A stretch of 64,000 nucleotides of DNA, taken from the IMG/VR virus record IMGVR_UViG_3300029362_000002. One strand, given 5' to 3'. How positions within the stretch are numbered: position 1 is the stretch's first letter; the number at the start of each line of letters is the position of its first letter. The translations under genes and the position numbers were made by a program. Below the pieces are notes generated by a model that saw only the letters and a program-made list of their open reading frames with translations, was not told the DNA's origin and made no database searches. Below are positions 1 to 64,000 of the stretch, in pieces. This DNA comes from a virus.

Positions 1-2
1 AC

Positions 3-359
3 TACGAGCTGGGAAATGTTAAAAGAGTGCCAGCCGACAAGGTTTTGATAATGGCGGATCTGTACAACGCACCTTGGCTCCTGAGCAATTATTGCAAGAA
101 TGAATGTCCGATCTGCGGATTCCTTCCACTTGCAACGGAAGAGAAAAATATATGCAGCGTGACCGTGAGATTATTAAAAGCTTTGAGAGAAGATGAGCTG
201 GAGAATATGAAAAATCAGCTGCTTGAAATATCCCAGGACGGAAAGATAAGGGACGACGAGGTAGAAGCGGTGAGAAAGATATCTGAATATCTTGACGGCA
301 TCGCAGAGGTAATAAGTGAATTTAAAATAATGAGCGATAAAGCTCTGAAAGGCAAATAG
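3..359 (+). CDS. Hypothetical protein, 5' end cut by the window edge; first residues resemble the end of an XRE-type HTH
   Basis: The reading frame is open from base 3 (YELGNVKRVPADKVLIMADLY...). The ORF-track GTG at 27 is probably internal. Contains a CxxC pair. Confidence 0.45.
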   Translation, partial: YELGNVKRVPADKVLIMADLYNAPWLLSNYCKNECPICGFLPLATEEKNICSVTVRLLKALREDELENMKNQLLEISQDGKIRDDEVEAVRKISEYLDGIAEVISEFKIMSDKALKGK

Positions 360-368
360 GAGGATACG

Positions 369-566
369 ATGAGAAAGGTTAGACGGTTACTGAAGGAAAA
401 TTGGATACCGATTGTAGTTGGTATTCTTCTCACGAAGTGGGCCGTAGATTATGCATATCGAGTGCGGGGTTATGACGCAATAGGGAGTGAATGGTTAGTA
501 TTACCGTTCACCATTTTTATTTTTAACTGGGGAAAAGCTGCGTGGGAAGATTTAAGAGGTGAATAG
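369..566 (+). CDS. Hypothetical small protein with one hydrophobic helix
   Basis: AGGAGGA RBS 6 nt upstream of the ATG; co-oriented and tightly packed with neighbours. Confidence 0.45.
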   Translation: MRKVRRLLKENWIPIVVGILLTKWAVDYAYRVRGYDAIGSEWLVLPFTIFIFNWGKAAWEDLRGE

Positions 567-568
567 GT

Positions 569-799
569 ATGTGTGCAGTATGTAGAAAAAATCCATGTGA
601 CAGCAGATGTCCGAACGCTGAAGAGCCGAAATCTATATATACCTGCGAATGGTGCGAGGAGCCAATTTATGAAGGTGACAAGTATATGGATACTCCAGAA
701 GGCCCGGTTTGTAAAGAATGTATAGAAGGCATGAGTGCAACAGAATTTTGCGAGTTGATTGGAGAATCATTCAAAACAGCAGAGAAGGAGGAAGAATAG
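569..799 (+). CDS. Cys-rich zinc-ribbon-like small protein
   Basis: Several CxxC pairs (CAVC, CEWC, CKEC); tight packing. Confidence 0.5.
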   Translation: MCAVCRKNPCDSRCPNAEEPKSIYTCEWCEEPIYEGDKYMDTPEGPVCKECIEGMSATEFCELIGESFKTAEKEEE

Positions 800-800
800 A

Positions 801-1709
801 ATGGAAGATCAGACAGGAATGCAGCCGGCAGCACCACAAGCGGCACCAGCTGTTCCGGTAGTAAAACAGGTAAAGGAGTTGCTTTCCCAGGACAAAATCA
901 AAGAAAAATTCGGAGAAGTATTAGGGCAGAAAGCTCCTCAGTTTATGGCATCGATCACTAATACAGTATCAGGAAGCGCACAGTTGAAGAAATGCCCTGC
1001 AAATTCAATTATCGGAGCTGCGTTTGTAGCGGCAACATATGACCTTCCGATAGACAGCAACCTTGGATTTGCGGCAATCGTTCCGTATAACGAGAGTGTT
1101 TGGAACCCCAGGAAGAAGGACTGGGAGAAGGTTCCAAAGGCTCAGTTCCAGATGATGTATAAAGGTTTCATTCAGCTGGCAATCCGGTCGGGATATTACG
1201 AGCGAATGAATTATGCAGTTGTATACAAGGACGAGCTGGAATCATATAACCCAATAACAGGCGAGATTAAGTTTGTGGAAGATTTCAGTAATTGCAAGCA
1301 GAGAGATGCTGGAGACGAAGCAAATGTGGCCGGATATTATGCCTGGTTTAGATTAAAGACTGGTTACAGCCAGGAGCTGTATATGTCGAAGAAAGCAGTG
1401 GATAATCATGCAAGAAAGTATTCCCAGGCGTACAGATATGATTTGAACAAAGGCAAGAAATCAAGTAAGTGGACCACAGATTTCGAGGCAATGGCACTGA
1501 AAACAGTCATTAAGCTGCTTCTTAGCAAGTGGGGAATTTTATCGGTGGATATGCAGAGAGCCATACAGGACGATCAGAAGACGTATGACGAAGAAGGAAA
1601 TGGAACCTACGGCGATAACAAGCCGGATTCAGTTCCGGAATTGGAAGCGCAAGATCCGTTCGAGGTAGTAGAGGAAGAGCCAGAAGATGTAGATATCGAT
1701 GCAATGTAG
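801..1709 (+). CDS. recT: RecT-family single-strand annealing recombinase
   Basis: RecT-like blocks (GAAFVAATYDLPID, GFAAIVPY, QFQMMYKGFIQLAIRSGYY). The ATG at 801 follows a GAAGGAGGAAG RBS; the ORF-track start at 759 overlaps the upstream gene. Confidence 0.8.
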   Translation: MEDQTGMQPAAPQAAPAVPVVKQVKELLSQDKIKEKFGEVLGQKAPQFMASITNTVSGSAQLKKCPANSIIGAAFVAATYDLPIDSNLGFAAIVPYNESVWNPRKKDWEKVPKAQFQMMYKGFIQLAIRSGYYERMNYAVVYKDELESYNPITGEIKFVEDFSNCKQRDAGDEANVAGYYAWFRLKTGYSQELYMSKKAVDNHARKYSQAYRYDLNKGKKSSKWTTDFEAMALKTVIKLLLSKWGILSVDMQRAIQDDQKTYDEEGNGTYGDNKPDSVPELEAQDPFEVVEEEPEDVDIDAM

Positions 1710-1721
1710 GAGGGATGACAC

Positions 1722-2519
1722 ATGGTTTTGACGGCAGAGAATTATTATAGCCAGGAAGCGAATGAAGAATATATGAGCGTGTCGCAGTTCAAGGATTTCT
1801 GCGGTACATATGGTAAAATGCCTTGCGAATTTACTGCAATGGAAAAGCTGAAGGGAAGATGGGAAGAACCGAAATCGAAGGCCCTCATGGTTGGAAGCTA
1901 TGTAGATTCCTACTTTGAGGGAACACTTGATAAATTCAAGGCAGAGAATCCGGATCTTTTCAAGAGAGACGGAACGCTGAAAGCTGAGTTTGTGAAGGCA
2001 GATGAAATTATCCAGAGAATCGAGAGAGACGATTATTTTATGAAATTCATGTCCGGCAAGAAGCAGGTAATTATGACGGGAGAGCTGTTCGGAACAAAGT
2101 GGAAGGTTAAGATGGACAGCTACATCCCGGACATTGCGATTGTTGATTTAAAGGTTATGGCATCGATCACAAAGCTGGAATGGGTAAGAGATATTGGGTA
2201 TCTGGATTTTGTGCGGTACTGGGGATATGACATACAGGGTGCAATTTACCAGGAAATCGTCCGCCAGAACACCGGAAAGAAGTTACCGTTTTATATTGCT
2301 GGAGCCACTAAGGAAAGCGAACCGGATATTCGAATCATTCATATCACAGACAATTATCTGGCCGAGGCACTGAATCTGGTAGAAATGAATATGGCAAGAG
2401 TCCTGGCAGTGAAGTCAGGGGATGCAGAGCCGGATCGGTGCGAATTGTGTGATTGCTGCAGGAAGACGAGAGTTCTGAAAGCCCCTATCTCTATTACGGA
2501 TTTGACGGCAGGTATCTGA
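1722..2519 (+). CDS. PD-(D/E)XK (Cas4/RecB-like) exonuclease partner of RecT
   Basis: IVDLKV ... YDIQGAIYQ core and a C-terminal Cys cluster (CELCDCC); lies immediately after recT. Confidence 0.7.
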   Translation: MVLTAENYYSQEANEEYMSVSQFKDFCGTYGKMPCEFTAMEKLKGRWEEPKSKALMVGSYVDSYFEGTLDKFKAENPDLFKRDGTLKAEFVKADEIIQRIERDDYFMKFMSGKKQVIMTGELFGTKWKVKMDSYIPDIAIVDLKVMASITKLEWVRDIGYLDFVRYWGYDIQGAIYQEIVRQNTGKKLPFYIAGATKESEPDIRIIHITDNYLAEALNLVEMNMARVLAVKSGDAEPDRCELCDCCRKTRVLKAPISITDLTAGI

Positions 2520-2520
2520 T

Positions 2521-3300
2521 ATGGCCGAAAAGAAGTATTATTGGCTGAAAATGACGGATCAGTTCTTCGAGGATAAGGCAATAAAGAAGCTGAGAAAGAT
2601 AGCAGGGGGCGATACCTACACAATCATCTATCTGAAAATGCTGCTGACGGCAATTAAACAGGGAAACAAAATGTATTTTGAAGGAATCGAAGATGATTTC
2701 ATGGAAGAGTTGGCGTTGGAACTGGATGAAGATACAGATAACGTGAAGGTAACAGTAAGCTATCTGAAAAGTAAGGGCCTGATAGAAGTTCTTGGAGCAG
2801 ACGAAATATTGCTGACGCAATGCGCTGAGATGGTTGGATCAGAAACGGATGCTGCAAGGAGAAAAAGATTGCAGAGAGACCGGGAACGGAATCGAGCAAT
2901 AGGATCAGATCCGGTGCCTGCCTTGGAAGAAAAGTCAGAGGTTGTGGTAGAAGAAAAACCGGCCAAGAAAAAAGCAGAGAATACGATCCAATTATTTCAT
3001 CGTTTAGTTGAAGATTACAATATTTCTGAGCCTGTCCGAGAAAAGATGGAAGTTTGGTTCCGATACAAGATGGAGCGAAAGGAATCATACAAGGAGCAGG
3101 GAATGAAATCATTGCTCAAGAAGACCGAGAACAATGAAGGAAGCTATGGAGCAAATGAAATCTGCAATCTGATCGAAGACTGCATGGCGAATAACTGGAA
3201 AGGAATTATCTGGAAAATCCTAGAGGAAAGAAAGCAGCAGCGACCGGCAACAAGAACTGAGCAGATACAACAGAGGGTTAGCGAGGTAGATAGCTGGTAA
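2521..3300 (+). CDS. Phage replisome organizer / DnaD-like replication initiation protein
   Basis: N-terminus YYWLKMTDQFFEDKAIKKL...GDTYTIIYLKMLL matches the phage replisome-organizer N-terminal pattern. Confidence 0.7.
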   Translation: MAEKKYYWLKMTDQFFEDKAIKKLRKIAGGDTYTIIYLKMLLTAIKQGNKMYFEGIEDDFMEELALELDEDTDNVKVTVSYLKSKGLIEVLGADEILLTQCAEMVGSETDAARRKRLQRDRERNRAIGSDPVPALEEKSEVVVEEKPAKKKAENTIQLFHRLVEDYNISEPVREKMEVWFRYKMERKESYKEQGMKSLLKKTENNEGSYGANEICNLIEDCMANNWKGIIWKILEERKQQRPATRTEQIQQRVSEVDSW

Positions 3301-3953
3301 TGGAAAGAGAACAGTTCAAAGTTTTGGTGAAGGCCATGAAGGCTGTATACGCCCAGCCAACCTTCATTCCGGATCAGGATGCGTTCAATGTATGGTTCGC
3401 ATTGTTGGGAGATCTGCCATATAAACAGGCAGAGCTGGCAGTTCAAAAGCATATGGCAACTGAGAAATTCCCACCGACAATAGCAGATATAAGGGAAAAG
3501 GCAGAGCAGATCACCTCTGTAAAAGAAACGGAAATGAGTGAGCTGGAAGCCTGGGCGATTGTGCGAAAAGCAATCGGAAGATCAAATTATTATGCAGAAG
3601 AGGAATTTGAGAAATTGCCAGAAGCCTGCAAGATGGCAGTAGGAAATCCAAGCAACTTAAGAGAATGGGCGATGATGGATTCAGACCAGGTCGGAACCGT
3701 AGAGCAATCTCATTTTGTGAGAAATTATCGGACTGCAATGCAGAGAATCAAAGAAGACCGAAGAATGCCAGAAAAGGTCAGGACAGCAATAGAAGAGGTC
3801 AAAAAACAGCAGATGCAGATTGAAGACAGACAGGAGAAACCTAAGTTGCCAGTCCAGGAAGAAAAAGAGGACGAGACACAAGGCGAAATGTCAGAAGAAA
3901 CCAGGAGAAAACTGGAGGAATTGCGAGGAAAGATAGGAAGTAGAAGGAGGTAG
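3300..3953 (+). CDS. Putative replicative helicase loader (G40P-loader/inhibitor-like)
   Basis: N-terminal FKVLVKAMKAVY...FNVWFALLGDLPY...FPPTIADIRE pattern; follows the replisome organizer with an ATGA-type overlap. Confidence 0.55.
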   Translation: MEREQFKVLVKAMKAVYAQPTFIPDQDAFNVWFALLGDLPYKQAELAVQKHMATEKFPPTIADIREKAEQITSVKETEMSELEAWAIVRKAIGRSNYYAEEEFEKLPEACKMAVGNPSNLREWAMMDSDQVGTVEQSHFVRNYRTAMQRIKEDRRMPEKVRTAIEEVKKQQMQIEDRQEKPKLPVQEEKEDETQGEMSEETRRKLEELRGKIGSRRR

Positions 3954-3957
3954 GACA

Positions 3958-4146
3958 ATGGCTTTTAAGAAAGTGGCAGAAATCAGCATTGATAAATTAG
4001 AGGACAGAAAAACTGTAACAGCGATCTTACACGCAAACGGATATACAGTTGGGCCAGGAAAGCGAAAGAAGACACCTACAGGGAAACAGCTGGACTATTA
4101 TCTGAAAGTTTACAAGGAAGTTGAGGAGGACGGAAAGGATGAATAA
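3958..4146 (+). CDS. Hypothetical small protein
   Basis: GGAGG RBS upstream; tight packing. Confidence 0.4.
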   Translation: MAFKKVAEISIDKLEDRKTVTAILHANGYTVGPGKRKKTPTGKQLDYYLKVYKEVEEDGKDE

Positions 4147-4627
4147 TCCAGAGGCGTTCAAGGAGGATGAAGTGCGAAGCATAAAATTCGTTGTTCCAGG
4201 CCTGCCGTTTGGTAAGCAGAGGCCAAAAGTGACAGTCAGGAAGTTTACTGGCAGTGACGGCAAGGAAAAGAAATTTGCAAAGGCTTATACGCCGGAAAAA
4301 ACAGTAAACTATGAAAATCTGGTTAAGATGGCATACCAGGAGAAGGCAAAAGGAAAAAAGTTCAAGGACGGTGATATGCTGGATGTTCGTATTATTGCTT
4401 ATTACAATATCCCACCGTCTACCAGTAAGAAAAGAAGAACGATGATGCTGGAGCATAAGATCCGGCCAACTAAGAAGCCAGACTGGGATAACATCGGAAA
4501 GATTGTCTGCGATAGCTTAAATAATATTGCGTATCACGATGATAACCAGGTTGTAGATGCACAGGTAAGAAAGTTCTTCTCGGAGAATCCAAGAGTAGAA
4601 GTGACAATAAGAAAGGTGGAAGGGTAA
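4139..4627 (+). CDS. rusA: RusA-family Holliday junction resolvase
   Basis: PGLPFGKQRPK and PDWDNIGKIVCDSLNNIAYHDDNQVV motifs. The ATG at 4139 lies 8 nt after GAGGAGGA; the ORF-track TTG at 4121 is less likely. Confidence 0.75.
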   Translation: MNNPEAFKEDEVRSIKFVVPGLPFGKQRPKVTVRKFTGSDGKEKKFAKAYTPEKTVNYENLVKMAYQEKAKGKKFKDGDMLDVRIIAYYNIPPSTSKKRRTMMLEHKIRPTKKPDWDNIGKIVCDSLNNIAYHDDNQVVDAQVRKFFSENPRVEVTIRKVEG

Positions 4628-5718
4628 TGGCAGGAGAAGAAAAACAGATAGTAGTAGAGGAAACCACAGTAGTTCCGGGCAAAATGGAGTTTAGATTGAT
4701 TAGCCCGACAGAGAGCAATTTTTTGAAACATATCGAATGGAACAAAGAAGAGCTGCTGGCAGCGGTCAGAAGCAAGGTTGCATTGTATGAAGGAATTGTA
4801 TATACCGAAGAAACGGTTAAAACAGCTAAGAATGATCGAGCAGAGCTGAACAACCTTGTTAAGGCTATTGATGAGCGCAGAAAAAAGGTGAAAGAGGTTA
4901 TCAACCAGCCATACGCAGAATTTGAGAAAGAGCTGAAGGAAATCACCGATCTTATCAAGAAGCAGTCGGCAGAGATTGATGAACAGGTAAAAGCCTTTGA
5001 GACTGCGGAGAAGGAAGAAAAGAGAGCAAAGATTATGGAGGCTTACGAAAAAGCCGTTGGAAATCTTGCAGAAATCTTGCCATTTAGTAAAGTGTTCGAT
5101 CAGCGGTATCTGAATAAGACTTGCAAGCTGGAATCCGCTATCGCAGATGTGCAGAAGAAAATCGAGCAGGTAAAGACTGATCTTGAAACCATTGAAAGCG
5201 TATGCGGAAAGTATAAGCTGAATGCTAAGGATATATATGTCCGTACCATGGATTTATCAAAAGCTATGGCAGAAGAAAAACGTCTGAAAGATCTGGAAGA
5301 AAAGCTGGAAGCAGAACGTATCCAGAAAGAAAAAGCCGCAGAAGAAAGAAGAAAGGCAGAGGAAGCCAGAAAAGCAGAGGCAGAGCGCATCCGTAAGGAA
5401 GAAGAGCAGAAGGAAATCGAGAGACAGAAAAAAGCAGAGGAGGAGCGTATCGCCGCAGAGAAAGCTGAAGCAGAGAAAAAGCAGAGCGTTCCGGAAATGT
5501 CGCAGGATGTTCCGACAGAGCAGGTTACTGTTCCGGAAAAAGAGGAAAATGTTCCGACACAGGAAACAGAACCAGCAGTTGATCCGTTTGCTCAGGCACG
5601 GCCTGTTCCGGAAAAGAAGTGCAGAACTAAGTTCTTCGCAATTGGAACTAGAGATCAGCTGAAGGCATTGGTTGCATACATGAAGGAAAGCGGAATTAAA
5701 TACGGAAAGGTGGAGTAA
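4627..5718 (+). CDS. DUF1351-like phage protein with a long Lys/Glu coiled-coil
   Basis: N-terminal third resembles DUF1351 proteins of Firmicutes phages; the centre is an EEKxKAEE low-complexity region. Confidence 0.55.
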   Translation: MAGEEKQIVVEETTVVPGKMEFRLISPTESNFLKHIEWNKEELLAAVRSKVALYEGIVYTEETVKTAKNDRAELNNLVKAIDERRKKVKEVINQPYAEFEKELKEITDLIKKQSAEIDEQVKAFETAEKEEKRAKIMEAYEKAVGNLAEILPFSKVFDQRYLNKTCKLESAIADVQKKIEQVKTDLETIESVCGKYKLNAKDIYVRTMDLSKAMAEEKRLKDLEEKLEAERIQKEKAAEERRKAEEARKAEAERIRKEEEQKEIERQKKAEEERIAAEKAEAEKKQSVPEMSQDVPTEQVTVPEKEENVPTQETEPAVDPFAQARPVPEKKCRTKFFAIGTRDQLKALVAYMKESGIKYGKVE

Positions 5719-5721
5719 GGA

Positions 5722-6348
5722 ATGGATAAATTTATGAAAGCACTGGATTTTGACAGCGATACACTGGGAAATGTAAAGCGAGATATGAACTTTGTTCTGC
5801 AGAGATTGATCGGAAACATGATGGAGAAAGGGAGTACGAATGGAAGTTTGACATTGAAAATTGATGTCAGTTTCACTCAGGAATATATTCCAAATTATGA
5901 TCCTAAAGTAGAAGGCGAGAGCAGGAAAATCAATAAGCCAAGTTTCAAGCATAAAGTTACATCTACCGTGCAGATCACGGACAAAAAGGACGGCAATATG
6001 GATACAGAAATGGAGCTGGCATTTGATGAAGATAGTGGTGAGTATGTTTTACAGCCGGTAGCCAATACAACGCAGAAGAGTATTTTTGACAGTGATTATA
6101 AAGAAAATCTGAAGCCAGAGAATGAAGAGGAGTCAGAAAAAGAAGAACCGAAGGGAATCCCTCAGTTACCTGGTCCGTCAGAAGTGGAAGACGAAGACGT
6201 AATCGATGCGGAATATACAGAGACAGAGATCGACCAGGAAACAGATGAAGAACCGGAAGAGGATATTACGGACGAAATATTGGGAGATGCAGAAGAACCG
6301 GACGATATGGATGGCTATGATTATGAAGACCCGGAGGATGAAGTATGA
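5722..6348 (+). CDS. Hypothetical protein with a very acidic C-terminal tail
   Basis: Co-oriented and tightly packed; the C-terminal 70 aa are D/E-rich. Confidence 0.5.
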   Translation: MDKFMKALDFDSDTLGNVKRDMNFVLQRLIGNMMEKGSTNGSLTLKIDVSFTQEYIPNYDPKVEGESRKINKPSFKHKVTSTVQITDKKDGNMDTEMELAFDEDSGEYVLQPVANTTQKSIFDSDYKENLKPENEEESEKEEPKGIPQLPGPSEVEDEDVIDAEYTETEIDQETDEEPEEDITDEILGDAEEPDDMDGYDYEDPEDEV

Positions 6349-6656
6349 GAATTAAAGAGAAGAGGATGAAAAGTTTTGTCAGCAGAGCAAACGTCCTTAC
6401 ACAGGCCAAAAAGCAGGCAGAAGCTGCCAAAGTAGTGAACGATGGCCTACAGTATTATTCAAACAATGTGATCAAAGCGATTTCTCCGTATGCTGCAGCT
6501 GATGCAGGGATGATCGTTGTGGTTCTTCGACATCTGGCCGATGAAATGGAATCAAAGAACGTAGGAGCAAAAGAATTTGCCGAGTGGCTGGATGAGCATA
6601 CTAAGAAGCCGCCCCTTACAGAAACACAGGTAGTCAAGAAGCCAAATATGCAGTAG
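6345..6656 (+). CDS. Hypothetical protein
   Basis: 4-nt overlap with the upstream gene. Confidence 0.45.
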   Translation: MRIKEKRMKSFVSRANVLTQAKKQAEAAKVVNDGLQYYSNNVIKAISPYAAADAGMIVVVLRHLADEMESKNVGAKEFAEWLDEHTKKPPLTETQVVKKPNMQ

Positions 6657-6665
6657 GAGGTCAAC

Positions 6666-6953
6666 ATGGAAATAAATGTAATTAGCGGAGCGTTGTATAC
6701 GCAGGACGGCAAGAAAATAGCTGACGTTAAAGATTCTTCTATAATGCTGGTAGATGAGCTATATAAACAGAGAACAATGGAAGTTGCGGAGAATATAGGA
6801 AAAACTCATAGTATCACTTGCCAGTTAGCTCCGTATGATATGCGGATGGTATACAGCCTCATGTACGGAATGAAGATCACAAATAATTTCTTAAAGATGC
6901 ACGGAGGAATTATGGTAAGAAATGCTGCCAGGAGAAAATATAGAAGGAAGTGA
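6666..6953 (+). CDS. Hypothetical protein
   Basis: TAGGAGG RBS upstream. Confidence 0.45.
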   Translation: MEINVISGALYTQDGKKIADVKDSSIMLVDELYKQRTMEVAENIGKTHSITCQLAPYDMRMVYSLMYGMKITNNFLKMHGGIMVRNAARRKYRRK

Positions 6954-6958
6954 GATGA

Positions 6959-7249
6959 ATGTTTTGTGATTTTAGGAAAGCTTTTGGTTTAGATCCTGAG
7001 TACAATAAACAGCTTGAAGAAAGTATGCAGGAAGCGGAGAAGAAAGCATTAAAAGAAAAGTGGTGCTGCACCTGCGAGTATTACATACCGGTTGATCCTA
7101 ACCTTCCTGGATTTGTGGTCGCATATCCAGAGTGCGAAAAAGGCAGAGATCCAATGCAAAGCTGCGAAGAGTACAGAAGGAAAGGGTACGCAATCCGCAA
7201 TAGTTCATGGGCTGATCGGATACGAGAGAGATTTATGAGAAAGGAGTAG
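6959..7249 (+). CDS. Hypothetical Cys-containing protein
   Basis: Tight packing; CCTCEY...CEKG...C pattern. Confidence 0.45.
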   Translation: MFCDFRKAFGLDPEYNKQLEESMQEAEKKALKEKWCCTCEYYIPVDPNLPGFVVAYPECEKGRDPMQSCEEYRRKGYAIRNSSWADRIRERFMRKE

Positions 7250-7251
7250 AG

Positions 7252-7491
7252 ATGGCATTGGTTACTATATGCGTTACGGCGATAGGAACGCTTATAATTG
7301 AGCGTGTTGCCAGAAAAATTTATTCGGAGATCAAGGAAAGATACGAAGCCAGAATAGAAGACCGAAAAAATGGGTTTGCATATGGAAAATATCTGGACAA
7401 TATAGCTTATGCGTATGGAATGAAACGCAAATTTTTTGAGTCAGACAAAGAATTTAGAGCGAGGATCTTGGAACAGATAAGGGGAATATAG
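7252..7491 (+). CDS. Hypothetical protein with an N-terminal hydrophobic helix
   Basis: AAGGAG RBS upstream; tight packing. Confidence 0.45.
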   Translation: MALVTICVTAIGTLIIERVARKIYSEIKERYEARIEDRKNGFAYGKYLDNIAYAYGMKRKFFESDKEFRARILEQIRGI

Positions 7492-7492
7492 G

Positions 7493-7804
7493 ATGGCAAC
7501 GAGATATATTATGACGCATGAAGTGATCCGGCGGGAAGAGGCTAGATTACTGAGAATACTTGAAGAATATCCGGTGAATGGAAGGAAGACCAACACAGGA
7601 ACAATAAAGATGATCCGGAAAGAAATTGGAAATATGACATTCAGAATTGCCAGAAAATGCAATGTGAGTGTGAATTATCCTAAATGGAGCATCCAAGGAA
7701 AGAAAGTGGTGCTGGGAGAACCTTCGATCCTGCTTCCGACATTGAGATATGTGAGCTTTGAGGAACTGAAGGCAATAGAATTAGGCTACGAAGGAGGTGC
7801 GTAA
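7493..7804 (+). CDS. Hypothetical protein
   Basis: Tight packing. Confidence 0.45.
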   Translation: MATRYIMTHEVIRREEARLLRILEEYPVNGRKTNTGTIKMIRKEIGNMTFRIARKCNVSVNYPKWSIQGKKVVLGEPSILLPTLRYVSFEELKAIELGYEGGA

Positions 7805-8052
7805 TGATACCGAGATGCAAGGAGTGCCAACATTGCGAGTTGCGCAATCGGGCAGAGAGCAAGTTTACTGGCGGATATGGATACGGAAGAGGATATTTCT
7901 TCTGCGAAAATCAAGAAACAAAGAGGTTGCCGAGAGAAGCTTTTGGAAATCAGATGCCGAGTTTTATAGGATTCGGCACACCAGAATACGAAACGAAGCT
8001 GACGGTGAAGACAAGCCCAAGATGGTGTCCAAGGAGGAAGAAAAAAGAATGA
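7804..8052 (+). CDS. Cys-rich small protein
   Basis: Start overlaps the upstream stop (TAATG); CKECQHC ... C ... WCP pattern. Confidence 0.5.
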   Translation: MIPRCKECQHCELRNRAESKFTGGYGYGRGYFFCENQETKRLPREAFGNQMPSFIGFGTPEYETKLTVKTSPRWCPRRKKKE

Positions 8053-8303
8053 AGCAGGATAGTGCAGGACAATTCAGCCAATGCAATAGATGCGGGGCAA
8101 GAATTATGTGGGTGAAAACAAAGGCAGGAAAGAATATGCCGGTAGATCCCCAGTTTGTAGATTTCAAGAAGATTAAGGGCGGTAAGGAAAGATTGGTACT
8201 TCCTAATGGAGAAGTTGTGGCCGGAGAAAGATGCAAGGCGAAAGAAGCGGATGGCTACGGTTACATTTCTCATTTTGCGACCTGCCCTGGTTACAGGAGG
8301 TAG
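8049..8303 (+). CDS. Zinc-ribbon small protein
   Basis: ATGA overlap with the upstream gene. CNRC ... C pattern. This is the in-frame C-terminal part of ORF-track 7797..8303. Confidence 0.5.
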   Translation: MKQDSAGQFSQCNRCGARIMWVKTKAGKNMPVDPQFVDFKKIKGGKERLVLPNGEVVAGERCKAKEADGYGYISHFATCPGYRR

Positions 8304-8306
8304 AGG

Positions 8307-8549
8307 ATGTTACATGAGCTGAAGACATATCCAAAATATTTCCAGGAAACAATCGAAGGCAATAAGCCATTTGAAATCCGGAAGAATGATCGCAATTTCC
8401 AGGTTGGAGATGTGCTGCTTCTGAAAGAGTGGGACAACATCAAATATACTGGAAGAGAAGTCGGTGCGATGGTCAGATATATTTTGGATGATAAGTTCAT
8501 AGGGTTGGCAGAAGGTTATGTTGCCTTGGGACTGCAGATCCTGACATAA
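8307..8549 (+). CDS. DUF3850 / ASCH-like (PUA-fold) protein
   Basis: HELKTYPKYFQETIEGNKPFEIRKNDRNFQVGD matches the DUF3850 signature as I recall it. Confidence 0.6.
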   Translation: MLHELKTYPKYFQETIEGNKPFEIRKNDRNFQVGDVLLLKEWDNIKYTGREVGAMVRYILDDKFIGLAEGYVALGLQILT

Positions 8550-8639
8550 AAGAAAAGGCCGCCTCCCTGACGAAAGACGACCACACACGATACCGGAATT
8601 ATAACCCGGAAAGATGGAAAAAGTCAAGGAGGTGGCAGC

Positions 8640-9356
8640 ATGACTGTAGAAGAAAATGTAAAAGAAAATACGCCGAAGGCTGAGGGTGAAGCACAGGGAG
8701 TGAAATACATTTCCCTGACTGAAGAAGAATTGGAAAGGCTCATAAAGGCCGCAGGCCGGGAGGGAGCCAAGAAAGGAGTAGAAGCCTACGAGAGAAGAAA
8801 AGAGAAAGACAAAGAGGAACTGGCAGATAAGGTAAAGAACAGTGCCAAAACGATCATCATTCATTACCGGCAGCTAAAGAAAATGAAGAATACATCGGTA
8901 ACAGGGACAGACACGGTGACAGATCCTACGCTAAAAGAAATCCTGGACGGAATCCTGGAGCAGGTAAGGAAAGAGGAATTTAATCTTACCAGCACGAATA
9001 AGAACCGGATAGTGACCGGAATGCTTCTGAACCATGTAGATGTGCAGCTGGAGAATTACAAGAAGGAATGTAGAAAGTCAAAGATCCAGGATATTCAGCG
9101 GAGATACCGGGTAGTGGAAAGAATGTTCCTGCAGGCGGAGCCGGTGCGGGCAGAAGATGTGGCCGAAGAGGAGCAGATTGATAAAAGTACAGTGTACCGC
9201 ACGTTGGAAAAGGCATACGATGATCTGGCAGTTTTATTCTTTGGGATAGAAGGAGTAAAAAGTATAGAGGTGAACCGGAAACCAAAGAAATCCGGTAAGA
9301 AGACTATGCGAAATGCAGATACGAGAAATCTCGCAAATGCGAAAAAGGCGCACTAG
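8640..9356 (+). CDS. Putative phage transcriptional regulator (C-terminal sigma-70 region-4-like HTH); candidate late-gene activator
   Basis: C-terminal segment AEDVAEEEQIDKSTVYRTLEKAYDDLAVLF looks like a region-4 HTH; lies upstream of the packaging module. Confidence 0.4.
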   Translation: MTVEENVKENTPKAEGEAQGVKYISLTEEELERLIKAAGREGAKKGVEAYERRKEKDKEELADKVKNSAKTIIIHYRQLKKMKNTSVTGTDTVTDPTLKEILDGILEQVRKEEFNLTSTNKNRIVTGMLLNHVDVQLENYKKECRKSKIQDIQRRYRVVERMFLQAEPVRAEDVAEEEQIDKSTVYRTLEKAYDDLAVLFFGIEGVKSIEVNRKPKKSGKKTMRNADTRNLANAKKAH

Positions 9357-9597
9357 ACAAGCGAAGGGCAAAGTGGTATTCTGATAAAAGCCCGATAAGC
9401 TATGTGTCACCCCTAAAAAAGGCATTGTTTTTCTTCTGTGAAGGCAGAGTGGGTAGGCAGAAATGCCGCCCACTCAAAACTCCAGAATTATGAAAAATCG
9501 GTTAAAAAAGGGTAATAAAGTGTACTTAGATCAGCTCGCATAGTATAATTAAATTGTAGATAATACGCATTAGCGAGAATAAAGGAGTGACAAAGCT

Positions 9598-10137
9598 ATG
9601 GCAATTTGGACAAGCAGATACAGCAATAAAGAGCTGGTAGAGAACAAAGACAAGTATTATTGTGTCGGAATCAGTTTGGGAACGCCGAAATTTCCACTGG
9701 GATACACCGTAGAACAGCAGTGCTATTCGCTGGCACCGAAAGGATATATGCTGAGAATGGAACTGGAGAAGTTCACCGAGGAGTATTACCGGAAGCTGGA
9801 AGGCATTGGCAATGACAAGATTATCAACATGGTAATGCGATTCGAGGCAATGGCGGCGGCCAAAGGCAAAGAATTGGTTTTCCTGTGTTACGAGGATGTA
9901 AGAATACCGGAAGACTGGTGCCACAGAACAGTATTCGCTCAGTGGTATTGCGAACAGACAGGAGAAATCATCAAGGAACTGCCGGACCCAAATCCGCCAA
10001 AAGTAAAGAAACCGCCTGTACAGAAGCAGGCAAAGAAAGAAGAAAGCAAGCGCACAGCCGCTCAGAAGGAAGCCAAGACGGAAACGGAAGGCTATGAACA
10101 GATGAGTTTGTTTGGTATGGCTGGTGCGATGATATAA
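9598..10137 (+). CDS. DUF488-family protein with a basic C-terminal tail ending in a QMSLF motif
   Basis: WTSRYSN..., VFLCYED....WCHR pattern typical of DUF488; AAAGGAG RBS upstream. Confidence 0.6.
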   Translation: MAIWTSRYSNKELVENKDKYYCVGISLGTPKFPLGYTVEQQCYSLAPKGYMLRMELEKFTEEYYRKLEGIGNDKIINMVMRFEAMAAAKGKELVFLCYEDVRIPEDWCHRTVFAQWYCEQTGEIIKELPDPNPPKVKKPPVQKQAKKEESKRTAAQKEAKTETEGYEQMSLFGMAGAMI

Positions 10138-10218
10138 TATCCGGAACTGGTGAAAGAATCACATTTCTCTTCCAGAGGAAAGTTCCTGTTCATTGCAGGG
10201 TTCCGGTCCAAAAGAAAC

Positions 10219-10250
10219 GGCATCGTATCTTCGGGTACGGTGCCTTAATT
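10219..10250 (+). terminator. Rho-independent terminator-like hairpin after the DUF488 gene
   Basis: GGCATCGTATC-TTCG-GGGTACGGTGCC stem (about 11 bp, including G-U pairs) followed by TTAATTTGTG. Confidence 0.55.
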
Positions 10251-10348
10251 TGTGCAATTTGCCAGAACAGTCTCTGAAAATCCCGGCGTGGTATCAGAGA
10301 TTGATCTGGCTTTTTGTATAAAGTGAACAAAAAAGGAGGGAAATTAGA

Positions 10349-10561
10349 ATGGAGAGAGGCGTTGTATCAGCTACCTGCATAGCACAACACATTGAGACAT
10401 TCAGAAAACAGGCTGCGGGTGATGCAAAAGCGGATTTCGGAGAGCCATGCCAGAACTGCCCGATGAATAAGGAGTGCAATTTTGACTGGCTCTCGAACAT
10501 GGCACCGCTGTTGAAAGATTCAATGGTGAAGATCAGAATGGTTCTTCCGGCGCAGTGTTGA
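10349..10561 (+). CDS. Hypothetical Cys-containing small protein
   Basis: AAAAGGAGGG RBS 8 nt upstream of the ATG; CQNCPMNKEC motif. Confidence 0.5.
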   Translation: MERGVVSATCIAQHIETFRKQAAGDAKADFGEPCQNCPMNKECNFDWLSNMAPLLKDSMVKIRMVLPAQC

Positions 10562-10757
10562 ATACAGGACAAGCCCCACGCACATCTCGGCGAGGATAAG
10601 GGCAATCATCCGAACAGTCACAGGAATAGCCCAATATCTTATAGCCAGGAGCTGCGGCACCGAGCATAGAAAACTCGGCGTAATCAACACGAACACCATG
10701 CCGTTCTTCCAGGTAAGGGCAGTAATCATGGTGTATGAGAGAAATCCGTCTCGACAA
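10533..10757 (-). CDS. Hypothetical small protein on the minus strand (reading frame ambiguous)
   Basis: The TTG start lies 7 nt after a GGAGGTGA RBS. An alternative overlapping frame (10520..10729) encodes a two-helix hydrophobic peptide but has no RBS. Confidence 0.35.
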   Translation of the reverse strand: MSRRISLIHHDYCPYLEERHGVRVDYAEFSMLGAAAPGYKILGYSCDCSDDCPYPRRDVRGACPVFNTAPEEPF

Positions 10758-10852
10758 TATAATTCACCTCCGGTTTATTACTCGGCTCGTATGAGCCTGT
10801 AAAGACAGTATAGTACAGTTTTAGAAAAACGGAAAGAAAGGAGAAGAAAGCA

Positions 10853-12271
10853 ATGGCGTTTTTTATGGACCCAGGGGCAATGTTCTTGGGGTGTTTAGGT
10901 CCATCGGAGCAGAAGTTTCTGGTCACTCTGATAGAAACGGCAGCAAAGTCCGGGTACACGAGATTTGTTGAGCCATGTGCCGGCACCTTCGCAATGGCAA
11001 ATCTGGCAGTGCAGAATGGATTCAAGCCGGAGCAGATTGAAACCAGCGATGTCAATATGATGTCAACAGTCCTTGGGTATGCGATAACCGGGCAGTCATT
11101 AGAGCCACTGGAAATCCATGCACAAGGATTCAGCGATGAGGAGCTTCTTGATCCTGCAACAGCGTTGTACGCACAGTTGTATCTCAGAACATCGAAGAAC
11201 GCAGGGAATGATTATTTCTACCAGATACTCACGGACCTACGGCTTAGGAGAGAAGAACACATAGAGAGCATCAACCGGCAGATAGAAGTCATTCGGAATC
11301 TGCTTGGTGGCATGAGCTACAGACCACTGGATATGTGGGAACATCTGAAAGAGGTGCTGGACGATCCGCACGCTTTGGTGATTGCAAATCCACCGACCTA
11401 TTTTTCGGGCTATGAGAAGTTCTATGATACGCAGGGCAAGATGACCTGGAAGGAACCACCGTATGAACTGTTTGACCCGGAGACCGGGCACCAGCAGTTC
11501 TATGATCTCTGTATGAACGCAAAAGCATTGGTCATTTGCTACCAGGAGAAAAGAGTAGGAGAGGCAGTTGGTTATACGATATATGCCCGATCTGGCACAA
11601 GGGCAGACCTGAACGCCTACATAACCACGAACCGAGAGGAAGAGGCAACAGCCCTGGCAAATGGTAAGAAGATTAAACGGCCGGCAGAGAGTAAGCTACA
11701 GCCGCTAGACTGCAGTATGCTTCCAAGGGACTACGAGATCAAGGAAGACAGCAAAGTGCAGGTTATTCCGGTCAAGGCGGCAGAGGCTCAGTATTACAGA
11801 GAGTTGTGGACACATAATTTTGTTGGTTCATCGGCCACATTCAACAGGGCATTGCTGATTGATGGGTATGTAGCTGGCGTGTTTGGCATCTCAAAGATGG
11901 CATCTGACAGCGTATTTGTATGGTACGTGATGAAAGTGCCACACAAGGTATACCGCCTCGGTAGACTGTGCTATATGCTGGCACAGAACAGAGAGTTTGT
12001 GGATACGCTCCTGGACAATATCGAGCAGGAGAAAGTCACGAAGATGCGGACTGCAATGCTTACCAGGTATCCGGAAAACAAGGAAGTCAGGGGCATCATG
12101 AAACTGGTAAACAGGGTGGAAGACAAGAAGAATGGATACAAGCTCACATATGAGGCAGAACTGGTTGAAGGCAGGAGTGAGCAGCAGACACTTCAAGAAT
12201 GGCTAAGGAGGGAGAATGAATGGCAGAAGAACAGGGCAAAGGCATCCAGCAAATCGAAGGGTGCGAAGTAA
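10853..12271 (+). CDS. Dam-like (D12-class-like) N6-adenine DNA methyltransferase with an extra ~220-aa C-terminal domain
   Basis: Motif I-like FVEPCAGTFAM near residue 38 and motif IV-like IANPPTYF near residue 188. The C-terminal half has no motif I recognise. Confidence 0.55.
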   Translation: MAFFMDPGAMFLGCLGPSEQKFLVTLIETAAKSGYTRFVEPCAGTFAMANLAVQNGFKPEQIETSDVNMMSTVLGYAITGQSLEPLEIHAQGFSDEELLDPATALYAQLYLRTSKNAGNDYFYQILTDLRLRREEHIESINRQIEVIRNLLGGMSYRPLDMWEHLKEVLDDPHALVIANPPTYFSGYEKFYDTQGKMTWKEPPYELFDPETGHQQFYDLCMNAKALVICYQEKRVGEAVGYTIYARSGTRADLNAYITTNREEEATALANGKKIKRPAESKLQPLDCSMLPRDYEIKEDSKVQVIPVKAAEAQYYRELWTHNFVGSSATFNRALLIDGYVAGVFGISKMASDSVFVWYVMKVPHKVYRLGRLCYMLAQNREFVDTLLDNIEQEKVTKMRTAMLTRYPENKEVRGIMKLVNRVEDKKNGYKLTYEAELVEGRSEQQTLQEWLRRENEWQKNRAKASSKSKGAK

Positions 12272-13140
12272 TCTACGATATGGGTTCGGGTTTGGTGATC
12301 GCCAAAGTTCCGCTGGATAAAGTCAAGGAACAGGACATCAATGCCAGAATTATGAAGAATGAGATGCAGGACCAGCTGACCGCTAACATCAAGAAACGAG
12401 GACAGTTGGAGAGCCTGCCTCTTTTCGTTTTGGTAGACGGAAAGTTGGAAATCATCAGCGGCCACCACAGAGTAAAGAGCGCAAGAGCTGCAGAGATGAA
12501 GGAGATCATCGCTATTGTTGATGTGTCCGGACTCTCACGCAGCAAGATAGCGGCGAAGCAGCTGGCCCACAATGCAATTTCCGGTTTCGATGATGATAGC
12601 ACATTGAGAGAAATCGTGAAGATGATTGATGATGTGGACGATATGATTGAGTCATTCGTAGGAAAAGAAATCATGGAAGAACCGTTGGAACAGTATGACA
12701 AGATGCTGAGTCCTGCGGTTCAGTTTGATTTTAAGAACGTCACTTTCACATTCCTGCCGCATCAGGTGAATGATATGGACATACTGGTGAAGGATCTGGA
12801 ATCTAAAGCTCCGGAAATCGTTGGAGTTGCTTCATACGAGCAGTGCAAGGCATTTGTGGAGACATTAAGCAAATACCAGAAGTTTACGGACATCAGAAAC
12901 GTAGGAGCAGCTATCCATTCAATGATCGAGAATGCCAACGAGAAAATGGATGCAGTTGGGTTTAATGCAGAAGAGGAATGGACATATCTGGCGAAGGTGT
13001 TTGGCAGCAATGCGATTCCTGCGGATGCCGCCGAAGTAATCAAACAGGCCATCAAGAAGGCTGAGAAAGAGGGAACCATCACCAGCAAGAACCGGTGGCA
13101 ACTGATTGAATACCTTTGCGCTGACTATCTAGGTAAATAG
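12220..13140 (+). CDS. ParB N-terminal-domain (ParB/Srx-like nuclease domain) protein
   Basis: KKRGQLESLPLFVLVDGKLEIISGHHRVKSA motif. AGGAGGGAG RBS before the ATG at 12220; 52-nt overlap with the methylase gene. Confidence 0.65.
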   Translation: MAEEQGKGIQQIEGCEVIYDMGSGLVIAKVPLDKVKEQDINARIMKNEMQDQLTANIKKRGQLESLPLFVLVDGKLEIISGHHRVKSARAAEMKEIIAIVDVSGLSRSKIAAKQLAHNAISGFDDDSTLREIVKMIDDVDDMIESFVGKEIMEEPLEQYDKMLSPAVQFDFKNVTFTFLPHQVNDMDILVKDLESKAPEIVGVASYEQCKAFVETLSKYQKFTDIRNVGAAIHSMIENANEKMDAVGFNAEEEWTYLAKVFGSNAIPADAAEVIKQAIKKAEKEGTITSKNRWQLIEYLCADYLGK

Positions 13141-13147
13141 ATAAGGC

Positions 13148-13609
13148 ATGGCAGCTAAGGTCAAATACAATCCAGATTATCACGATAACTGGGCGTGGTC
13201 TTTGGCTGCTATGGGAGCTACCAATGAAGAAATCGCAAAGGCAATGGGAGTTTCCAAGCGGACAATCATCCGCTGGAGCCAGGATCACGAAAGTTTCGGT
13301 AGCGCATTGGCCCAGGGAAAGGGAGTTTCCGATGCGAAGGTAATCAGGAGCCTGTATCAGAGAGCGGTCGGCTATGAGTACGAGGAAGAGAAAAAAATCA
13401 TTGAGTATGATAAAGACGGAAACGTGAAACCGATCAAAATTGAGAAGACCAAAAAGCAAGTTCCACCGGATGTAGGAGCGCAGTGCTTCTGGCTGAAGAA
13501 TCGTCAGAGAGATAAATGGCAAGACCGGCCAGAAGTTATACCAGACACAGGAGCAGACGATGGAGACCAGGTTCAGTTTTATCTTCCGGATAATGGGAGG
13601 GACGGCTGA
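13148..13609 (+). CDS. terS: Terminase small subunit
   Basis: HTH segment (ATNEEIAKAMGVSKRTIIRWSQ); lies immediately upstream of terL with overlapping stop and start. Confidence 0.75.
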   Translation: MAAKVKYNPDYHDNWAWSLAAMGATNEEIAKAMGVSKRTIIRWSQDHESFGSALAQGKGVSDAKVIRSLYQRAVGYEYEEEKKIIEYDKDGNVKPIKIEKTKKQVPPDVGAQCFWLKNRQRDKWQDRPEVIPDTGADDGDQVQFYLPDNGRDG

Positions 13610-15015
13610 TGGGGAAAATAATCAGGATTGGACCGCAGAAAGGACCACAGGAAAGATTCCTTGCAACCTCTGCGGATATTTGTATTTATGGTGGAGCAGC
13701 GGGAGGCGGCAAGACCTTTGGATTGCTTTTGGAGCCGATCCGGCACATGAACAACAAAAATTACAATGCGGTTATCTTCCGAAGCAATTACACACAGGTC
13801 ACATCTCCTGGTGGCTTGTGGGATAGTTCAGGTAAGATTTATAGCCTCGTAAAGGGAGCTTATCCATTAAAGACACCTAAACTACACTGGACGTTCAAAA
13901 GTGGTGCTACGGTCAATTTTGCCCACTTAGGTAGTGATTCTGATTGCCAGAACTGGCAAGGTTCGCAGATCGCAATGATAGGATTCGATGAGCTGACGCA
14001 TTTCTCAAAGCATCAGTTTTTTTATATGCTGTCACGAAACCGTACTGATTCTGGAGTAGCACCGTATGTTCGGGCAACGTGCAACCCTGATGCCGATAGT
14101 TGGGTAGCTGATTTCATTAAGTGGTGGATCACACCAGAAACCGGTTATCCGATACCGGAGAGAAGCGGCGTAATCCGATACATGGTAAGACTGAATGATG
14201 AAATCATTTGGGGAGACAGCAAGGAAGAACTGGCAGCACAGGGATATGATGCACAGGATGTAAAAAGCGTGACATTCATAGCCAGCACATTGCAGGATAA
14301 TCAGATCTTGATGAAGATGGACCCTGGATACCTGGCGAACTTAAAAGCTCTACCTACGGTAGAGAGGGAACGTCTTCTACTTGGAAACTGGAAGATTAAA
14401 GCGGCGGCCGGCCTGTTCTTCCGCAGAACCCAGGTCGGAGAAATGCTGGAGGAATTGCCGAAAGATGTTATTTCCTGGTGCAGAGGTTGGGACCTTGCAG
14501 CAACCAGCGAAGATGAAGACGGTGATCCGGCATATACCGCAGGCGTTCTGATCGGAAAAAGAAAGAGCGGTAGATACATCGTGGCAGACGTAATTAACAA
14601 GCGTTTGGCTGCTTCTGATGTAAGAACAATCATTAAAATGACAGCGCAGGCAGATAAGGCAAAATACAAGCGAGTGATTGAAAGACTTCCACAGGACCCA
14701 GGGCAGGCCGGAAAAGAACAGGCTCAATCCTACGTGAAGTTCCTGGCAGGCTTTCTGGTAAAGACCATTGGTGAGTCTGGAAGCAAGGAATCCAGAGCAG
14801 AGCCGTTTGCAGCGCAGTGGCAGGCTGGAAATGTAGATGTGCTGATTGGAGAGTGGAATGAAATGTACTTCAATCAGCTGGAATCATTCCCGGAATCAAA
14901 ATTTAAGGACATGGTGGACGCCAGCAGTTCAGCTTTCAATGAAGTTGAGAGCGGAGCTACATTCTCGGCACCGCCAAAAGACACGCTCAGCAAGAGCAGT
15001 TATTGGAGAGGATGA
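13609..15015 (+). CDS. terL: Terminase large subunit
   Basis: Walker A GGAAGGGKT, Walker B-like IGFDELTH, C-terminal nuclease-like region; 468 aa. Confidence 0.85.
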   Translation: MGKIIRIGPQKGPQERFLATSADICIYGGAAGGGKTFGLLLEPIRHMNNKNYNAVIFRSNYTQVTSPGGLWDSSGKIYSLVKGAYPLKTPKLHWTFKSGATVNFAHLGSDSDCQNWQGSQIAMIGFDELTHFSKHQFFYMLSRNRTDSGVAPYVRATCNPDADSWVADFIKWWITPETGYPIPERSGVIRYMVRLNDEIIWGDSKEELAAQGYDAQDVKSVTFIASTLQDNQILMKMDPGYLANLKALPTVERERLLLGNWKIKAAAGLFFRRTQVGEMLEELPKDVISWCRGWDLAATSEDEDGDPAYTAGVLIGKRKSGRYIVADVINKRLAASDVRTIIKMTAQADKAKYKRVIERLPQDPGQAGKEQAQSYVKFLAGFLVKTIGESGSKESRAEPFAAQWQAGNVDVLIGEWNEMYFNQLESFPESKFKDMVDASSSAFNEVESGATFSAPPKDTLSKSSYWRG

Positions 15016-15335
15016 GATTAAGCATGAATGGAATAAGAGTAAACAATACTGCAGCATCTGCCAGTGCGATCGCAAGCATGGGCGGTTATGGTTGCAAAAA
15101 ATACAATGTTCCCGGAGGAGATGCAGAAGAGTTCAAGGCAGACGGTGTAGGAACTTTTGTTTCCGTGATCCAGGCATTTGAAGATACGGAAATTCTGACC
15201 GTAAAGGCTTGTTGGGACGCACCAACAGATGTAGACGGCATTATTATTCCTGCCGGTATGTGCCTGTATGTGAAGGCAGAAAGTGTAACCATATCAAGCG
15301 GATGCGGCGTGATCTATTACGAGATGGCTTCATAA
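15003..15335 (+). CDS. Hypothetical protein between terminase and portal (start uncertain: 15003, 15012 or 15024)
   Basis: Overlaps the terL stop; co-oriented. Confidence 0.45.
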   Translation: MERMRLSMNGIRVNNTAASASAIASMGGYGCKKYNVPGGDAEEFKADGVGTFVSVIQAFEDTEILTVKACWDAPTDVDGIIIPAGMCLYVKAESVTISSGCGVIYYEMAS

Positions 15336-15349
15336 AGGAGGCGGTGAGT

Positions 15350-15604
15350 ATGATGTTATCATTGCAGAATAGCATAAACAGTAGGAACGGACCGGGAGCA
15401 AATAAGAACCGATCCGTTTGGTTGCGTGTAGGAGTAACTGGCGTAGCATTCCAAGCAGTAAATCAGCCATGTGGAACGCAAGGGCCATTGGCTAAGTCGG
15501 CGGTTGCTGGCTACATCGTCAGAGAAACAGTTCAGATTGCTGACTCTGGATACGGAGTGAGCTTCAGAATAAAAGCCTGCGGGCAGAAAAGGAGGCTGAT
15601 GTAA
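15350..15604 (+). CDS. Hypothetical protein
   Basis: The ATG at 15350 lies 8 nt after AAAGGAGG. This is the in-frame C-terminal part of ORF-track 15209..15604, whose N-terminal part overlaps the previous gene. Confidence 0.4.
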   Translation: MMLSLQNSINSRNGPGANKNRSVWLRVGVTGVAFQAVNQPCGTQGPLAKSAVAGYIVRETVQIADSGYGVSFRIKACGQKRRLM

Positions 15605-15605
15605 A

Positions 15606-16997
15606 GTGAGTAAAGAAATAGGACGCATCGGCCAGAGACGTTACGGTGGAGTTATCTATGAAGAGTTTCTTCCGGAACTGAGAGGAAGCAGAGGAGTAGA
15701 GATTTACCGAGAAATGTCAGAGAATGATGATGTAGTCGGTGCGATCCTTTATGCGATAGAAATGCTGGTTCGGCAGACCGATTGGATTGTAGAACCGGGA
15801 GGTGGCACAGCAAAAGACCGGGAAGCAGCTGAGTTTGTACAATCATGTATGGATGATATGCAAAGTACATGGGTTGATACAGTCTCAGAGATCCTGTCAT
15901 TCCTTACTTATGGCTGGAGCCTACATGAAATTGTGTACAAGCGTAGAATGGGAAATACAAGAGATACCAGAACCAGAAGCAAATACAGCGATGGTTTGAT
16001 CGGATGGGCGAAGCTCCCTATTCGATCTCAGGAAACTCTGTACCAGTGGGAATACGATGAAGCAGATAATCTGGTAGGTATGACGCAGATGCCACCGCCG
16101 GACTTTGGGCTGCTGACAATCCCGATGAGTAAGGCACTGCTATTTAGAACCAAGGTACGAAAGGACAATCCAGAGGGTAGAAGCATTTTGAGAAATGCGT
16201 ACCGGTCATGGCATTTCAAGAGAAGAATCCAGGAGATTGAAGGCATTGGCATTGAACGTGATCTTGCCGGGCTGCCGGTGATTTACACTCCGGAAGACAT
16301 GGATATATGGAACTCTGAAGACGAAACCATATCAAGGATTAGAGCAGAGCTGGAAAATATGGTTCGAGGTGTCCGTAGAGATGAAAGAGAAGGCCTCGTT
16401 CTTCCCGGGGGCTTCAAGATGGAACTTTTAAGCACTGGCGGTTCCAGACAGTTTGACACCAATGCGATTATTGACCGCTACGATACTAGAATTGCTATGA
16501 CAGTTCTGGCAGACTTTATTTTCTTAGGGCATCAGCAAAATGGTTCATGGGCTTTAAGCTCAGACAAGACAGAATTGTTTGCGATGGCTTGCGGTGCGTA
16601 TCTGGATATTATTGCAGAGACGTTCAATAGCCAGGGAATACCGAATCTGATTGATATTAACGGAGACCATTTTGCTGGAATTACAGATTATCCAAAGCTG
16701 ACACATGGAGACATTGAAGATGCCGACATTGCGAAGGTATCTGCGTTTGTTAAGGATATGGTTGGAATTGGAGTTTTGGTACCGGATGATGGTCTGGAAG
16801 ATTATATCAGGCAGATCGGGAAGCTTCCGGAAAGAACGGATGATACTAGAGAGTTAAGCCAGACAAGGGAAGAACAGCAGGGACAGAATGAACCACCAGA
16901 ACCCGAAACAGCTGCAGGCAAGGAACCGAAAGAAGATGATGAGGAAATCTCCGAGGAAGTGGTAGAAGCGGCCAAAAAACGCTTGGGAAGAGTGTAG
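15606..16997 (+). CDS. Portal protein (Mu gp29/DUF935-like)
   Basis: Size and position between terL and the Mu F-like head protein. N-terminal EIYREMSENDDVVGAILYAIEMLV pattern resembles DUF935 portals. Confidence 0.75.
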   Translation: MSKEIGRIGQRRYGGVIYEEFLPELRGSRGVEIYREMSENDDVVGAILYAIEMLVRQTDWIVEPGGGTAKDREAAEFVQSCMDDMQSTWVDTVSEILSFLTYGWSLHEIVYKRRMGNTRDTRTRSKYSDGLIGWAKLPIRSQETLYQWEYDEADNLVGMTQMPPPDFGLLTIPMSKALLFRTKVRKDNPEGRSILRNAYRSWHFKRRIQEIEGIGIERDLAGLPVIYTPEDMDIWNSEDETISRIRAELENMVRGVRRDEREGLVLPGGFKMELLSTGGSRQFDTNAIIDRYDTRIAMTVLADFIFLGHQQNGSWALSSDKTELFAMACGAYLDIIAETFNSQGIPNLIDINGDHFAGITDYPKLTHGDIEDADIAKVSAFVKDMVGIGVLVPDDGLEDYIRQIGKLPERTDDTRELSQTREEQQGQNEPPEPETAAGKEPKEDDEEISEEVVEAAKKRLGRV

Positions 16998-16999
16998 AT

Positions 17000-18745
17000 A
17001 TGGCATTTTTGATAAGACCGCCAGGTCAAGTGAAAAAGGCGAAAGCAAAGCTGAAACCAAAGTCAAAGAATGCTCAGGAGATTCTAAACAGGCTGCAGGG
17101 TTTCTTGAACCAGAATACCAGCGAACCAGTAGAAATCCTCTGCAGCTTTTGGGAAGACCAAAGAAATGCCATCACCTATAAAGAACTGAGGGAAGTAGTG
17201 CAAAGCGGTATGCTCACACAGAAGCAGTTCGAGGATTGGCAGCAAGATTATTCAGTCCTGGTTGAGAAAAAGATGGCAGGTGTATGGATGTCTGCAATGG
17301 CGGCAGGCGTTGCCGGTCAGCCGATGTTTGATAGCTTATCATTCAGCATCAATACGCAGGACCCTGGAATTGTATCGTGGATCAAAGACAGGGGAGCTGA
17401 ATTTGTGACATCGTGTACAGCAGAGCAGAAAAAGGCCATCCAGTCGTTGTTGGTAAAGAAGATCACAGATCAGCACACGGTTGACGAACTGGCAAGATTC
17501 ATTCGCCCATGTATAGGCCTTACAGACGGTGACACAAAAGCGGCATTGAAGCTGTACGATACCGTAAAGGCCACATTGCAAACTAATCATCCACGAATGA
17601 AGCCGGAAAACATCCGGAAGAAGGCACTGGATGCGGCACAGAAGTACGCAGAGCAGAAACATCGGCAGAGAGCTTTCACTATAGCTCAGACAGAACTGGA
17701 ATTTGCGTACAACCGAGGAGCCGACCAAGGAGTAAGACAGGCACAGTCCCAAGGCCTTATAGGAAAGACAATCAAGAGATGGATCACATCCGGAGATGAT
17801 TCGGTATGTTCCATTTGCGCTGCATTAGACGGTACCGAAATCGAGATGGATGATAATTTCGATTTTAAGGGCCGTCTTTTGTTTGCCGGTCAGAAAATGC
17901 TACCGCCGGCACATCCACGTTGTGCTTGTGCTGTTGAGTACATTGAGGTTGAGCCACCTGTATTTCGACCGGAAAACATGACGGAGATCGAAACAGAAGC
18001 AGGTTTGGAAGAGTTGAAGGAACTTTCGTCTGGAGAAGCGGCTGAGGAGTATTTTGGAAAGCGGCCAGACAGATCGTTGCGGAGAAGTAACCGGGAAGAA
18101 TATGACAGGCAACTGGATTATTTCAAAACTCAGTCACCGTATGGAAAGTGGAGCCAGCAGACAACATCACAGGAAGAGGCATCAATTACAAATTACTGCG
18201 GACCAGATTACAGTGCGATTAATGGACTGCTGAGAAGAGAAATGACAGAAAACCAGGTTAAGTTGTGGGATGATCTCGGCAACCGTAAAATTTCAGAGAT
18301 GATTTCGGATATCAGTTCTGCCATATCAAAGTTTGATCTTCCAGAGGACATTAAAGTATTCAGAACTTGTGAGAATGATGTTCTGGAGAAACTGCAGACA
18401 AAGATCGGTAGCACATTCCATGACGATGGTTTTGTCAGCACATCTGTTGTCCGGGAGAAGCAGGCAAGCGGAAATATCTTCATGGAGATAAGCGTTCCTA
18501 AAGGGCAAGGTGTAGGAGCCTGGGTAAATCCATTGTCCGGGAAACCAGAAGAGTATGAATTTCTGCTGAACAGAGGGACTGATTTTCTGGTGACTGACAT
18601 AGGCCAGGACGGAGCGGACACAATAATCCGAATGAAAGTTACTGGCAGAACAGAAACGGAATGGTCGTATGCAACGAAGGAAGAGGTGATAGAGCAATGG
18701 AAACGAAGAGGAGTTTACAGCGAAGAAAGCGCAAAACTTCTATGA
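17000..18745 (+). CDS. Mu F / SPP1 gp7-like minor head protein fused to a C-terminal ADP-ribosyltransferase (C3/VIP2-like) domain
   Basis: N-terminal domain: WITSGDDSVCSICAALDG ... PPAHPRCACAVEY. C-terminal domain: YCGPDYSAINGLLR, VFR (Arg), FVSTSV (STS), EEYEFLL (ExE). Confidence 0.75.
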   Translation: MAFLIRPPGQVKKAKAKLKPKSKNAQEILNRLQGFLNQNTSEPVEILCSFWEDQRNAITYKELREVVQSGMLTQKQFEDWQQDYSVLVEKKMAGVWMSAMAAGVAGQPMFDSLSFSINTQDPGIVSWIKDRGAEFVTSCTAEQKKAIQSLLVKKITDQHTVDELARFIRPCIGLTDGDTKAALKLYDTVKATLQTNHPRMKPENIRKKALDAAQKYAEQKHRQRAFTIAQTELEFAYNRGADQGVRQAQSQGLIGKTIKRWITSGDDSVCSICAALDGTEIEMDDNFDFKGRLLFAGQKMLPPAHPRCACAVEYIEVEPPVFRPENMTEIETEAGLEELKELSSGEAAEEYFGKRPDRSLRRSNREEYDRQLDYFKTQSPYGKWSQQTTSQEEASITNYCGPDYSAINGLLRREMTENQVKLWDDLGNRKISEMISDISSAISKFDLPEDIKVFRTCENDVLEKLQTKIGSTFHDDGFVSTSVVREKQASGNIFMEISVPKGQGVGAWVNPLSGKPEEYEFLLNRGTDFLVTDIGQDGADTIIRMKVTGRTETEWSYATKEEVIEQWKRRGVYSEESAKLL

Positions 18746-19326
18746 CGAAAGAGGAATTAGCCAGCGCCTTTGGTTTAGGGACGAGCAAGTTTCAATGTAC
18801 AGCAGATCAGCTGACAGAAAATGAGGTTGAAAAGAGGAGAAAAGTGAAAATGAAGAAATTTTCAGATATGATCCAGAAATCCGGCAATCAGGAAAAACCG
18901 AAAGCCAGGGAATCTCCGGTAAAAAAGAGAATGTTTAAGATTACAAAGCGTGATGATGAGCAGATGCTTGCCTTCGGGTGGGCGAATGTATCCATTCGAT
19001 CAGATGGAGAACTGATTGAAGACTGGCAGGAAGATATTGTAGAGCCGGAAGATCTAGAGCAGGCAGCGTATGAATTTGTGCAGCTATACCGAGAAGGTGG
19101 AGAGATGCACGAAAGAGGCGGTGTTGCTACTTTGGTTGAGAGCGTAGTATTTACCGAAGAAAAACAGCGGGCCATGGGTATTCCGGAAGGAACGCTTCCT
19201 GTCGGCTGGTGGATTGGCTTCAAAGTGCTTGATGCAGATGTATGGGAAAAGGTCAAAGATGGCACATATTCTATGTTCAGTATTGAAGGAGAAGCAGAAA
19301 GGGTAGAAGTGAAAGATGAAAATTAA
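18742..19326 (+). CDS. XkdF-like putative prohead protease/scaffold-associated protein (start uncertain: 18742 or 18850)
   Basis: FGWANV ... EMHE ... VESVVFTEEK ... GWWIGFKVLDADVWEKVKDGTYSMFSIEG pattern of XkdF-like proteins. The ATG at 18742 overlaps the upstream TGA. Confidence 0.6.
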   Translation: MTKEELASAFGLGTSKFQCTADQLTENEVEKRRKVKMKKFSDMIQKSGNQEKPKARESPVKKRMFKITKRDDEQMLAFGWANVSIRSDGELIEDWQEDIVEPEDLEQAAYEFVQLYREGGEMHERGGVATLVESVVFTEEKQRAMGIPEGTLPVGWWIGFKVLDADVWEKVKDGTYSMFSIEGEAERVEVKDEN

Positions 19327-19543
19327 ATTTGTCGTTTGCAGAAGCGGGAAATGCCCTATATGCGGAAGAAACTGGGCTTGGCTGATTAAGGAATGCATTT
19401 GCGGGTATGGAGGACCGCTGATACCAGACGAATAAAGAGGCGTATAGCGATTTTCAGCACGCCAAACCTATCAATCCTACCCTAGAGATTGTAAAAATGG
19501 CTCTGGTAGGGATTTTTGAACTGAATATTGTGATAATTCAGAG

Positions 19544-19568
19544 AGGCATCCTTGGCGGGTGCCTTTTT
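19544..19568 (+). terminator. Hairpin plus T-run upstream of the scaffold gene (terminator or 5' mRNA stem-loop)
   Basis: AGGCATCC-TTGGC-GGGTGCCT followed by TTTTT. Confidence 0.5.
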
Positions 19569-19600
19569 GCATTATAAATCCAGAAGAAAGGAGGAACAGC

Positions 19601-20902
19601 ATGGCAACAAAGTTAAAAAACCTCAAAGTTAAGAAAGTTGACTTTGTGGACGAGGGAGCCAATCCGGATGCACATATTGAGCTGTTCAAACGCAAAGATG
19701 GAAAACCGGAGGAAGATCCTAAGAAACCAAAAGAAGACGATGAAGAGGAAGAGAAGCAAAATGAAGGTGGCGTAATGAAACGCCTTTTATCAGCTATCGC
19801 AAAGATGGTCGGAATAAATCCGGGCGAGCTGAACAGTGCGATAGAAGAGATCGAGAAAGGTAATTCAGAGTCCTTCAAGGAAAAGATGGCACAACGAAAG
19901 GCTCAGAAAATCGCAGATGAAATATGGGACTTTTGTTATGCACTGCAGTCTTCCTTATGCTCTGTTTTATGGGATGAAGACCTGGACGGAGCAGGAGCCA
20001 CAGCAGCTATGATTGAGAACCTGGACGAATTCTATTCCGTAGTGAAAGATGCAATCAGCCAGTGGTCCGATGGCAAGGTATCAAATATAGCAAAGAACGA
20101 TCAGAAAATTTCCGAAGAGGAACTGGCAGTTATGAAATCTGCGCAGGTAAGGCTGAACGAGGCAATTCAGAAAGCTTCCGAGAAAAAAGAAGACGGACCA
20201 GAAGACGATGAACCGAAAGGAGACGGAGAAGAAATGAAAATTGACAAGAGCAAACTGACAGAATCTGAGAGAGCGTTTCTTGAAAGCATTGAAAAACGCT
20301 ACGGCACAGAGGAAGGGGCTGGCAAACCGGAAACACCACCAGTAGGAACTGCAGCGCAGGGGACTTCTCAGTCCTCAGAAGAGGCAGTAGCAAAAGCCCT
20401 TCAGACCCTTGGACTTACAGGTGCTGCGAATACCGGAGACGCTGGAACTGCTGATACCGGAGATGATATTTTTAAGGGCTTAAACCCTGGCTTAAATGCA
20501 CAGGTTGAAGCACTTATGAAATTTAAGGCTGATGCAGAAGAAAAGGAAATGAAAGAGATTTGCAAACAGTATGCAATTCTCGGAAAGACAGAGGAAGAAC
20601 TTCTGCCGGTACTCAAGAGTACAAAAGCAGTAAGCAAGGAAGCATACGATCAGGTAATCAAAACTCTGAACGATGCGAAAGCTGCTGTTGAAAATTCTGG
20701 CACATTTTCTGAAATCGGAAAATCCGGACACGCTGGTGCTTCAAAGGGACCAGATGCGAACTCTGCTGAAGGGAAAATTGACAGCATCGCAAAGAGCTAT
20801 ATTGAGAAAAATCCAACAATGAGCTATGTGGACGCATTAGCAAAGGCGTGGGAAGACAATCCGCAGCTGGTGCTTCAGTACGAAGAGGAAGCAGGAATTT
20901 AA
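19601..20902 (+). CDS. Putative capsid scaffolding protein
   Basis: The ATG at 19601 follows AAAGGAGGAA. Acidic, helical and low-complexity; lies between the XkdF-like gene and the capsid genes. Confidence 0.55.
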   Translation: MATKLKNLKVKKVDFVDEGANPDAHIELFKRKDGKPEEDPKKPKEDDEEEEKQNEGGVMKRLLSAIAKMVGINPGELNSAIEEIEKGNSESFKEKMAQRKAQKIADEIWDFCYALQSSLCSVLWDEDLDGAGATAAMIENLDEFYSVVKDAISQWSDGKVSNIAKNDQKISEEELAVMKSAQVRLNEAIQKASEKKEDGPEDDEPKGDGEEMKIDKSKLTESERAFLESIEKRYGTEEGAGKPETPPVGTAAQGTSQSSEEAVAKALQTLGLTGAANTGDAGTADTGDDIFKGLNPGLNAQVEALMKFKADAEEKEMKEICKQYAILGKTEEELLPVLKSTKAVSKEAYDQVIKTLNDAKAAVENSGTFSEIGKSGHAGASKGPDANSAEGKIDSIAKSYIEKNPTMSYVDALAKAWEDNPQLVLQYEEEAGI

Positions 20903-20919
20903 GAAGGAGGTAAAAAACA

Positions 20920-21345
20920 ATGGGTAAGAACTACAACGGAACACAGATCAGTCAGAGCGTAACAGTTTCCGAGGTGGCCGGAGCTACCGTTGAAGACTGC
21001 AGAAATAAGATTTTTGTGTATGACGAAAACGGAAAAGCAATCCTGGCTACTGGAGGAACAAAGCCGTTCATCGGTGTGGCTCTGATCGAAGCAGGTATCA
21101 ATGATATGTTCGGAGAAGTATCTGGAAAGGTGGAGGCAGGAGACGACATCGACATTCAGATTAAAGACATCGGATCAGTGATTGCAGGAGAGGCCATTTC
21201 CAAAGGAGATGAAATCACAGCCGGAGCAGATGGAACTGCAGCAAAGGCAAAGGCCGGGGACTATGTTCTTGGTATTGCACTTAGCAAAGTTGCCAAAGAC
21301 GGATATGCCAGAGTGCAGATTAGCAAATATCAGAAAAATGCGTAA
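20920..21345 (+). CDS. DUF2190-like head decoration/cement protein
   Basis: Gly/Ala/Asp-rich beta-type sequence typical of DUF2190; lies immediately upstream of the major capsid gene. Confidence 0.55.
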   Translation: MGKNYNGTQISQSVTVSEVAGATVEDCRNKIFVYDENGKAILATGGTKPFIGVALIEAGINDMFGEVSGKVEAGDDIDIQIKDIGSVIAGEAISKGDEITAGADGTAAKAKAGDYVLGIALSKVAKDGYARVQISKYQKNA

Positions 21346-21362
21346 GCAGGAGGTAAGAAAGA

Positions 21363-22394
21363 ATGGGTAGAAAAGTAACAGCAGCCGATATTCAGGTGGA
21401 AATTGCAAAAGGAGCCTTTAGACCGCACACAGCACTGTCTAATATGGCTCTTTCTTATTTCCAGAGTGACAAAAATTATTTTGCCAGAACAATCTTCCCG
21501 ATGTGCCCGGTAAGTCTGTCAGCTGACAATTACTATATTTTCAGCAAGGAAGATTTACTGAGAGACAGCTGGAAGAGAAAACCGGCATATGGAAAGGTTG
21601 AGCCAGCAGTTCTCGGTGAGAACGGACAGACTTACGCCTGCCAGGTAGATCAGATGATCGTAGGCATCGACCAGATTCGTCAGACAGACCTCATCAGAAG
21701 ACAGGGCCCGTCTATCAGAGATCCGAGACAGCAGAGAACCAGAATGATCGCAACCCAGGCAAACATCCACCAGGATGTGCTGTTTGCAAAGAATTTCTTT
21801 AAAGCTGGCGTGTGGGAAAACGAGTTTGCTGGTGTAGACAGCACATCCGTAACAGGAAAGCAGTTTATCAAGTTCACAAATGGCAACTCCGACCCAATTT
21901 CCTTTATCGAGGAAAGAGCAACTGAGATGGAAGAATTTACAGGACGCAGACCGAACCGTATGGCTCTCGGCGTGAATGTTTACAATGCACTGAAAAAACA
22001 TCCGGCAATTCTGGAAAGAGTAAAATACAGCGGATCAACAGCTAATCCGGCCATGGTCAATGCAAATGTTCTGTCTCAGCTGTTCGAGATGGAACGTCTT
22101 TCTGTGCAGCGTTCTATCATGAATAACGCAGCGCTTGGGGAAGAGGCAAAAATGCAGTATATCGGCGATCCGAACGCATTCCTGTTGGCATACGCTACAG
22201 ATTCACCGGCAGTAGATGAGCCGAGTGCAGGATATATCTTTACTTGGGATATGTTAGGAAACGGAAATGTGCTTCCAATTCGTCAGTTTGAGGGCGAACA
22301 GGGAACTCACAGTGAGTTTATCGAAGGTCTCATGGCAACCGACATGAAAAAGACCGGAGATGATCTGGCAATGTTCTTCAAGGACGCTGTCTAA
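21363..22394 (+). CDS. Major capsid protein (lambda E-like family)
   Basis: 343 aa; lies after the scaffold and decoration genes, matching the lambda D/E arrangement. Confidence 0.7.
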   Translation: MGRKVTAADIQVEIAKGAFRPHTALSNMALSYFQSDKNYFARTIFPMCPVSLSADNYYIFSKEDLLRDSWKRKPAYGKVEPAVLGENGQTYACQVDQMIVGIDQIRQTDLIRRQGPSIRDPRQQRTRMIATQANIHQDVLFAKNFFKAGVWENEFAGVDSTSVTGKQFIKFTNGNSDPISFIEERATEMEEFTGRRPNRMALGVNVYNALKKHPAILERVKYSGSTANPAMVNANVLSQLFEMERLSVQRSIMNNAALGEEAKMQYIGDPNAFLLAYATDSPAVDEPSAGYIFTWDMLGNGNVLPIRQFEGEQGTHSEFIEGLMATDMKKTGDDLAMFFKDAV

Positions 22395-22405
22395 GGAGGG
22401 CAATT

Positions 22406-22903
22406 ATGAAACTGATTGCAAAGAAACCTTGTAGCTTTGGTGGCAAGGATTTTTTTATCAATGACGAGATCCCGGTCAATGCCGTTCTGAATCCAAAACA
22501 GCAGGAAGAACTTGGAGTGCTGTCTATTGTTTCTGATGGAGAAGCCGCAACAGGTATTCTGGAAACAGGCTTCCAGGAAACAGATATTGCAATTCCGGTC
22601 TTCAAAAGCTATGACGGAGATACTGCACAGGTAATGGGAGTTCCGCTGAATATCGGGGAAATACAGGAAGTTTTCTCTATCATGCAGATGAACGTAGAAG
22701 AGGCCACAAAGGCAATCGAAGCTGCAAAATCTGAAAATATGCTGATCGTCATTCATGCCTGTGATTCACGTGCTGGAGTAAAGAAAGCGGCTCAAAAGAA
22801 AGCAGGCAACTTATCCTCCACCAATGGGAGTACAAACGATCCTGCAGGCGGTAACGAGTTCGTAGACCATAGTACGCAAGACGAAACACCGTCTGAAAAA
22901 TAA
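22406..22903 (+). CDS. Hypothetical head-associated protein
   Basis: Tight packing in the head module. Confidence 0.45.
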   Translation: MKLIAKKPCSFGGKDFFINDEIPVNAVLNPKQQEELGVLSIVSDGEAATGILETGFQETDIAIPVFKSYDGDTAQVMGVPLNIGEIQEVFSIMQMNVEEATKAIEAAKSENMLIVIHACDSRAGVKKAAQKKAGNLSSTNGSTNDPAGGNEFVDHSTQDETPSEK

Positions 22904-22920
22904 TTCGGAGGTGAACCCTT

Positions 22921-23340
22921 ATGGCAAAAGGCACATACACCTATGAACCAGGGAATATCACAACTGCAGGACTTGATCTGATGAGGTTTGAACTGGGAGA
23001 TACGATGGTAGAAGGTGGGGCAGATACCTGTGCATTGACAGACGAAGAAATTTCAGCGGCTCTGAAAAAATATCCGAAGAAGTGGAAAAGAGCAAAACTC
23101 ATGTTGCTGGAAAGCATCTGCAGAAGGTTTGCGTTTGAAGTGGACACGAAAGAAGGTCCACTTTCTTTTTCACTGTCTGACCGGGCAAAAGTCTGGAAAG
23201 AAGATTACCTAAGTCTGAAAAAGGAAGTAAGCCTGGAATCAATGGCAGTTCCATCACCGCCGACCGGAAACAGCTATAAAGAACCGTATTTCTATACAGG
23301 TATGCTGCGGAATCCAAGAACAGGAAGGCTGGATGAATGA
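22921..23340 (+). CDS. Putative head-tail connector (gp6-like) protein
   Basis: Position and size; GGAGGTGAA RBS. Confidence 0.45.
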   Translation: MAKGTYTYEPGNITTAGLDLMRFELGDTMVEGGADTCALTDEEISAALKKYPKKWKRAKLMLLESICRRFAFEVDTKEGPLSFSLSDRAKVWKEDYLSLKKEVSLESMAVPSPPTGNSYKEPYFYTGMLRNPRTGRLDE

Positions 23341-23693
23341 TGAGAAGAGCAATGATGTATCTGCGGCCAGGAAATCTATATAAAGAGTTTGTGATCGAAG
23401 ATAACAAAGCTGATATTGGTAAAACAGGGAGGGCCACAGCTTCGTTTTCTGGTGATGGAAGCCGGACGCTAAAGGGAGCACTTGCGGAAGCAACACCGAA
23501 GCAAAAGGTTGAGTGGCAACAGCTTCAGCATCCGATTTCCCACACGATCATACAGGATGGGCGGCCGAAGGCAAAGGCAGAAGACAAGCTGATACTGGGA
23601 GAAAGAATATTCTTGATTCAGGGCATAGATGATCCGGGAAGTATCGGAGTCTGCACCATTTACTATGTCGAGGAAAGGATGGATGTGAAGTGA
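23337..23693 (+). CDS. Putative head closure/head-tail adaptor protein
   Basis: 4-nt overlaps on both sides; position. Confidence 0.4.
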   Translation: MMRRAMMYLRPGNLYKEFVIEDNKADIGKTGRATASFSGDGSRTLKGALAEATPKQKVEWQQLQHPISHTIIQDGRPKAKAEDKLILGERIFLIQGIDDPGSIGVCTIYYVEERMDVK

Positions 23694-24133
23694 GGTTGTG
23701 GATAGATACGGCAGCACTTGGAACAGCAGGCCAAGCAGTACAGGCAAAGGTTGGCGAAATGAAAGCCAGAGTAAATCAACAGGTGTTGTCAAGAGGAACA
23801 AGAGCGATCAACCAGCTCAGAAACGCCGAATTGGAAGTCCTCAGAGGAAAAGGAAGCGGAAGAACTTACAGGAAATATCCATATAAGTCAACCTACCAGG
23901 CATCCGCTCCTGGAGAACCTCCGGCAAGGCGTACAGGCAATTTAAGGTTGCATTGGACAGGAAATGTAAAAGGCGGTGGAGGCAATATCACTCTGGAGCT
24001 TGAAAGTGCAGAGTTTTATGCCGGTTATTTGGAAAACGGTACAAGAAAGATGGCACGAAGACCATTCAAGGACCGGATCACACAGAAAGCATTGCCACCG
24101 ATTAAAGCAATCTTTAATGAACCATATTTGTAG
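23690..24133 (+). CDS. HK97 gp10-like tail-completion/neck protein
   Basis: YQASAPGEPPARRTGNL motif typical of the HK97 gp10 family. Confidence 0.6.
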   Translation: MRLWIDTAALGTAGQAVQAKVGEMKARVNQQVLSRGTRAINQLRNAELEVLRGKGSGRTYRKYPYKSTYQASAPGEPPARRTGNLRLHWTGNVKGGGGNITLELESAEFYAGYLENGTRKMARRPFKDRITQKALPPIKAIFNEPYL

Positions 24134-24149
24134 GAGGTGATGCGCAGAA

Positions 24150-24449
24150 ATGAGTCTGATTATGGACAAACAGGAAAAAGTGTTTGATTGCAGCACAATT
24201 AAAAGGGGCGATCTGATAAGCGCACAGCATTCCTGTTGGAAAGAACCGAAATCTGGAATTGTATCTGCAGTTACGCCGGAGGAAATCAAGATATTATATC
24301 AGCCGGCTATTGCGAATGTTACCAATTTTCTCACAATCCAGGCAGATGATGTTGTGACAGGCCAGTGGAAAATCCGCTGGTCTGAAAATTTGGAGAGCAT
24401 TGAAGAATATGATCCGGAGAAAACGGAGGTAAAAGCGAGTGATTCTTGA
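24150..24449 (+). CDS. Hypothetical neck/tail protein
   Basis: GGAGGTGA RBS; position. Confidence 0.4.
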   Translation: MSLIMDKQEKVFDCSTIKRGDLISAQHSCWKEPKSGIVSAVTPEEIKILYQPAIANVTNFLTIQADDVVTGQWKIRWSENLESIEEYDPEKTEVKASDS

Positions 24450-25332
24450 AGAGTTGATGCATGAACGATTTGCCACGTATTCGTTTTTTAAAGATCAAAT
24501 GGCGGTATACGCTGGACTGCCTGCAGTTTTTTACCAGGGAGCACCGGACGATAGGCAAAAAGGTTGGGAAGGAGAACAGTACCCGAGAATCGTATATACG
24601 ATTGATATGCAGGCAGATGAAGAGAGGAAAAGCGCAGGTGTTATGCAGGTAGATCTCTACTGCGATGAGAGAAAAACTCTTCCGGAAGATATCGAGCCAT
24701 ACATCAGAAAGTGCCTGGTAAATCTCATCGTGAAGCCGGAAGGAAATTCACACTATGCGTTTGCTTGGGCGAGAACAGAAATGTTTTCCCTGGAACGGAG
24801 TGCGAGAGATAGAGGCGTTGACACAATGATAGTTGGAGCCTCTGTCCGGTTTGATATTCTGGAGTACAGCCGGCAGGAAACAGCGAATCCAGACCCAGTA
24901 CAGGCATTGAGCAGATGGTTGAAGGACCTGGAAAAAGAAAGCCTGGTTATAGGAAAAGATCATATTGAAAAATTCTTTGAGCCGAGTGGAGAAAGCCCGG
25001 CTTTTTACGTTCGTGTGCAGTCGTACAAAACGAACAGAGCGACCTATGCGCTTACATGGGTGGATTGCAATTTGGCAATTCATATCATCGTGCCGGAGCC
25101 AGAAAACCGTAGCCTATGGGCGAGATACATTGCGGATAGACTGAATATGGCTGGGGAAGTAATCATGTTGGATGATAGCCCGATGCTAATATTTGAGGTG
25201 TCCGTGGAAAACAACGCCGATTATTTGACAAGAGGACAGGTTATGGTGAAGGCACAATATTCTATTCCAAGGATCGGTGAGGTTGAACACCCACTGAGCA
25301 AGATTAAAGTAAGCCAGAAGGAGGAAAAGTGA
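24439..25332 (+). CDS. Hypothetical tail-completion-like protein
   Basis: GTG start with upstream GGAGG; lies before the sheath gene. Confidence 0.45.
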   Translation: MILEELMHERFATYSFFKDQMAVYAGLPAVFYQGAPDDRQKGWEGEQYPRIVYTIDMQADEERKSAGVMQVDLYCDERKTLPEDIEPYIRKCLVNLIVKPEGNSHYAFAWARTEMFSLERSARDRGVDTMIVGASVRFDILEYSRQETANPDPVQALSRWLKDLEKESLVIGKDHIEKFFEPSGESPAFYVRVQSYKTNRATYALTWVDCNLAIHIIVPEPENRSLWARYIADRLNMAGEVIMLDDSPMLIFEVSVENNADYLTRGQVMVKAQYSIPRIGEVEHPLSKIKVSQKEEK

Positions 25333-25632
25333 ATGGCGACAAAAAAAGCCGTAGAAGCTGCGAATACAGCTGAAAACAACGAACCCTTAAATTCCATTGC
25401 TGAGAAAGAAAAAAACGAAGCCAGACCCGGTAACGAATCCACAGCAGTATCAGAAGGGGAATCTATCTACACAATCAATGAGTTTGCAAAAGCAGCGGCA
25501 ACAGCGTTTGAAAGGCCTTACAGTCCGGATATCGTTCGTGCCGCTTTTCTTTTGGCAGGAGCAAAAGAGGCAACTAAGAAGGAAGCCTCAGTTATTATCA
25601 AAAAATTCTTAGGCGAGGAGGTAAAAGAGTAA
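25333..25632 (+). CDS. Hypothetical protein
   Basis: Tight packing. Confidence 0.4.
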   Translation: MATKKAVEAANTAENNEPLNSIAEKEKNEARPGNESTAVSEGESIYTINEFAKAAATAFERPYSPDIVRAAFLLAGAKEATKKEASVIIKKFLGEEVKE

Positions 25633-27047
25633 TGAGCGGATCTTTTAGAGCAGGAGAAGAAAAGGAACGTCCTGGCGTATACAGACGCCATACTAATGCT
25701 GGAGGGTCAGATGTTGCTGGTGCTGCGGAGAATGTGGGACTGGCAGTAGTAAGCGGAACATGGGGACCGCTGAACAAACCGGTTATTACCGAGGGCTCCG
25801 ATGATGTAGTTTCAATTATTGGAGGTGGCAAGGGAGCAAACGTAATTACCCAGATGAGAATTGGTGGTGCAAACACCATTGTAGTAGTCAGAGTTGGCTC
25901 AGGTGGAACACAGGCATCAATTACCCTGAAGGATGATAAAGATGAAGATGTTGTTACTCTGACAACTTTATATCCGACCAGTAGAGCGTTTACAGTAACC
26001 ATCAAAGAATCCCTGGAGGATGATACACAGAAAATGGCAATCATCCAGGAGGGAACAAAGGATCTGGAAACAGTAACTTTTGCTGCAGGTTCTGCAGAGG
26101 TGGCTGGGATTATCGCTGCTTTCACAAATAGTGCATATGTAAAAGCGGTTAAAAAGGCAGACGGAAGCGGAAAACTGAAAACAATTTCTCAGTCAAAATT
26201 CACCGGAGGAACAGATCCTACAGTGACCACAGAAGCGTATGATGCAGGATTTGAGGCGAGTGAGGAAGAGACTTGGGATGGCGTTGCTGTTGATTCCGAG
26301 GAGCCGGCAGTACATATGCTTCTGTATACTTTCATCAACAGAAAGTTTGAGGAAGGAATGTATCCGTATGCCTGCGTTGGCGAGCCTAAGAGTGTTGCAA
26401 TCGACACAAGAATCCAGCACGCCGCAGCTTTTAACGATTACAAAATGCACTATGTACTTAATAGCTGGGTTGGCACAGACGGAGTTGTGTATGAGGGATA
26501 CTTAGCGGCCGCAAGAATTATGGGAATGATTATTGCAGTTGCATCTAACTCTACCCTTACTCATGCCGTAATCACAGGCGCAGCAAGTCTGAATGAGTCA
26601 CTGAAAAATGCAGTTATCAAGAAGGCCCTTAAAGCTGGTTGCCTGGTTCTTTCACTTAGCAAAAGCCGCCAGGTATGGATTGAGAAAGCAATCAATACCC
26701 TTACCGTTTTGTCAGCAGATCAGGACAAAGGCTGGAAGAAAATTCGCCGTATGAAAACCAGATTTGAGCTGGAGGATCGTGTAGACGCTACAATCGAAAA
26801 TCTGGGAACTTCACTTGATAACGACGATGATGGACGAGCAACCGTAATCTCAGCAATTACTGATGTTATGGACGCAATGGTAGGAGAGAAAAAGATTTCA
26901 CCTGGTGGAACCGTAGAACTGGATGCTTCAAACCCACCAAAGGGAGACAGCGCATGGTTCCATATTTCCCCGGACGATATCGACAGCATGGAGATCTTTT
27001 ATCTGACCTATCGTTACAGATTTGCTCCAGAAGAAGAGGAAGAATAA
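25632..27047 (+). CDS. Contractile tail sheath protein (XkdK-like)
   Basis: 471 aa; N-terminal ...ERPGVY pattern; followed by the tube gene. Confidence 0.8.
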   Translation: MSGSFRAGEEKERPGVYRRHTNAGGSDVAGAAENVGLAVVSGTWGPLNKPVITEGSDDVVSIIGGGKGANVITQMRIGGANTIVVVRVGSGGTQASITLKDDKDEDVVTLTTLYPTSRAFTVTIKESLEDDTQKMAIIQEGTKDLETVTFAAGSAEVAGIIAAFTNSAYVKAVKKADGSGKLKTISQSKFTGGTDPTVTTEAYDAGFEASEEETWDGVAVDSEEPAVHMLLYTFINRKFEEGMYPYACVGEPKSVAIDTRIQHAAAFNDYKMHYVLNSWVGTDGVVYEGYLAAARIMGMIIAVASNSTLTHAVITGAASLNESLKNAVIKKALKAGCLVLSLSKSRQVWIEKAINTLTVLSADQDKGWKKIRRMKTRFELEDRVDATIENLGTSLDNDDDGRATVISAITDVMDAMVGEKKISPGGTVELDASNPPKGDSAWFHISPDDIDSMEIFYLTYRYRFAPEEEEE

Positions 27048-27065
27048 GAAAGGAGATAAAACATT

Positions 27066-27527
27066 ATGGGTATTATCAATACACAGGCAGTAGCAGATGG
27101 AAGAAAAGTTCGCACCGGAAAAGATGGCGCATTGTATAACGGAAAAGGAAAACTTCTTGCTACTGTAGAAGTGTTTCAGGCACAAATGGGAGTCGCCAAT
27201 CAGAAATATCATCCGCTGGGAACACCACTGGAACAGGAAATCCTGGATTCTATTGGCACAACTTTAACCTTTACCGAATGTGTGGTAGAAGACGGGGAAT
27301 TTATTACTGATCTCTTAAAAATGCAGAATACCGGCATTCAGCCGAACTGGAAGTTACAGGGCGTGGTAAAAGGAATTAATGGAAGCGAAGAACGCCTTAT
27401 CTACCCGAACTGCGTACCTTCTGGAAATATTGATTTACAGAATGTATCGGTCGGAAGCATTGTAAAACGTCAGTGGTCCCTGTTCGTGAATGGCGCAGTA
27501 AAACAGCAGGGAAAATTAAAGGCCTGA
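27066..27527 (+). CDS. Tail tube protein (XkdM-like)
   Basis: 153 aa; lies directly after the sheath gene. Confidence 0.7.
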   Translation: MGIINTQAVADGRKVRTGKDGALYNGKGKLLATVEVFQAQMGVANQKYHPLGTPLEQEILDSIGTTLTFTECVVEDGEFITDLLKMQNTGIQPNWKLQGVVKGINGSEERLIYPNCVPSGNIDLQNVSVGSIVKRQWSLFVNGAVKQQGKLKA

Positions 27528-27554
27528 GAAAAATTGAATAGAGAATAGCACATA

Positions 27555-27591
27555 GGCCGCAGCGTTAAGTTTGCGGCCTTTATTTTGTTTT
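27555..27591 (+). terminator. Rho-independent terminator/attenuator after the tube gene
   Basis: GGCCGCA-N10-TGCGGCC followed by TTTATTTTGTTTT. Confidence 0.65.
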
Positions 27592-27606
27592 AGGAGGAAA
27601 AATCAA

Positions 27607-28113
27607 ATGGCAAAGAATACAGAAAACGTAACAGAAGTTCAGATGTCACCGGAAGAGACAAAGGCAAATGTAAGAATGTATGAAGACGACATTTTGGGAG
27701 GTCTGATGGCCGCAGCTGCTTACAAGACAGATATGGACGAGGTCGCAAAGATCCAGATCATCAGACACAAGGCGGTTGTCCTGGAGTTCAGAATCCGTCC
27801 GCTGTCCGAAGATGAATACGTCAAAATCAAAAAGAGAAATACCAACTACAAGAAAAATAAAGCGAACGGCCTGAGAATTGCAGAAAGTATAGACTCCGCA
27901 GATTACCGTTCTGAGCTGATTTATGAAGCAACTATCGAGGAGGATAGAACAAAGATCTGGGATAGAACAGATGCGTGGGAGAAATGCAATGTGGTTAATG
28001 GAATCGGCCTGATCGATGTCGTTCTGAAAGCAGGAGAGAAAGATGCAATTCTGGAAAAGCTGGATGAGATTTCTGGCTTCACACCGTCCATGGAGGATGT
28101 AGCAAAAAACTGA
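27607..28113 (+). CDS. Tail assembly chaperone (XkdN-like), zero-frame product
   Basis: The ATG at 27607 follows TAGGAGGAAAAA. The ORF-track TTG at 27571 lies inside the terminator. Sits directly upstream of the tape measure gene. Confidence 0.65.
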   Translation: MAKNTENVTEVQMSPEETKANVRMYEDDILGGLMAAAAYKTDMDEVAKIQIIRHKAVVLEFRIRPLSEDEYVKIKKRNTNYKKNKANGLRIAESIDSADYRSELIYEATIEEDRTKIWDRTDAWEKCNVVNGIGLIDVVLKAGEKDAILEKLDEISGFTPSMEDVAKN

Positions 28114-28307
28114 TAACTGCCGGCGGCAAGACAACCCTGCTTCATATCATCTTCCAAAGGCATCATATTCCGTTTGACGAGGTATTGAGCAAGCCAAAAT
28201 GGGCGCAAGTTTTAATGCTGGAGTCAATGCAGATTCAACTGAAGGAAGAAGAGAAGCAAAGGAAAAAGAAGCAAGGAATCATAGAAGACGAGGAAGGAGG
28301 TGAATGA
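28104..28307 (+). CDS. -1 frame extension of the tail assembly chaperone (gpGT-like frameshift product)
   Basis: Slippery heptamer A AAA AAC at 28104-28110 lies immediately before the zero-frame TGA. The -1 frame stays open for 67 codons (KKLITAGGKTTLLHIIFQRHH...EDEEGGE) and ends at a TGA at 28305-28307 that overlaps the tape measure start. Confidence 0.6.
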   Translation, partial: KKLITAGGKTTLLHIIFQRHHIPFDEVLSKPKWAQVLMLESMQIQLKEEEKQRKKKQGIIEDEEGGE

Positions 28308-31300
28308 TTTGGCAGAAACCGTAAGAATTGAGATTCCGGTGAGCGTGAAAGACAACACATCAGCAGGTGTGCAGTCAGCAACCAGAAATATGTCCAATTT
28401 CGAGAGAAGCATGAAAAGGACCGAACAGCAGTTAAACAGACTGGATCGGGCACATCATGTAAGAGTCGATGCTGACGATCAGGCATCTGGAACAATCAAC
28501 AGATTGTCGAGTGCTACCGAAAGCCTGGACGGAACAGCAGCAGATGTGGAGATTTCAGCCAATGATACGGCAAGTCAGATTGTCGATCAGGTTGAAGACC
28601 AGGTTAGCGCATTGGACGGTTCGGCGGCAGATGTGGATGTAGGAGCCAACGACACTGCCACCCAAGTAGTAAATGCGGCCAGTGATGCTGTTGAGAATTT
28701 TGACGGACAATCTGGTGACGCAGAGATTGGGGCTGATGATGGAGCTACTCCTGTTATACGAGCGGCAGAGGACGCAGTAGAAAACTTCGATGGAAGCTCT
28801 GGAGATGCTGAAATTGGTGCAGACGATGGCGCAACACCGGTGGTGCGAGCGGCACAAGATGCTGTCGAAAATTTCGATGGCATGTCCGGTGACGCAGAAA
28901 TCGGAGCTGACGATCAGGCATCTCCAGTCATTGATTCGGCCAGGGACAAAGCAGAGTCTTGGGCCGGTTCTGTTTTTAATGCCACCATAGGAATCATTGA
29001 TAATGTTACCGCACCAATACAGAGCGTGCTTAGAGCAGTAAGCAACCCTGTTGTTCAAGGGGCGTCATTACTGGGAGTTTCGCTAGGGGTAGCAGATACT
29101 GTAAACACATTCAAGGATTTTGAATCCATGATGTCTCAGGTGAAAGCCATATCAGGAGCCACAGGACAGGACTTTGAGGATTTGACTGCAAAGGCGAAGG
29201 AGATGGGAGCAACCACAAAATTCACCGCTACGCAGAGCGCAGAGGCGTTCAATTACATGGCGATGGCCGGTTGGCAGCCTACTCAGATGATAGACGGTAT
29301 TTCTGGTGTAATGAATTTGGCGGCGGCTTCTGGCGAAGACCTGGGAACCACCAGTGACATTGTAACCGATGCCATCACAGCTTTTGGACTACAAGCAGGA
29401 GACGCAGGGCATTTTGCGGATGTGCTGGCCCAGGCAAGCGCAAATGCCAACACAAATGTAGGTATGCTCGGTGAGAGTTTTAAGTATGTTGCACCTGTGG
29501 CCGGAGCGATGAATTATACAGTAGAAGACACATCCTTGGCTCTCGGTCTCATGGCTAACGCAAGTGTGAAGGGAAGCATGGCCGGTACTTCTTTGAAAAC
29601 AGCTATCGCAAATATGGCAGCACCTACGAGCAGTATGGCGGCAGCTATGGAAAAGTACGGAATCAGCATAACGGACAGCGAAGGAAACATGAAAAGCCTT
29701 AAAGGGGTCATGGACAATATCAGAAGTAGCCTCGGCGGTCTTGCAGAAGATGAGCAGACTGCGGCAGCTTCCACCATTTTCGGGAAGGAAGCCATGGCTG
29801 GTATGTTAGCTATCGTCAATGCGTCTGAAGATGATTACAACAAGCTGAGTACGGCTATTTACAACTCCAAAGATGCAGCTCAGGACATGGCAGATACGAT
29901 GATGGATAATCTGGCCGGTTCAATGACCTTGATGCAGAGCGCAGTAGAAGGAGTACAGAACTCTTTCGGAAAAAGGCTTTCTCCATATCTGAAAACTGCG
30001 GTTGAAGGAATTACTGCAGAAATGCCGGCAGTAGAAGAAGCACTGAACAATATCATGGATGTTGTGGACGGAAAAGCTACGTCACTTAAACGAAGCATTA
30101 AGAGCATGACAGGCTCCCAGGAGTGGAAAGATGCAGATTTCTTTGGGAAAGTTGATATTGCCTGGGACAAGATCATTGCAGAACCGTTTATGAGCTGGGC
30201 CGGATCAGAAGGTAAATCGATGCTGTCACAGGGAATCGGGAAATTGTTTTCCAGTGCATCAGCAATTCTACCTGGCGGTGAAAAAGCAGGTCTGACAAGC
30301 TGGTTAAGTGCCGGATTAATTGGAGTTGGAGCATCAAAGCTAATCAGCGGAGGAAAGAATGTCGCAAGTGCATTAACACCTATCGGATCAGCAATAAAAA
30401 ATATCGCATCAGCAGCCTCCGAAGCAGATACAGTCGGAGGATTTTTTACGTCCTTAACAGGAATGACTTCTAAAGCAGGAATGATCGGACTTGGAGCAGC
30501 AGCTATTGTTGCGGCTATTGCCGGTATCGCAGTGGCGGTAGACAATTACAATTCCAAAGTTCTGAATGATAATTTGGAAGAACATTTCGGAAAGATCAAA
30601 TTGTCTGCAAAAGAAGCGGAAGAAATTGCTTCCGGCATTCTTAATCAAAAGTACCTTACGAATGTAGAACTTGCTCTAAATGAGGTAAAAAACGCAGACA
30701 GCCTGAGAGAGGCAGCACAAAAAGCCCTGGAGTCTAACGATGTGCTGGAGTTCAAGAGTAGGGTAGGAATCACTCTCACTCCGGAAGAGAGAGAGGATTA
30801 TACGAGCAATATTAAAACGTTTGTGGATTCCAAAATCGAAGAGCTGCAGAGCAGGACGTTTGCTGCACATATTCATGTTCAGACCTACATTGGTGGAACA
30901 AAAGAAGGTGATACCCTCGCAAAGAATATCGAAGACTGGGCGAGAGCAGACAACTTGGAACTTACTAATCTGTCGAATGATCTGCAGACTGCTGTAGAAA
31001 AAGCCTTGACTGATGGCATCATCGATGTTGATGAAGAACAGGCAATCAGTGCTTTGCAGGAAAAAATGAACAATATTACTGCCCGTTGGAAAGAATCAGA
31101 AGCTCAGGCAAAGTGGGACTGGATCAACCAGGAGTACGGAAATCTGAACGCAGCCGATCTGGAAAGCGGGTCTTTTACTGAGCTACTAGAAGCTATGAGA
31201 GGTCAAAGGCAGTCAGCAAAAGAAAGCGTACAGGCAGATGTTGAACAGTGGTACTCAGAGCTTAATTCAATGGAATCGGCCGGCAGGATTACAGATGCTC

Positions 31301-33594
31301 AGAATAAGCAGTACAAAGAAATGACCGGCTGGTATGTGAAAGGACAGGAAGGAAGTGAGCTGACTAAGAGCTTGCAGCTGGGAGCAAACACACTGAACTC
31401 TGCATATGCAGAAAAAATTCAGAGTAATAGACAGAGCCTTGCAGAAAATGCACAGTATTCTTTGGAATCAGCACAGAATATGCTGGCAAGCGGAGATACT
31501 TTCTCTGCGTCAAATGCACTGATGTATGGCTTCAATGAGCTTGGCAATGGAAAAACACTTGGATTCACTACAGACGCTACACAAAATGCTTTGAGTACGA
31601 TGTATGAAAGCATGAAACCAGACGTAACGCAGATGCAGGGATTGATTGATGATTATAGGGAAGCCGGAAAAGCGGTTCCACAGAGCTTGATGGATTCTTT
31701 CAACGAAGCCGTTGAAGTCGGAGCGGCGGCAGGTGATACTGCGGCTACATGGCAGAATTACGCTAATCAGATTTGGCAGAATGGAAGCGATGAATTAAAG
31801 GCATCACTTACAGACCCAAGCAATCCTATGTACGAGACTATCCGTTCTCAGCTTCCACCGGAATTGACAGAGGCAATAGATCGAGCGGCGGCAGAGACAA
31901 CTACAGAGGACGTAACCCTGGAAGGCTTAAAGGCATCGGTTGACGGTGACGTAGATATAGACAAGGACAAATGGGTGTCTGCTTTAAATGAAAAGTTGGG
32001 AGATTTGGCAACAACAGAGGAAGTTACCGCAGAGGGTGCGACTATCAAAGTTGAAGCTGGGGACTGCTTATGGGATATTGGCAATGCCCTTGGTGTTGAC
32101 TGGCGGACTATAGCAGAAGAGAACGGCATCGAAAGCCCATACGTTATTCATCCTGGAGATGAAATCAAGATTTCCATGGACACATTAACTGCCGAAGTAG
32201 ATGGAGATGCAGCACAATCAGCAATCGATCAGGCAATGTCTGCGTTGACAACTGAGGGCGCTGAATTTTCTGTTACTGCAGAAGGCGTTCAAGTGGATTT
32301 GTCCGATGTTCAAGTAGATTCAGAATCAGCAGCCGCTCAGATTGAAGCGGCACTTGGCATGGAATCCGGAACACTTGCGGCGAATGGAATCGAGGTGCAG
32401 ACAGGAGCAACGGTAACTGTGCCATCAGAATTGGTGCAGGTAGATGCATCTGGTCTGCAGGGAGCAACTCAGGAGGCGGTAAATCAGACAGATACAGAAC
32501 CAGTCGAAAAGGATACGTCCGCAAATGTTAATGTTACGGATACAACAACAAATGCTGAAGATGTACAGGGAAAAGTGGAAGAGGATCTGCAAGGAGCTGT
32601 CGGGGATGCTTCGGTCGAAGGAAGTGCGAATGTTACATTCTCTGATGTAACGGCTGATACGTCTGGAGTCTTGGAACAGGTAACAGCAGAACTTGAAAAC
32701 GCAGTAAGCAACGTGCCAGCCAATGGTCATGCCGAAATTACCCTGGATCAGACCAATAATTCATCAGAAATCTATTCTCTTGCGACAGGAGATGTAGAGT
32801 CTGCATTTTCGCAAACAATTCCAACAGATGGTCATGCAGATGTTACGCTTGATCAGACAAACAATGCAGACGCCATTTATTCAGAATGCGCCGGACAGGT
32901 ACAGAGTACATTTTCTCAGGGATTCTCAGCCTCAGCAGATGTCGCAGTTACACTGAACTGGCATATTACGAATCCATCAGCCAGCATATCCACATCAAGT
33001 AGCGGATCATCTGTATCAGCTACTATTGCAGGTCATGCAAATGGAGGCGAAGTTGGATTAAGCGGACCAGAATTGTCATGGGTGGGCGAGGAAGGCTTAG
33101 AGTATATCATTCCTACAGTGCCAGGACGCAGACAAAGAGGAATCAGTTTGTGGATGCAGGCAGGAAAAACTCTCGGCATGTTTGGCCCTGACGGAGAAAT
33201 CTCAGCTCATGCCAATGGTGGAGCGGTAGGTGCCGGAAGCAGTATTATTCCGGAGGATTCCATACAGTTGGCACAGGTTCCAGAAAAGTCAGACAACACA
33301 GTCTGGAGCATTATGGGACAAGCGGTGTCCAACGAGAGCAGTAAGGATGCGTCAGAAGGAGACGGAACGACCTTCACTGTGAATAATGCGCAGCAGAATG
33401 ATGGTGGAGGAAAAGTTGAAGTCAATGTAAATATGAATCCGGTCATTAAGATTGAAGGAAGTAACATGGATGAAGAAAAGATTTTCCAGGTTCTGCAGAA
33501 TAGAATCCGAGAGATGGCAGATGATCTTGGCGATGAGATTGCAGAACGCATGGGTAAAATCTTCAACAATATGCCGGCAGTACAGGAGGCGTAA
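28300..33594 (+). CDS. Tail tape measure protein with N-terminal 29-aa tandem repeats and an internal LysM-like domain
   Basis: 1764 aa, lying after the chaperone pair. About five 29-aa repeats (..AVENFDGxSGDAEIGADDGATPV..). LysM-like segment GDCLWDIGNALGVDWRTIAEENGIESPYVIHPGDEIKIS at about 32041-32175. Confidence 0.85.
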   Translation: MNDLAETVRIEIPVSVKDNTSAGVQSATRNMSNFERSMKRTEQQLNRLDRAHHVRVDADDQASGTINRLSSATESLDGTAADVEISANDTASQIVDQVEDQVSALDGSAADVDVGANDTATQVVNAASDAVENFDGQSGDAEIGADDGATPVIRAAEDAVENFDGSSGDAEIGADDGATPVVRAAQDAVENFDGMSGDAEIGADDQASPVIDSARDKAESWAGSVFNATIGIIDNVTAPIQSVLRAVSNPVVQGASLLGVSLGVADTVNTFKDFESMMSQVKAISGATGQDFEDLTAKAKEMGATTKFTATQSAEAFNYMAMAGWQPTQMIDGISGVMNLAAASGEDLGTTSDIVTDAITAFGLQAGDAGHFADVLAQASANANTNVGMLGESFKYVAPVAGAMNYTVEDTSLALGLMANASVKGSMAGTSLKTAIANMAAPTSSMAAAMEKYGISITDSEGNMKSLKGVMDNIRSSLGGLAEDEQTAAASTIFGKEAMAGMLAIVNASEDDYNKLSTAIYNSKDAAQDMADTMMDNLAGSMTLMQSAVEGVQNSFGKRLSPYLKTAVEGITAEMPAVEEALNNIMDVVDGKATSLKRSIKSMTGSQEWKDADFFGKVDIAWDKIIAEPFMSWAGSEGKSMLSQGIGKLFSSASAILPGGEKAGLTSWLSAGLIGVGASKLISGGKNVASALTPIGSAIKNIASAASEADTVGGFFTSLTGMTSKAGMIGLGAAAIVAAIAGIAVAVDNYNSKVLNDNLEEHFGKIKLSAKEAEEIASGILNQKYLTNVELALNEVKNADSLREAAQKALESNDVLEFKSRVGITLTPEEREDYTSNIKTFVDSKIEELQSRTFAAHIHVQTYIGGTKEGDTLAKNIEDWARADNLELTNLSNDLQTAVEKALTDGIIDVDEEQAISALQEKMNNITARWKESEAQAKWDWINQEYGNLNAADLESGSFTELLEAMRGQRQSAKESVQADVEQWYSELNSMESAGRITDAQNKQYKEMTGWYVKGQEGSELTKSLQLGANTLNSAYAEKIQSNRQSLAENAQYSLESAQNMLASGDTFSASNALMYGFNELGNGKTLGFTTDATQNALSTMYESMKPDVTQMQGLIDDYREAGKAVPQSLMDSFNEAVEVGAAAGDTAATWQNYANQIWQNGSDELKASLTDPSNPMYETIRSQLPPELTEAIDRAAAETTTEDVTLEGLKASVDGDVDIDKDKWVSALNEKLGDLATTEEVTAEGATIKVEAGDCLWDIGNALGVDWRTIAEENGIESPYVIHPGDEIKISMDTLTAEVDGDAAQSAIDQAMSALTTEGAEFSVTAEGVQVDLSDVQVDSESAAAQIEAALGMESGTLAANGIEVQTGATVTVPSELVQVDASGLQGATQEAVNQTDTEPVEKDTSANVNVTDTTTNAEDVQGKVEEDLQGAVGDASVEGSANVTFSDVTADTSGVLEQVTAELENAVSNVPANGHAEITLDQTNNSSEIYSLATGDVESAFSQTIPTDGHADVTLDQTNNADAIYSECAGQVQSTFSQGFSASADVAVTLNWHITNPSASISTSSSGSSVSATIAGHANGGEVGLSGPELSWVGEEGLEYIIPTVPGRRQRGISLWMQAGKTLGMFGPDGEISAHANGGAVGAGSSIIPEDSIQLAQVPEKSDNTVWSIMGQAVSNESSKDASEGDGTTFTVNNAQQNDGGGKVEVNVNMNPVIKIEGSNMDEEKIFQVLQNRIREMADDLGDEIAERMGKIFNNMPAVQEA

Positions 33595-33597
33595 GAG

Positions 33598-34296
33598 ATG
33601 AATGCATCGATCAGACCTTCCGGCGGGGCTGTTACTCAGTTTCCAATGATGCCGGAAAAAATTACTCTTGGGGCAGATGCAAAGTTCATGACCTATTCTA
33701 TTATATCCCTGGGGGACGTAAAAATCCCCAGGGGACAGGGAATCAAGGAAATATCATGGTCCGGAATCTTCCCGGGGAAAGCGAGAAAAAATTATCCATT
33801 TGTATCATCGTGGGTTGATCCCAATACGCTGATTAAACGAATGGAGCAGTACCGAGACAATGGAACCATTTGTAAATTGTTGGTAACAGGAACCTGTATA
33901 AACTACAGCGTTTACATTTCCAGCTTCAAAGGCAAATATTCCGGTGGCCTCGGTGATTTTTATTATGATATCAAATTCATTATTGCAAGGGAGATTAAGA
34001 TTTACACAACGAAAGAGCTGAAAATCGGAACATCTTCCAAAACTCAACGGCCGGCATCGAAGAAAAGCAACAAGAAGTCCACGACCGGAAGTAAGACAAC
34101 AACCTACACGATCAAATCCGGAGACACGTTAAGCAGAATCGCTCAGAAGAAACTCGGCAAAGCTTCACGATACCCGGAAATCTATAAGCTGAATAAAAGC
34201 AAAATCGAAGCAGCTGCAAAGAAACATGGCAGGAAATCATCCAATAACGGACATTGGATTTATCCAGGAACGAAGCTAACTATTCCAAAGAAGTAG
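33598..34296 (+). CDS. XkdP-like LysM-domain tail protein
   Basis: C-terminal LysM segment YTIKSGDTLSRIAQKKLGKASRYPEIYKLN. Confidence 0.65.
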   Translation: MNASIRPSGGAVTQFPMMPEKITLGADAKFMTYSIISLGDVKIPRGQGIKEISWSGIFPGKARKNYPFVSSWVDPNTLIKRMEQYRDNGTICKLLVTGTCINYSVYISSFKGKYSGGLGDFYYDIKFIIAREIKIYTTKELKIGTSSKTQRPASKKSNKKSTTGSKTTTYTIKSGDTLSRIAQKKLGKASRYPEIYKLNKSKIEAAAKKHGRKSSNNGHWIYPGTKLTIPKK

Positions 34297-34307
34297 GAGG
34301 TGGTTTC

Positions 34308-35570
34308 TTGATAAATGTAAATAATGTTTCGTATACGGTAATTGTTATCACTGAAAAGAAGTTGCAGCTGAATATTACTCAGGCGGTTGAGGAGCTTGGC
34401 TGGGAAGAAAACGAAGATGAGCTGGCAATGAAGATACATTTCAATATGTATAATGCGTTGTACAACAAAGAACGTCTTTCTTCTCTTGTAAAAATTAACT
34501 CTGTTGTGGTAGTGAAGGCCTACTGGGGGAGCGGAAAGGGCATTGTTGCCATGGGAAATATCGTGGAATGTGAAAGAAAGGTTTCAAAAAGTGATGATGT
34601 TTTTAATGTCGTTGCCTATGACAACCTTTTTAATTTGCAGAAAAGCAGCGACAATGTTTATTTTGCTTCCGGAAAAAAGACAAAAAGTATTCTGACAGCA
34701 ATTTTCAAATCATGGGGCATTACCATTTCAAAGTACACCGGTCCGAATGTAGCACACAAGAAGATACTACTGAAGAACAAAAAACTGGGAGACATTATCC
34801 GGGAAGTACTGGATGAAGCCAAGAAAAAAGGCGGAGGAGCTGCAATAGTGCGGAGCACAGAATCAAAGGTTCAGGTTATCGCAAAGGGCAGCAACACAGA
34901 CATTTATCATTTTTCTGGTGATGTTTCCTCTCAGGTAAGCCACAAGATTAGTATTGCAAACCTGGTTACAAGGGTAAAAATTGTTTCTTCCGGAAAATCT
35001 GATGAAGCAGCAAAGGTAGAAGCAACCGTTAATGGAAAGACGCAGTACGGAGTGTTTCAGACGATTATCACTCATTCAAAGAGCGATAAGCTGGATGATG
35101 CCAAGAAGGAAGCAAAAGAAATCCTGGAAGAAAAGGGAAGCCCGAAAGTTACCAGTAAACTTATTGCACCAGATATTCCATGCGTCCGGAAAGGAGATAT
35201 AATCCATGCAAAAGTCGGTTCTCTGAACGGATATTATCTGATAAATAGCATTCAGCATAATGCTAAAAATGGTCAGATGACTATGGATGTTAAAAAGACA
35301 GCCGATCCTACCGCAGCACCAAAGAAGAAAACGCCAGGCACTACGAAAAAGAAGACATACAAAGTAGGAGATGTCGTGAATTTCAAAGGTGGTACACATT
35401 ACGATAGCAGTTGGTCAGATGCAAGAGGCTATAGAGCAACTGCAGGAAAGGCAAAGATTACGTTAGGACCGAACTGCGCAGGCAACGGAAAAGCTCATCC
35501 ATGGCATTTAGTACACATGGATAGCAAGAGCAATGTTTACGGATGGGTTGATGAAGGCACATTTGAGTAG
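34308..35570 (+). CDS. XkdQ/late-control-D-like baseplate hub protein
   Basis: The TTG at 34308 lies 7 nt after AGGAGG. Position and size match XkdQ. Confidence 0.55.
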   Translation: MINVNNVSYTVIVITEKKLQLNITQAVEELGWEENEDELAMKIHFNMYNALYNKERLSSLVKINSVVVVKAYWGSGKGIVAMGNIVECERKVSKSDDVFNVVAYDNLFNLQKSSDNVYFASGKKTKSILTAIFKSWGITISKYTGPNVAHKKILLKNKKLGDIIREVLDEAKKKGGGAAIVRSTESKVQVIAKGSNTDIYHFSGDVSSQVSHKISIANLVTRVKIVSSGKSDEAAKVEATVNGKTQYGVFQTIITHSKSDKLDDAKKEAKEILEEKGSPKVTSKLIAPDIPCVRKGDIIHAKVGSLNGYYLINSIQHNAKNGQMTMDVKKTADPTAAPKKKTPGTTKKKTYKVGDVVNFKGGTHYDSSWSDARGYRATAGKAKITLGPNCAGNGKAHPWHLVHMDSKSNVYGWVDEGTFE

Positions 35571-35581
35571 GAGGTGAAGCC

Positions 35582-35947
35582 GTGGCAGATACCGCAGGAG
35601 GAAATCCTGGAATGAATAAGCTGGCAAGAGTATTGCAGCAAAGAATAAAAGAAACTATGGAAGATGGAATAGGGGACATAGAGCCAGACTTCGGTGTCAT
35701 AGGAAAAGACGGAAGTTTGACAACTAATATGTTCCCTATTCCTATTCCCAAAGGAGAGTATTACCTTGGACGACTGGTTTCCGGATTAAAAATAAATATC
35801 TCCGGAGGAAGCCACGGAGGACACAATTCCGGAAACGGAAGCCACGAACATTCAGTAACTTTGCCAAAGGTGAAAGCTGGAGATACCGTTCTTGTAACAT
35901 GGGTAAAGAATACTCCTGTTGTAGTCGATGTAGTAAAGAAATCATAG
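35582..35947 (+). CDS. XkdR-like (DUF2577) baseplate protein
   Basis: GTG start after GGAGGTGA; position in the Xkd order. Confidence 0.5.
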   Translation: MADTAGGNPGMNKLARVLQQRIKETMEDGIGDIEPDFGVIGKDGSLTTNMFPIPIPKGEYYLGRLVSGLKINISGGSHGGHNSGNGSHEHSVTLPKVKAGDTVLVTWVKNTPVVVDVVKKS

Positions 35948-35959
35948 GAAGGAGGATTT

Positions 35960-36415
35960 ATGGCAGACCAGTTATTTCCGGTATTTGACCTGCCGGAGAT
36001 ACCGGACGATCCCGAATACGAAGAAAGATACCGCTCCTCGGTGGCGTTTGACTTCGACAAGGGAGATTTCGTGAGAGACGGATCAAATAAAATGGTTCGT
36101 GCAGACGGCAGGGAAGCATTTATGCAGTGGTGCTGGAAAGTTATTCAGACAGAAAGGGAAGCATTTCTGGCGTATAGCGATGATATTGGCACCGAGTTTG
36201 AAGATATGGAGGATTTCCCGGACAAGGATTCAAGGGAAAGCGAGATTGAGCGGACGATTACTGATGCGTTGCTGGTTCACCCGGCAACAGAGTACGTCCG
36301 CAATTTTATTTTTGATTACAGCTCTGGAGATGCGGTGGTTTCGTTCATAGTCAAAGGAGCGCAGTGGGAAGAGGAAGAAACAATATCAACTGTCTTTGAG
36401 AAAGGGGTGAGCTAA
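35960..36415 (+). CDS. XkdS-like (gp25/W-like) baseplate wedge protein
   Basis: Position in the Xkd order; 151 aa. Confidence 0.5.
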   Translation: MADQLFPVFDLPEIPDDPEYEERYRSSVAFDFDKGDFVRDGSNKMVRADGREAFMQWCWKVIQTEREAFLAYSDDIGTEFEDMEDFPDKDSRESEIERTITDALLVHPATEYVRNFIFDYSSGDAVVSFIVKGAQWEEEETISTVFEKGVS

Positions 36416-36416
36416 G

Positions 36417-37547
36417 ATGGCAGAAGACTTTACATTGCCTGCATTTCTGCAGGATTGCGATGTAGATACAATTCATCAGAGAATGATGGATATGCTTCCA
36501 GATGATATTGACAAAACGGAGGCTGGTTTCCCATGGGATTTCACCAGGCCAACAGCATTGATCGCATCGGAACTGCTGGAATATTACATCCCGGAAACAT
36601 TGAAGTTGATGTTCCCACAGTGGAGCAGTGGAGAATTTCTTGATTACCTTGCAAATATGGCAAGGTTAGCGAGAAAAGCACCGAACTTTGCCAGTGTTAC
36701 GATTGAAATTACCGGAGAACCAGGAACTATTATAGCAACAGGAACGGTGTTTGCGACACCAGCAACAGAAGAAGTGGAGTCTATAGAATTTGCCACCGAA
36801 GAGGCGTGCGTACTGAACGAAAATGGCACTGGAACTGTAATCGCCAGAGCGATGATTGCCGGCGTTGAATCAAACGTGAATGCAAATACAATTACGATGA
36901 TGTCAGTTCCGGTAGAGGGAATTATATCAATCACCAATCCTGTAAAAGCAACCGGCGGTACAGAGGAAGAGACGGACGATGAACTGAGAGAGAGAATCAT
37001 GGAGGCAAATGAGCAGATGGATGATTCTTATATCGGTAATGAGTCAGATTACAAACGCTGGGCTGAGTCGGTAGCCGGAATAGGAACAGCCATTGTTGTA
37101 CCGGAATGGAACGGACCAGAAACGGTAAAGATCATCGTGCTTGACGGAAACGGAGAAGCTGCAAACGAAACACTCCAGAAAGCAGTATATAACTACATAA
37201 TGAGTCCTGAAAGCCCGCTGGACAGGCTTGCACCGCCGAATACTATTTTGACAGTTTCCGCTCCGGAGCTGGTAGAGATAGATTATACCATCAAGAGTAT
37301 TGAACTGGAAGATGGATACGCCCAGGAAGAAGTCCTAAAAGATTTCAAAACTGGCCTTGCGAAGTATTACAAGACCGTAAATTCGGAAGGAGAAGTGAAA
37401 TACAATTGGGTACATTCAGTACTTACCAATACGCCCGGTGTTGATGATTTTGAGGAGTTGCTTATGAATGGCGGCATTTCAAACATCAAAATCAAACTGG
37501 ATCAGTATCCGAACACAAAGTCTGTCATGGTGAAGGAGGGAAGCTAA
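36417..37547 (+). CDS. Baseplate J-like protein (XkdT-like)
   Basis: 376 aa; position in the Xkd order. Confidence 0.65.
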   Translation: MAEDFTLPAFLQDCDVDTIHQRMMDMLPDDIDKTEAGFPWDFTRPTALIASELLEYYIPETLKLMFPQWSSGEFLDYLANMARLARKAPNFASVTIEITGEPGTIIATGTVFATPATEEVESIEFATEEACVLNENGTGTVIARAMIAGVESNVNANTITMMSVPVEGIISITNPVKATGGTEEETDDELRERIMEANEQMDDSYIGNESDYKRWAESVAGIGTAIVVPEWNGPETVKIIVLDGNGEAANETLQKAVYNYIMSPESPLDRLAPPNTILTVSAPELVEIDYTIKSIELEDGYAQEEVLKDFKTGLAKYYKTVNSEGEVKYNWVHSVLTNTPGVDDFEELLMNGGISNIKIKLDQYPNTKSVMVKEGS

Positions 37548-38429
37548 ATGTTTGATTTAGAGAACTTCCCAACCAGAGAACTTGCAAGGGACATGATGGG
37601 TATGATTTCCCCCATTTATGACAACTCATATGTGGGAAAATGGATTTTCGAGGTTATGAGCGTACCTCTGTCATTGGCGCAGGACACAATTAACGAATTA
37701 AGGGAGCAGGCATTTCCGGAAACGGCAACCTGGTCCCTTCCCTATTGGGAGCAAAGCTATGGGCTGCCGACCAATGAAGCGTTGAGTATTGAAGAACGCC
37801 GGAGCAGAGTTATTTCAAAAAGGAACTACAGGAAGCCGATGAATCCGGCCAGAATTGAGATGCTGCTGAAAGAATTGTGTAAAAGAGATGTCAAGCTAAT
37901 TGAAAACACAGCACCTCATACCTTTGAAATCAGCGTAAGCCCTGGAACTTCGGAAGCCAGTTTAGATCAGATTATAAAATTGGTGAACGAGGTGAAACAG
38001 GCACAAAAAAGTTTCCGAGTGGTTTTTGATACTCCAACAACAATCAAAATTCGGGCAGATCCTAAGCCGCAGAAATTCCCTTATCGAATGACAGCAAGAG
38101 GAAGAAAAGCAGGTACATATCCGCAAGTTAATTGGGTAGGGATTTCGGAACATGGTTCTGTTATTGTGACTGCGAACAGAATGAGTAGGGAATTTCCTTA
38201 TGTTGTAGCTGGAACCAAACCAGATAGAGCATACGATGCCCGTCTGACTGCGTTACAGCTGCAGGCTTCGTCAGAAGGTAAAGGTGTCGAGTTTCCCTAT
38301 CCTATTTCTGGCACAAAGCCAGATAGGAGCTTTCTGGCCGAGATAGAACCAGGAGCGTTGAATGTGCAGGTAGATAGCACAAATGCAGAAGTTTTGTATC
38401 GTGCTTGCGGAAGCAAAAGAAAATTGTAA
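37548..38429 (+). CDS. XkdU/YmfQ-like tail protein with three C-terminal FPY..GTKPDR repeats
   Basis: N-terminal half resembles DUF2313 proteins. The C-terminal half carries three related segments: FPYRMTARGRKAGTYPQ, FPYVVAGTKPDRAYDA and FPYPISGTKPDRSFLA. Confidence 0.55.
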   Translation: MFDLENFPTRELARDMMGMISPIYDNSYVGKWIFEVMSVPLSLAQDTINELREQAFPETATWSLPYWEQSYGLPTNEALSIEERRSRVISKRNYRKPMNPARIEMLLKELCKRDVKLIENTAPHTFEISVSPGTSEASLDQIIKLVNEVKQAQKSFRVVFDTPTTIKIRADPKPQKFPYRMTARGRKAGTYPQVNWVGISEHGSVIVTANRMSREFPYVVAGTKPDRAYDARLTALQLQASSEGKGVEFPYPISGTKPDRSFLAEIEPGALNVQVDSTNAEVLYRACGSKRKL

Positions 38430-38443
38430 AAGGAGGAGTAGCA

Positions 38444-38749
38444 ATGTTATCAGCTGCGGCACTGGCTGGATTCAGAAATCATGTGAAGAATACGGTCGCT
38501 TATGCCAAATACAAAATCGATTCCACCTATTACCAGTCAGAGATTACAGATATCACTATTAGCAGTGATGGAAAAGTAAAGATTGAATTTATATTAAACC
38601 CTTCGGTATCCGGCGAGGTAAAGGTAACAGAAGTACAGCTTTACAGTACAAGTGGAGAGCTTTGGTGGAGTAAAGCTGAAAATATCACCAAGAAATCCAA
38701 AAAGGAAGGTATTTATTACCGAGTAACCATCAACATTTTAGAAGAGTAG
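38444..38749 (+). CDS. Hypothetical tail protein
   Basis: The ATG at 38444 follows AAAGGAGGAG. Confidence 0.45.
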   Translation: MLSAAALAGFRNHVKNTVAYAKYKIDSTYYQSEITDITISSDGKVKIEFILNPSVSGEVKVTEVQLYSTSGELWWSKAENITKKSKKEGIYYRVTINILEE

Positions 38750-38765
38750 GAAGGAGGTATGCACA

Positions 38766-39257
38766 ATGTACGAACCGACATATTGGAAAGATGAAGTCGT
38801 AGAAAATCCGTATCGGTACAAAGAAACGCAGAACTCGGATGGAAGTATTGAACACGTCCCTGATCCGGGAGAAGTTCTGCAGGAAGGCACTGAGCAGAGC
38901 GCAACTAATTTCAATCACATGGAGCAGGGAATCCTGGAAGCACATGAAATGAGCGCAGAGGCTGTCAGGATGCTAAAAAGTGTTATGAGAAAAGTAGAGG
39001 GACTTGACGGTGAGAAAGTCACAGTCACCCTGACAAATTCCCAGACATATCCGTTTAACAACTCAGTGAAAACCATTCAGCTGAAAACTCCACGCAATTA
39101 TAAGACGTATCTTATCACCGCAGAAGTTATCAGCGTATCTGGTGGTGCTGTGGGAGATATTGAGTTTACGGACAAGCTGCTGAATGGATTCAAGGTAGCT
39201 TACACTGGATCTGCGAAATCAGTAACCATGGACCTGTATGTGAGAGGAGGAATGTAA
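38766..39257 (+). CDS. Hypothetical tail fibre-associated protein
   Basis: AAGGAGG RBS; position. Confidence 0.45.
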   Translation: MYEPTYWKDEVVENPYRYKETQNSDGSIEHVPDPGEVLQEGTEQSATNFNHMEQGILEAHEMSAEAVRMLKSVMRKVEGLDGEKVTVTLTNSQTYPFNNSVKTIQLKTPRNYKTYLITAEVISVSGGAVGDIEFTDKLLNGFKVAYTGSAKSVTMDLYVRGGM

Positions 39258-39259
39258 TC

Positions 39260-39430
39260 ATGGCAAATGTGATTATCCAGGACGAAAGAAGACAGGCAGA
39301 CATCGAGTATGTTGCCAAGAAGTACGGAATCGACACCAACAACCCGGCAATGAGAGAAGCTGCAGAAGTAACTGCGGTCAGAAGCCGTGAAGCAATGGAA
39401 ATGGGAAGAACACAGAGGAGGTATTACTGA
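39260..39430 (+). CDS. Hypothetical 56-aa protein
   Basis: The ATG at 39260 follows GAGAGGAGG. Below the ORF-track size cut-off. Confidence 0.4.
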   Translation: MANVIIQDERRQADIEYVAKKYGIDTNNPAMREAAEVTAVRSREAMEMGRTQRRYY

Positions 39431-39795
39431 TGAAGATTACACATTTACCGGAAGACGGAAAGAATTTCATTCCTTACGAGGTATCTGGAAAAACGATCGA
39501 CTTTGACGATGGAGAGCTGATGTTCAATGTCTCAAAGAAAGAGCGTGACTATGAGGTTGTGATCGATATTTGCGAAGACTACACCGGTGGACTGGTGATG
39601 GGAGCCGATGCAGGCGACAAGTATGTTGCACAGATCATTATTCCTGCAAGGGAATATACAGAAGTAGAAAAAGAAAATCCGAACTATGATCCAGAGAATG
39701 AAGAGGGAACCGAACAGCCTACTATCAAAGAGTTGAAGCCGGTTCCTTTTTCTATGGATCGTTGCGAACTGAGATTATGGGAAAGAGAGGTCTAA
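39430..39795 (+). CDS. Hypothetical tail fibre-associated protein
   Basis: ATGA-type overlap with the upstream ORF. Confidence 0.45.
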   Translation: MKITHLPEDGKNFIPYEVSGKTIDFDDGELMFNVSKKERDYEVVIDICEDYTGGLVMGADAGDKYVAQIIIPAREYTEVEKENPNYDPENEEGTEQPTIKELKPVPFSMDRCELRLWEREV

Positions 39796-39798
39796 ATC

Positions 39799-40845
39799 AT
39801 GGCAAATTTTGATGATATGAAGCTGGCAGTCGAGGCACTGTCCGGAGGAAAGAACACAGTTTTACTGGATGATCGTGGGATGCCGTCCATCATGGTTGCG
39901 TTTCCAAAATTCAAAATCTCAGATGTAATTGCCGGAGGAAGTGAGAACATCCATCCGGCATTTTCCGTAGGTGGTGCGGAAAAAGATGTTGTGTATGTCT
40001 CCAAATTCCAGAACATTGTAATGAATGACAGAGCATATTCACTTCCGTTTAAGGACCCGAAGACCGGCGTGAACTTCGACCAGTCCGTCAACTACTGCAG
40101 AAACAAAGGAACTGGATGGGGCCTGATGCCGTATTCCTTATGGAGCGCTATCGCTCTGTGGTGTAGAAAGAACGGCACTATGCCAAGAGGTAACAATAAC
40201 TACGGCAGCGATCACGGATACCCACACGAGAAAGGAACACCGACTTACTACGATAGTAATAAGATCGCTCGTGTAGCAACCGGTTCTGGTCCTGATACAT
40301 GGAGCCACAACTGGATGCCGGACGGAATCTTCGATCTGAATGGAAATGTATGGGAGTGGTGCGCTGGCATGAGACTTGTTGATGGCGAAATCCAGATTAT
40401 TCCGTATGCGAACAGCATGATTTTGACAACCAGTATGGCGGCTGGCTCTACAGAATGGAAAGCAATCGCAGCTGACGGTTCGCTGGTGGCTCCTGGCACT
40501 GCTGGTACTTTGAAATGGGATGTTGTTTCTGGAAAGATTCAGCTTACCAAAGGAACTATCACGCCGAAAGACACAGGAAACTGGCTGCCATATAACAATA
40601 TGACACTTGGCGAAGGACTTACAGCAGCTCCGGAGTTGGCAAAAGCTCTCCTCCTGTATCCGGATGAGCCAAACGGAGATTACGGTGGAGATTACCATGG
40701 AGTAAATACTTCCGGAGAGCGTTTGCCGCGCTGCGGGGGCAGCTGGAACTACACTTCCCGTGCTGGCGTGTTCAACGTGCACCTGGTCAGCCCTCGGACT
40801 AGCGCCGACGGCTACCTCGGTTTCCGCTCCGCTTTTGTAAACTGA
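39799..40845 (+). CDS. DGR variable protein 1: fibre-tip receptor-binding candidate with an FGE-sulfatase/C-type-lectin-like fold
   Basis: The last 38 codons are VR1. GNVWEW and GFRS motifs typical of CLec-fold DGR targets. Follows the fibre genes. Confidence 0.85.
   Translation: MANFDDMKLAVEALSGGKNTVLLDDRGMPSIMVAFPKFKISDVIAGGSENIHPAFSVGGAEKDVVYVSKFQNIVMNDRAYSLPFKDPKTGVNFDQSVNYCRNKGTGWGLMPYSLWSAIALWCRKNGTMPRGNNNYGSDHGYPHEKGTPTYYDSNKIARVATGSGPDTWSHNWMPDGIFDLNGNVWEWCAGMRLVDGEIQIIPYANSMILTTSMAAGSTEWKAIAADGSLVAPGTAGTLKWDVVSGKIQLTKGTITPKDTGNWLPYNNMTLGEGLTAAPELAKALLLYPDEPNGDYGGDYHGVNTSGERLPRCGGSWNYTSRAGVFNVHLVSPRTSADGYLGFRSAFVN
40722..40835 (+). repeat. DGR variable region VR1
   Basis: A 114-nt match to TR 41371-41484. 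I counted 13 A-to-N differences plus one T-to-G at the 5' edge (40730). Confidence 0.9.
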
Positions 40846-40861
40846 GGACTGTAAACTGATT

Positions 40862-40879
40862 GCCGCCTGGGAAGGCGGC
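40862..40879 (+). promoter_or_regulatory. GC hairpin downstream of VR1 (DGR target-recognition hairpin candidate)
   Basis: GCCGCC-TGGGAA-GGCGGC lies 26 nt after the end of VR1 and follows two TGTAAACTGA direct repeats. Confidence 0.6.
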
Positions 40880-40903
40880 GTTTGTGGTGAAAGGAGAAAG
40901 AAT

Positions 40904-41335
40904 GTGGCAGAACAGAGATCCGACAATATGACAGCAGAGATGGAAGAGGAAGGACTAACGATATTACAGAAAATTGAAGATATGGAAGTGTACGCCCTCC
41001 CTCTCATCGAAAGATGGTCCATTGCACACCAGAAATTATTAGGTGACGATATAGCTCATTGTATGAACAGAATGTCGCAGCTGGCGTCGGCATTAACGGT
41101 TGCATACTACAAGAAAACTTCCATCAGCGAACTGGATGAAATGAACAAAGCACTCCAGTCTCACATCAGAGTAGCCTATCGCCTGGGATATTTGAAAGGA
41201 AAATCTTCCAGGAGTGAATGGGAAGGCCGTTCTGCAGAGATCGGAAGAATGATTGGAAAATATAAAGAATGGGTATACGGCGATCAAAAATCGTCACAAC
41301 AGAATAAAAGTGCAAAATCAAGGTACAGCCGGTAA
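40904..41335 (+). CDS. avd: DGR accessory variability determinant (Avd-like four-helix-bundle protein)
   Basis: 143-aa helical basic protein between target and TR. The C-terminal AEIGRMIGKYKEWV resembles the bAvd C-terminus. GTG start 6 nt after AGGAG. Confidence 0.65.
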   Translation: MAEQRSDNMTAEMEEEGLTILQKIEDMEVYALPLIERWSIAHQKLLGDDIAHCMNRMSQLASALTVAYYKKTSISELDEMNKALQSHIRVAYRLGYLKGKSSRSEWEGRSAEIGRMIGKYKEWVYGDQKSSQQNKSAKSRYSR

Positions 41336-41370
41336 TGATCCGGTTGTGCCGCCGGGAATAGGCTATTTCG

Positions 41371-41484
41371 TTTGCCGATCTGCGGGGGCAACTGGAACAA
41401 CACTTCCAATGCTGGCGTGTTCAACGTGAACCTGAACAACCCTCGGACTAACGCCAACGGCAACATCGGTTTCCGCTCCGCTTT
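41371..41484 (+). repeat. DGR template region (TR)
   Basis: Adenine-rich copy of VR1 and VR2. Read in the VR frame it gives runs of AAC/AAT codons (NWNNTSN..NVNLNN..NANGNI). The 3' 18 nt contain no adenine and are identical to both VRs. Confidence 0.9.
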
Positions 41485-41711
41485 ACTCTCATATGCCAGA
41501 ACCGGTCAGTTCAAGGACTGCCGGCAGTGCGAGAGATTTAAAGGAGTCTATTTCCGCTCCGACCGTGTGGAAGGAGAAAAATGGTTCTACTCGTGCGTGG
41601 GTAGAGCCGTCCCTGTGGAGACACACAAAGCAGGAGACACCTATGGAGGCCGCAAGTAGCGAGAGTGAAAGCTGCCACACATAGTCAAATACAAAGGAGC
41701 GATAACGCAAC

Positions 41712-42932
41712 ATGAAGATTAAGAATGTTTTTGATCTTATCTTCTCCATGGAAAATCTGTATGGAGCCTTAGAAGATGCTTCAGATCAAAGGAGATATAA
41801 CAAGGATGTAATGCTCTTCAATTTCAACGCCTGGGATAATTTGAAAGAGATTAGAGATTCTGTTTACGATGGGACGTATACCATAGACAAATATTATATT
41901 TTCTATGTGTATGAACCGAAGAAAAGGATGATAATGTCCATCAAATTTAAACACAGAGTTGTTCAATGGGCGATATACAGAGTTATCAATCCTATGCTGA
42001 TTAAGGGATATATCAAGGATTCTTACGGATGTATCCCGGAAAGAGGACCACTGACCGCTATGTTTCGGCTTAAATACTGGTTGGAACAGGTGAACCGTAA
42101 GGATGAGCAGTGGTATTACTTAAAACTAGATATAAGCAAATATTTTTACCGGATATCGCATCGGATACTAAAGAAAATACTTGCAAAGAAAATTAAGGAC
42201 CAGCGGTTGCTGAAATTGCTGGAATCAATTATAGATTGCAAACATACACCGTTTGGATTGCCGCCAGGACGTTCACCAGGGGAAGTACCTTTGGAAGAAC
42301 GTCTTTTTGATGTCGGAATGCCTATCGGAAATCTGCTATCACAGGTGTTTGCGAATGTGTATTTGGACGCACTGGATCAGTTCTGCAAGAGGGAATTGCA
42401 AATTCATTGTTATGTCCGATACATGGATGATGTGATTATTCTCAGTAGTAGCAAGGCACAGCTCCAGGAATGGAAAGTCAGAATTGCTTCTTTTCTGGAA
42501 ACGGAGTTGGAACTGCAGCTAAACAATAAAACTTGTATCCGGCCAATAAATCAAGGCATTGAATTTGTCGGATACAGGGTATGGCCTGACAAAGTGGTAC
42601 TCAGGAAGAAAACAACACTTCACATCAAGAGAGTTTTGAAGGCAAAGAAAGAAGCGTACAGAGTGAAGGAAATTTCTTTTAAGCAGGCAACAGACACACT
42701 GCAGAGTTACTTGGGAATGATGAAATATTGTGACTGCGATGCATTGAAGGAGAAGATTCTGGATGATTTTGTCCTGACGCACGCAGACATGAAACAAATT
42801 TACGAGGAAGGAGGGGATCGGGATGAGAACTACTATCGCAGAGGTGATGGATGGTCAGTCGAAGATTATCCAGTTACAGACGAAACTTATAGACCGGCTG
42901 GCACTTGCATTACTGCAGCATGGAACTATTGA
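41712..42932 (+). CDS. DGR reverse transcriptase
   Basis: YVRYMDDVII (YxDD box), KLDISKYF, and the DGR-type PIGNLLSQ motif. Lies 227 nt downstream of TR. Confidence 0.9.
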   Translation: MKIKNVFDLIFSMENLYGALEDASDQRRYNKDVMLFNFNAWDNLKEIRDSVYDGTYTIDKYYIFYVYEPKKRMIMSIKFKHRVVQWAIYRVINPMLIKGYIKDSYGCIPERGPLTAMFRLKYWLEQVNRKDEQWYYLKLDISKYFYRISHRILKKILAKKIKDQRLLKLLESIIDCKHTPFGLPPGRSPGEVPLEERLFDVGMPIGNLLSQVFANVYLDALDQFCKRELQIHCYVRYMDDVIILSSSKAQLQEWKVRIASFLETELELQLNNKTCIRPINQGIEFVGYRVWPDKVVLRKKTTLHIKRVLKAKKEAYRVKEISFKQATDTLQSYLGMMKYCDCDALKEKILDDFVLTHADMKQIYEEGGDRDENYYRRGDGWSVEDYPVTDETYRPAGTCITAAWNY

Positions 42933-42993
42933 GGATAAGGAACTGGCAATGATTAAAGAAGCAGCGGATCTGCAGAAAGGACTGGAAGAATGA
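42823..42993 (+). CDS. Hypothetical 56-aa helical protein overlapping the RT 3' end
   Basis: The ATG at 42823 lies about 10 nt after AGGAGG. Overlaps the non-conserved C-terminal tail of the RT by 110 nt. Confidence 0.3.
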   Translation: MRTTIAEVMDGQSKIIQLQTKLIDRLALALLQHGTIEDKELAMIKEAADLQKGLEE

Positions 42994-43073
42994 AACCTAA
43001 AAGCAGAATCAACCGGAGAGCCGGCCCGACAATACACGCACGCCATAAAAAGAAATGAGGAAGGAATACGAAA

Positions 43074-43628
43074 ATGGAGTATCTAATTAACCTAGTAGGA
43101 AATTATAGCATTGGCTGGGGCATTACTATAATTGCGGCGTTGGTATTCCTTGTTTTGTGTTATCGGAAAGTAGAGAGTTACTTTTCTGACAAGGTAATTC
43201 ACGAAAAGGAAAAAAACGAACAATTCAAAAAAGTTATGGATCAGGTAAATATGTACCCATCATGGCATCAGCAGAGCATAGAAATTCAGCAGCAGTTCAA
43301 TAAAAGTATTGCAGAGCTGAAAGAAGGCATGGATCAACACCAGAAGCAGCTGGAAAAGATTGAAGAGGACATTATCAGCAGAGAACGTAGCAAACTTCGA
43401 GACAGACTTCTGCAGTCGCATCGATATTTTACAAGTCCGGAAAAAAATCCGCTTCATGCATGGAGCGAAATGGAGGCAGATGCATTTTGGTCTATGTTTA
43501 AGGAATACGAAAATGCAAAAGGGAATGGACATATGCATACGGTTGTACAGCCCGAGATGAGAGCATTGGAAGTGATTCCGATGCACGAAGATGCCAAAAT
43601 TGCTGAACTGATGGGGAGCAGAAAGTAA
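43074..43628 (+). CDS. Membrane-anchored coiled-coil protein in the lysis cassette
   Basis: N-terminal TM helix (WGITIIAALVFLVLCY) followed by a coiled coil. Confidence 0.5.
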   Translation: MEYLINLVGNYSIGWGITIIAALVFLVLCYRKVESYFSDKVIHEKEKNEQFKKVMDQVNMYPSWHQQSIEIQQQFNKSIAELKEGMDQHQKQLEKIEEDIISRERSKLRDRLLQSHRYFTSPEKNPLHAWSEMEADAFWSMFKEYENAKGNGHMHTVVQPEMRALEVIPMHEDAKIAELMGSRK

Positions 43629-43663
43629 CCTGTAATAAAGGCCAATGGGAGGCTGTAGGTGAA

Positions 43664-43984
43664 ATGAAAAAAATTAAAAAAGTGGTTGCGGCCGTAAAGA
43701 AGGTCGGAACCTTAAACCTGGTACTGATTCTGGTCGGTGCCTTTTTTGTTTGGTTTAACTGGCAGATGATCCTGGTTTTCCGGGAATATGGAAGTATGCC
43801 GGAAACCTATGCCTGCGCTGTTGTGGCAGCAACAATAGGTGAGTGTGGAATCTGCGGCTGGATCCGGACGAATAAAGATAAGCGGCTGGATCGGAAATGG
43901 CAGAAAGAAGACGAAAAAGAAAGCCAAGAACAATATGTCCCCGACATAAATGTCGGTAACAAAAACGAGGAGGAAAACTTATGA
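43664..43984 (+). CDS. Two-TM membrane protein (holin-like or holin accessory)
   Basis: Two hydrophobic helices and a charged C-terminus. Confidence 0.5.
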   Translation: MKKIKKVVAAVKKVGTLNLVLILVGAFFVWFNWQMILVFREYGSMPETYACAVVAATIGECGICGWIRTNKDKRLDRKWQKEDEKESQEQYVPDINVGNKNEEENL

Positions 43985-44292
43985 GCTTAGAGATTTTTTT
44001 ACTGTTACTGCTGATCGTATCTATTTTTACAGGACTCTTCACAGAGGGAATCAAGAAATTGATGGATGAGGTAAACAAGAAATACCTCTCCAATTTCTTA
44101 GCCGGTTTCGTTGCAGTCGTACTGTCAGTTCTGGTAGATGCGGGATATATCATTCTGACGGAGGCACAGATCAATGCAAAGATGGCTGTATATTTAATCG
44201 CCCTGGTGTTGTTATCCTGGCTGGCATCAATGGTGGGATACGACAAGGTGATCCAGGCTATTACGCAGTGCAAGAAGTACAAAGAGGAGTAG
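43981..44292 (+). CDS. Holin (phi LC3/holin_4-like)
   Basis: Three hydrophobic segments, a GYDKVIQAITQ motif and a charged C-terminus; lies just upstream of the lysin. Confidence 0.65.
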   Translation: MSLEIFLLLLLIVSIFTGLFTEGIKKLMDEVNKKYLSNFLAGFVAVVLSVLVDAGYIILTEAQINAKMAVYLIALVLLSWLASMVGYDKVIQAITQCKKYKEE

Positions 44293-44294
44293 AC

Positions 44295-44447
44295 ATGGGG
44301 AATGTAGCAAAAATCGTAGTGGGGGTGCTTGCCATAGGCGGCACCTTTTTCATTCTGTTAATCAGAGAATTTGGGAAATTTATTGACGAAGTTTCACCCT
44401 ACAACTGGGGAGAAAGCGAGGTGCTGAAAGATGAGTATAAACGTTGA
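44295..44447 (+). CDS. Hypothetical 50-aa single-TM protein
   Basis: The ATG at 44295 follows AGAGGAG. Overlaps the lysin start. Confidence 0.35.
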   Translation: MGNVAKIVVGVLAIGGTFFILLIREFGKFIDEVSPYNWGESEVLKDEYKR

Positions 44448-46086
44448 GGCGGAGAAAAGAGCCTATAAGAAATTCAGACAGGCCGGCATGACTGCAGCTG
44501 GGGCTTGCGGCCTGATCGGAAACCTGGAAGCGGAGAGTGATGGTTTCTACACAAACCGGGTTGAATACCTGTGCCTTAAACGGCTGAAAGAAAAGGGAAA
44601 AGTCTATACCCATGCCACCTATACTGCAGCGATCGACAGCGGAAAGATCTCCTGCGAGGAGTTCTTACATCCGCTTTCCGGAAAACAGTACGGGTACGGA
44701 TTGGCCCAGTGGACAAGCCCTGGCAGAAAATCTGGTCTTTGGAATTTTGCCAAGCAGAGAGGCGTGTCCATTGCGGACGAAGATATGCAGCTGGATTTCT
44801 TACTGAAGGAACTGAGAGAAAGCTACAGCCCGGTTTTGGCTATTCTCAAATCAGCAACAACAATCCGGCAGGCATCCGATGTTGTTTTAAAGAAGTTTGA
44901 AATTCCGGCCAACACAGGGGAAAGCGTATGCGAAAGTAGAGCGGCAAGAGGCCAGAAATTCTATAACGATTATGCAAAGGAGGAAAAAATTGTGAGCGTG
45001 AAAATTAGTAATTGTGGACATGATGAAAATGGACGTTATGCAGGAGGCCAGGCGGGCGATCAGACTGGTACAGAGTATCAGATCATCAACTGGTACAACA
45101 GACCTTGGCTCTGTGTTTTACGATTTGAGGACCAGGAAGTAGCGGCACTGATTGCAGAGATGGCAACACAGGCCGCAAACAATAATATGATCGGCTATGA
45201 CCAGGGAACTGCAGGGAATAGTAATGATCGCTATACCTTCTGGGAGCAGCTGGCCGCAAATGGTTATGATCCATCAAAAATCAAAAAGCCATGCGAAACA
45301 GACTGCAGCCAGAGTACCGCAAGCATCGTGAAAGCAGTCGGATACCGTCTGAATAAGCCGAAGATGAAAGCAGTTAGCGTTTACTTGACTACATATAACA
45401 TGAGAAGCGCATTCAAGACAGCGGGAGCAAAGGTTCTCACCGATCAGAAATATCTGACAAGCGGTACATGCTTAAAGCCTGGAGATATCCTGCTGAATGA
45501 CAATCATCATGTGGCTATCGCAGTGAGTGGAGATGCCAGTTCCAATGCAACTCCGGCAAAGAAGAATTATTTGGAAAAGGGAGATACCGGATCAGAAGTA
45601 ACCGCGATGCAGAAAATGCTTATCAAAGTTGGATATTCTTGCGGAGCCGCAGGAGCTGACGGAGATTTCGGCTCTGACACTGATTCAGCTCTTCGCAAAT
45701 TTCAGAAAGACAATGGGCTGACGGTTGATGGACAGTATGGAACTAATTCCAAAGCCAAGCTGACCGCTCTGTACAACAAAAAGGTTGGAACCACCACATC
45801 CAACAAGAAAGACGTAACGACAGTAGCCAAAGAGGTGATTGCCGGTAAATGGGGTAGCGGAGATGAGCGGAAAAAGAAGCTGACTGCGGCCGGCTATAAT
45901 TATGACACTGTTCAGAAGAAGGTGAATGAGCTGCTGAAGACAAGAACAAAGAAATCCGTAGCTGAAGTTGCAAAGGAAGTCGTTTCCGGAAAATGGGGGA
46001 ACGGAGCCGATCGGAAGAAAAAACTGGAAGCAGCCGGTTACAATTATGCCGAAGTCCAGAAAGAAGTAAACAAGCTACTGAAATAA
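44431..46086 (+). CDS. Multidomain endolysin (lysozyme-like N-domain, second hydrolase-like domain, PG_binding_1-like domain, two CW_7 repeats)
   Basis: N-terminal CGLIGNLEAESDGF pattern. Central GHDENGRYAGGQAGDQTGTEY. GDTGSEVTAMQKML...DGDFG PG-binding motif. Two copies of VAKEVIxGKWGxGxxRKKKLxAAGYNYxxVQKxVNxLL. Confidence 0.8.
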   Translation: MSINVEAEKRAYKKFRQAGMTAAGACGLIGNLEAESDGFYTNRVEYLCLKRLKEKGKVYTHATYTAAIDSGKISCEEFLHPLSGKQYGYGLAQWTSPGRKSGLWNFAKQRGVSIADEDMQLDFLLKELRESYSPVLAILKSATTIRQASDVVLKKFEIPANTGESVCESRAARGQKFYNDYAKEEKIVSVKISNCGHDENGRYAGGQAGDQTGTEYQIINWYNRPWLCVLRFEDQEVAALIAEMATQAANNNMIGYDQGTAGNSNDRYTFWEQLAANGYDPSKIKKPCETDCSQSTASIVKAVGYRLNKPKMKAVSVYLTTYNMRSAFKTAGAKVLTDQKYLTSGTCLKPGDILLNDNHHVAIAVSGDASSNATPAKKNYLEKGDTGSEVTAMQKMLIKVGYSCGAAGADGDFGSDTDSALRKFQKDNGLTVDGQYGTNSKAKLTALYNKKVGTTTSNKKDVTTVAKEVIAGKWGSGDERKKKLTAAGYNYDTVQKKVNELLKTRTKKSVAEVAKEVVSGKWGNGADRKKKLEAAGYNYAEVQKEVNKLLK

Positions 46087-46146
46087 CAGCGGAGAAATGG
46101 TGCTTTTGAAGAGAGTCTGCACCTCTGAGAAAAATATATCACACAC

Positions 46147-46177
46147 GCCCTGGTCCTTCGGGACTGGGGCATTTTTT
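46147..46177 (+). terminator. Rho-independent terminator after the endolysin
   Basis: GCCCTGGTCC-TTCG-GGACTGGGGC followed by ATTTTTT. Confidence 0.7.
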
Positions 46178-46450
46178 ATTGCAAAATGCGGAACAAGTTA
46201 GAGGTAAAAATCAATATACAAAATAACTAAAATTTCAATGCTATTTTTGACGAAATGTGCCTGAGCAACGATAGAGATTTTTTCAATACCTAATATACCT
46301 AAAGGCAAAAATTCGGTATAGGGGCGTGTACGAGCGTATAGCCCTATATGCTTTTTTCGGGGAAATGCTTGTGGTTCCGGTAGATAATTTGTGAAAAATA
46401 TGATATTCTTAAAGAGCTGCCGAACCTCCAGCAGAAAGGAGGTGAAATCA

Positions 46451-46543
46451 TTGGATAAAATAATCGCCATTATTCTTGTCCCTGTCGCAGTAAATGTAAT
46501 TAGCTACTACATTTGCAAATGGCTGGACAGAAAAGACAAATAG
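46451..46543 (+). CDS. Type I toxin candidate (Fst/PepA1-like 30-aa hydrophobic peptide)
   Basis: The TTG start lies 8 nt after AAAGGAGGTGA. Peptide is MDKIIAIILVPVAVNVISYYICKWLDRKDK. An upstream ACCTCC (46424-46429) can pair with the GGAGGT of the RBS. Confidence 0.55.
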   Translation: MDKIIAIILVPVAVNVISYYICKWLDRKDK

Positions 46544-46584
46544 GCAGCATAGCAGCCTAAGGCATAAGCCACCTACATAACGGA

Positions 46585-46660
46585 ATAGAAAACCCCAGAG
46601 ATCTGATCCATCTCCGGGGTTTTCGTTTTGCTCATTGGATAATCGCCATTACCCTTAGCT
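46585..46660 (-). ncRNA. Candidate antitoxin sRNA, convergent with the toxin gene
   Basis: Minus-strand promoter TTGACT (46695-46690), 17-nt spacer, TATACT (46672-46667). The transcript would contain the complement of TCATTGGAT and AATCGCCATTA, which also occur across the toxin start codon (46448-46472), and would end at the shared terminator. Confidence 0.5.
46589..46623. terminator. Bidirectional terminator shared by the toxin mRNA and the convergent antisense RNA
   Basis: AAAACCCCAGAGAT-CTGATCC-ATCTCCGGGGTTTT, with A/T runs on both sides. Confidence 0.65.
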
Positions 46661-46724
46661 GTTTTCAGTATATGCGTATCAGACAAAAAAGTCAACCAGT
46701 AATTCCAATGTTCGTAAAATCGAG

Positions 46725-46742
46725 TTTTCCACATTATCCACA
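46725..46742 (+). promoter_or_regulatory. Two abutting DnaA-box-like 9-mers
   Basis: TTTTCCACA (8 of 9) directly followed by TTATCCACA (9 of 9 match to the consensus). An AT-rich stretch follows at 46790-46960. Confidence 0.4.
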
Positions 46743-46974
46743 CTCAGTTGAGGATAAGATACAAATGCGCAAAGCCTTATAAATAAAGGAAAATCTTCAT
46801 ATTATAATAAAAAACGTGTGACATTGTCCCATCAATGTCACGAAACCGTCACGTCACTATTACTCTATATCTATTTCTGTATCTAAATCTTTTTCTATCT
46901 TTTTCTTTTATTCTCACTATTAGTTATTGAATGTTGCAGTTGCGAAAATAATTTGCATAAATAGAGCAAAACTA

Positions 46975-47003
46975 TTGACAAATACGCAAGTGCGAGTTAT
47001 AAT
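46975..47003 (+). promoter_or_regulatory. Early promoter P1 (TTGACA-17-TATAAT) with a CGCAAGTGCGAG 12-mer in the spacer
   Basis: Consensus -35 and -10 elements. Lies inside a 61-bp perfect repeat (46961-47021 = 52976-53036). Confidence 0.7.
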
Positions 47004-47112
47004 ATATACATAATCAAACAAAACACAAGAACCAAACAGGTGGGTGTTATTTTTTTACCCAAATGGTTCGCAAATGCGAGATTGATTAAATAATCTGAAA
47101 GGAGAACACCAG

Positions 47113-47268
47113 TTGGCAAAAAGAAAGAAACCGGAAGACAAAGAAAAAGAACTGCTTGAGAAACGACTTCTTAAAATCCAGTTTTACGAGAGCCTGACCA
47201 GCATCGTAGTTGCCATAGTAACAATGCTCTTAGCAGTTGTTACGGCGATCTTAAATTGGATTAAGTAA
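47113..47268 (+). CDS. Hypothetical 51-aa protein with a C-terminal TM helix
   Basis: The TTG start lies about 9 nt after GAAAGGAG; it is the first ORF downstream of P1. Confidence 0.35.
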   Translation: MAKRKKPEDKEKELLEKRLLKIQFYESLTSIVVAIVTMLLAVVTAILNWIK

Positions 47269-47351
47269 ATCGAACCAAACAGTTCCTTGGTAGCAGGGGA
47301 GCGGTAACTCCCCTTGGCTATCAAGTCTACCATATAGGAGGACAGAAAGCA

Positions 47352-47516
47352 ATGAAAAAGCTGAGAAGATTTTTGACAGTGTTGCTGTTTATCAATTTTT
47401 CATGGGGAATGGCAACCGGGATGGAGCCGTTAAACTTCTGGTTGGTAATGGCAAATGGTACAGCAGTGATCGGCCTGGCAGTAGATGAGATGGAGGAAAG
47501 AAGATGGAAACACTGA
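47352..47516 (+). CDS. Hypothetical 54-aa membrane protein
   Basis: The ATG follows TAGGAGGA. Two hydrophobic segments. Confidence 0.4.
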   Translation: MKKLRRFLTVLLFINFSWGMATGMEPLNFWLVMANGTAVIGLAVDEMEERRWKH

Positions 47517-47665
47517 TGAAGAAAGCAAAAGATATGATCGAGAAATTGGATTTTAATGGCTGCATAGAATTGTTCAATCAGCTTCCAAGTGGTCATCCGA
47601 TGATCGACCTGGTATTTGACAGAATGGAAAGCCTTGATCCAGAAAGATTTGAAGAGTGGCTGTGA
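47504..47665 (+). CDS. Hypothetical 53-aa protein
   Basis: The ATG lies 7 nt after GGAGG and overlaps the upstream ORF. Confidence 0.4.
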   Translation: METLMKKAKDMIEKLDFNGCIELFNQLPSGHPMIDLVFDRMESLDPERFEEWL

Positions 47666-47683
47666 GAGAGTGAGGGAGGAAAA

Positions 47684-47881
47684 ATGAAGTTAAATGACAT
47701 TGTAATGGCATCTACGCAAGATACAAAAATCAGAGTGGTTGTAAAACTGTACGGAACGAGCTTCCGCACAGAACATTTTCCAGAATACTTCTTAGAAAGT
47801 GAAGAGATGGATGAACTGATGGACAGAGAGGTTGTGGATATCAGAGTAGTTGATAATCTTTTGGAAGCCACATTGAGATAG
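47684..47881 (+). CDS. Hypothetical protein
   Basis: GAGGGAGGAAAA RBS. Confidence 0.45.
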   Translation: MKLNDIVMASTQDTKIRVVVKLYGTSFRTEHFPEYFLESEEMDELMDREVVDIRVVDNLLEATLR

Positions 47882-47902
47882 GCAAGCAGGAGGACATAAA
47901 CA

Positions 47903-48100
47903 TTGGCAGTGCGAAGAACTTACTACAGGGATCGATGGAATGAAAAGAAGGTATGGGAAGTTGTAAAACTGGTTGGTGGCTATTATCTCCGGCAGTATAT
48001 CAGCGGTCAGCAGGTAGGAAGAGGGATGAAGACATCGAAGAAATTTATCAAGAGCATAGGCGTTTTTGAATTTGAAGAAGTAGGAGGAATTACAGGATGA
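47903..48100 (+). CDS. Hypothetical protein
   Basis: TTG start after GCAGGAGG. Confidence 0.4.
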   Translation: MAVRRTYYRDRWNEKKVWEVVKLVGGYYLRQYISGQQVGRGMKTSKKFIKSIGVFEFEEVGGITG

Positions 48101-48477
48101 AATGGGATGTTAAACACGACAGAGCAAAGAAAGTAATTGATCGTTTCCTGGATAACGCAGGATACTGGCAGGAGTCAGAAGACCTGGTTACAGGCCTGAC
48201 GGATGAAGAGAAGGAACTGGTAAATGCGGAAGTTGAGCTGATGATCGCATCCATCAGAAAGCGTTACAAATTGCAGGAGCGCTTGCCAGAGCAGGTAGCT
48301 GAAGCAGAAAAGCCAGCAGAGAAAGCAGTAGAGGAACCGATAGAAGAACCGGTTAAAAAGCCAAGAGCAAGAAAGCCGAAGACAGAGAATGCGACAGAAG
48401 AGAAGCCGGCAGCAAAGAGAACAAGAACCAAGAAAGCGGAAAAGGAGAAAGCTAAAGACCATGGGGAAAATGATTAA
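48097..48477 (+). CDS. Hypothetical protein with a Lys/Glu/Pro-rich tail
   Basis: 4-nt overlap with the upstream gene. Confidence 0.45.
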   Translation: MKWDVKHDRAKKVIDRFLDNAGYWQESEDLVTGLTDEEKELVNAEVELMIASIRKRYKLQERLPEQVAEAEKPAEKAVEEPIEEPVKKPRARKPKTENATEEKPAAKRTRTKKAEKEKAKDHGEND

Positions 48478-48766
48478 TTGGAGCATGAAGGACACTAATG
48501 GTTGCGTACAGAGAGGGCAGATGTTCCTCTCTCAGCTTCCGAAAATTCTTCTGAGTTTTGAGAATAGCGCAGCGGAAACACTGAGAAGAACCGGAGCCGA
48601 CCACGTACTTTATGCGGTTAAAATTTACAATACAGCAGACGAATTGACAGCAGTGCAGTTCTATATGAATCCGATGTCAGATGAGGAATTTTCCAAAGTG
48701 GCCGGAAAAGGACGAGGAACTATGATATATGCGTTGCATAGCAGAAAGGTAAAGGTGGCGGGATGA
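48461..48766 (+). CDS. Hypothetical protein (start uncertain)
   Basis: In-frame ATG inside ORF-track 48389..48766, beyond most of the overlap with the upstream gene. Confidence 0.4.
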   Translation: MGKMINWSMKDTNGCVQRGQMFLSQLPKILLSFENSAAETLRRTGADHVLYAVKIYNTADELTAVQFYMNPMSDEEFSKVAGKGRGTMIYALHSRKVKVAG

Positions 48767-49029
48767 AAAAGAAAATCGAAGAGCTGTTTCGACTGGCAAT
48801 GAAAGCCCAGGAGAAAACAAGCGCATACGTGTCATTCGAGACATCAAATCACGGATGGGGATGTGTGGTAATGATTATGGATGATGGCTTCGAGGTAAAA
48901 CATGGGTATGATGGTTGGTACGAAATGGATATGTTTTATTCGGATGAAAGATCAGAGGAACAGTATCAGAAAGCAAAAGAACATTTAATCAGATTACTCA
49001 GAAAAAAGAGAAAGGTGGCAACAGCATGA
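48763..49029 (+). CDS. Hypothetical protein
   Basis: 4-nt overlap. Confidence 0.45.
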   Translation: MKKKIEELFRLAMKAQEKTSAYVSFETSNHGWGCVVMIMDDGFEVKHGYDGWYEMDMFYSDERSEEQYQKAKEHLIRLLRKKRKVATA

Positions 49030-49418
49030 ATACGGTAGCAAAGCTGACACAGAAGCAGATTGAAAAACTTGCAGTGGAGATCCGGACGTTTCTCCTGGAA
49101 CACGATATGTGGGTGGACACTCAGATTTATTTCAACGGAAAATGCTTTGACACACACGACAAGGAGACAGGCGAGTTCTATTACAATGATCCGGAACATC
49201 TGGTTGTGAGAGAAAACGAGGACCCAAGAAGATATTTTGAGAATGTGGCAGAAGACCATATCCTCAGTATGGCTTTTGAAGGCAGTGTGTGCCATATGCT
49301 TTGGTATGGGACCAATCCTGGAATCAAGAAAAAATTTGATAGAATTTTTGAAAAAAGAGGAATTTATTACGAGTTTGGAGACCACTGGAACTTCACCTGT
49401 TATTACATAGGAGAGTGA
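49026..49418 (+). CDS. Hypothetical protein
   Basis: 4-nt overlap. Confidence 0.45.
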   Translation: MNTVAKLTQKQIEKLAVEIRTFLLEHDMWVDTQIYFNGKCFDTHDKETGEFYYNDPEHLVVRENEDPRRYFENVAEDHILSMAFEGSVCHMLWYGTNPGIKKKFDRIFEKRGIYYEFGDHWNFTCYYIGE

Positions 49419-49425
49419 GCAAAAT

Positions 49426-49620
49426 ATGGGACACAGAAAAATGTCAGCCTACGGAGAAAGAGAACACAATGGCAGATATGTATTGGATGATTATGAATTT
49501 TCACGGAATCATACCAAGGCAGAGACAATCAGAAGATGGAGAAGAGACTTAAAAAAGAAAGCAAGATCCCGCAGGAGAAAAGAAATCTACAAAGCGATGC
49601 AGAATTGCAGAGAGGAGTAA
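49426..49620 (+). CDS. Hypothetical basic protein
   Basis: Tight packing. Confidence 0.4.
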   Translation: MGHRKMSAYGEREHNGRYVLDDYEFSRNHTKAETIRRWRRDLKKKARSRRRKEIYKAMQNCREE

Positions 49621-49621
49621 A

Positions 49622-50074
49622 ATGGCATATTTGAATATTCAGAAGGCAGAGTTTAACAGAGCAACGGAGAATTTAATCGAGATCGCTTGGAAGTACGAAA
49701 GCCTGAAGGTAGAGTATGATTTCTTAACAAATACAGATAGCATGAGCTGGAAGCATCTTTTCGTTGCATGGGCGAATGAGTTCGAGGAATTGCACGGCTC
49801 AAAGAATTGGAATGAAATCGACGAGGACTATTACGAAACCATTGAAAGATTCGCAGAAGAAAAGATCATGGGTTGGGCTGGAAAGAAAAAGAGAATAGTA
49901 GTAGGCCGACACATGGAAGGAATCACGCTGAATCCGCTGGAATGGCTGTTGAGCAATGATGGAGCGGAAATAATGACATTTAATAGCGTTGACGAGGCAA
50001 AAGGTTTTCTCAAAGGAAAAGGATACCAGGAAGAGGACATGGAGTTTCTTCGATTTGTAGAGGAGTGGATGTGA
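49622..50074 (+). CDS. Hypothetical protein
   Basis: Tight packing. Confidence 0.45.
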   Translation: MAYLNIQKAEFNRATENLIEIAWKYESLKVEYDFLTNTDSMSWKHLFVAWANEFEELHGSKNWNEIDEDYYETIERFAEEKIMGWAGKKKRIVVGRHMEGITLNPLEWLLSNDGAEIMTFNSVDEAKGFLKGKGYQEEDMEFLRFVEEWM

Positions 50075-50075
50075 C

Positions 50076-50312
50076 ATGGTTGGATTACTGAACGATAGAT
50101 GTATCCGGGTTTATTCAGAAATGAATGAGTGGATGGACTGTATTTTTATTGTAAGTGCAGAAGATGCGGAAAGGGCTGAAAAGGTTCTGCAGGAAGCATG
50201 GGACAGCTACTGGGAAGATGGAGATGGCTGGTGCTACGGAAATTATCTGTCGGACAAGATGATTAAAGCCGGTATTTCATTTGACGTATATTATGCGGAT
50301 TCGGAGGAATAA
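50076..50312 (+). CDS. Hypothetical acidic protein
   Basis: Tight packing. Confidence 0.45.
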   Translation: MVGLLNDRCIRVYSEMNEWMDCIFIVSAEDAERAEKVLQEAWDSYWEDGDGWCYGNYLSDKMIKAGISFDVYYADSEE

Positions 50313-50316
50313 AGGT

Positions 50317-50703
50317 ATGCAGAGTAAGAAAGTGCTTCTGATCGGAAGTTACTCACCGGAAAATGAAGGCAAGCCAGAGATAATCGACCGAGATTATTAC
50401 CGGCAAGGATGGATTTTCAAGGATGAAGATGCTTTTCAGAACAGGCCAGACGATGTTTGCTATATTCCGGAATTGTCGGACGAAAAGTATACGAGGAACG
50501 ACATACTGAAAATACTTGCCGGAGACGAAGAACTGGCGAAGACAATGTTCGAGGAACTGGATTGGCAGCATCCAGAAAGTCTGTTGGAAGACTGGAAAGC
50601 AAATGGCGAAATTGCTTGGTGCCCGCATTGTGTAGGATATGTTCAGACCTATGGTGAGGAGATTGAAAAGTGCCCGGTATGTGGCACAGAATTGGAGGAT
50701 TGA
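50317..50703 (+). CDS. Hypothetical protein with a C-terminal zinc ribbon (CPHC..CPVC)
   Basis: The ATG at 50317 follows CGGAGGAATAAAGGT. Confidence 0.45.
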   Translation: MQSKKVLLIGSYSPENEGKPEIIDRDYYRQGWIFKDEDAFQNRPDDVCYIPELSDEKYTRNDILKILAGDEELAKTMFEELDWQHPESLLEDWKANGEIAWCPHCVGYVQTYGEEIEKCPVCGTELED

Positions 50704-50704
50704 G

Positions 50705-51109
50705 ATGGAAGAAAAGAAAATTGTTGAGACGTTGTTTGTGAGAAGATCCGTCAACGTGTCGGAACAGGATATAGACGATATTCTTTGCACTGCATTTGAA
50801 GGAGGAATCACTTATTGGTGCGACAGCGTAAGAGTCGTTGGAAATTACCTTGGAAAATATGCAAGCGATCAAATCAGCAGAGGCGGAAAACTGAAATTTC
50901 ATGTGGAAGAACCGTTCGACAATGAAGAAACAGAATGGTACGAAATGGATCAGGAAAAGTTTCTGCACGGATTACAGGAGTGGCTGAACTGTTCAAGAAA
51001 CAGCAGCTCTTGTTTATACGAGAACAAGATTGACTGCAGTCAGATTGACGCACCGATGGCGGACGAAATCATCCAGTACACTTTGTTTGATGAAATTATC
51101 TTTGACTAA
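50705..51109 (+). CDS. Hypothetical protein
   Basis: The ATG at 50705 follows TTGGAGGATTGAG. Confidence 0.45.
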   Translation: MEEKKIVETLFVRRSVNVSEQDIDDILCTAFEGGITYWCDSVRVVGNYLGKYASDQISRGGKLKFHVEEPFDNEETEWYEMDQEKFLHGLQEWLNCSRNSSSCLYENKIDCSQIDAPMADEIIQYTLFDEIIFD

Positions 51110-51123
51110 AGAAAGGAGAAAAA

Positions 51124-51474
51124 ATGAGCAAAGGAATTGTTACACAGCATGAAACGATCTGTTTCATTTGTGGCCGGCGGGCAGAAGCAGAACATCACTT
51201 GATTTTCGGAACAGCAGGAAGAGAACTGTCAGAGAAAGACGGATTGAAAGTTCCGGTATGTAACAACTGTCATAATATGGGCCAGAAGCTGTGCCGGATT
51301 CACGAAAATCCTATGGCAGAGAGAATGTCAAAGATGATCGGGCAGCTGGCCTGGGAAAGAGAGTGGCTGTTAAAAAATACGGTAACTATCAACAGCAAGG
51401 GACAGATGGCGAAGGTAGAAGGAAATGTAGTCAGATCACAATTCATGAAAAGATATGGCAGATCATATTTGTAG
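51124..51474 (+). CDS. HNH-like zinc-finger protein
   Basis: CFICG..EAEHHLIFG...VPVCNNCHN pattern. Confidence 0.4.
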   Translation: MSKGIVTQHETICFICGRRAEAEHHLIFGTAGRELSEKDGLKVPVCNNCHNMGQKLCRIHENPMAERMSKMIGQLAWEREWLLKNTVTINSKGQMAKVEGNVVRSQFMKRYGRSYL

Positions 51475-51550
51475 GAGGCGAGAGTATGGGAGCTATACTA
51501 ATGTTACTGTTTTTGTTATACGTTGGGTACAGAAAGTGAGGAAAAGAACT

Positions 51551-52078
51551 GTGAACAATCAGGAAATTTTGGAAGCATTAAAAAAATCAGTAGCAATGCC
51601 GCCGGTCCTTTGCATGAACGAAAGAAGTGTGATATTCGTTGATTATGCGGATGGACATGGCGAGGCAAAAACCCAGGTAAATAATTGGTTCCGTTGTCCT
51701 TGCTGCAGCAGCATTGTGGGAGAGAGAAGAATTGTGGCTAAAAGAGCAGTCGATCAGAGGAAGAAGCCCTACTGTGAGAAATGTGGCCAGAAGATAAAAT
51801 GGACTGTAGGAGATGAAGAACAGAGCAGACTTATTACTGTAAATACTCCAGACACAGAGTACACAGTGCTGGCAAAGCGGATTGACGATGGAAGATATGT
51901 ACAGCTTGGAGGAGTATTCGGAAACGAGCTGCTTTGTAGAAAACGCTTCGAGGAGAAGGTGAGAAACCAGGAAATTTTTTACGGAATTGATTTAAGCACC
52001 GCAGTATTTGCAAAGAGAGAGACAGTGACACTGACAGAAGAATGGGAGGCAATGGGAAATGTTGATCTGGAGATGTAA
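51551..52078 (+). CDS. Hypothetical zinc-ribbon protein (start uncertain)
   Basis: CPCC...CEKC pattern. The GTG at 51551 follows GAGGAAAAG. The ORF-track start at 51455 overlaps the upstream gene. Confidence 0.4.
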   Translation: MNNQEILEALKKSVAMPPVLCMNERSVIFVDYADGHGEAKTQVNNWFRCPCCSSIVGERRIVAKRAVDQRKKPYCEKCGQKIKWTVGDEEQSRLITVNTPDTEYTVLAKRIDDGRYVQLGGVFGNELLCRKRFEEKVRNQEIFYGIDLSTAVFAKRETVTLTEEWEAMGNVDLEM

Positions 52079-52388
52079 GAAGTGTGGGTGGATAGGAAGG
52101 GACTCCGACCTGGGCCTGCATTATGGAAATGATGAGGAATATTGTCCTCGGTGCAAGGAAGTAGATAGCATTGCAACAGTTGATTTTTCTGACCGCTTCA
52201 ACAGCCAGGAAGTTGAAAAGCTGTGGCAGTTTTTTGGAGAAATCCCCATTGATGATGAAGATGCTATTTTGGAAGAGTTCCTGGGATTTTCGGAAGGAAC
52301 GGACAGAATAGAAATCTGGCACTGGTTTGATGAGAATTATCCGGAAGGAGTGACCGAACTGGTAAACGGAGGAAGACATGGTAATTGA
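52059..52388 (+). CDS. Hypothetical zinc-ribbon protein
   Basis: CKKC...CPRC pattern. Confidence 0.45.
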   Translation: MLIWRCKKCGWIGRDSDLGLHYGNDEEYCPRCKEVDSIATVDFSDRFNSQEVEKLWQFFGEIPIDDEDAILEEFLGFSEGTDRIEIWHWFDENYPEGVTELVNGGRHGN

Positions 52389-52722
52389 GAGAACTATATT
52401 AAGCAAAGTGGCAGAACTTAATGGGATTTCTATCTGTGATGAGAGAACAGTGAAAATCGAGTTGACAGAGGCAGAAATCGAAGAAGCGTACCGGATCAGG
52501 GAAAGAGAATATCTGGAAGAGGATATAAAGAATGCTGTTGAAGAGTTCTGCGATTATTGGGGGATTCCTAAAGGTATTGCCGGAGGCTTAAATGACAATC
52601 CGGATATCATCTGCAAGATTGCGAGCTTGTACGAAAAGAATCAGGACACAAATGTAGCATCTGCTGATACGATGAAAGAGGCGGTAAAACAGGTTTTGAA
52701 AAAGGAAGGAGTTTGGAAATGA
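52378..52722 (+). CDS. Hypothetical protein
   Basis: Tight packing. Confidence 0.45.
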   Translation: MVIERTILSKVAELNGISICDERTVKIELTEAEIEEAYRIREREYLEEDIKNAVEEFCDYWGIPKGIAGGLNDNPDIICKIASLYEKNQDTNVASADTMKEAVKQVLKKEGVWK

Positions 52723-52976
52723 GCAGGGTAGTTTATCCGGCAAGGGAAACCGTAACGGAGATCAGAGGCGAAGATGCGGCAGAGATCATCAATAAAATGA
52801 TGGAGAAGGAAGGAATGACGCAGATCCAGCTGGCTCAGAAAATGGGAATCACCAGACAGAGAGTGAGCAGATTGATTTCTGGGAATATGAGATATGAGAA
52901 TTTCGTGAGGATTATCAATGCTGCTGGGTATGATGTGAAAATTGAAAAACGCAAGTGCGAGAAAAACTCGAAATAA
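52719..52976 (+). CDS. XRE-family HTH DNA-binding protein
   Basis: MTQIQLAQKMGITRQRVSRLISG HTH. ATGA overlap with the upstream gene. The 3' end contains the 12-mer CGCAAGTGCGAG (52950-52961). Confidence 0.6.
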   Translation: MSRVVYPARETVTEIRGEDAAEIINKMMEKEGMTQIQLAQKMGITRQRVSRLISGNMRYENFVRIINAAGYDVKIEKRKCEKNSK

Positions 52977-52989
52977 TAGAGCAAAACTA

Positions 52990-53018
52990 TTGACAAATAC
53001 GCAAGTGCGAGTTATAAT
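52990..53018 (+). promoter_or_regulatory. Early promoter P2 (identical copy of P1)
   Basis: TTGACA-17-TATAAT with CGCAAGTGCGAG in the spacer; lies within the 61-bp repeat 52976-53036. Confidence 0.7.
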
Positions 53019-53064
53019 ATATACATAATCAAACAATAAATAAAACATTTGGGAGGTATATATT

Positions 53065-53247
53065 ATGGCAACATTAGAAAATGATATCAAGGTAGCAGAA
53101 GAAAGAATCAGAGAAATGGAGAAAAGAAGAAGCTATTTTGCTGAAAAATATGCAGAAACAGGAGAATCATTTTACAAGAAGATGGCAGAGAGCGAAACAG
53201 ATATGATAGCAGAAGTAAGACAGGCAATTATAGAGGCATTGGTGTAA
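53065..53247 (+). CDS. Hypothetical coiled-coil protein
   Basis: TGGGAGG RBS; first ORF downstream of P2. Confidence 0.45.
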   Translation: MATLENDIKVAEERIREMEKRRSYFAEKYAETGESFYKKMAESETDMIAEVRQAIIEALV

Positions 53248-53308
53248 TTTTTTTACCTACATAGCTCGCAAATACGAGACAGAATCGCACTTGCAGAAAG
53301 GAGTACGA

Positions 53309-53494
53309 ATGAGCCATCAGAGAAAGACAAAGGATCGGTGGGACATAATGACAAACTGAGGATATGGCTGGGAGTGTGAGAACAGCGAATACACCAGTGC
53401 AGATGCAAAGAGAAGCCTCAGAGAGTACCGAGAGAATCTTGCAGGAAGAGCAGAGGTGAGAATGGAAAAGCACAGAGAGCCGATCACAGCATAA
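53309..53494 (+). pseudogene. Small ORF interrupted by an in-frame TGA at codon 17 (nonsense mutation or read-through)
   Basis: AAAGGAG RBS, then MSHQRKTKDRWDIMTN-TGA-GYGWECENSEYTSADAKRSLREYRENLAGRAEVRMEKHREPITA, all in one frame. Confidence 0.5.
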
Positions 53495-53512
53495 TTTTAG
53501 GAGGAATATAGC

Positions 53513-53842
53513 ATGGCATTATTAGAGGTTAAGACAAGTTACGCAACATATACAGATTGCACATTAAGAGTAGGACAGTATCAGATGGATGGCAGTATTG
53601 CAGTTGAAATCTTCAGTAGAAGAGAGGGGCCAGTTGCAAGGATTACCGTTTGTCTGTGCGATTCAGCATTAGCAGAAAATGAAGCGTATGTGGATACAAA
53701 TAATTGCCCTTGGGTAGTGGATTTCTTGGAGGCGAAAGGGCTGGCAAAATCGACTGGAAGAACGAGACGTAGCGGATATTGTATTTATCCATCAATGAAA
53801 TTCAACAGAGAGAAAATGGCAGAGTTTGAGGGAGGGTACTGA
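53513..53842 (+). CDS. DUF4313-like protein
   Basis: Sequence pattern recalled from DUF4313 proteins of mobile elements; TAGGAGG RBS. Confidence 0.45.
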   Translation: MALLEVKTSYATYTDCTLRVGQYQMDGSIAVEIFSRREGPVARITVCLCDSALAENEAYVDTNNCPWVVDFLEAKGLAKSTGRTRRSGYCIYPSMKFNREKMAEFEGGY

Positions 53843-53843
53843 A

Positions 53844-54755
53844 ATGGAAAGATTATATTGCACAATCAACGAAGAACAGGCCAGAATCGCACACGATATG
53901 ATGTCTATGAGCGACTACAAGGTAGGCAGTAAGACAGAAGAATACAGAGGATATGTCGATAAAGCCTATGACTTGGCCGAGAAAGTTGCAGAAGCAAGGC
54001 CGAGGGAAACGGATAGAGTTGAAGCATTGGCAAAGAGATATTCAAAGAGAATGGCCGAGTACATGAACCGGGAGAGCAATATCGGTTGCAGATGTCCTTC
54101 GGTTATGATTTCGGGTGCTGGCAATTTTCCAGTGAAGAAAAAAGAGAAACAAGTGCAGGCTTGGGAGAAGAACCATCAGTTTTATACTGAGACGCAGAAA
54201 ATCCTGGATAAGATCAAGGGGATTTTGAGAGGAAAGGATATCATCAAGTCCTCAGATGAGGACGCTATAGAACGTCTGGAAGAGAAGCTGGATGCTTTAA
54301 AAGAAAACCAGGAAAGAATGAGAGCTGTCAATAAAGCCATCCGCTTGAAGAATACCAAAAAGGGAGATGAGGAGCTTAAAATCCTGGGGTATTCCGATGA
54401 GCAGATCCAGGAACTGAGAACTCCGGATTTCATGGGAAGAGTTGGATTTCCAGCATACGCCCTGCAGAACAACAACGCAAATATCCATAGAGTAGAGGAA
54501 AGGGTGAAAAGCTTGAAAGCAGTCAAGGAAAAGGGAACAAAAGAAACGGAATTTGAGCTGTTTAAGGTTGTTGAGAATGTGGAAGCTATGAGGTTACAGA
54601 TTATTTTTGATGAAAAGCCGGAGGCAGATGTTAGAGCCGTTTTGAAAAAGAACGGTTTTAAATGGGCACCATCCCAGGGGGCATGGCAGAGAATGTTGAA
54701 TCCGGCCGGCAAATACGCATTGAACCGAGTGAAAGAAGAACTGGAGGCTGTATAA
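53844..54755 (+). CDS. DUF3560-like protein
   Basis: C-terminal FDEKPEADVRAVLKKNGFKWAPSQGAWQR pattern. The ATG at 53844 follows GAGGGAGGG. Confidence 0.5.
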   Translation: MERLYCTINEEQARIAHDMMSMSDYKVGSKTEEYRGYVDKAYDLAEKVAEARPRETDRVEALAKRYSKRMAEYMNRESNIGCRCPSVMISGAGNFPVKKKEKQVQAWEKNHQFYTETQKILDKIKGILRGKDIIKSSDEDAIERLEEKLDALKENQERMRAVNKAIRLKNTKKGDEELKILGYSDEQIQELRTPDFMGRVGFPAYALQNNNANIHRVEERVKSLKAVKEKGTKETEFELFKVVENVEAMRLQIIFDEKPEADVRAVLKKNGFKWAPSQGAWQRMLNPAGKYALNRVKEELEAV

Positions 54756-55006
54756 TGCCAGAACTTCTCACAGCAGAAATAGCCAATGAATACAGAATAT
54801 TGGCAGAAAATCTTCCGGAAAATGGTAGGCAAGATACAGGCGAGAGAAGAGAACTGCGGCAGGAACTTCAAAGGAGATGCGGACTATCGGAACTGCAGGC
54901 AATTAACATTTTGAATGGGTTTCATGTCAAAGACTACATAGCAATAAAAGAAAGGGAGTATGCAGAGAATGAGCGAAGAAAAGCAGAAAGAGATCAAGAC
55001 ACTTAA
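54755..55006 (+). CDS. Hypothetical protein
   Basis: The ATG overlaps the upstream TAA. Confidence 0.4.
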   Translation: MPELLTAEIANEYRILAENLPENGRQDTGERRELRQELQRRCGLSELQAINILNGFHVKDYIAIKEREYAENERRKAERDQDT

Positions 55007-55289
55007 AGGATGGGAAGAAAGCGGGAAAAACTGGGATGATTTTTGCAAGCCTGGAGAGCTGGTGGACGAAGATATCTACTGGTACTTCTTGAATATTTTG
55101 CCACCGAGAAATATGGGAGCAGGATATCTGCAGGTAGGAGAACCTTACGACAGTAGATTAAACCCGAAGACAGGAAAATATATGGCAACCTATTCTACAT
55201 TCGTGAAAGTAGGGGATAAGGTATGGAAATATTGCGGAAATTGTTTCCCAGGAGAAAGCGTTGATATTGAAAGCGAGGACAAGAGATGA
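54960..55289 (+). CDS. Hypothetical protein (start uncertain)
   Basis: Co-oriented; overlaps its neighbours. Confidence 0.4.
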   Translation: MQRMSEEKQKEIKTLKGWEESGKNWDDFCKPGELVDEDIYWYFLNILPPRNMGAGYLQVGEPYDSRLNPKTGKYMATYSTFVKVGDKVWKYCGNCFPGESVDIESEDKR

Positions 55290-55537
55290 TTGTTGGTTAT
55301 TGCATCCTTAATGGAAAAAAGTGGGTCATGTTCGAGGACAAACAGTGTGCAGCTGGAGAAGTAAAGTTGACCGATGGATTCAAGGATAAGCTGATCCGTT
55401 GGAACAGCGATAAGCTGATCGGAATGGAAAGCATCAGCAAGGAAGAGATTGATCTGAGAAAAGTCGTGAAGCGCATGAGAGGAGCTAGGCCTTGGCATCC
55501 TCTTCTGCAGGCTTTGAGAAAGGAGCTGGAAGGATGA
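55286..55537 (+). CDS. Hypothetical protein
   Basis: 4-nt overlaps. Confidence 0.4.
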   Translation: MIVGYCILNGKKWVMFEDKQCAAGEVKLTDGFKDKLIRWNSDKLIGMESISKEEIDLRKVVKRMRGARPWHPLLQALRKELEG

Positions 55538-56208
55538 ACGAAATTAAGATCACGCCGGAAGAAATCGGAAAGGCCGCAGAGCTTATCCGAAAAGTAGCAG
55601 AGGGAACAACGCAACCTGCAGAGCCGCTTACCAGTTGGGAAATCGCAAAAATTTTCCAGAGTACGCACACGAGAATTTTCAATCGGATTTCTCGGTTTTA
55701 CAATGCAGAAGCGTCCGAAGACGAAAAGAAGGAGTTCGAGATTGCGTACAGACCGTATAGAAACCAGAGAAAACATCCAATCTGGAAACTGAGTGAAAAA
55801 GGCTGCCAGCTTTACATTGAAAAGATATGTGCCGAGGAAAAACGTAGTAAGGCTTTCGTGGAAGGACTTGGGAAATTTAATGATTTAATCGCACAGCATT
55901 TCCATGGAGTAAAAACGCAGGAAAATATCCTGATGAAGGGAAGATCCAGAACAGAGTGCAGTTACATAAAGAATCTGTTCGACCAGTTTATCGAAGGCCC
56001 GGCAATCGAGAATAGAGAAATCGAAGAGCTTGGGGCAAAATACGAAGAGTTTTATAAGGCAATGGGCGGGCTGAATGATGATGTAGCAGCCAAAAGAAAA
56101 GTAGAGGACTCGGTAATGGGAGTTGCAATCGAGGCAGAAATGCAGGGATTTATCTATGGATTCAAAGTATTTGAGATACTTTTGAATAGAGAATTAGCCA
56201 CAGCATAG
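55534..56208 (+). CDS. Rha-like phage regulatory protein
   Basis: TSWEIAKIFQSTHTRIFNRISRF resembles the Rha N-terminal HTH. The ATG at 55534 follows AAAGGAGCTGGAAGG. Confidence 0.45.
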   Translation: MNEIKITPEEIGKAAELIRKVAEGTTQPAEPLTSWEIAKIFQSTHTRIFNRISRFYNAEASEDEKKEFEIAYRPYRNQRKHPIWKLSEKGCQLYIEKICAEEKRSKAFVEGLGKFNDLIAQHFHGVKTQENILMKGRSRTECSYIKNLFDQFIEGPAIENREIEELGAKYEEFYKAMGGLNDDVAAKRKVEDSVMGVAIEAEMQGFIYGFKVFEILLNRELATA

Positions 56209-56220
56209 GAGGAAAAGAAC

Positions 56221-57363
56221 ATGGCAAAAGCAAAGTTTATGAATGGTGAGTTTTCAGCAAAGTTTAAAGGAAAGAGAAGATTCGTTGCAGAGCAGATGGA
56301 AGCAATTAAGGATTATGCGGCAAGAGATGATATGCAGATCAATATTTGTCCGGTAATCCAGGAGAGACCTTCTGGAAAAAAGAATACTGAGGAGCAGATC
56401 ACACCAACCCATTTCATCAGCGGAAACCTGGAACACGCAGTAGTGGCAATTTACGACAATGCCGGCATCCCGTCATTCATGCACAGATTCCGCAAGGTGA
56501 CAAATAAGGAGCTGTTCGGTGGAAGCGATAAAACAAATGCAGCGTTTATCATTGGAGATGAAGAATACGATGAAATTTACATTTCTGTCTATGAGAACTG
56601 CGAAATTAACGGAAAGCCTTATAGCCTGCCAATGCAGAAGCCATGGACAGGAATTACCAATGATGAGGCGGCGAGAGCTTGTTTTTCAAAGGGAGAGGGA
56701 TGGCATCTTATGACAAGAGCTGAATGGGGATTACTTGCGAACCTCAGCTTGAAAAATGGTACTTTGCCACATGGCAACACGAACTATGGAAAGTACCATG
56801 CAAACCCGGAAGAACATGGAGAGTCAGCAGGAGAATCCGGAAAGACCAAAACCGGATCAGGACCGGCAACATGGACCCACGATCATACATTGGAAGGCGT
56901 TCACGATCTGTCCGGAAACGTATGGGAAATGGTAAGAGGCCTGAGAATAAAAGACGGACAGCTGGAGATGGTAAAGAATAACGATGCAGCATTGGATATT
57001 GATCTTACCCTTGAAGGAGATAACTGGGAACCGGTAAGAGATGATTCCGGAAAGTCTATTAGAGTAAGCGTTTCCGATGGCGGTATCAAATTCCTTGCTG
57101 AAAGTGATCACGAAGAGGGATACGATGGATGTAGATGGGAAGATGTTAATATTGATTGCGAGAGCGAAACACTGAAAGAGCTGGCTCTGTATCCTGGAGA
57201 GCCGGAAGCCTACTGCTATATTGATAGCACTGAGGGAGAATATTTGCCGATCTGCGGGGGCAGCTGGTACAGCGCTTCCAGTGCTGGCGTGTTCCGCGTG
57301 CACCTGAGCAACCCTCGGACTAACGCCCGCTGGCTACCTCGGTTTCCGCTCCGCTTATTTTAG
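56221..57363 (+). CDS. DGR variable protein 2 (remote target, full-length paralogue of target 1; C-terminus frameshifted by a 1-nt insertion in VR2)
   Basis: Homologous to 39799..40845 over most of its length (GIPSFM.., GWHLMTRAEW, GNVWEMV). The 3' end matches TR. Ends ...NARWLPRFPLRLF instead of a ..GYLGFRSA..-type end. Confidence 0.8.
   Translation: MAKAKFMNGEFSAKFKGKRRFVAEQMEAIKDYAARDDMQINICPVIQERPSGKKNTEEQITPTHFISGNLEHAVVAIYDNAGIPSFMHRFRKVTNKELFGGSDKTNAAFIIGDEEYDEIYISVYENCEINGKPYSLPMQKPWTGITNDEAARACFSKGEGWHLMTRAEWGLLANLSLKNGTLPHGNTNYGKYHANPEEHGESAGESGKTKTGSGPATWTHDHTLEGVHDLSGNVWEMVRGLRIKDGQLEMVKNNDAALDIDLTLEGDNWEPVRDDSGKSIRVSVSDGGIKFLAESDHEEGYDGCRWEDVNIDCESETLKELALYPGEPEAYCYIDSTEGEYLPICGGSWYSASSAGVFRVHLSNPRTNARWLPRFPLRLF
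57243..57357 (+). repeat. DGR variable region VR2
   Basis: Matches TR 41371-41483. I counted 13 A-to-N differences plus one extra T at 57331. Confidence 0.85.
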
Positions 57364-57389
57364 AAAACTGAAAACTGAGTAACTGATAT

Positions 57390-57407
57390 GGCGGCTGGAA
57401 AGCCGCC
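57390..57407 (+). promoter_or_regulatory. GC hairpin downstream of VR2
   Basis: GGCGGC-TGGAAA-GCCGCC lies 33 nt after the end of VR2 and follows AAACTGA AAACTGA G TAACTGA repeats. Confidence 0.6.
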
Positions 57408-57436
57408 GTTCATATATGAGAATGAGGAGAAAAGCC

Positions 57437-58792
57437 ATGGAAGAAAGAAGAGATATAGTTTATATCGGAATAGATCACATCCATACGCACCCGGAGAATC
57501 CAAGAAAGGATCTCGGAGATTTGACGGAGCTGGCAGAATCGATGAAAAAACAGGGGTGTTTACAGAATTTAACGGTTGTTCCGGTAGAAGAACAGCCTGG
57601 AGAGTATTATGCGTTGATTGGGAACCGCCGGCATGGAGCATCAAAGTTAGCAGGCCTGGAAGAATTGCCATGCAGGATCGCTGAAGGATTAAGCCGAAAA
57701 GAACAGTTGTCAATCATGCTGGAAGAAAATATGCAGCGCAGCGATTTGACAATTTATGAGCAGGCCCAGGGATTTCAGCTTATGCTTGATTTGGGAGATA
57801 CCGAGGAACAAATTGCTGAGAAAACTGGATTCAGCAAGACTACCATTCGCCGTAGGTTAAATATTGCGAAGCTAAACCAGGATGAACTTAAAAAGAAGGA
57901 GCAGGATGAAAATTTTCAGTTAACGCTGAAGGATTTATACGAACTGGAAAAAGTGAAAGATATTAAGACGAGGGATAAAATTCTCAGAGAAGCAACCAGT
58001 TCAAGAGACTTGGTGAGCAGAGCGCAAGCAGCTGCAGCAGAAGCTAAACGAAATGAAAATGCAAAAAAACTGAAAGAGATGTTGAAGAAGAAAGGCATTA
58101 AGGCTGCCCCGAAGTCAGCAGAAAATGAAATTTGGAGCGGAAAATGGAATACTATTAAGGAGTATGAGTTAGACAAAGACGTTCCGGAGCAGATCAAACT
58201 TCCAAAGACAGAAGAAGAAAAATTTTTCTTAGTATATTATCGTAGCTTGAGAATTATTACAAAAATTCCAAAAGGAAAGAAAGAACTTTCACCTTGGGAA
58301 AAAGAGCAAAAGGAAAAGGATCAGGCAAAAAGGAAAATCAAAGCGATATTAAAAGAAAGCAGTGCCAGAAGAAAAGAATTTCTGGAGAATATTATTTCGG
58401 GGAAAATCAGCCCGGTTAAAGATGAATCTGAAGTAAAAGAAAAGATATGGGAAGCTATGATGGCACTTGGCAGTTACATTTATGCAAGCACAGTGCGAGA
58501 TTTCTATTTGAAAAAGAGCTACTATGAATCTTCACCAGAAGAGAAAAAAGCAGCAGATGAGTCAGCGGGAAAACTTAGTTCCTTACATCAGATGATGATT
58601 ATTTTGCACAATTCAATGAAAATTTGCAACGAACCGTATGATTACAACTTGGTCTTTAATAAAAACAAAGGAGACGCACTCTTGAAAGGATATGAGGTGT
58701 TTGAGCCGTATGGTTGGTATTTTGAAGATGAAAAGGAACGTCAGGTGCTGGATGGAACATCTGAACTGTACAGAAAGGAGAAGAAAGAGTGA
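57437..58792 (+). CDS. ParB/Noc-like N-terminal-domain DNA-binding protein (second ParB-like gene)
   Basis: IDHIHTHPENPRK ... LIGNRRHGASKLAG motifs. The ATG at 57437 lies 7 nt after GAGGAG. Confidence 0.65.
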   Translation: MEERRDIVYIGIDHIHTHPENPRKDLGDLTELAESMKKQGCLQNLTVVPVEEQPGEYYALIGNRRHGASKLAGLEELPCRIAEGLSRKEQLSIMLEENMQRSDLTIYEQAQGFQLMLDLGDTEEQIAEKTGFSKTTIRRRLNIAKLNQDELKKKEQDENFQLTLKDLYELEKVKDIKTRDKILREATSSRDLVSRAQAAAAEAKRNENAKKLKEMLKKKGIKAAPKSAENEIWSGKWNTIKEYELDKDVPEQIKLPKTEEEKFFLVYYRSLRIITKIPKGKKELSPWEKEQKEKDQAKRKIKAILKESSARRKEFLENIISGKISPVKDESEVKEKIWEAMMALGSYIYASTVRDFYLKKSYYESSPEEKKAADESAGKLSSLHQMMIILHNSMKICNEPYDYNLVFNKNKGDALLKGYEVFEPYGWYFEDEKERQVLDGTSELYRKEKKE

Positions 58793-59271
58793 GCAGAAGA
58801 CCAGAGATAACAGCTACGTTGTCTCTGGCACTTGAAAAGAAAATCAATCCGTACAATGATCCACGGATATACTGGGCTAAGGAAGTGACATTTGATTACT
58901 CCACAAACCATGCAGTCAGAGTTGATTATATGAGATATAAGCCGGTTAATAATACTGTGTCCGGAATAGAAAAAGGAGACTTTTACTGTTATGAAGTGAA
59001 ATCATCTGTAGAGGATTTTCGCTCGGGGCATGGCTTGAATTTCCTCGGAGATTATAATTACCTGGTAATGCCGGAGAAGATTTACGCAACGATTTCATTG
59101 GAGGTCCCACACTACGTTGGTGTATATGTTTTGGATGGAACAGAATTAACCTGCATAAAGAAAGCCAAGAGACATGATCGGAGCAGACCAGTATCAGAAA
59201 TGCTGCTTATGATGTTTAGATCAGCAGCAAGAGACAGGAGGCGGATATGCAGTGAAATTACGCAGGAATAA
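58789..59271 (+). CDS. MmcB-like PD-(D/E)XK-fold protein
   Basis: FYCYEVKSSVEDFRSGHGLNFLGDYNYLVMP pattern recalled from the MmcB family. Confidence 0.45.
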   Translation: MSRRPEITATLSLALEKKINPYNDPRIYWAKEVTFDYSTNHAVRVDYMRYKPVNNTVSGIEKGDFYCYEVKSSVEDFRSGHGLNFLGDYNYLVMPEKIYATISLEVPHYVGVYVLDGTELTCIKKAKRHDRSRPVSEMLLMMFRSAARDRRRICSEITQE

Positions 59272-59278
59272 TGAATAT

Positions 59279-59692
59279 ATGTTTCAAGTTGTAGAGTGCA
59301 ATACTTATATGAAAAGAATTAAGGACGGAAAATATATCCGGCACTCTGAACAATACTCCGATGTTTATTACTATGTTGACGAAAATGCTGAAGAAAAGGA
59401 AAGAAAAGTAGAACCGGAAGAATGGGGCGGTAGCGATTTCGTAAAAACATATTACGAGGCAGTGGAGAAGAGATTTGTAGGCGTTGTCATAGGTATGAAG
59501 CTTATTACGCTGAAAGCAGAATTGTTTTGTGATAGTGCTTGCAGGCCAGATGGAGTAGAAGTTGATTTTGTAAACCGAAATGATATAGAGCAGAAAAAGG
59601 TTGCCATTGTAGCATATGGGTGCAATAAAACAAGGCTTGTTCCGTTGGAACAGTTAAAGATCATAAGGAAAGTAGAGGAAGGCGAGACATGA
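59279..59692 (+). CDS. Hypothetical protein (start uncertain)
   Basis: In-frame ATG just past the upstream stop. Confidence 0.4.
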   Translation: MFQVVECNTYMKRIKDGKYIRHSEQYSDVYYYVDENAEEKERKVEPEEWGGSDFVKTYYEAVEKRFVGVVIGMKLITLKAELFCDSACRPDGVEVDFVNRNDIEQKKVAIVAYGCNKTRLVPLEQLKIIRKVEEGET

Positions 59693-59928
59693 AAACAGGT
59701 AAATATACGAAAGATGGAAGAGAGATGCAGGTGGGCGATGTTGTACACTTCAGATGCAAAAATCATCCGCTGAGCGGAAAAGGTGTAGTATTCATGGGAA
59801 AGGAAGTAGATGGCTTAGGAGAAGATCCGTTCCGCATCAGAGATACAAGAACCGGAAGAAATAATGGACGGATATACCCTTATTACGATGATGCAGTATA
59901 TCGAATTGACGGAAGAGAGGGTGAGTAG
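59689..59928 (+). CDS. Hypothetical protein
   Basis: 4-nt overlap. Confidence 0.45.
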   Translation: MKTGKYTKDGREMQVGDVVHFRCKNHPLSGKGVVFMGKEVDGLGEDPFRIRDTRTGRNNGRIYPYYDDAVYRIDGREGE

Positions 59929-59930
59929 TC

Positions 59931-60173
59931 ATGGCAAAGCAGATGGTTTTGAACCGAAAGATGTACAAGGAAATTAAGAAAATGGACCACCAGGATATGT
60001 CCAACTACTTGTCGCGGTATTACATGAACGCATATAACCAGGGCAAGGAAGACTCCGAAGGATTGAAGGCAGATGAGCTAAGAGAAATCCTTTTGACAGT
60101 AAAGGGAATCGGACCAGCAAAGGCAGAGAACATTATGGAAGCAGTTGGAAAAGCCCTTGCAGAAAAGGGGTGA
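59931..60173 (+). CDS. Hypothetical protein
   Basis: Tight packing. Confidence 0.45.
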   Translation: MAKQMVLNRKMYKEIKKMDHQDMSNYLSRYYMNAYNQGKEDSEGLKADELREILLTVKGIGPAKAENIMEAVGKALAEKG

Positions 60174-60397
60174 GGGAGATGTGGCAGCGAGGAGTCGAAT
60201 GCGATGGCAAGTGCTATACTGATGAAGGAATATGTCCGAGAGCTGAGTGGTGCGATAAAACCAGGAAAGGTGAGTTTGCGGCAACAGCGCTGGCCGGATT
60301 TTTCTTTTTGGTGGTGCTGGTAATGTTTGTACCAGGAATGATCGCATTAAAATTGCTGGACTGGGTATATGGAAAATTATATTGGAGGGAGAGTTGA
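60170..60397 (+). CDS. Hypothetical membrane protein
   Basis: 4-nt overlap; one TM helix (FFFLVVLVMFVPGMIAL). Confidence 0.45.
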   Translation: MREMWQRGVECDGKCYTDEGICPRAEWCDKTRKGEFAATALAGFFFLVVLVMFVPGMIALKLLDWVYGKLYWRES

Positions 60398-60400
60398 CAA

Positions 60401-60640
60401 ATGGAAGAAAAGAAGGTATGGTTAGAAGTGCCAAGATTTACTGGCGAAAATGTACCGGTGAATGTAGCTGCAAGAGTAATGAAGAAAGATCCTCAGTTTG
60501 TGAGACAGGGAATCATCCAGGGATTACTCACATTTGGAGTAGCTTTCAAGAAAGACGGAAGTAGCCAGTATGATTATTACATATCACCTATGAAATTCTG
60601 GCAGGAAACGGGTTATGTTTATGACGGAATTGAGGTGTAA
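60401..60640 (+). CDS. Putative excisionase-like HTH DNA-binding protein
   Basis: VNVAARVMKKDPQFVRQGIIQGLLTFG ... YYISPMKFWQETG resembles small excisionase/HTH proteins of Firmicutes phages. Last gene before the attP-like region. Confidence 0.45.
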   Translation: MEEKKVWLEVPRFTGENVPVNVAARVMKKDPQFVRQGIIQGLLTFGVAFKKDGSSQYDYYISPMKFWQETGYVYDGIEV

Positions 60641-60680
60641 AATCGGTCTGAGAAGTGCTGAAAAAGTACCAAAATTGGTG

Positions 60681-60944
60681 AATAGGAAACAGGTAGGCAA
60701 CAAAAATGGCGATATGTATTGATTTTGCAGGCATTACTGTTTAGATCGAGGAAGCTGCAGACGCAGGAAAGTTCTAATCAAACCTTTTTAATCAAAGAGT
60801 CAACAAACCTAGAAAGTACCGTAGTTCCAAGGGCTGCGGTACTTTTCTTAGTTTAGATCAAAAAAATGAGAAAGTAATTTGAGACACGGTGAGAAGCCTT
60901 GAAAATGGCAAGATAGGCAACAGGTAGGCAACAAGTAGGCAACA
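60681..60944. promoter_or_regulatory. attP-like region with arm-type repeat clusters
   Basis: TAGGCAACA-containing 11-mers occur at 60692-60702 (with a degenerate copy at 60682-60691) and as three tandem copies at 60912-60944. GTTTAGATC direct repeats at 60739-60747 and 60851-60859. Central hairpin at 60813-60845. Confidence 0.5.
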
Positions 60945-60988
60945 GAGCGAAGGAAACAAAAAGAAGAACCGTTCACAGGAAAAGAAAA

Positions 60989-61011
60989 GCCGCAACCACA
61001 AGGGTTACGGC
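60989..61011 (-). terminator. Terminator hairpin overlapping the integrase stop codon
   Basis: GCCGCAACC-ACAAG-GGTTACGGC (one mismatch). On the minus strand it is followed by CTTTTCTTTTCC. Confidence 0.55.
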
Positions 61012-62153
61012 ATTTTTTCTATCTCGGCTCTGAGCCATTCAATATCACGGATTGTATAGACCGCCTCGGTTACGTCTGTGATCTTGTGACCGGCAAGACG
61101 TTTCACAACGTACTCATCTACGCCCGCCTTTTTCGCCATCGTAATGAATGTTGTTCGGGGATCATGCGGCCGATGTTCGGAACGAAGGTGCAGTGCGGCA
61201 ACGACCTTGTTAAAGCGCCCAGCGTATTTGTCATAGGTTATTCTCATACCGCCCTTGGCAGCCTCCGGATCATTAAAGAGGCGGTCACTTCCAAGAGAAA
61301 CTGCTTCGTCATAATTTCTTTTTACCAGGTCCCGAATACGAGTGTGGATCGGGACGGTACGGTGCTTGCCAGCCTCGGTCTTCATACCGCCGGTAATACA
61401 CCACTTTTCCAAGTCAACGTCTTTTAATTCCAAGAGCCCCATTTCTTGGGGACGCCATCCCATATAACACTGTATAAGCAACCAGTCGGCGAATTTAATG
61501 TTGCCAACAGTATTCCAAAGGGCTTCCATCTCAGAATCATTGAAGTTAATATGGCCACGCTTTGCATCTTCCTTTTCTTTGATGATGTCATTTGAAAGCT
61601 CAAAGGTACGAGCATAGTTTTTCGAGACAAGATCATATTCCATGGCATAGTCCAGCATTAGGTTGAACATGGATTTTATTCTGGATTTCGTTCCCGGAGA
61701 TGCAGGCACTTTAGCCCCGGCGTCCTTGCCCCGGTTTTGAATTACATATCCGTCTTCCATGATTCCTTTTATGTGTCGAGCACGCAGATCCTTTACACGC
61801 ATCCCCTGTATGGCGTGGCAATATCTCCAGGCAGCAATGATTGTCCTGGAAGAAGAATCACTTTCGAGGGTAGGAAAGTAAGCTGCCGTCCATCTTTCGT
61901 AAAGCTCGGCCAAGGTCATGTTATCGTTCTGAATGTCGTAGGGATTAGCTCCGTACTCAGCTAAAGCCTGCAGAGCATCTTTTTTAGTCTTAAAGGTTCC
62001 GATAGGAACTCTGTTCTGTACTGCTTTTCCGGTTTCTTCATTTATGACCCAGCCGAGGGTTACTCTGGCCAGATATGGCTTACGCCGGTTTCCGGATAAT
62101 TTAGTTACGCTTCCATAACCGTTCGGTAATTTCAATAGATCATCTCCTGTCAC
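61005..62153 (-). CDS. int: Tyrosine recombinase (phage integrase)
   Basis: C-terminal catalytic pattern: R..., HRPHDPRTTF, LAGH, VYTIRD. N-terminal SAM-like domain. 382 aa. Confidence 0.85.
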   Translation of the reverse strand: MTGDDLLKLPNGYGSVTKLSGNRRKPYLARVTLGWVINEETGKAVQNRVPIGTFKTKKDALQALAEYGANPYDIQNDNMTLAELYERWTAAYFPTLESDSSSRTIIAAWRYCHAIQGMRVKDLRARHIKGIMEDGYVIQNRGKDAGAKVPASPGTKSRIKSMFNLMLDYAMEYDLVSKNYARTFELSNDIIKEKEDAKRGHINFNDSEMEALWNTVGNIKFADWLLIQCYMGWRPQEMGLLELKDVDLEKWCITGGMKTEAGKHRTVPIHTRIRDLVKRNYDEAVSLGSDRLFNDPEAAKGGMRITYDKYAGRFNKVVAALHLRSEHRPHDPRTTFITMAKKAGVDEYVVKRLAGHKITDVTEAVYTIRDIEWLRAEIEKMP

Positions 62154-62722
62154 AATGAAATGGTTTCGATAATGCTTCCGAGATTCTGGAAATTTGTTCT
62201 TATCGGCTCCAGAGAAAGGAGAGAGCTTAAAGCTATACTTTTCTGGTTAGGTTTTTGCTGATCCAGAACAGAAGTAGGCAATACATAAAATTCCCAGAGA
62301 TCAAGATTTCTTATGGATTGCTCGCGACTTCTGGCAGTATACAGGCAAAAGACATACAGGTCAGAATGGCGGCTCCGCTCAGGAGAATAACCTGTCTGCG
62401 GATTCCATGCTCGCTTTGGTGCGATGTCAAAAATAATGTGTGAAAAGTAGTCCTCGGTCCAAGATTGAAGGTAAGCGGCAGATTTTACTTCAATCCTTCG
62501 CCCGGAAGGGCTGGTTAGATCATAAGGTGTCCAGTCAGTCCTCAAAATTTCTCGGGGGGGGGGTAAAAATGAGAATGATTTTTTTACGAGAAATTCTGCC
62601 AACACCCCTCGAAGCGTATTGTTAAGCAGATCAGAATAGGCCCAGCTCCAAAATTCAGAGACAGATATTCCAGTATCATTTCCATCGAGAGTAAATTTCT
62701 CATTTCCGTTTAGTAGTTCCAT
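62150..62722 (-). CDS. PD-(D/E)XK-fold-like moron protein containing a C10 homopolymer tract
   Basis: The ATG at 62722 follows GAGGAGGAAACA. YDL...GRRIEVKSAAY (D...ExK) motif. The C10 run (plus-strand G10 at 62554-62563) encodes PPP. Confidence 0.55.
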   Translation of the reverse strand: MELLNGNEKFTLDGNDTGISVSEFWSWAYSDLLNNTLRGVLAEFLVKKSFSFLPPPREILRTDWTPYDLTSPSGRRIEVKSAAYLQSWTEDYFSHIIFDIAPKRAWNPQTGYSPERSRHSDLYVFCLYTARSREQSIRNLDLWEFYVLPTSVLDQQKPNQKSIALSSLLSLEPIRTNFQNLGSIIETISL

Positions 62723-62735
62723 TGTTTCCTCCTCA

Positions 62736-63029
62736 TTAGGTAAGGACAGCCGGCAACTCTCCACTCAGAGATTGAAGCAGAGAGAGTTGACACACTTCAT
62801 CCGAGAGAGGACCGTAAGAGTGAACCATGACAATTAGGGATTCATCAGGTAAAGAGATACGAGCCTGTAACCTTTGAATTTTGGCGGTTGTCCTGTACAA
62901 AGTTTGGGTATCATAGCAATTAAGACTTGCGCAGAATGAAGCAAGGTAAAAAAGAATGGCCGGTGCGTCATGCCCGGCCATCTCTTCTGTTCTTGCAAGT
63001 GCGAAATACTTGGTTGCGTTGTGTTGCAT
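62736..63029 (-). CDS. Hypothetical 97-aa moron protein
   Basis: The ATG at 63029 lies 7 nt after CAGGAGG. The ORF-track start at 63158 overlaps the repressor gene. Confidence 0.45.
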   Translation of the reverse strand: MQHNATKYFALARTEEMAGHDAPAILFYLASFCASLNCYDTQTLYRTTAKIQRLQARISLPDESLIVMVHSYGPLSDEVCQLSLLQSLSGELPAVLT

Positions 63030-63069
63030 AAAGCATCCTCCTGTCAGTACCGAGTTTTGCGATACCAGC

Positions 63070-63459
63070 TCAGCCGGATAATCTTTTCCCTTCGTCAACG
63101 TATTTCTTTGAGTCCTCGACAGCACGCAAGAAGCCCTTAATTTCTCCCATAAATTCATATTGTTTGCTCATGGGAAGTTCATGGAATAAATCCAAAAGTT
63201 CTTCGTCCATTGCGGAAAGCTTCGGCTCTTGAACCTCTGGCTGTTCTATGACAGCAGGACGCTCTTGACCGGTCAGGAGATAATCCAGCGAAACGCAAAG
63301 AAAATTTGCAATGGCCGGCATATAGCGAGCCGGAGGATCTTTCTTCCTGGTTTTCCATGTAGACATAGTAGATGTTTGGATATCGAGAACCTTGCACAAT
63401 TCTATGGCCGTTTTATCACGCTCTGCGAGTAAATCGGATATGCGTTCAATGATTTCCAT
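63070..63459 (-). CDS. XRE/CI-like phage repressor
   Basis: The ATG at 63459 follows GGAGGTGTCTA. HTH segment KTAIELCKVLDIQTSTMSTWKTRK. The ORF-track extension to 63693 runs through the promoter region. Confidence 0.75.
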   Translation of the reverse strand: MEIIERISDLLAERDKTAIELCKVLDIQTSTMSTWKTRKKDPPARYMPAIANFLCVSLDYLLTGQERPAVIEQPEVQEPKLSAMDEELLDLFHELPMSKQYEFMGEIKGFLRAVEDSKKYVDEGKRLSG

Positions 63460-63505
63460 TAGACACCTCCAAGTGTAAAAATATACGCAAATACGAGGTA
63501 AAATC

Positions 63506-63534
63506 TTTACAAATACGCAGATTCGTACTATAAT
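63506..63534 (+). promoter_or_regulatory. Early promoter P3 (TTTACA-17-TATAAT) facing the cro-like gene
   Basis: Same layout as P1 and P2. The spacer AATACGCAGATTCGTAC is related to the P1/P2 spacer AATACGCAAGTGCGAGT. Confidence 0.6.
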
Positions 63535-63687
63535 ATAACCATGAAACAAATTATTATTCGTGGTTGCGAGCCTATGATTTAAAATCTGTTTCATGGTGAT
63601 TGCGTGTTCGTAATAACTCGTATTTGTATTATAGCACGCACTCGGGAAAAATGCAAATGCGAATCGCAGATGCAAGAAAGGAGATCG

Positions 63688-64000
63688 ATGCAAATGAGCA
63701 ATACTACTGTCCCCATTTCTGAATGGTGCAAGGAAATAAGAGTTGCGCTTGCGAGGAAGGAAATGAACCTTCAGAGTGTAGCTGATGAAATCGGCTACAG
63801 CTATACAACGATAACAGCCCTTATCAGCGGCCGGATCGTAAAGGATAATTACCTGGATATCGCAAAGAAAATTAACGAAGTTCTGGAAGTGAACGTGCTT
63901 CCGGAAAAGCCGCAGCTTCCGTCCGATGAATGGTGTGGAGCAGTGCGAGCAAAACTGTATGTAAAAAAAATGAACATCAGCGAGCTGAGCAAGTCCATCG
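63688..64000 (+). CDS. Cro/antirepressor-like protein with two tandem HTH-like repeats, 3' end cut by the window edge
   Basis: AAAGGAG RBS; ATG at 63688 or 63694. EWCKEIRVALARKEMNLQSVADEIGYSYTTITALISGR is followed by a second EWCGAVRAKLYVKKMNISELSKSI segment. No stop codon before the window ends. Confidence 0.55.
   Translation, partial: MQMSNTTVPISEWCKEIRVALARKEMNLQSVADEIGYSYTTITALISGRIVKDNYLDIAKKINEVLEVNVLPEKPQLPSDEWCGAVRAKLYVKKMNISELSKSI

What the first reader, a model, noticed from the sequence alone, without database searches (positions are those of the whole stretch)
39799..42932. Complete DGR at the tail-fibre locus: variable protein, Avd, TR, RT
Seen in the sequence:
- A 114-nt template region (41371-41484) aligns without gaps to the last 38 codons of CDS 39799..40845 (VR1, 40722-40835).
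- By my base-by-base comparison, all 13 internal differences fall on TR adenines. Examples: AAC to TAC, CAC, GTC, AGC or GAC; AAT to CGT.
- One non-adenine difference (T to G at 40730) sits at the 5' boundary.
- Read in the VR frame, the TR is a run of Asn codons (NWNNTSN, NVNLNN, NANGNI). This is the classic design for maximum diversity.
- The 3' 18 nt contain no adenine and are invariant, as expected for an IMH-like element.
- The RT (41712..42932) carries YMDD and the DGR-type IGNLLSQ motif.
- A 143-aa helical basic protein between target and TR looks like Avd.

Established knowledge: this layout matches the Bordetella phage BPP-1 paradigm (mtd-avd-TR-brt). The target follows the fibre genes of a PBSX-like myovirus tail, so it is most likely the receptor-binding tip.
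Basis: partly seen in the sequence, partly recalled or inferred. Interest (0 to 1): 0.75.

Follow-up and report, generated by a model that had tools for sequence, protein, structure and literature searches.

The report
Two-target phage DGR in Blautia
It is a well-documented example of a known kind of system, not a new one.

Summary
TR 41369-41484 and VR1 40720-40835 align without gaps, and 13 of 14 mismatches fall on TR adenines (P=2e-9).

The DGR interpretation is supported:
- The RT's best solved relative is a 328-aa reverse transcriptase that I take to be Bordetella phage bRT (E 1e-38).
- The 143-aa protein matches Avd models, though below their curated cut-offs.
- Target 1 is a full-length homologue of the DGR variable protein TaqVP (E 5e-62).

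Public contigs show activity. Among 43 distinct VRs, 49% of A-templated cells are substituted against 0.4% of the others. 25 of 31 TR-flanked copies are identical; the other six differ only at A positions. Phage genomes that differ at about 20 of 21,221 bases carry 13-16 of those differences inside VR1.

New findings:
- A second target (56221-57382; VR2 57243-57356) lies in the prophage's non-structural right arm. In this window it is frameshifted by one inserted T.
- The TR-RT spacer is an Rfam RT-14-like RNA.
- A covarying 12-bp duplex bridges the TR, like the BPP-1 "cPRT Stop".
- Both VRs are followed by 7-nt ACTG repeats and a GC hairpin with a GRNA loop.

The host is Blautia (the prophage is present in the B. 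fusiformis isolate). This is a known kind of system, and non-adjacent phage targets are already documented.

The parts
39799..40845 (+). Target gene 1 (348 aa), a C-type-lectin-fold variable protein that sits directly after the baseplate genes.
   Evidence: ORF. PDB 5VF4 (TaqVP) E 4.6e-62 over residues 5-347. phrog_2889 E 3e-132. FGE-sulfatase Pfam E 1e-4, below the cut-off.
40720..40835 (+). VR1: the variable region, covering the last 38 codons of target 1.
   Evidence: 13 of 14 mismatches to the TR are at A. 23 distinct VR1 sequences occur in public contigs and vary at the A-templated positions. VR1 holds 13-16 of the roughly 20 differences between near-identical 21-kb loci.
40840..40859 (+). 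Three tandem 7-nt units containing ACTG (at 40841, 40848, 40855), between VR1 and its hairpin. The first unit overlaps the stop codon.
   Evidence: Read from the sequence. The array is conserved after the VRs of 18 relatives and absent after their TRs: 3.84 against 0.63 motifs per 50 nt.
40862..40879 (+). GC-rich hairpin or cruciform after VR1: stem GCCGCCT/AGGCGGC, loop GGGA.
   Evidence: It fits the published DGR target hairpin: 7-10 bp GC stem, GRNA loop, 4-34 bp from the VR (PMC3240598).
40904..41335 (+). avd-like accessory gene (143 aa, GTG start).
   Evidence: phrog_3206 'Avd protein of DGR' 1.9e-19. PF22296 bAvd 3.4e-9, 37.6 bits against a cut-off of 40. NF033474 1.6e-11, 44 bits against 80. 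The AF2 model has four helices (pLDDT 68), and the Foldseek search is inconclusive, with bAvd 4DWL at rank 5 and E 0.29.
41353..41364 (+). 5' strand (CGGGAAUAGGCU) of a long-range RNA duplex. It lies just upstream of the TR, after the avd stop codon.
   Evidence: It pairs with 41545-41556. Across 18 sequences, 99.5% of cells are paired, 9 of 12 pairs change on both sides, and 0 of 500 shuffles reach the observed score.
41369..41484 (+). TR: the template repeat, with 26 adenines.
   Evidence: 25 of 31 TR-flanked public copies are identical. The other six differ only at A positions and look like VR/TR chimeras; several TR-bearing contigs have about 1-3x coverage, but I did not map the variants to contigs.
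41486..41608 (+). [quoted passage not shown] It includes stem CUCUC 41486-90 : GAGAG 41531-35, an internal hairpin, and the 3' strand of the long-range duplex (41545-41556).
   Evidence: RF02921 RT-14 at 46.0 bits (gathering score 48.1), E 2e-5, full model. The spacer of relative L089 scores 57.9 bits, above the gathering score. Covariation is shown.
41712..42932 (+). DGR reverse transcriptase (406 aa; IGNLLSQ at residue 205, YMDD at 237).
   Evidence: PDB 8ub7_A (328-aa reverse transcriptase) E 9.9e-39, against 1e-14 or worse for group II intron RTs. RVT_1 1.3e-20. phrog_1423 1e-129. Among relatives at 41-75% identity, 35 of 38 loci have an A-biased TR/VR pair in the same layout.
56221..57382 (+). 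Target gene 2, a paralogue of target 1 (36% identity) with about 70 extra N-terminal residues. It lies 15.9 kb from the TR in the non-structural right arm. In this window it reads 56221-57363 because of a +1 frameshift. The intact form is 386 aa.
   Evidence: phrog_2889 5e-96. The intact 386-aa gene is present in L007 and L009.
57243..57356 (+). VR2: the second variable region. It carries one inserted T at 57331, opposite TR AAC 41456-58.
   Evidence: With the inserted T removed, all 13 internal mismatches to the TR are at A. 20 distinct intact VR2 sequences occur in public contigs, 50% substituted at A cells and 6 of 1740 at other cells.
57367..57385 (+). Three tandem ACTG units (at 57367, 57374, 57382) after VR2.
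57390..57407 (+). GC-rich hairpin after VR2: stem GGCGGCT/AGCCGCC, loop GGAA. The stem sequence is flipped relative to the VR1 hairpin, but the structure is kept.

Best explanation
This is a functional, phage-borne diversity-generating retroelement with one template and two targets.

Proposed mechanism:
1. A transcript running from just upstream of the TR (about 41353) through the TR and the RT-14-like spacer folds so that the spacer pairs with the segment 5' of the TR. This brackets the template.
2. The RT (41712-42932), together with the Avd-like protein (40904-41335), copies the TR into cDNA and misincorporates opposite the 26 template adenines.
3. The cDNA replaces the homologous 3' ends of two paralogous C-type-lectin-fold genes. 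One is target 1, at the end of the contractile-tail/baseplate module. The other is target 2, 15.9 kb downstream near the prophage's right end.
4. Each target is marked by the A-free 19-nt block shared with the TR, then three 7-nt ACTG units, then a GC hairpin with a GRNA tetraloop.
5. The 5' junction of replacement is variable.

What is shown: the anatomy, the A-specific diversification of both VRs in natural populations with a TR that does not vary, the homologies, and the RNA covariation.

What is inferred by analogy with Bordetella phage BPP-1: cis-priming by the spacer, the requirement for Avd, the role of the hairpin and repeats in target recognition, and target 1 as the receptor-binding protein.
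For: - TR/VR1: 13 of 14 mismatches at A, P=2.3e-9.
- VR2: all internal mismatches at A once the inserted T is removed.
- Population: 550 of 1118 A-templated cells are substituted, against 16 of 3741 other cells, across 23 VR1 and 20 VR2 sequences. 25 of 31 TR-flanked copies are identical.
- Four loci that differ from the window at only 19-22 positions (three of 21,221 nt, one of 15,278 nt) carry 13-16 of those differences inside VR1.
- RT: best PDB hit is 8ub7_A at 1e-38, and it has the IGNLLSQ motif.
- Avd profiles.
- Target 1 is homologous to TaqVP, 5VF4.
- The spacer hits Rfam RT-14.
- The long-range duplex has 9 of 12 covarying pairs. It parallels the avd:Sp duplex of BPP-1 (bioRxiv 10.1101/2023.10.23.563531).
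- The hairpins fit the published consensus.
- The same layout is found in 35 of 38 relatives and in the isolated Clostridium phage Saumur.
- The cultured isolate Blautia fusiformis CLA-AA-H217 carries VR1, TR and VR2, with both VRs diversified.
Against: - No direct evidence of activity in the particular genome the window comes from. Its VR2 carries a frameshift that removes the conserved C-terminal GFRSA strand.
- Avd scores below the curated Pfam and NCBIfam cut-offs, and the fold search was inconclusive.
- A non-A change (T>G at TR 41379) recurs in 13 of 43 VRs.
- Six TR-flanked copies show A-position differences. I read these as VR/TR assembly chimeras but cannot prove it.
- Virion location of either target is untested.
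Confidence: 0.93

Rival explanations
1. Relic DGR. The cassette is intact in sequence but no longer homes, and the VR differences are old.
For: The window's VR2 is frameshifted. One public contig (L005) lacks avd through a VR/TR fusion.
Against: Phage genomes that are 99.9% identical over 21 kb differ mainly inside VR1. All 43 VRs sampled are different, while 25 of 31 TR-flanked copies are identical. The RT, Avd and spacer RNA are conserved, and the exact RT protein occurs in 3264 blocks of the protein collection.
Confidence: 0.03
2. The VR variation comes from recombination or gene conversion among the three repeat copies, or from diversifying point mutation, without reverse transcription.
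For: VR/TR recombination does seem to occur: L005 has a 649-bp collapse, and some TR-flanked copies look chimeric.
Against: Conversion from the TR could only restore adenines. It cannot create the 550 A>N substitutions. Ordinary mutation would not spare 3725 of 3741 non-A cells.
Confidence: 0.02
3. Target 1 is not the receptor-binding tail tip. It is diversified for another purpose, for example as a non-virion protein or a decoration protein.
For: No N-terminal fibre or baseplate-attachment domain is detectable, and the whole protein aligns to the stand-alone TaqVP. The four ORFs before it have no known function. Its paralogue, target 2, lies in a non-structural module.
Against: It occupies the position of the fibre gene at the end of a PBSX-like baseplate operon and just before the lysis genes. 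The synteny is identical in the isolated phage Saumur. There is a weak C-terminal hit to a PHROG 'tail protein' family, 5e-13. Viral DGR targets are mostly tail proteins (PMC8144416).
Confidence: 0.25
4. The RT belongs to a group II intron, a retron or a defence RT, and its proximity to the repeat is coincidental.
For: The only NCBIfam hits are to group II, Drt and retron models.
Against: All those hits are far below their cut-offs (for example 112 against 300 bits). The closest solved structure, by 24 orders of magnitude, is 8ub7_A. The RT has the DGR-type [I/V/L]GxxxSQ motif. Relatives consistently sit next to A-biased TR/VR pairs. There is no intron RNA, and no Rfam intron or retron hit.
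Confidence: 0.01

Closest known systems
Bordetella phage BPP-1 DGR (mtd-avd-TR-brt)
   Same: - Same gene order: target, avd, TR, spacer, RT.
- A-specific TR-to-VR transfer.
- C-type-lectin-fold target at the tail locus.
- A GC-rich, A-free block at the VR/TR 3' end.
- A GC hairpin with a GRNA loop after the VR.
- A structured spacer RNA that pairs with a segment upstream of the TR.

   Different: - The RT aligns to 8ub7_A only in two local stretches (E 1e-38) and is 78 aa longer (406 against 328 aa).
- The spacer matches Rfam RT-14, whereas RT-10 is the BPP-1 motif.
- The 5' strand of the long-range duplex lies after the avd stop codon, not inside avd.
- There are two targets, one of them 16 kb away.
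- The hairpin is 26-33 nt from the VR, with a 7-nt ACTG repeat array in between.
- The host is a Gram-positive Blautia.
DGRs of Lachnospiraceae and Oscillospiraceae gut phages, such as Clostridium phage Saumur (ON453901) and Faecalibacterium phage FP_Lagaffe
   Same: The synteny in Saumur is identical: baseplate genes, four small ORFs, a roughly 355-aa target, Avd, TR region, RT, then lysis genes. The RT is 51% identical to Saumur's and 44% to Lagaffe's.
   Different: No deposited phage has an RT more than 60% identical, and there is no nucleotide-level match in the 50,697 phage records. Whether those phages have a second, non-adjacent target was not examined.
Thermus aquaticus DGR variable protein TaqVP (PDB 5VF4)
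   Same: Full-length homology to target 1 (E 4.6e-62), including the C-terminal variable region and the G-x-R-x-A-F ending.
   Different: The organism and context differ. Target 2 adds about 70 N-terminal residues.
Phage-associated DGRs with non-adjacent targets (Wu et al. 2018, PMC5758913)
   Same: One target is adjacent to the cassette and one lies elsewhere in the same prophage, within 50 kb. That paper also documents indels opposite AAC, frameshifts in VRs, and a variable 5' boundary.
   Different: Here the second target sits in a defined non-structural module (Rha-like, ParB-like, DUF4313, DUF3560) 3.4 kb from the prophage end, and its diversification is documented in 20 natural variants.
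Rfam RF02921 RT-14 RNA (Weinberg et al. 2017, PMC5737381)
   Same: [quoted passage not shown] A relative's spacer passes the gathering score.
   Different: The window copy scores 46.0 bits, below the gathering score of 48.1. The paper assigned only RT-10 to a DGR and speculated about the others.

Membership tests
Diversity-generating retroelement (DGR) | A TR/VR repeat pair whose differences are confined to TR adenines. | tested here: met
   VR1 has 13 of 14 mismatches at A (P 2.3e-9). VR2 has 13 of 13 internal mismatches at A. Across public contigs, 49% of A cells are substituted against 0.4% of other cells.
Diversity-generating retroelement (DGR) | A reverse transcriptase of the DGR clade, with motif 4 [I/V/L]GxxxSQ. 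| tested here: met
   The best PDB hit is 8ub7_A at 9.9e-39, against 1e-14 or worse for group II RTs. IGNLLSQ is at residue 205 and YMDD at 237. 35 of 38 relatives have TR/VR pairs. No formal phylogeny was built.
Diversity-generating retroelement (DGR) | The VR lies at the 3' end of a gene for a C-type-lectin-fold (or Ig-like) ligand-binding protein. | tested here: met
   Target 1 is homologous to TaqVP, 5VF4, at 4.6e-62. Target 2 is a paralogue at 1e-64.
Diversity-generating retroelement (DGR) | Target-site marks: an A-free GC-rich IMH-like 3' block and a downstream GC hairpin with a 4-nt GRNA loop. | tested here: met
   A 19-nt A-free block is identical in the TR and both VRs. The hairpins have loops GGGA and GGAA and lie 26 and 33 nt after the VRs. 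The TR flank has no equivalent GC-stem/GRNA-loop hairpin. Their function was not tested.
Diversity-generating retroelement (DGR) | Ongoing mutagenic homing (activity). | tested here: met
   This was tested at population level only. Near-identical phage genomes differ mostly within VR1, and there are 43 distinct VRs against an essentially invariant TR. It was not tested for the window's own genome.
Avd (DGR accessory variability determinant) | Sequence membership in the Avd/bAvd family. | tested here: inconclusive
   The E-values are significant (PHROG 1.9e-19, NCBIfam 1.6e-11, Pfam 3.4e-9), but the scores are below the curated cut-offs: 44 against 80 bits and 37.6 against 40 bits.
Avd (DGR accessory variability determinant) | Four-helix-bundle protomer that forms a basic pentameric barrel. 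| tested here: inconclusive
   The single-sequence AF2 model has four helices with pLDDT 68. Foldseek gives no hit with E<0.06, and bAvd 4DWL is at rank 5 with TM 0.60. The pI is 8.6. The oligomeric state cannot be tested with these tools.
Rfam RF02921 RT-14 RNA | A score at or above the family's gathering threshold. | tested here: not met
   The window scores 46.0 bits against 48.1 (E 2e-5) with a full-length alignment. The homologous spacer of relative L089 scores 57.9 bits. The window copy is therefore best called RT-14-like, a borderline member.
DGR RNA with a template-bracketing ('cPRT Stop'-type) duplex | Pairing between a segment upstream of the TR and the spacer downstream of the TR. 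| tested here: met
   41353-41364 pairs with 41545-41556 (12 bp). Across 18 sequences 99.5% of cells are paired, 9 of 12 pairs change on both sides, and 0 of 500 shuffles reach the score. Slid controls give 58% paired or less. The upstream anchor was chosen among a few GGGA sites by best pairing, which is a small selection bias.
Phage tail fibre or receptor-binding protein | A virion component at the tail tip that determines host range. | not testable with these tools
   Only positional evidence exists: target 1 sits at the end of a PBSX-like baseplate operon, with a weak PHROG tail-protein hit.

The most novel reading that the evidence does not exclude
The non-adjacent target 2 may not be a virion protein. 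It could be an early-expressed or lysogen-expressed soluble binding protein, for example a counter-defence or host-interaction factor. In that reading it is kept hypervariable in trans by the tail-locus DGR. It is encoded in the Rha/ParB-type accessory arm, downstream of a consensus promoter that carries an operator-like inverted repeat.

A linked idea concerns the tag found after every VR of this clade: 3-5 tandem 7-nt ACTG units followed by a GRNA hairpin. This may be a so-far undescribed, portable target-recognition element read in single-stranded form, possibly by the multimeric Avd/RT-RNA particle.
Probability: 0.2. Interest if true: 0.6.

Novelty: new member of a known kind. Interest (0 to 1): 0.35.

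Why it matters
DGRs are the only known natural system of targeted protein hypermutation in prokaryotes, and gut phages are their richest reservoir. This element adds no new principle, but it is an unusually clean natural example.
- Its exact RT protein occurs in 3264 blocks of the public protein collection, most matching contigs are human-gut metagenome assemblies, and it is present in a cultured Blautia isolate.
- One template serves two paralogous targets in different functional modules.
- Both targets are demonstrably diversified in nature.
- Its RNA and DNA recognition elements are defined by covariation and conservation: the bracketing duplex, the RT-14-like spacer, the ACTG heptads and the GRNA hairpins.

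Together these give a tractable Gram-positive system for two open questions: how DGR cDNA finds and enters its target, and what non-structural phage DGR targets do.

Tried and rejected
- A megablast of the cassette against 50,697 deposited phages found nothing.
- The whole-window Rfam scan at gathering thresholds found nothing. RT-14 appeared only in the E-value scan.
- The inverted repeat between RT motif 4 (42319-42350) and 53195-53226 suggested a second RT. There is no RT ORF there and complementarity is only 75%, so it was rejected as chance.
- Folding the TR-spacer region as a single sequence was not significant (z -1.35). Structure became visible only with relatives.
- RNAalifold proposed a helix between the TR 3' GCUCC (41475-79) and the spacer GGAGU (41543-47). 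It shows only one-sided changes and overlaps the strongly covarying long-range duplex, so it was not adopted.
- The Foldseek search with the Avd model was inconclusive.
- An exact-protein look-up of the 309-aa neighbour (53826-54755) found nothing. Look-ups with the ParB-like and Rha-like neighbours found only two contigs each.
- I considered that the 46-60.8 kb arm might be a separate satellite that borrows the DGR. I rejected this because eight independent contigs end their homology at the same point (about 60,775-60,777), one of them continues into host genes, and VR2 is found about as often as VR1.
- I considered that the integrase at 61005-62153 belongs to this phage. The evidence places it in a neighbouring element.

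Full report
**Observation**

The repeat is real. TR 41369-41484 and VR1 40720-40835 align without gaps at an offset of 649 nt. There are 14 mismatches. Thirteen fall on TR adenines and one is a T>G at 40730, next to an A>C at 40729. The TR has 26 A in 116 nt, so the chance of at least 13 of 14 mismatches landing on A is 2.3e-9.

The last 19 nt (41466-41484) contain no A and are identical in both copies. In the VR frame the TR carries 11 Asn codons, 2 ATC and 2 ACT. None can become a stop codon. Excluding the TTA codon that straddles the end of the homology, which the script counted, I recompute about 2e15 protein variants.

**A third copy and a second target**

A whole-window repeat search found a third copy at 57241-57356. 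It lies at the 3' end of ORF 56221-57363, a paralogue of target 1. The two proteins share 36% identity (E 1e-64), and the paralogue has about 70 extra N-terminal residues.

Against the TR, this VR2 differs only at adenines once a single inserted T at 57331 is removed. That T lies opposite the TR codon AAC 41456-58. The insertion shifts the frame of the last 11 codons in this window. In other contigs the gene is intact at 386 aa. Indels opposite AAC and frameshifts in VRs have been described for DGRs (PMC5758913). Because the 3' A-free block is intact, a later homing event could repair the frameshift. This last point is inference.

**Proteins**

- RT. Its best solved relative is 8ub7_A, a 328-aa 'Reverse transcriptase' (E 9.9e-39). 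I take this to be Bordetella phage bRT, on memory and chain length. The next hits are group II intron RTs at 1e-14 or worse. NCBIfam gives only sub-threshold group II, Drt and retron hits.
- Avd. The 143-aa protein matches Avd models with significant E-values: PHROG 1.9e-19, NCBIfam 1.6e-11 and Pfam bAvd 3.4e-9. The two curated models score below their cut-offs. A single-sequence AF2 model has four helices at pLDDT 68, and the Foldseek search was inconclusive, with bAvd 4DWL at rank 5.
- Target 1. It aligns over its full length to 5VF4 (E 4.6e-62). 5VF4 is TaqVP, the C-type-lectin-fold variable protein of the Thermus aquaticus DGR.

**Context**

Upstream of the cassette is a PBSX-like contractile tail module: sheath, a 1764-aa tape measure, LysM, YQBQ, sheath initiator, Baseplate_J and Mu gp48-like genes. 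Four small ORFs of unknown function follow, and then target 1. Downstream are small membrane-protein ORFs and an endolysin at 44431-46086. The left 10 kb of the window encodes RecT, an exonuclease and a replisome organiser.

Between the lysis genes and about 60,777 lies a 14.6-kb accessory arm of small genes. It includes an HTH protein, DUF4313, DUF3560, a Rha-like protein, target 2, a ParB-like protein and an MmcB-like protein. Eight independent public contigs lose homology to the window at 60,755-60,778, seven of them at 60,775-60,778. One of these (L007) continues into host Zip and MMPL genes. VR2 is therefore inside the same prophage, about 3.4 kb from its right end. The integrase at 61005-62153 and the cI-like repressor at 63070-63693 belong to a neighbouring element.

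The host is Blautia. The isolate B. fusiformis CLA-AA-H217 carries VR1, TR and VR2, with both VRs diversified and VR2 intact.

**Population test**

The exact RT protein is listed in 3264 blocks of the public protein collection. From exact-protein look-ups and pattern scans of viral, genome and metagenome collections I recovered three sets of copies:
- 23 distinct VR1 sequences,
- 20 distinct intact VR2 sequences,
- 31 TR-flanked copies.

Of 1118 A-templated cells, 550 (49%) are substituted. Of 3741 other cells, 16 (0.4%) are substituted, and 14 of those are at a single position. All 26 adenines vary in VR1 and 25 of 26 vary in VR2. Twenty-five of the 31 TR-flanked copies are identical. The other six differ only at A positions and look like VR/TR chimeras. 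Several TR-bearing contigs have about 1-3x coverage, but I did not map the variants to contigs.

The sharpest result comes from near-identical genomes:

| Locus | Length compared (nt) | Differences from the window | Of these, inside VR1 |
|---|---|---|---|
| L002 | 21,221 | 22 | 16 |
| L003 | 21,221 | 20 | 13 |
| L004 | 21,221 | 20 | 15 |
| L006 | 15,278 | 19 | 16 |

This is the signature of recent, repeated mutagenic homing at both targets.

**The non-A change at the 5' boundary**

T>G at TR 41379 occurs in 13 of 43 VRs, in both targets, and always as AT>CG. The 10-nt block just downstream (41380-89) has no A, so it is always identical between cDNA and VR.

My reading is that 5' integration sometimes resolves in this block and leaves an older CG state in place. 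That fits the homology-governed, variable 5' boundary described for DGRs (PMC5758913; PMC3240598). Selection for Arg at this codon is an alternative. The excess of 'CT' at the same site is unexplained.

**RNA**

Relatives with 41-75% identical RTs were collected from IMG/VR. Thirty-five of 38 loci show the same layout: a VR, then 580-720 nt holding avd, then the TR, then a spacer of about 190-300 nt, then the RT, with A-biased mismatches.

The window's spacer (41486-41608) matches Rfam RT-14 over the full model at 46.0 bits, against a gathering score of 48.1 (E 2e-5). The homologous spacer of relative L089 scores 57.9 bits. Weinberg et al. placed RT-10 in the BPP-1 TR-RT spacer and speculated that other RT motifs serve DGRs (PMC5737381). 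This locus supports that idea for RT-14.

Covariation supports the following pairings:
- Stem CUCUC 41486-90 with GAGAG 41531-35, and a downstream CUCC/GGAG hairpin.
- A 12-bp long-range duplex between 41353-41364, just 5' of the TR, and 41545-41556 in the spacer. Across 18 sequences 99.5% of cells are paired, 9 of 12 pairs change on both sides, 0 of 500 shuffles reach the score, and slid controls give 58% paired or less.

The upstream anchor for the long-range duplex was chosen among a few GGGA sites by best pairing, which introduces a small bias. This duplex brackets the template in the same way as the avd:Sp 'cPRT Stop' duplex seen by cryo-EM in BPP-1 (bioRxiv 10.1101/2023.10.23.563531). 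The priming nucleotide could not be identified here.

**DNA target marks**

Both VRs are followed by a GC-rich hairpin with a four-base loop:
- After VR1: 40862-40879, stem GCCGCCT/AGGCGGC, loop GGGA.
- After VR2: 57390-57407, stem GGCGGCT/AGCCGCC, loop GGAA.

The two stems are flipped in sequence but keep the structure. This matches the published consensus of a 7-10 bp GC stem and a GRNA loop 4-34 bp from the VR (PMC3240598).

Between each VR and its hairpin are three tandem 7-nt units containing ACTG. The same array of 2-6 units (most often 4), at a 7-nt period, is present after the VRs of 18 relatives. It is absent after their TRs: 3.84 against 0.63 motifs per 50 nt. I found no description of it in the searchable literature. 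Its role is unknown.

**Comparison and novelty**

The system works like BPP-1 and meets every DGR criterion I could test. Avd is the weakest, because it scores below the curated cut-offs.

The closest deposited phages are Clostridium phage Saumur, with 51% RT identity and identical synteny, and Faecalibacterium phage Lagaffe at 44%. No deposited phage matches at the nucleotide level. Non-adjacent targets within the same prophage are documented as common (PMC5758913), so the second target is not a new principle.

I class this as a new member of a known kind. Its value is as a well-resolved, culturable, two-target example. The open questions are what target 2 does and what the heptad array does.

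Noticed in passing
window 57331 (VR2): A single inserted T opposite TR codon AAC 41456-58 frameshifts the last 11 codons of target 2 in this window. All 20 other VR2 copies with this flank are in frame. One further copy, with a slightly different 3' flank, has a 1-nt deletion in the G5 run. The insertion could be a real by-product of the DGR or an assembly artefact from a mixed population.
   Followed up: partly
L005 (ena:ERZ27231663:k119_134766), equivalent to window 40836-41484: In this contig exactly 649 bp are missing: avd plus one repeat copy. That leaves a VR/TR hybrid and a 403-aa fused target ORF. It is either a homologous VR-TR deletion that kills the DGR or an assembler collapse of the repeat.
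   Followed up: partly
window 46964-47011, 52979-53026, 63495-63542: Two identical 48-nt copies of a perfect sigma-70 promoter (TTGACA-17-TATAAT) carry a CGCA-N2-TGCG inverted repeat between the hexamers. Each heads a block of the accessory arm. A 73% similar copy sits beside the cI-like repressor of the neighbouring element. This suggests shared repressor control.
   Followed up: partly
window about 60,777 to 64,000: The prophage's right boundary is at about 60,775-60,777. Beyond it lies a different integrated element: a tyrosine integrase (61005-62153, minus strand), two unknown minus-strand ORFs and a cI-like HTH repressor (63070-63693, minus strand). This points to tandem mobile elements at one site.
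   Followed up: partly
window 47,600-55,000 compared with L012, L013 and L020: The accessory arm between the lysis genes and the target-2 module is modular. Some IMG/VR relatives lack 47.8-55.0 kb or 47.6-51.9 kb. As a result the TR-VR2 distance ranges from about 8.5 kb to 15.9 kb.
   Followed up: partly
window 41470-41480 and 41551-41561: The 11-mer TTTCCGCTCCG occurs at the 3' end of the TR and again in the spacer. The spacer copy forms part of the covarying duplex with 41353-64, so the TR copy could compete for the same partner. This may be an alternative RNA conformation.
   Followed up: no
window 42823-42993: A 56-aa ORF with a helical-looking sequence overlaps the last 110 nt of the RT gene in another frame. 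The RT's last 20 or so residues lie outside its PHROG match (residues 1-384). The true RT stop, or an overlapping small gene, is unresolved.
   Followed up: no
window 10140-10209: A tRNA-Gly (anticodon TCC) is encoded inside the phage. It lies between the early genes and ORF 10853-12271, whose position suggests a terminase, although its only family match (phrog_7858) has no assigned function.
   Followed up: no
window 28526-28745 (within the tape-measure gene 28300-33594): Tandem 87-nt (29-codon) repeats lie inside the 1764-aa tape-measure protein. The same protein also carries a LysM or endolysin-like segment near residues 1232-1301.
   Followed up: no
L098:6864-7207: A tmRNA gene (173 bits) lies about 2.3 kb downstream of the end of the RT match in a distant relative's contig. 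This may mark its integration site.
   Followed up: no

What the first reader, a model, noticed from the sequence alone, without database searches (positions are those of the whole stretch)
46401..46695. Fst/par-like type I toxin-antitoxin module in the post-lysin intergenic island
Seen in the sequence:
1. A 30-aa ORF (46451..46543, TTG start) encodes MDKIIAIILVPVAVNVISYYICKWLDRKDK. It has a hydrophobic helix and a charged tail, similar in pattern to Fst and PepA1 (..IAP.....SYWL..R..K). Its RBS AAAGGAGGTGA is very strong.
2. ACCTCC at 46424-46429 can pair with the GGAGGT of the RBS, giving a structure that would sequester the SD.
3. A bidirectional terminator lies at 46589-46623.
4. On the minus strand there is a near-consensus promoter: TTGACT, 17-nt spacer, TATACT (46695-46667). 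It would drive a ~75-nt RNA into that terminator.
5. That RNA carries the complements of two direct-repeat blocks, TCATTGGAT and AATCGCCATTA (46632-46651). The same blocks span the toxin start codon (46448-46472).

This is the same logic as the pAD1 par locus (RNA I/RNA II), with direct repeats at the 5' ends and convergent transcription.

Inference: this is a phage-borne addiction or abortive-infection-type module. A possible extended -10 for the toxin mRNA (TGATATTCT at 46401-46409) is only tentative.
Basis: partly seen in the sequence, partly recalled or inferred. Interest (0 to 1): 0.65.

Follow-up and report, generated by a model that had tools for sequence, protein, structure and literature searches.

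The report
Fst/par-type toxin–antisense RNA module
A ~310-bp cassette just after the lysis genes of a temperate gut-bacterium phage has every sequence hallmark of the well-known Fst/par "small membrane toxin plus antisense RNA antidote" system. It is an ordinary member of a known kind, though it belongs to a very large, mostly unannotated clade.

Summary
They are also far beyond chance: the two-part repeat occurs exactly twice in 64 kb, with 0 expected.

About 110 related loci were collected from gut phage contigs, Lachnospiraceae genomes and plasmids. They show the same ~310-bp cassette:
- an extended −10 promoter;
- a 5' end that pairs with the sequence just after the stop codon;
- a hairpin that sequesters the Shine-Dalgarno sequence;
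- a 27–31-aa peptide (consensus MxExxxxFLVSVxAGVVSYYICKWLDRxx);
- a bidirectional terminator;
- a convergent TTGAC(T/A)-17-TAnnAT promoter, driving a ~76-nt antisense RNA whose 5' end repeats the toxin's start-codon region.

The repeats differ in sequence between loci but always match within a locus. Of 22 intermolecular pairs, 19 carry compensatory changes, and 90% of cells are paired against about 42% in slid controls. A real E. faecalis par locus has the same layout.

Curated Fst HMMs do not reach threshold (≤12 bits against a cutoff of 26). Profile–profile comparison with Fst/PepA1 gives 93.7% probability.

Verdict: a genuine par-like type I toxin–antitoxin module and a new member of a known family. 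Its biological role (prophage addiction or abortive infection) is untested.

The parts
46386..46697 (.). Whole cassette: the block of homology shared with dozens of otherwise unrelated loci
   Evidence: In most loci, local blastn homology to the window starts at about 46380-46416 and ends at about 46629-46698. It does not extend into the flanks.
46401..46409 (+). Extended -10 promoter of the toxin mRNA (TGATATTCT). Predicted transcription start about 46416.
   Evidence: TGnTAnnnT is present in 63/68 unique loci, at a fixed distance from the SD in 55. There is no canonical -35, and the simple promoter scan does not list it.
46416..46630 (+). Predicted toxin mRNA (RNA I analogue), about 215 nt
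   Evidence: RNAfold gives -68.7 kcal/mol with z -4.96 against shuffles. There is a full-length sub-threshold Rfam match to SpF66_sRNA at 46416-46635 (34 bits, gathering score 42, E 4.9e-6). The ends are inferred, not measured.
46416..46421 (+). 5'-terminal GCUGCC, which pairs with GGCAGC at 46543-46548 (analogue of par 5'-UH)
   Evidence: The helix is present in the MFE fold and in the alifold consensus of 63 RNAs. One pair covaries: CG 42 / UA 12 / UG 6. C. perfringens has GCUACC/GGUAGC. The real par locus has GCGGCAGC at the 5' end and GCTGC after the stop codon.
46424..46444 (+). 5' stem-loop: anti-SD ACCTCC (46424-46429) paired with SD GGAGGT (46439-46444)
   Evidence: Formed. It is invariant in Lachnospiraceae loci, including those retrieved through the coding sequence only. 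Distant relatives show compensatory variants: CCCCC/GGGGG in C. perfringens and CTCTTTCC/GGAAGGAG in L027/L054.
46448..46458 (+). DRa (TCATTGGATAA), containing the TTG start codon
   Evidence: Identical copy at 46632-46642. In the family this helix has 7 of 8 pairs with compensatory changes.
46451..46543 (+). Toxin ORF, 30 aa: MDKIIAIILVPVAVNVISYYICKWLDRKDK
   Evidence: ORF list. The ORF is intact in 72 of 78 related loci by the script's count; one of the six flagged (L106) is in fact intact. The synonymous share of codon differences is 35% in frame, against 22% and 10% in the other frames. 1798 (90%-identity clusters) and 1412 (50%-identity clusters) database relatives were found. hhalign against Fst/PepA1 gives 93.7%.
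46460..46477 (+). DRb (ATAATCGCCATTATTCTT), codons 4-9
   Evidence: The copy at 46639-46656 is 16/18 identical, and both differences are wobble-compatible. In the family this helix is 95.3% paired, with 12 of 14 pairs carrying compensatory changes.
46588..46624 (.). Bidirectional intrinsic terminator shared by both RNAs. The loop CUGAUCC contains a YUNR (CUGA) on the toxin strand.
   Evidence: Inverted repeat. Hairpin on both strands. The stem covaries across the family. YUNR is present in 30 of 68 loci.
46632..46656 (+). DRa' and DRb': second copies of the repeats, transcribed only on the minus strand
   Evidence: These copies are locus-specific in all relatives.
46583..46660 (-). Predicted antitoxin RNA (RNA II analogue), about 76-78 nt. 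Its 5' part is complementary to 46448-46477 and its 3' part is the terminator hairpin.
   Evidence: Fold -34.9 kcal/mol, z -6.43. Duplex with the toxin translation-initiation region -34.7 kcal/mol. The ends are inferred from the promoter and terminator.
46667..46695 (-). Promoter of the antisense RNA: TTGACT-17-TATACT
   Evidence: 10/12. All 68 unique modules kept for analysis carry TTGAC(A/T)-16/18-TAnnnT at this position (kept because they do). Of the 11 other intact-ORF loci, 1 ends at the contig edge and 4 have a TTGATT -35 variant; L027/L030/L035/L054 share a TTTACA-17-TATATT promoter (seen in L027 and L054); L088 has lost the region. par RNA II has TTGACC-17-TATACT.

Best explanation
This is a par-like (Fst/Ldr superfamily) type I toxin-antitoxin cassette carried as a moron by a temperate Lachnospiraceae phage.

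**Components (inferred from sequence).**
- An extended -10 promoter makes a ~215-nt mRNA for a 30-aa membrane peptide: a hydrophobic helix, an invariant Trp, and a charged tail.
- The mRNA is held translationally silent by a hairpin pairing the SD with an upstream ACCUCC.
- The mRNA is probably stabilised by a helix that ties its extreme 5' end to the sequence just after the stop codon.
- From the opposite side, a strong promoter makes a ~76-nt antisense RNA that ends at the same bidirectional terminator.

**Proposed mechanism.**
- The 5' ~30 nt of the antisense RNA pair in trans with the two repeat blocks that straddle the toxin start codon, blocking initiation.
- The complementary terminator hairpins give a third contact.
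- While the cassette is present and transcribed, the antisense RNA keeps the toxin off.
- If transcription stops or the element is lost, the shorter-lived antidote decays and the peptide is made, damaging the membrane.

**Shown here:** the sequence elements, their conservation, and the covariation of the RNA-RNA and intramolecular pairings.

**Inferred:** transcription, the relative RNA stabilities, peptide toxicity, and the biological pay-off. My ranking of pay-offs is prophage or cassette stabilisation as most likely, and abortive infection or exclusion of other phages as possible.
For: **The window itself.**
- All elements are present at the stated coordinates.
- The bipartite repeat occurs twice, with 0 expected.

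**Related loci.** 23 + 50 viral loci and 53 genome loci share the cassette.

**The repeats covary as an RNA-RNA interaction.**
- Repeats are locus-specific but always matched within a locus.
- 19 of 22 intermolecular pairs carry compensatory changes.
- 90.4% of cells are paired, against 67.7% in shuffles and about 42% in slid controls. The covariation score is 0.639 against 0.216 and about 0.13.
- Cognate duplexes average -37.5 kcal/mol against -18.1 for non-cognate. The cognate is the best partner in 44 of 62 cases.
- Where the two repeat copies differ, differences are wobble-compatible 108 times against 16 reverse transitions. This points to selection on RNA pairing, not on DNA identity.

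**Intramolecular structure.** The 5'-end helix, the SD hairpin and the terminator are in the consensus fold, with covariation.

**Coding signal and ORF integrity**.

**Comparison with known par.**
- A genuine par locus fetched from an E. faecalis plasmid shows the same order, spacing and promoter type.
- The peptide meets the published Fst/Ldr signature: Trp between the TM helix and the charged tail, and P/S-xxx-G in the family (PMC7472228; alignment).
- hhalign against Fst/PepA1 gives 93.7%, gap-free, aligning S/P11, G15 and W24.

**Context and indirect support.**
- The window is a temperate phage, with portal, endolysin, integrase and repressor.
- Toxin-inactivating lesions in relatives fit a gene that is costly when unregulated: three deletions between the repeats and one internal deletion.
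Against: - There are no expression, stability or toxicity data.
- Curated models do not accept the peptide. NF033608 gives ≤12 bits against a cutoff of 26, while Fst scores 34.7 and PepA1 58.3. PF13955 gives no hit.
- A profile search of PDB sequences did not retrieve Fst or PepA1.
- hhalign statistics are optimistic for short hydrophobic peptides.
- The window's own peptide has PVAVN rather than PxxxG. Mutagenesis of Fst found the Gly essential for toxicity (PMC7472228), so this copy could be attenuated.
- The start codon is TTG.
- Part of the antisense 5' region is predicted to fold on itself.
- The U-turn motif is present in only 30 of 68 loci.
- Co-evolution of two nearby direct repeats could in principle be helped by gene conversion. 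The wobble asymmetry argues against this as the sole cause.
Confidence: 0.87

Rival explanations
1. The peptide is an accessory of the phage lysis cassette (a holin, antiholin or pinholin-like timer). The antisense RNA only tunes lysis timing. It is not an autonomous toxin-antitoxin unit.
For: The module sits directly after the holin-like genes and the endolysin, and does so in related phage contigs L005, L008 and L025 as well. Weak sub-threshold hits go to holin families: PF16083 in 14 of 31 members (best E 0.0099), and phrog_6918.
Against: - The module has its own promoter. It is separated from the endolysin by a strong terminator at 46147-46170.
- The ~310-bp block is found without lysis genes: between pfk and dnaE in the Blautia caecimuris chromosome, and on plasmids of L. 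salivarius, C. perfringens, Waltera and M. gnavus.
- The closest phage relatives (L002, L009) have lost it, while neighbouring sequence on both sides is retained.
Confidence: 0.04
2. It is an antisense-regulated small membrane protein that is not toxic. It could be, for example, a superinfection-exclusion or membrane-modulating moron expressed from the prophage.
For: The window copy lacks the Gly of PxxxG that is essential for Fst toxicity. Chromosomal Fst homologues have unclear, possibly non-lethal roles (PMC7472228).
Against: - Three layers of translational repression are conserved and covary: the SD hairpin, antisense pairing over the start codon, and sequestration of the 5' end. This degree of repression is typical of a product that must be kept off.
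- Toxin-specific deletions recur in relatives.
- There is homology to toxins with demonstrated toxicity.
Confidence: 0.07
3. It belongs with the Clostridioides difficile prophage type I toxins (NF047374 / phrog_738) rather than with Fst/par.
For: NF047374 is the most frequent weak NCBIfam hit: 23 of 31 members, with a best score of 17.7-24.6 bits. phrog_738 gives E values down to 1.4e-5.
Against: - Scores are far below the cutoff of 60 and cover only profile positions 1-18 of 51, which is the TM helix.
- The C. difficile toxins are 50-53 aa and are regulated by long, fully overlapping convergent antisense RNAs, not by trans-pairing direct repeats (PMC6563280).
- The present architecture matches par point for point.
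Confidence: 0.02

Closest known systems
par locus of Enterococcus faecalis plasmid pAD1 and its homologues (Fst toxin, RNA I / RNA II)
   Same: The order and logic match, as seen in a real par locus (L116) and as described in PMC7472228:
- an extended -10 toxin promoter;
- a 5' end paired to the sequence just after the stop codon (5'-UH);
- an SD-sequestering 5' stem-loop;
- DRa and DRb straddling the start codon;
- a peptide of about 30 aa with a TM helix and a charged tail;
- a bidirectional terminator;
- second copies of DRa/DRb;
- a convergent TTGACx-17-TATACT promoter.

The repeats are poorly conserved between loci, as reported for par.
   Different: - The peptide sequence is only distantly similar: 21% identity in hhalign, and below the curated HMM cutoffs.
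- The family motif is S/P-xxx-G ... YYICKWLD, and the window copy has PxxxN.
- The host clade is Clostridia (Lachnospiraceae) and the carrier is a temperate phage.
- The Rfam models that recognise enterococcal RNA I and RNA II (RefB11, RefA9) do not match the window.
Rfam RF02442 SpF66_sRNA (Streptococcus)
   Same: It is the best Rfam match to the toxin mRNA. The match is full length (model 1-239) and on the toxin strand, in the window and in three relatives at 27.7-37.4 bits. The model consensus contains an ORF for MSLILELVLTIIADVIAGIILYFVCKWLDG..., which has DxxxG and CKWLD and is clearly related to this family. That peptide scores 18.3 bits on the Fst model.
   Different: All matches are below the gathering score of 42. 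SpF66 is catalogued as an sRNA, not as a toxin mRNA. I found no paper on it in the library.
SprA1/SprA1AS (PepA1) of Staphylococcus aureus and Fst-Sm/srSm of Streptococcus mutans
   Same: These are Fst-family type I modules on mobile or chromosomal DNA, with convergent antisense RNAs that act on the translation-initiation region (PMC7472228, PMC3543317). PepA1 and the window peptide share the same spacing from the Pro to the Trp-Leu.
   Different: The sequence clade and the hosts differ. PepA1 carries the staphylococcal PxxxGC motif.
Clostridioides difficile prophage type I TA modules (CD2517.1-RCd8 and others)
   Same: These are small membrane toxins with antisense RNA antidotes, carried by prophages of a gut clostridial species. 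There is weak similarity in the N-terminal TM region.
   Different: The toxins are 50-53 aa. The antisense overlap is long and contiguous rather than using direct repeats plus a shared terminator.

Membership tests
Fst/Ldr superfamily toxin (signature of Weaver 2020, PMC7472228) | A small peptide with a hydrophobic TM helix, a conserved Trp, then a highly charged C-terminus | tested here: met
   The window peptide reads ...ISYYICKW-LDRKDK. The Trp is invariant in 31 of 31 aligned family peptides, and the tail is charged. The definition is quoted.
Fst/Ldr superfamily toxin (signature of Weaver 2020) | A P/D/S/T-xxx-G motif inside the TM helix | tested here: inconclusive
   The family consensus SVxAG satisfies SxxxG (S11 in at least 90% of aligned peptides; G15 the majority residue). 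The window copy and its subclade have PVAVN or PIVAN: the Pro is kept and the Gly is replaced by Asn.
Fst family (curated HMMs NF033608 and PF13955) | Score at or above the curated cutoff (26 bits and 36 bits respectively) | tested here: not met
   The window peptide gives no hit. Family members score at most about 12 bits on NF033608, and 4 of 31 match at all. Positive controls: Fst 34.7, PepA1 58.3 and E. casseliflavus Fst 47.4 bits. Fst and PepA1 themselves fail the PF13955 cutoff.
Fst family (remote homology) | Profile-profile similarity to bona fide Fst toxins | tested here: met
   hhalign of A1 against A5 (Fst, two enterococcal Fst homologues, PepA1) gives probability 93.7% and E 1.9e-7. 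It aligns 29 gap-free columns, matching S/P11 with P11, G15 with G15 and W24 with W/V. Caveat: these are short hydrophobic sequences.
par-like locus organisation | Convergent promoters with a shared bidirectional intrinsic terminator | tested here: met
   for the window. Conserved across the family. This is sequence-level evidence only; no transcripts were measured.
par-like locus organisation | Direct repeats DRa/DRb over the toxin translation-initiation region, repeated in the antitoxin RNA | tested here: met
   for the window. Covariation across 40-62 loci.
par-like locus organisation | A 5' stem-loop that sequesters the SD | tested here: met
   ACCUCC pairs with GGAGGU. Compensatory variants occur in distant relatives.
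par-like locus organisation | An intramolecular helix that sequesters the extreme 5' end of the toxin RNA (5'-UH) | tested here: met
   46416-46421 pairs with 46543-46548. Covariation is CG 42 / UA 12 / UG 6. The same arrangement is seen in L116 and L117. The transcription start is predicted, not mapped.
par-like locus organisation | A YUNR U-turn in the terminator loop of the toxin RNA | tested here: met
   The window loop is CUGAUCC and contains CUGA. Only 30 of 68 family loci have such a motif. The review states that not all par homologues have one.
Type I toxin-antitoxin system (functional definition) | The peptide is toxic when expressed, and the antisense RNA neutralises it | not testable with these tools
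   Experiments are needed; see the next steps.
Rfam RF02442 SpF66_sRNA | Bit score at or above the gathering score of 42 | tested here: not met
   34.0 bits, E 4.9e-6, full-length match at 46416-46635 on the + strand. Relatives score 27.7-37.4 bits.
Rfam RF02844 RefA9 / RF02848 RefB11 (enterococcal par RNA II / RNA I) | A match to the covariance models | tested here: not met
   There is no match in the window even at E ≤ 10. In the real par locus L116, RefA9 scores 84.4 bits (gathering score 49) and RefB11 53.3 bits (gathering score 54).
C. difficile type I toxins (NF047374) | Score at or above 60 bits; toxin of 50-53 aa; long overlapping antisense RNA | tested here: not met
   Scores are at most 24.6 bits and cover only profile positions 1-18. 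The peptides are 27-31 aa. Pairing is mediated by repeats (for the C. difficile layout).

The most novel reading that the evidence does not exclude
The hypervariable DRa/DRb blocks may act as an address code under diversifying selection. Many mutually insulated copies of one toxin could then coexist in a single Lachnospiraceae genome and its prophages. Up to four copies per genome were seen, and the cognate antisense RNA was always the best partner.

Each phage-borne copy would then work as an element-specific addiction or phage-versus-phage exclusion device in the gut. The same repeats would also provide a built-in, recurrent route to toxin loss through recombination (L002, L009, L010).
Probability: 0.3. 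Interest if true: 0.5.

Novelty: new member of a known kind. Interest (0 to 1): 0.3.

Why it matters
**Annotation.**
- This clade of Fst-type toxins is very large: 1798 clusters at 90% identity and 1412 at 50%.
- It is common in human-gut Lachnospiraceae, their phages and some plasmids.
- The listed database entries are almost all unnamed or called 'hypothetical protein'. Two are named 'SCIMP protein', and the curated Fst models miss the clade.
- Recognising the cassette would improve annotation of gut phage and bacterial genomes.
- It would also flag a likely membrane-active peptide in mobile elements of abundant commensals.

**Experimental use.** The covariation dataset is a clean natural experiment on the specificity of antisense-toxin pairing.

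**Concept.** It adds little new. par-like loci on phages and in Clostridiales were already reported in general terms (PMC7472228, PMC2887945).

Tried and rejected
- **Pfam and NCBIfam scans of the window peptide and 31 relatives** gave only sub-threshold hits to SCIMP, holins, Ldr, the C. difficile toxin and Fst.
- **A profile search of PDB sequences** did not find Fst or PepA1.
- **The 50-aa GTG-started ORF (46391-46543)** was rejected because its start lies upstream of the conserved promoter.
It was re-run with a 40-aa family member placed first.
It was re-run with database ids. The top 150 hits were all close family, so the search did not bridge to Fst.
- **The look-up of encoding contigs** found no record of the exact window peptide and refuses 29-aa peptides.
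- **A search with the annotated 45-aa Fst** returned only close enterococcal relatives, so the Fst comparison profile (A5) is narrow.
- **Two literature searches for 'SpF66'** returned only malaria-vaccine papers.
- **The simple terminator scan** did not report the module's terminator. Folding does show it.
- **The 90-aa minus-strand ORF at 46198-46470** was considered and rejected. It spans the conserved promoter and the 5' UTR, and the homology block begins only at about 46386.
Full report
**1. The observation**

- **ORF.** The TTG-started ORF 46451-46543 encodes MDKIIAIILVPVAVNVISYYICKWLDRKDK. It sits 6 nt after GGAGGT, within AAAGGAGGTGA at 46436-46446.
- **Anti-SD.** ACCTCC at 46424-46429 is complementary to the SD.
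- **Terminator.** A 15-nt inverted repeat at 46588-46602 / 46610-46624 is flanked by A-runs and T-runs. It folds as a terminator hairpin on both strands.
- **Minus-strand promoter.** TTGACT-17-TATACT (46695-46667) matches 10 of 12 consensus positions.
- **Repeats.** The start-codon region is repeated after the terminator: 46448-46458 = 46632-46642, and 46460-46477 ≈ 46639-46656.
- **Chance.** The bipartite pattern occurs exactly twice in the 64-kb window, with none in 100 shuffles. The predicted duplex between the translation-initiation region and the first ~40 nt of the antisense RNA is -34.7 kcal/mol, against -13.7 ± 3.3 for shuffles.

**2. Context**

The window is a temperate phage. It carries a portal, head morphogenesis genes, a 551-aa endolysin (44431-46086), an integrase (61005-62153, minus strand) and a repressor-like gene (63070-63693, minus strand). 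The cassette lies between the endolysin terminator (46147-46170) and a consensus promoter at 46975-47003. This is a typical moron position.

**3. Relatives**

Sources of related loci:
- A distant blastn hit in a human faecal phage contig (L001) showed the same layout with different repeat sequences.
- A pattern on the 5' UTR found 23 IMG/VR loci.
- A pattern on the coding region found 50 IMG/VR loci.
- The 5' UTR pattern found 53 loci in representative genomes. Almost all are Lachnospiraceae (Blautia, Enterocloster, Lacrimispora, Anaerobutyricum, Fusicatenibacter and others), often with several copies per genome.

What the relatives show:
- **Peptides.** They are 27-31 aa with consensus MxExxxxFLVSVxAGVVSYYICKWLDRxx and an invariant Trp.
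- **Family size.** Database searches give 1798 clusters at 90% identity and 1412 at 50%. The listed ones are almost all unnamed, and none has a Pfam domain.
- **Discrete cassette.** In most loci, homology to the window is confined to about 46386-46697, from the toxin promoter to the antisense promoter. The module is therefore a discrete cassette of about 310 bp.
- **Other locations.** It also occurs in the core chromosome, between pfk and dnaE in Blautia caecimuris. It is found on plasmids of Ligilactobacillus salivarius, Clostridium perfringens, Waltera, Mediterraneibacter and others.

**4. Evidence that the RNA-RNA interaction is real**

- In every locus, the block around the start codon (DRa) and codons about 4-9 (DRb) reappear after the terminator. 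The sequence is locus-specific.
- I aligned the translation-initiation region, a linker and the antisense 5' end for 40 distinct loci. RNAalifold predicts 22 intermolecular pairs, of which 19 show compensatory double changes.
- With explicit controls, 90.4% of cells are paired, against 67.7% in shuffles and about 42% when the partner is slid. The covariation score is 0.639, against 0.216 and about 0.13.
- Cognate duplexes average -37.5 kcal/mol against -18.1 for non-cognate pairs. The cognate antisense is the best partner for 44 of 62 toxins and within the top four for all.
- The cognate is also the best partner within genomes carrying several copies, although some cross-pairing potential exists.
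- Where the two repeat copies differ, the differences are wobble-compatible (T>C, G>A) 108 times, against 16 for the reverse transitions. This asymmetry is expected from selection on pairing between these two particular strands. Maintenance of DNA repeat identity alone would not produce it.
- These counts are not corrected for phylogeny.

**5. Intramolecular structure of the toxin mRNA**

- The MFE fold of the window RNA (z = -4.96) and the consensus fold of 63 family RNAs share three features:
  - the SD hairpin;
  - the terminator, with abundant covariation;
  - a helix between the extreme 5' end (GCUGCC, 46416-46421) and GGCAGC overlapping the stop codon (46543-46548). One of its pairs covaries: CG 42, UA 12, UG 6.
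- The extended -10 (TGnTAnnnT) is present in 63 of 68 unique loci at a fixed distance. This places the transcription start at about 46416, so the helix would sequester the very 5' end.
- Distant relatives carry compensated versions. C. perfringens has SD GGGGG with anti-SD CCCCC, and GCUACC with GGUAGC. L027 and L054 have a different anti-SD that still pairs.

**6. Evidence that the ORF is translated**

- By the script's count, 72 of 78 loci carrying the 5' UTR have an intact ORF; one of the six flagged (L106) is in fact intact.
- Among loci retrieved without using the coding sequence, entropy is lowest at codon position 2 and highest at position 3.
- The synonymous share of codon differences is 35% in frame, against 22% and 10% in the other frames.

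**7. Comparison with what is known**

- Weaver's review (PMC7472228) defines the Fst/Ldr signature and the par layout.
  - Signature: a Trp between the TM helix and the charged tail, usually with P/D/S/T-xxx-G.
  - Layout: convergent promoters, a bidirectional terminator, DRa/DRb, a 5'-SL, a 5'-UH, and an optional U-turn.
- I fetched a real par locus from an E. faecalis plasmid, annotated 'Fst family toxin'. It shows the same order:
  - an extended -10;
  - 5' GCGGCAGC paired to GCTGC just after the stop codon;
  - anti-SD and SD;
  - DRa GTGTTATTT and DRb GATTTAATGTCGTT, both repeated after the terminator;
  - an RNA II promoter TTGACC-17-TATACT.
- All of these features are met in the window.
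- At the protein level the picture is mixed.
  - Curated HMMs do not reach threshold: at most 12 bits against a cutoff of 26, with Fst, PepA1 and an E. casseliflavus Fst passing as controls.
  - hhalign against an Fst/PepA1 alignment gives 93.7% probability over 29 gap-free columns. It aligns the S/P, G and W positions.
- The best Rfam match to the toxin mRNA is SpF66_sRNA: full length, 34 bits, gathering score 42. Relatives score 27.7-37.4 bits. Its consensus encodes a DxxxG...CKWLD peptide that scores 18.3 bits on the Fst model, so it is an intermediate.
- The enterococcal par RNA models (RefA9, RefB11) match L116 but not the window.
- The C. difficile type I toxins give the most frequent weak NCBIfam hit. 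That hit covers only the TM helix, the toxins are 50-53 aa, and they use long overlapping antisense RNAs.
- Fozo et al. [quoted passage not shown] Weaver notes par homologues on phages.

**8. Mechanism and its status**

- **Shown:** the elements, their conservation, and the covariation of three sets of pairings.
- **Inferred from the par paradigm:**
  - the antisense RNA blocks initiation by pairing over the start codon;
  - the SD hairpin delays translation of nascent or free mRNA;
  - the 5' helix stabilises the mRNA relative to the antisense RNA;
  - loss of transcription frees the toxin.
- **Not addressed:** whether the benefit to the phage is prophage stabilisation or abortive infection / exclusion.
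- One caveat applies to this particular copy. Its motif is PVAVN, whereas the Gly of PxxxG is essential in Fst. The subclade carrying Asn nevertheless retains all the regulatory elements (L004, L005, L067, L087).

**9. Verdict**

This is a new member of a known kind, belonging to a large and poorly annotated clade. Interest is modest.

Noticed in passing
L002:4713-4800, L009 (minus strand, about 6174), L010 (minus strand, about 6155); corresponds to window 46446-46652: Three phage contigs keep the toxin promoter, the 5' UTR and the antisense promoter but lack the toxin ORF and the terminator. Two of them (L002, L009) are the closest relatives of the window's phage. The junction lies exactly within DRa/DRb, so recombination between the direct repeats deletes the toxin.
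   Followed up: partly
L077:6104-6300; L078:1104-1300: L077 has an internal deletion that joins the start codon to the ATGGCTGGA of the KWLD codons. This removes the TM helix while the antisense region stays intact. L078 has the otherwise invariant Trp replaced by Arg (CKRLD). Both are possible inactivated toxins.
   Followed up: no
L088 (minus strand, module at about 122-430): In this Blautia MAG copy, the terminator, DRa'/DRb' and the antisense -10 are missing; the sequence jumps from ...CGAGCAA to AAAAAGTCAAC. The usual toxin -10 is replaced by a hairpin. This is either a decayed locus or an assembly artefact.
   Followed up: no
window 46367-46376 (GGTAGATAAT); same position in most relatives (consensus GTAGAATA, about 20 nt upstream of the toxin -10): A conserved block lies upstream of the toxin promoter. 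It resembles a second TGnTAGAAT-type extended -10, or it could be an operator. It may give a longer toxin transcript or a regulatory input.
   Followed up: no
window 46317-46357 (+): A terminator-like hairpin (TATAGGGGC ... GCCCTATA followed by TGCTTTTTT) lies between the endolysin terminator and the cassette. It sits inside a stretch (46183-46445) that is about 80% conserved in L002 and L009. It may be the end of another small transcript.
   Followed up: no
window 46818-46841 and 46975-47003: A perfect 9-bp inverted repeat (GTGACATTG/CAATGTCAC) with nearby GTCAC repeats is followed by a 12/12 consensus sigma-70 promoter. This looks like an operator-promoter region for the next transcription unit.
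   Followed up: no
L110:6001-6096: A family member in Blautia caecimuris lies in the core chromosome, between phosphofructokinase and dnaE. UniRef names it a type I Fst-family toxin, although the curated HMM scores of family members are below threshold.
   Followed up: partly
Rfam RF02442 (alignment): The consensus of the 'Streptococcus sRNA SpF66' model contains an SD and an ORF for an Fst-like peptide (MSLILELVLTIIADVIAGIILYFVCKWLDG...). This Rfam 'sRNA' is probably a type I toxin mRNA.
   Followed up: partly
L115:401-481, L117:401-484 and other PLSDB hits: Unannotated homologues with their own matched repeats occur on plasmids of L. salivarius and C. perfringens. The tblastn search also hit plasmids of Waltera, M. 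gnavus, Enterococcus (41 records), Aerococcus and Streptococcus.
   Followed up: partly
window 17000-18745 (+): The head-morphogenesis protein carries a C-terminal region (residues about 379-545) that matches ADP-ribosyltransferase toxin PHROGs (phrog_3895, phrog_802).
   Followed up: no
P0121, P0122: Two database proteins of 100 and 78 aa match the toxin profile twice. They may be tandem toxin copies read through by gene callers.
   Followed up: no
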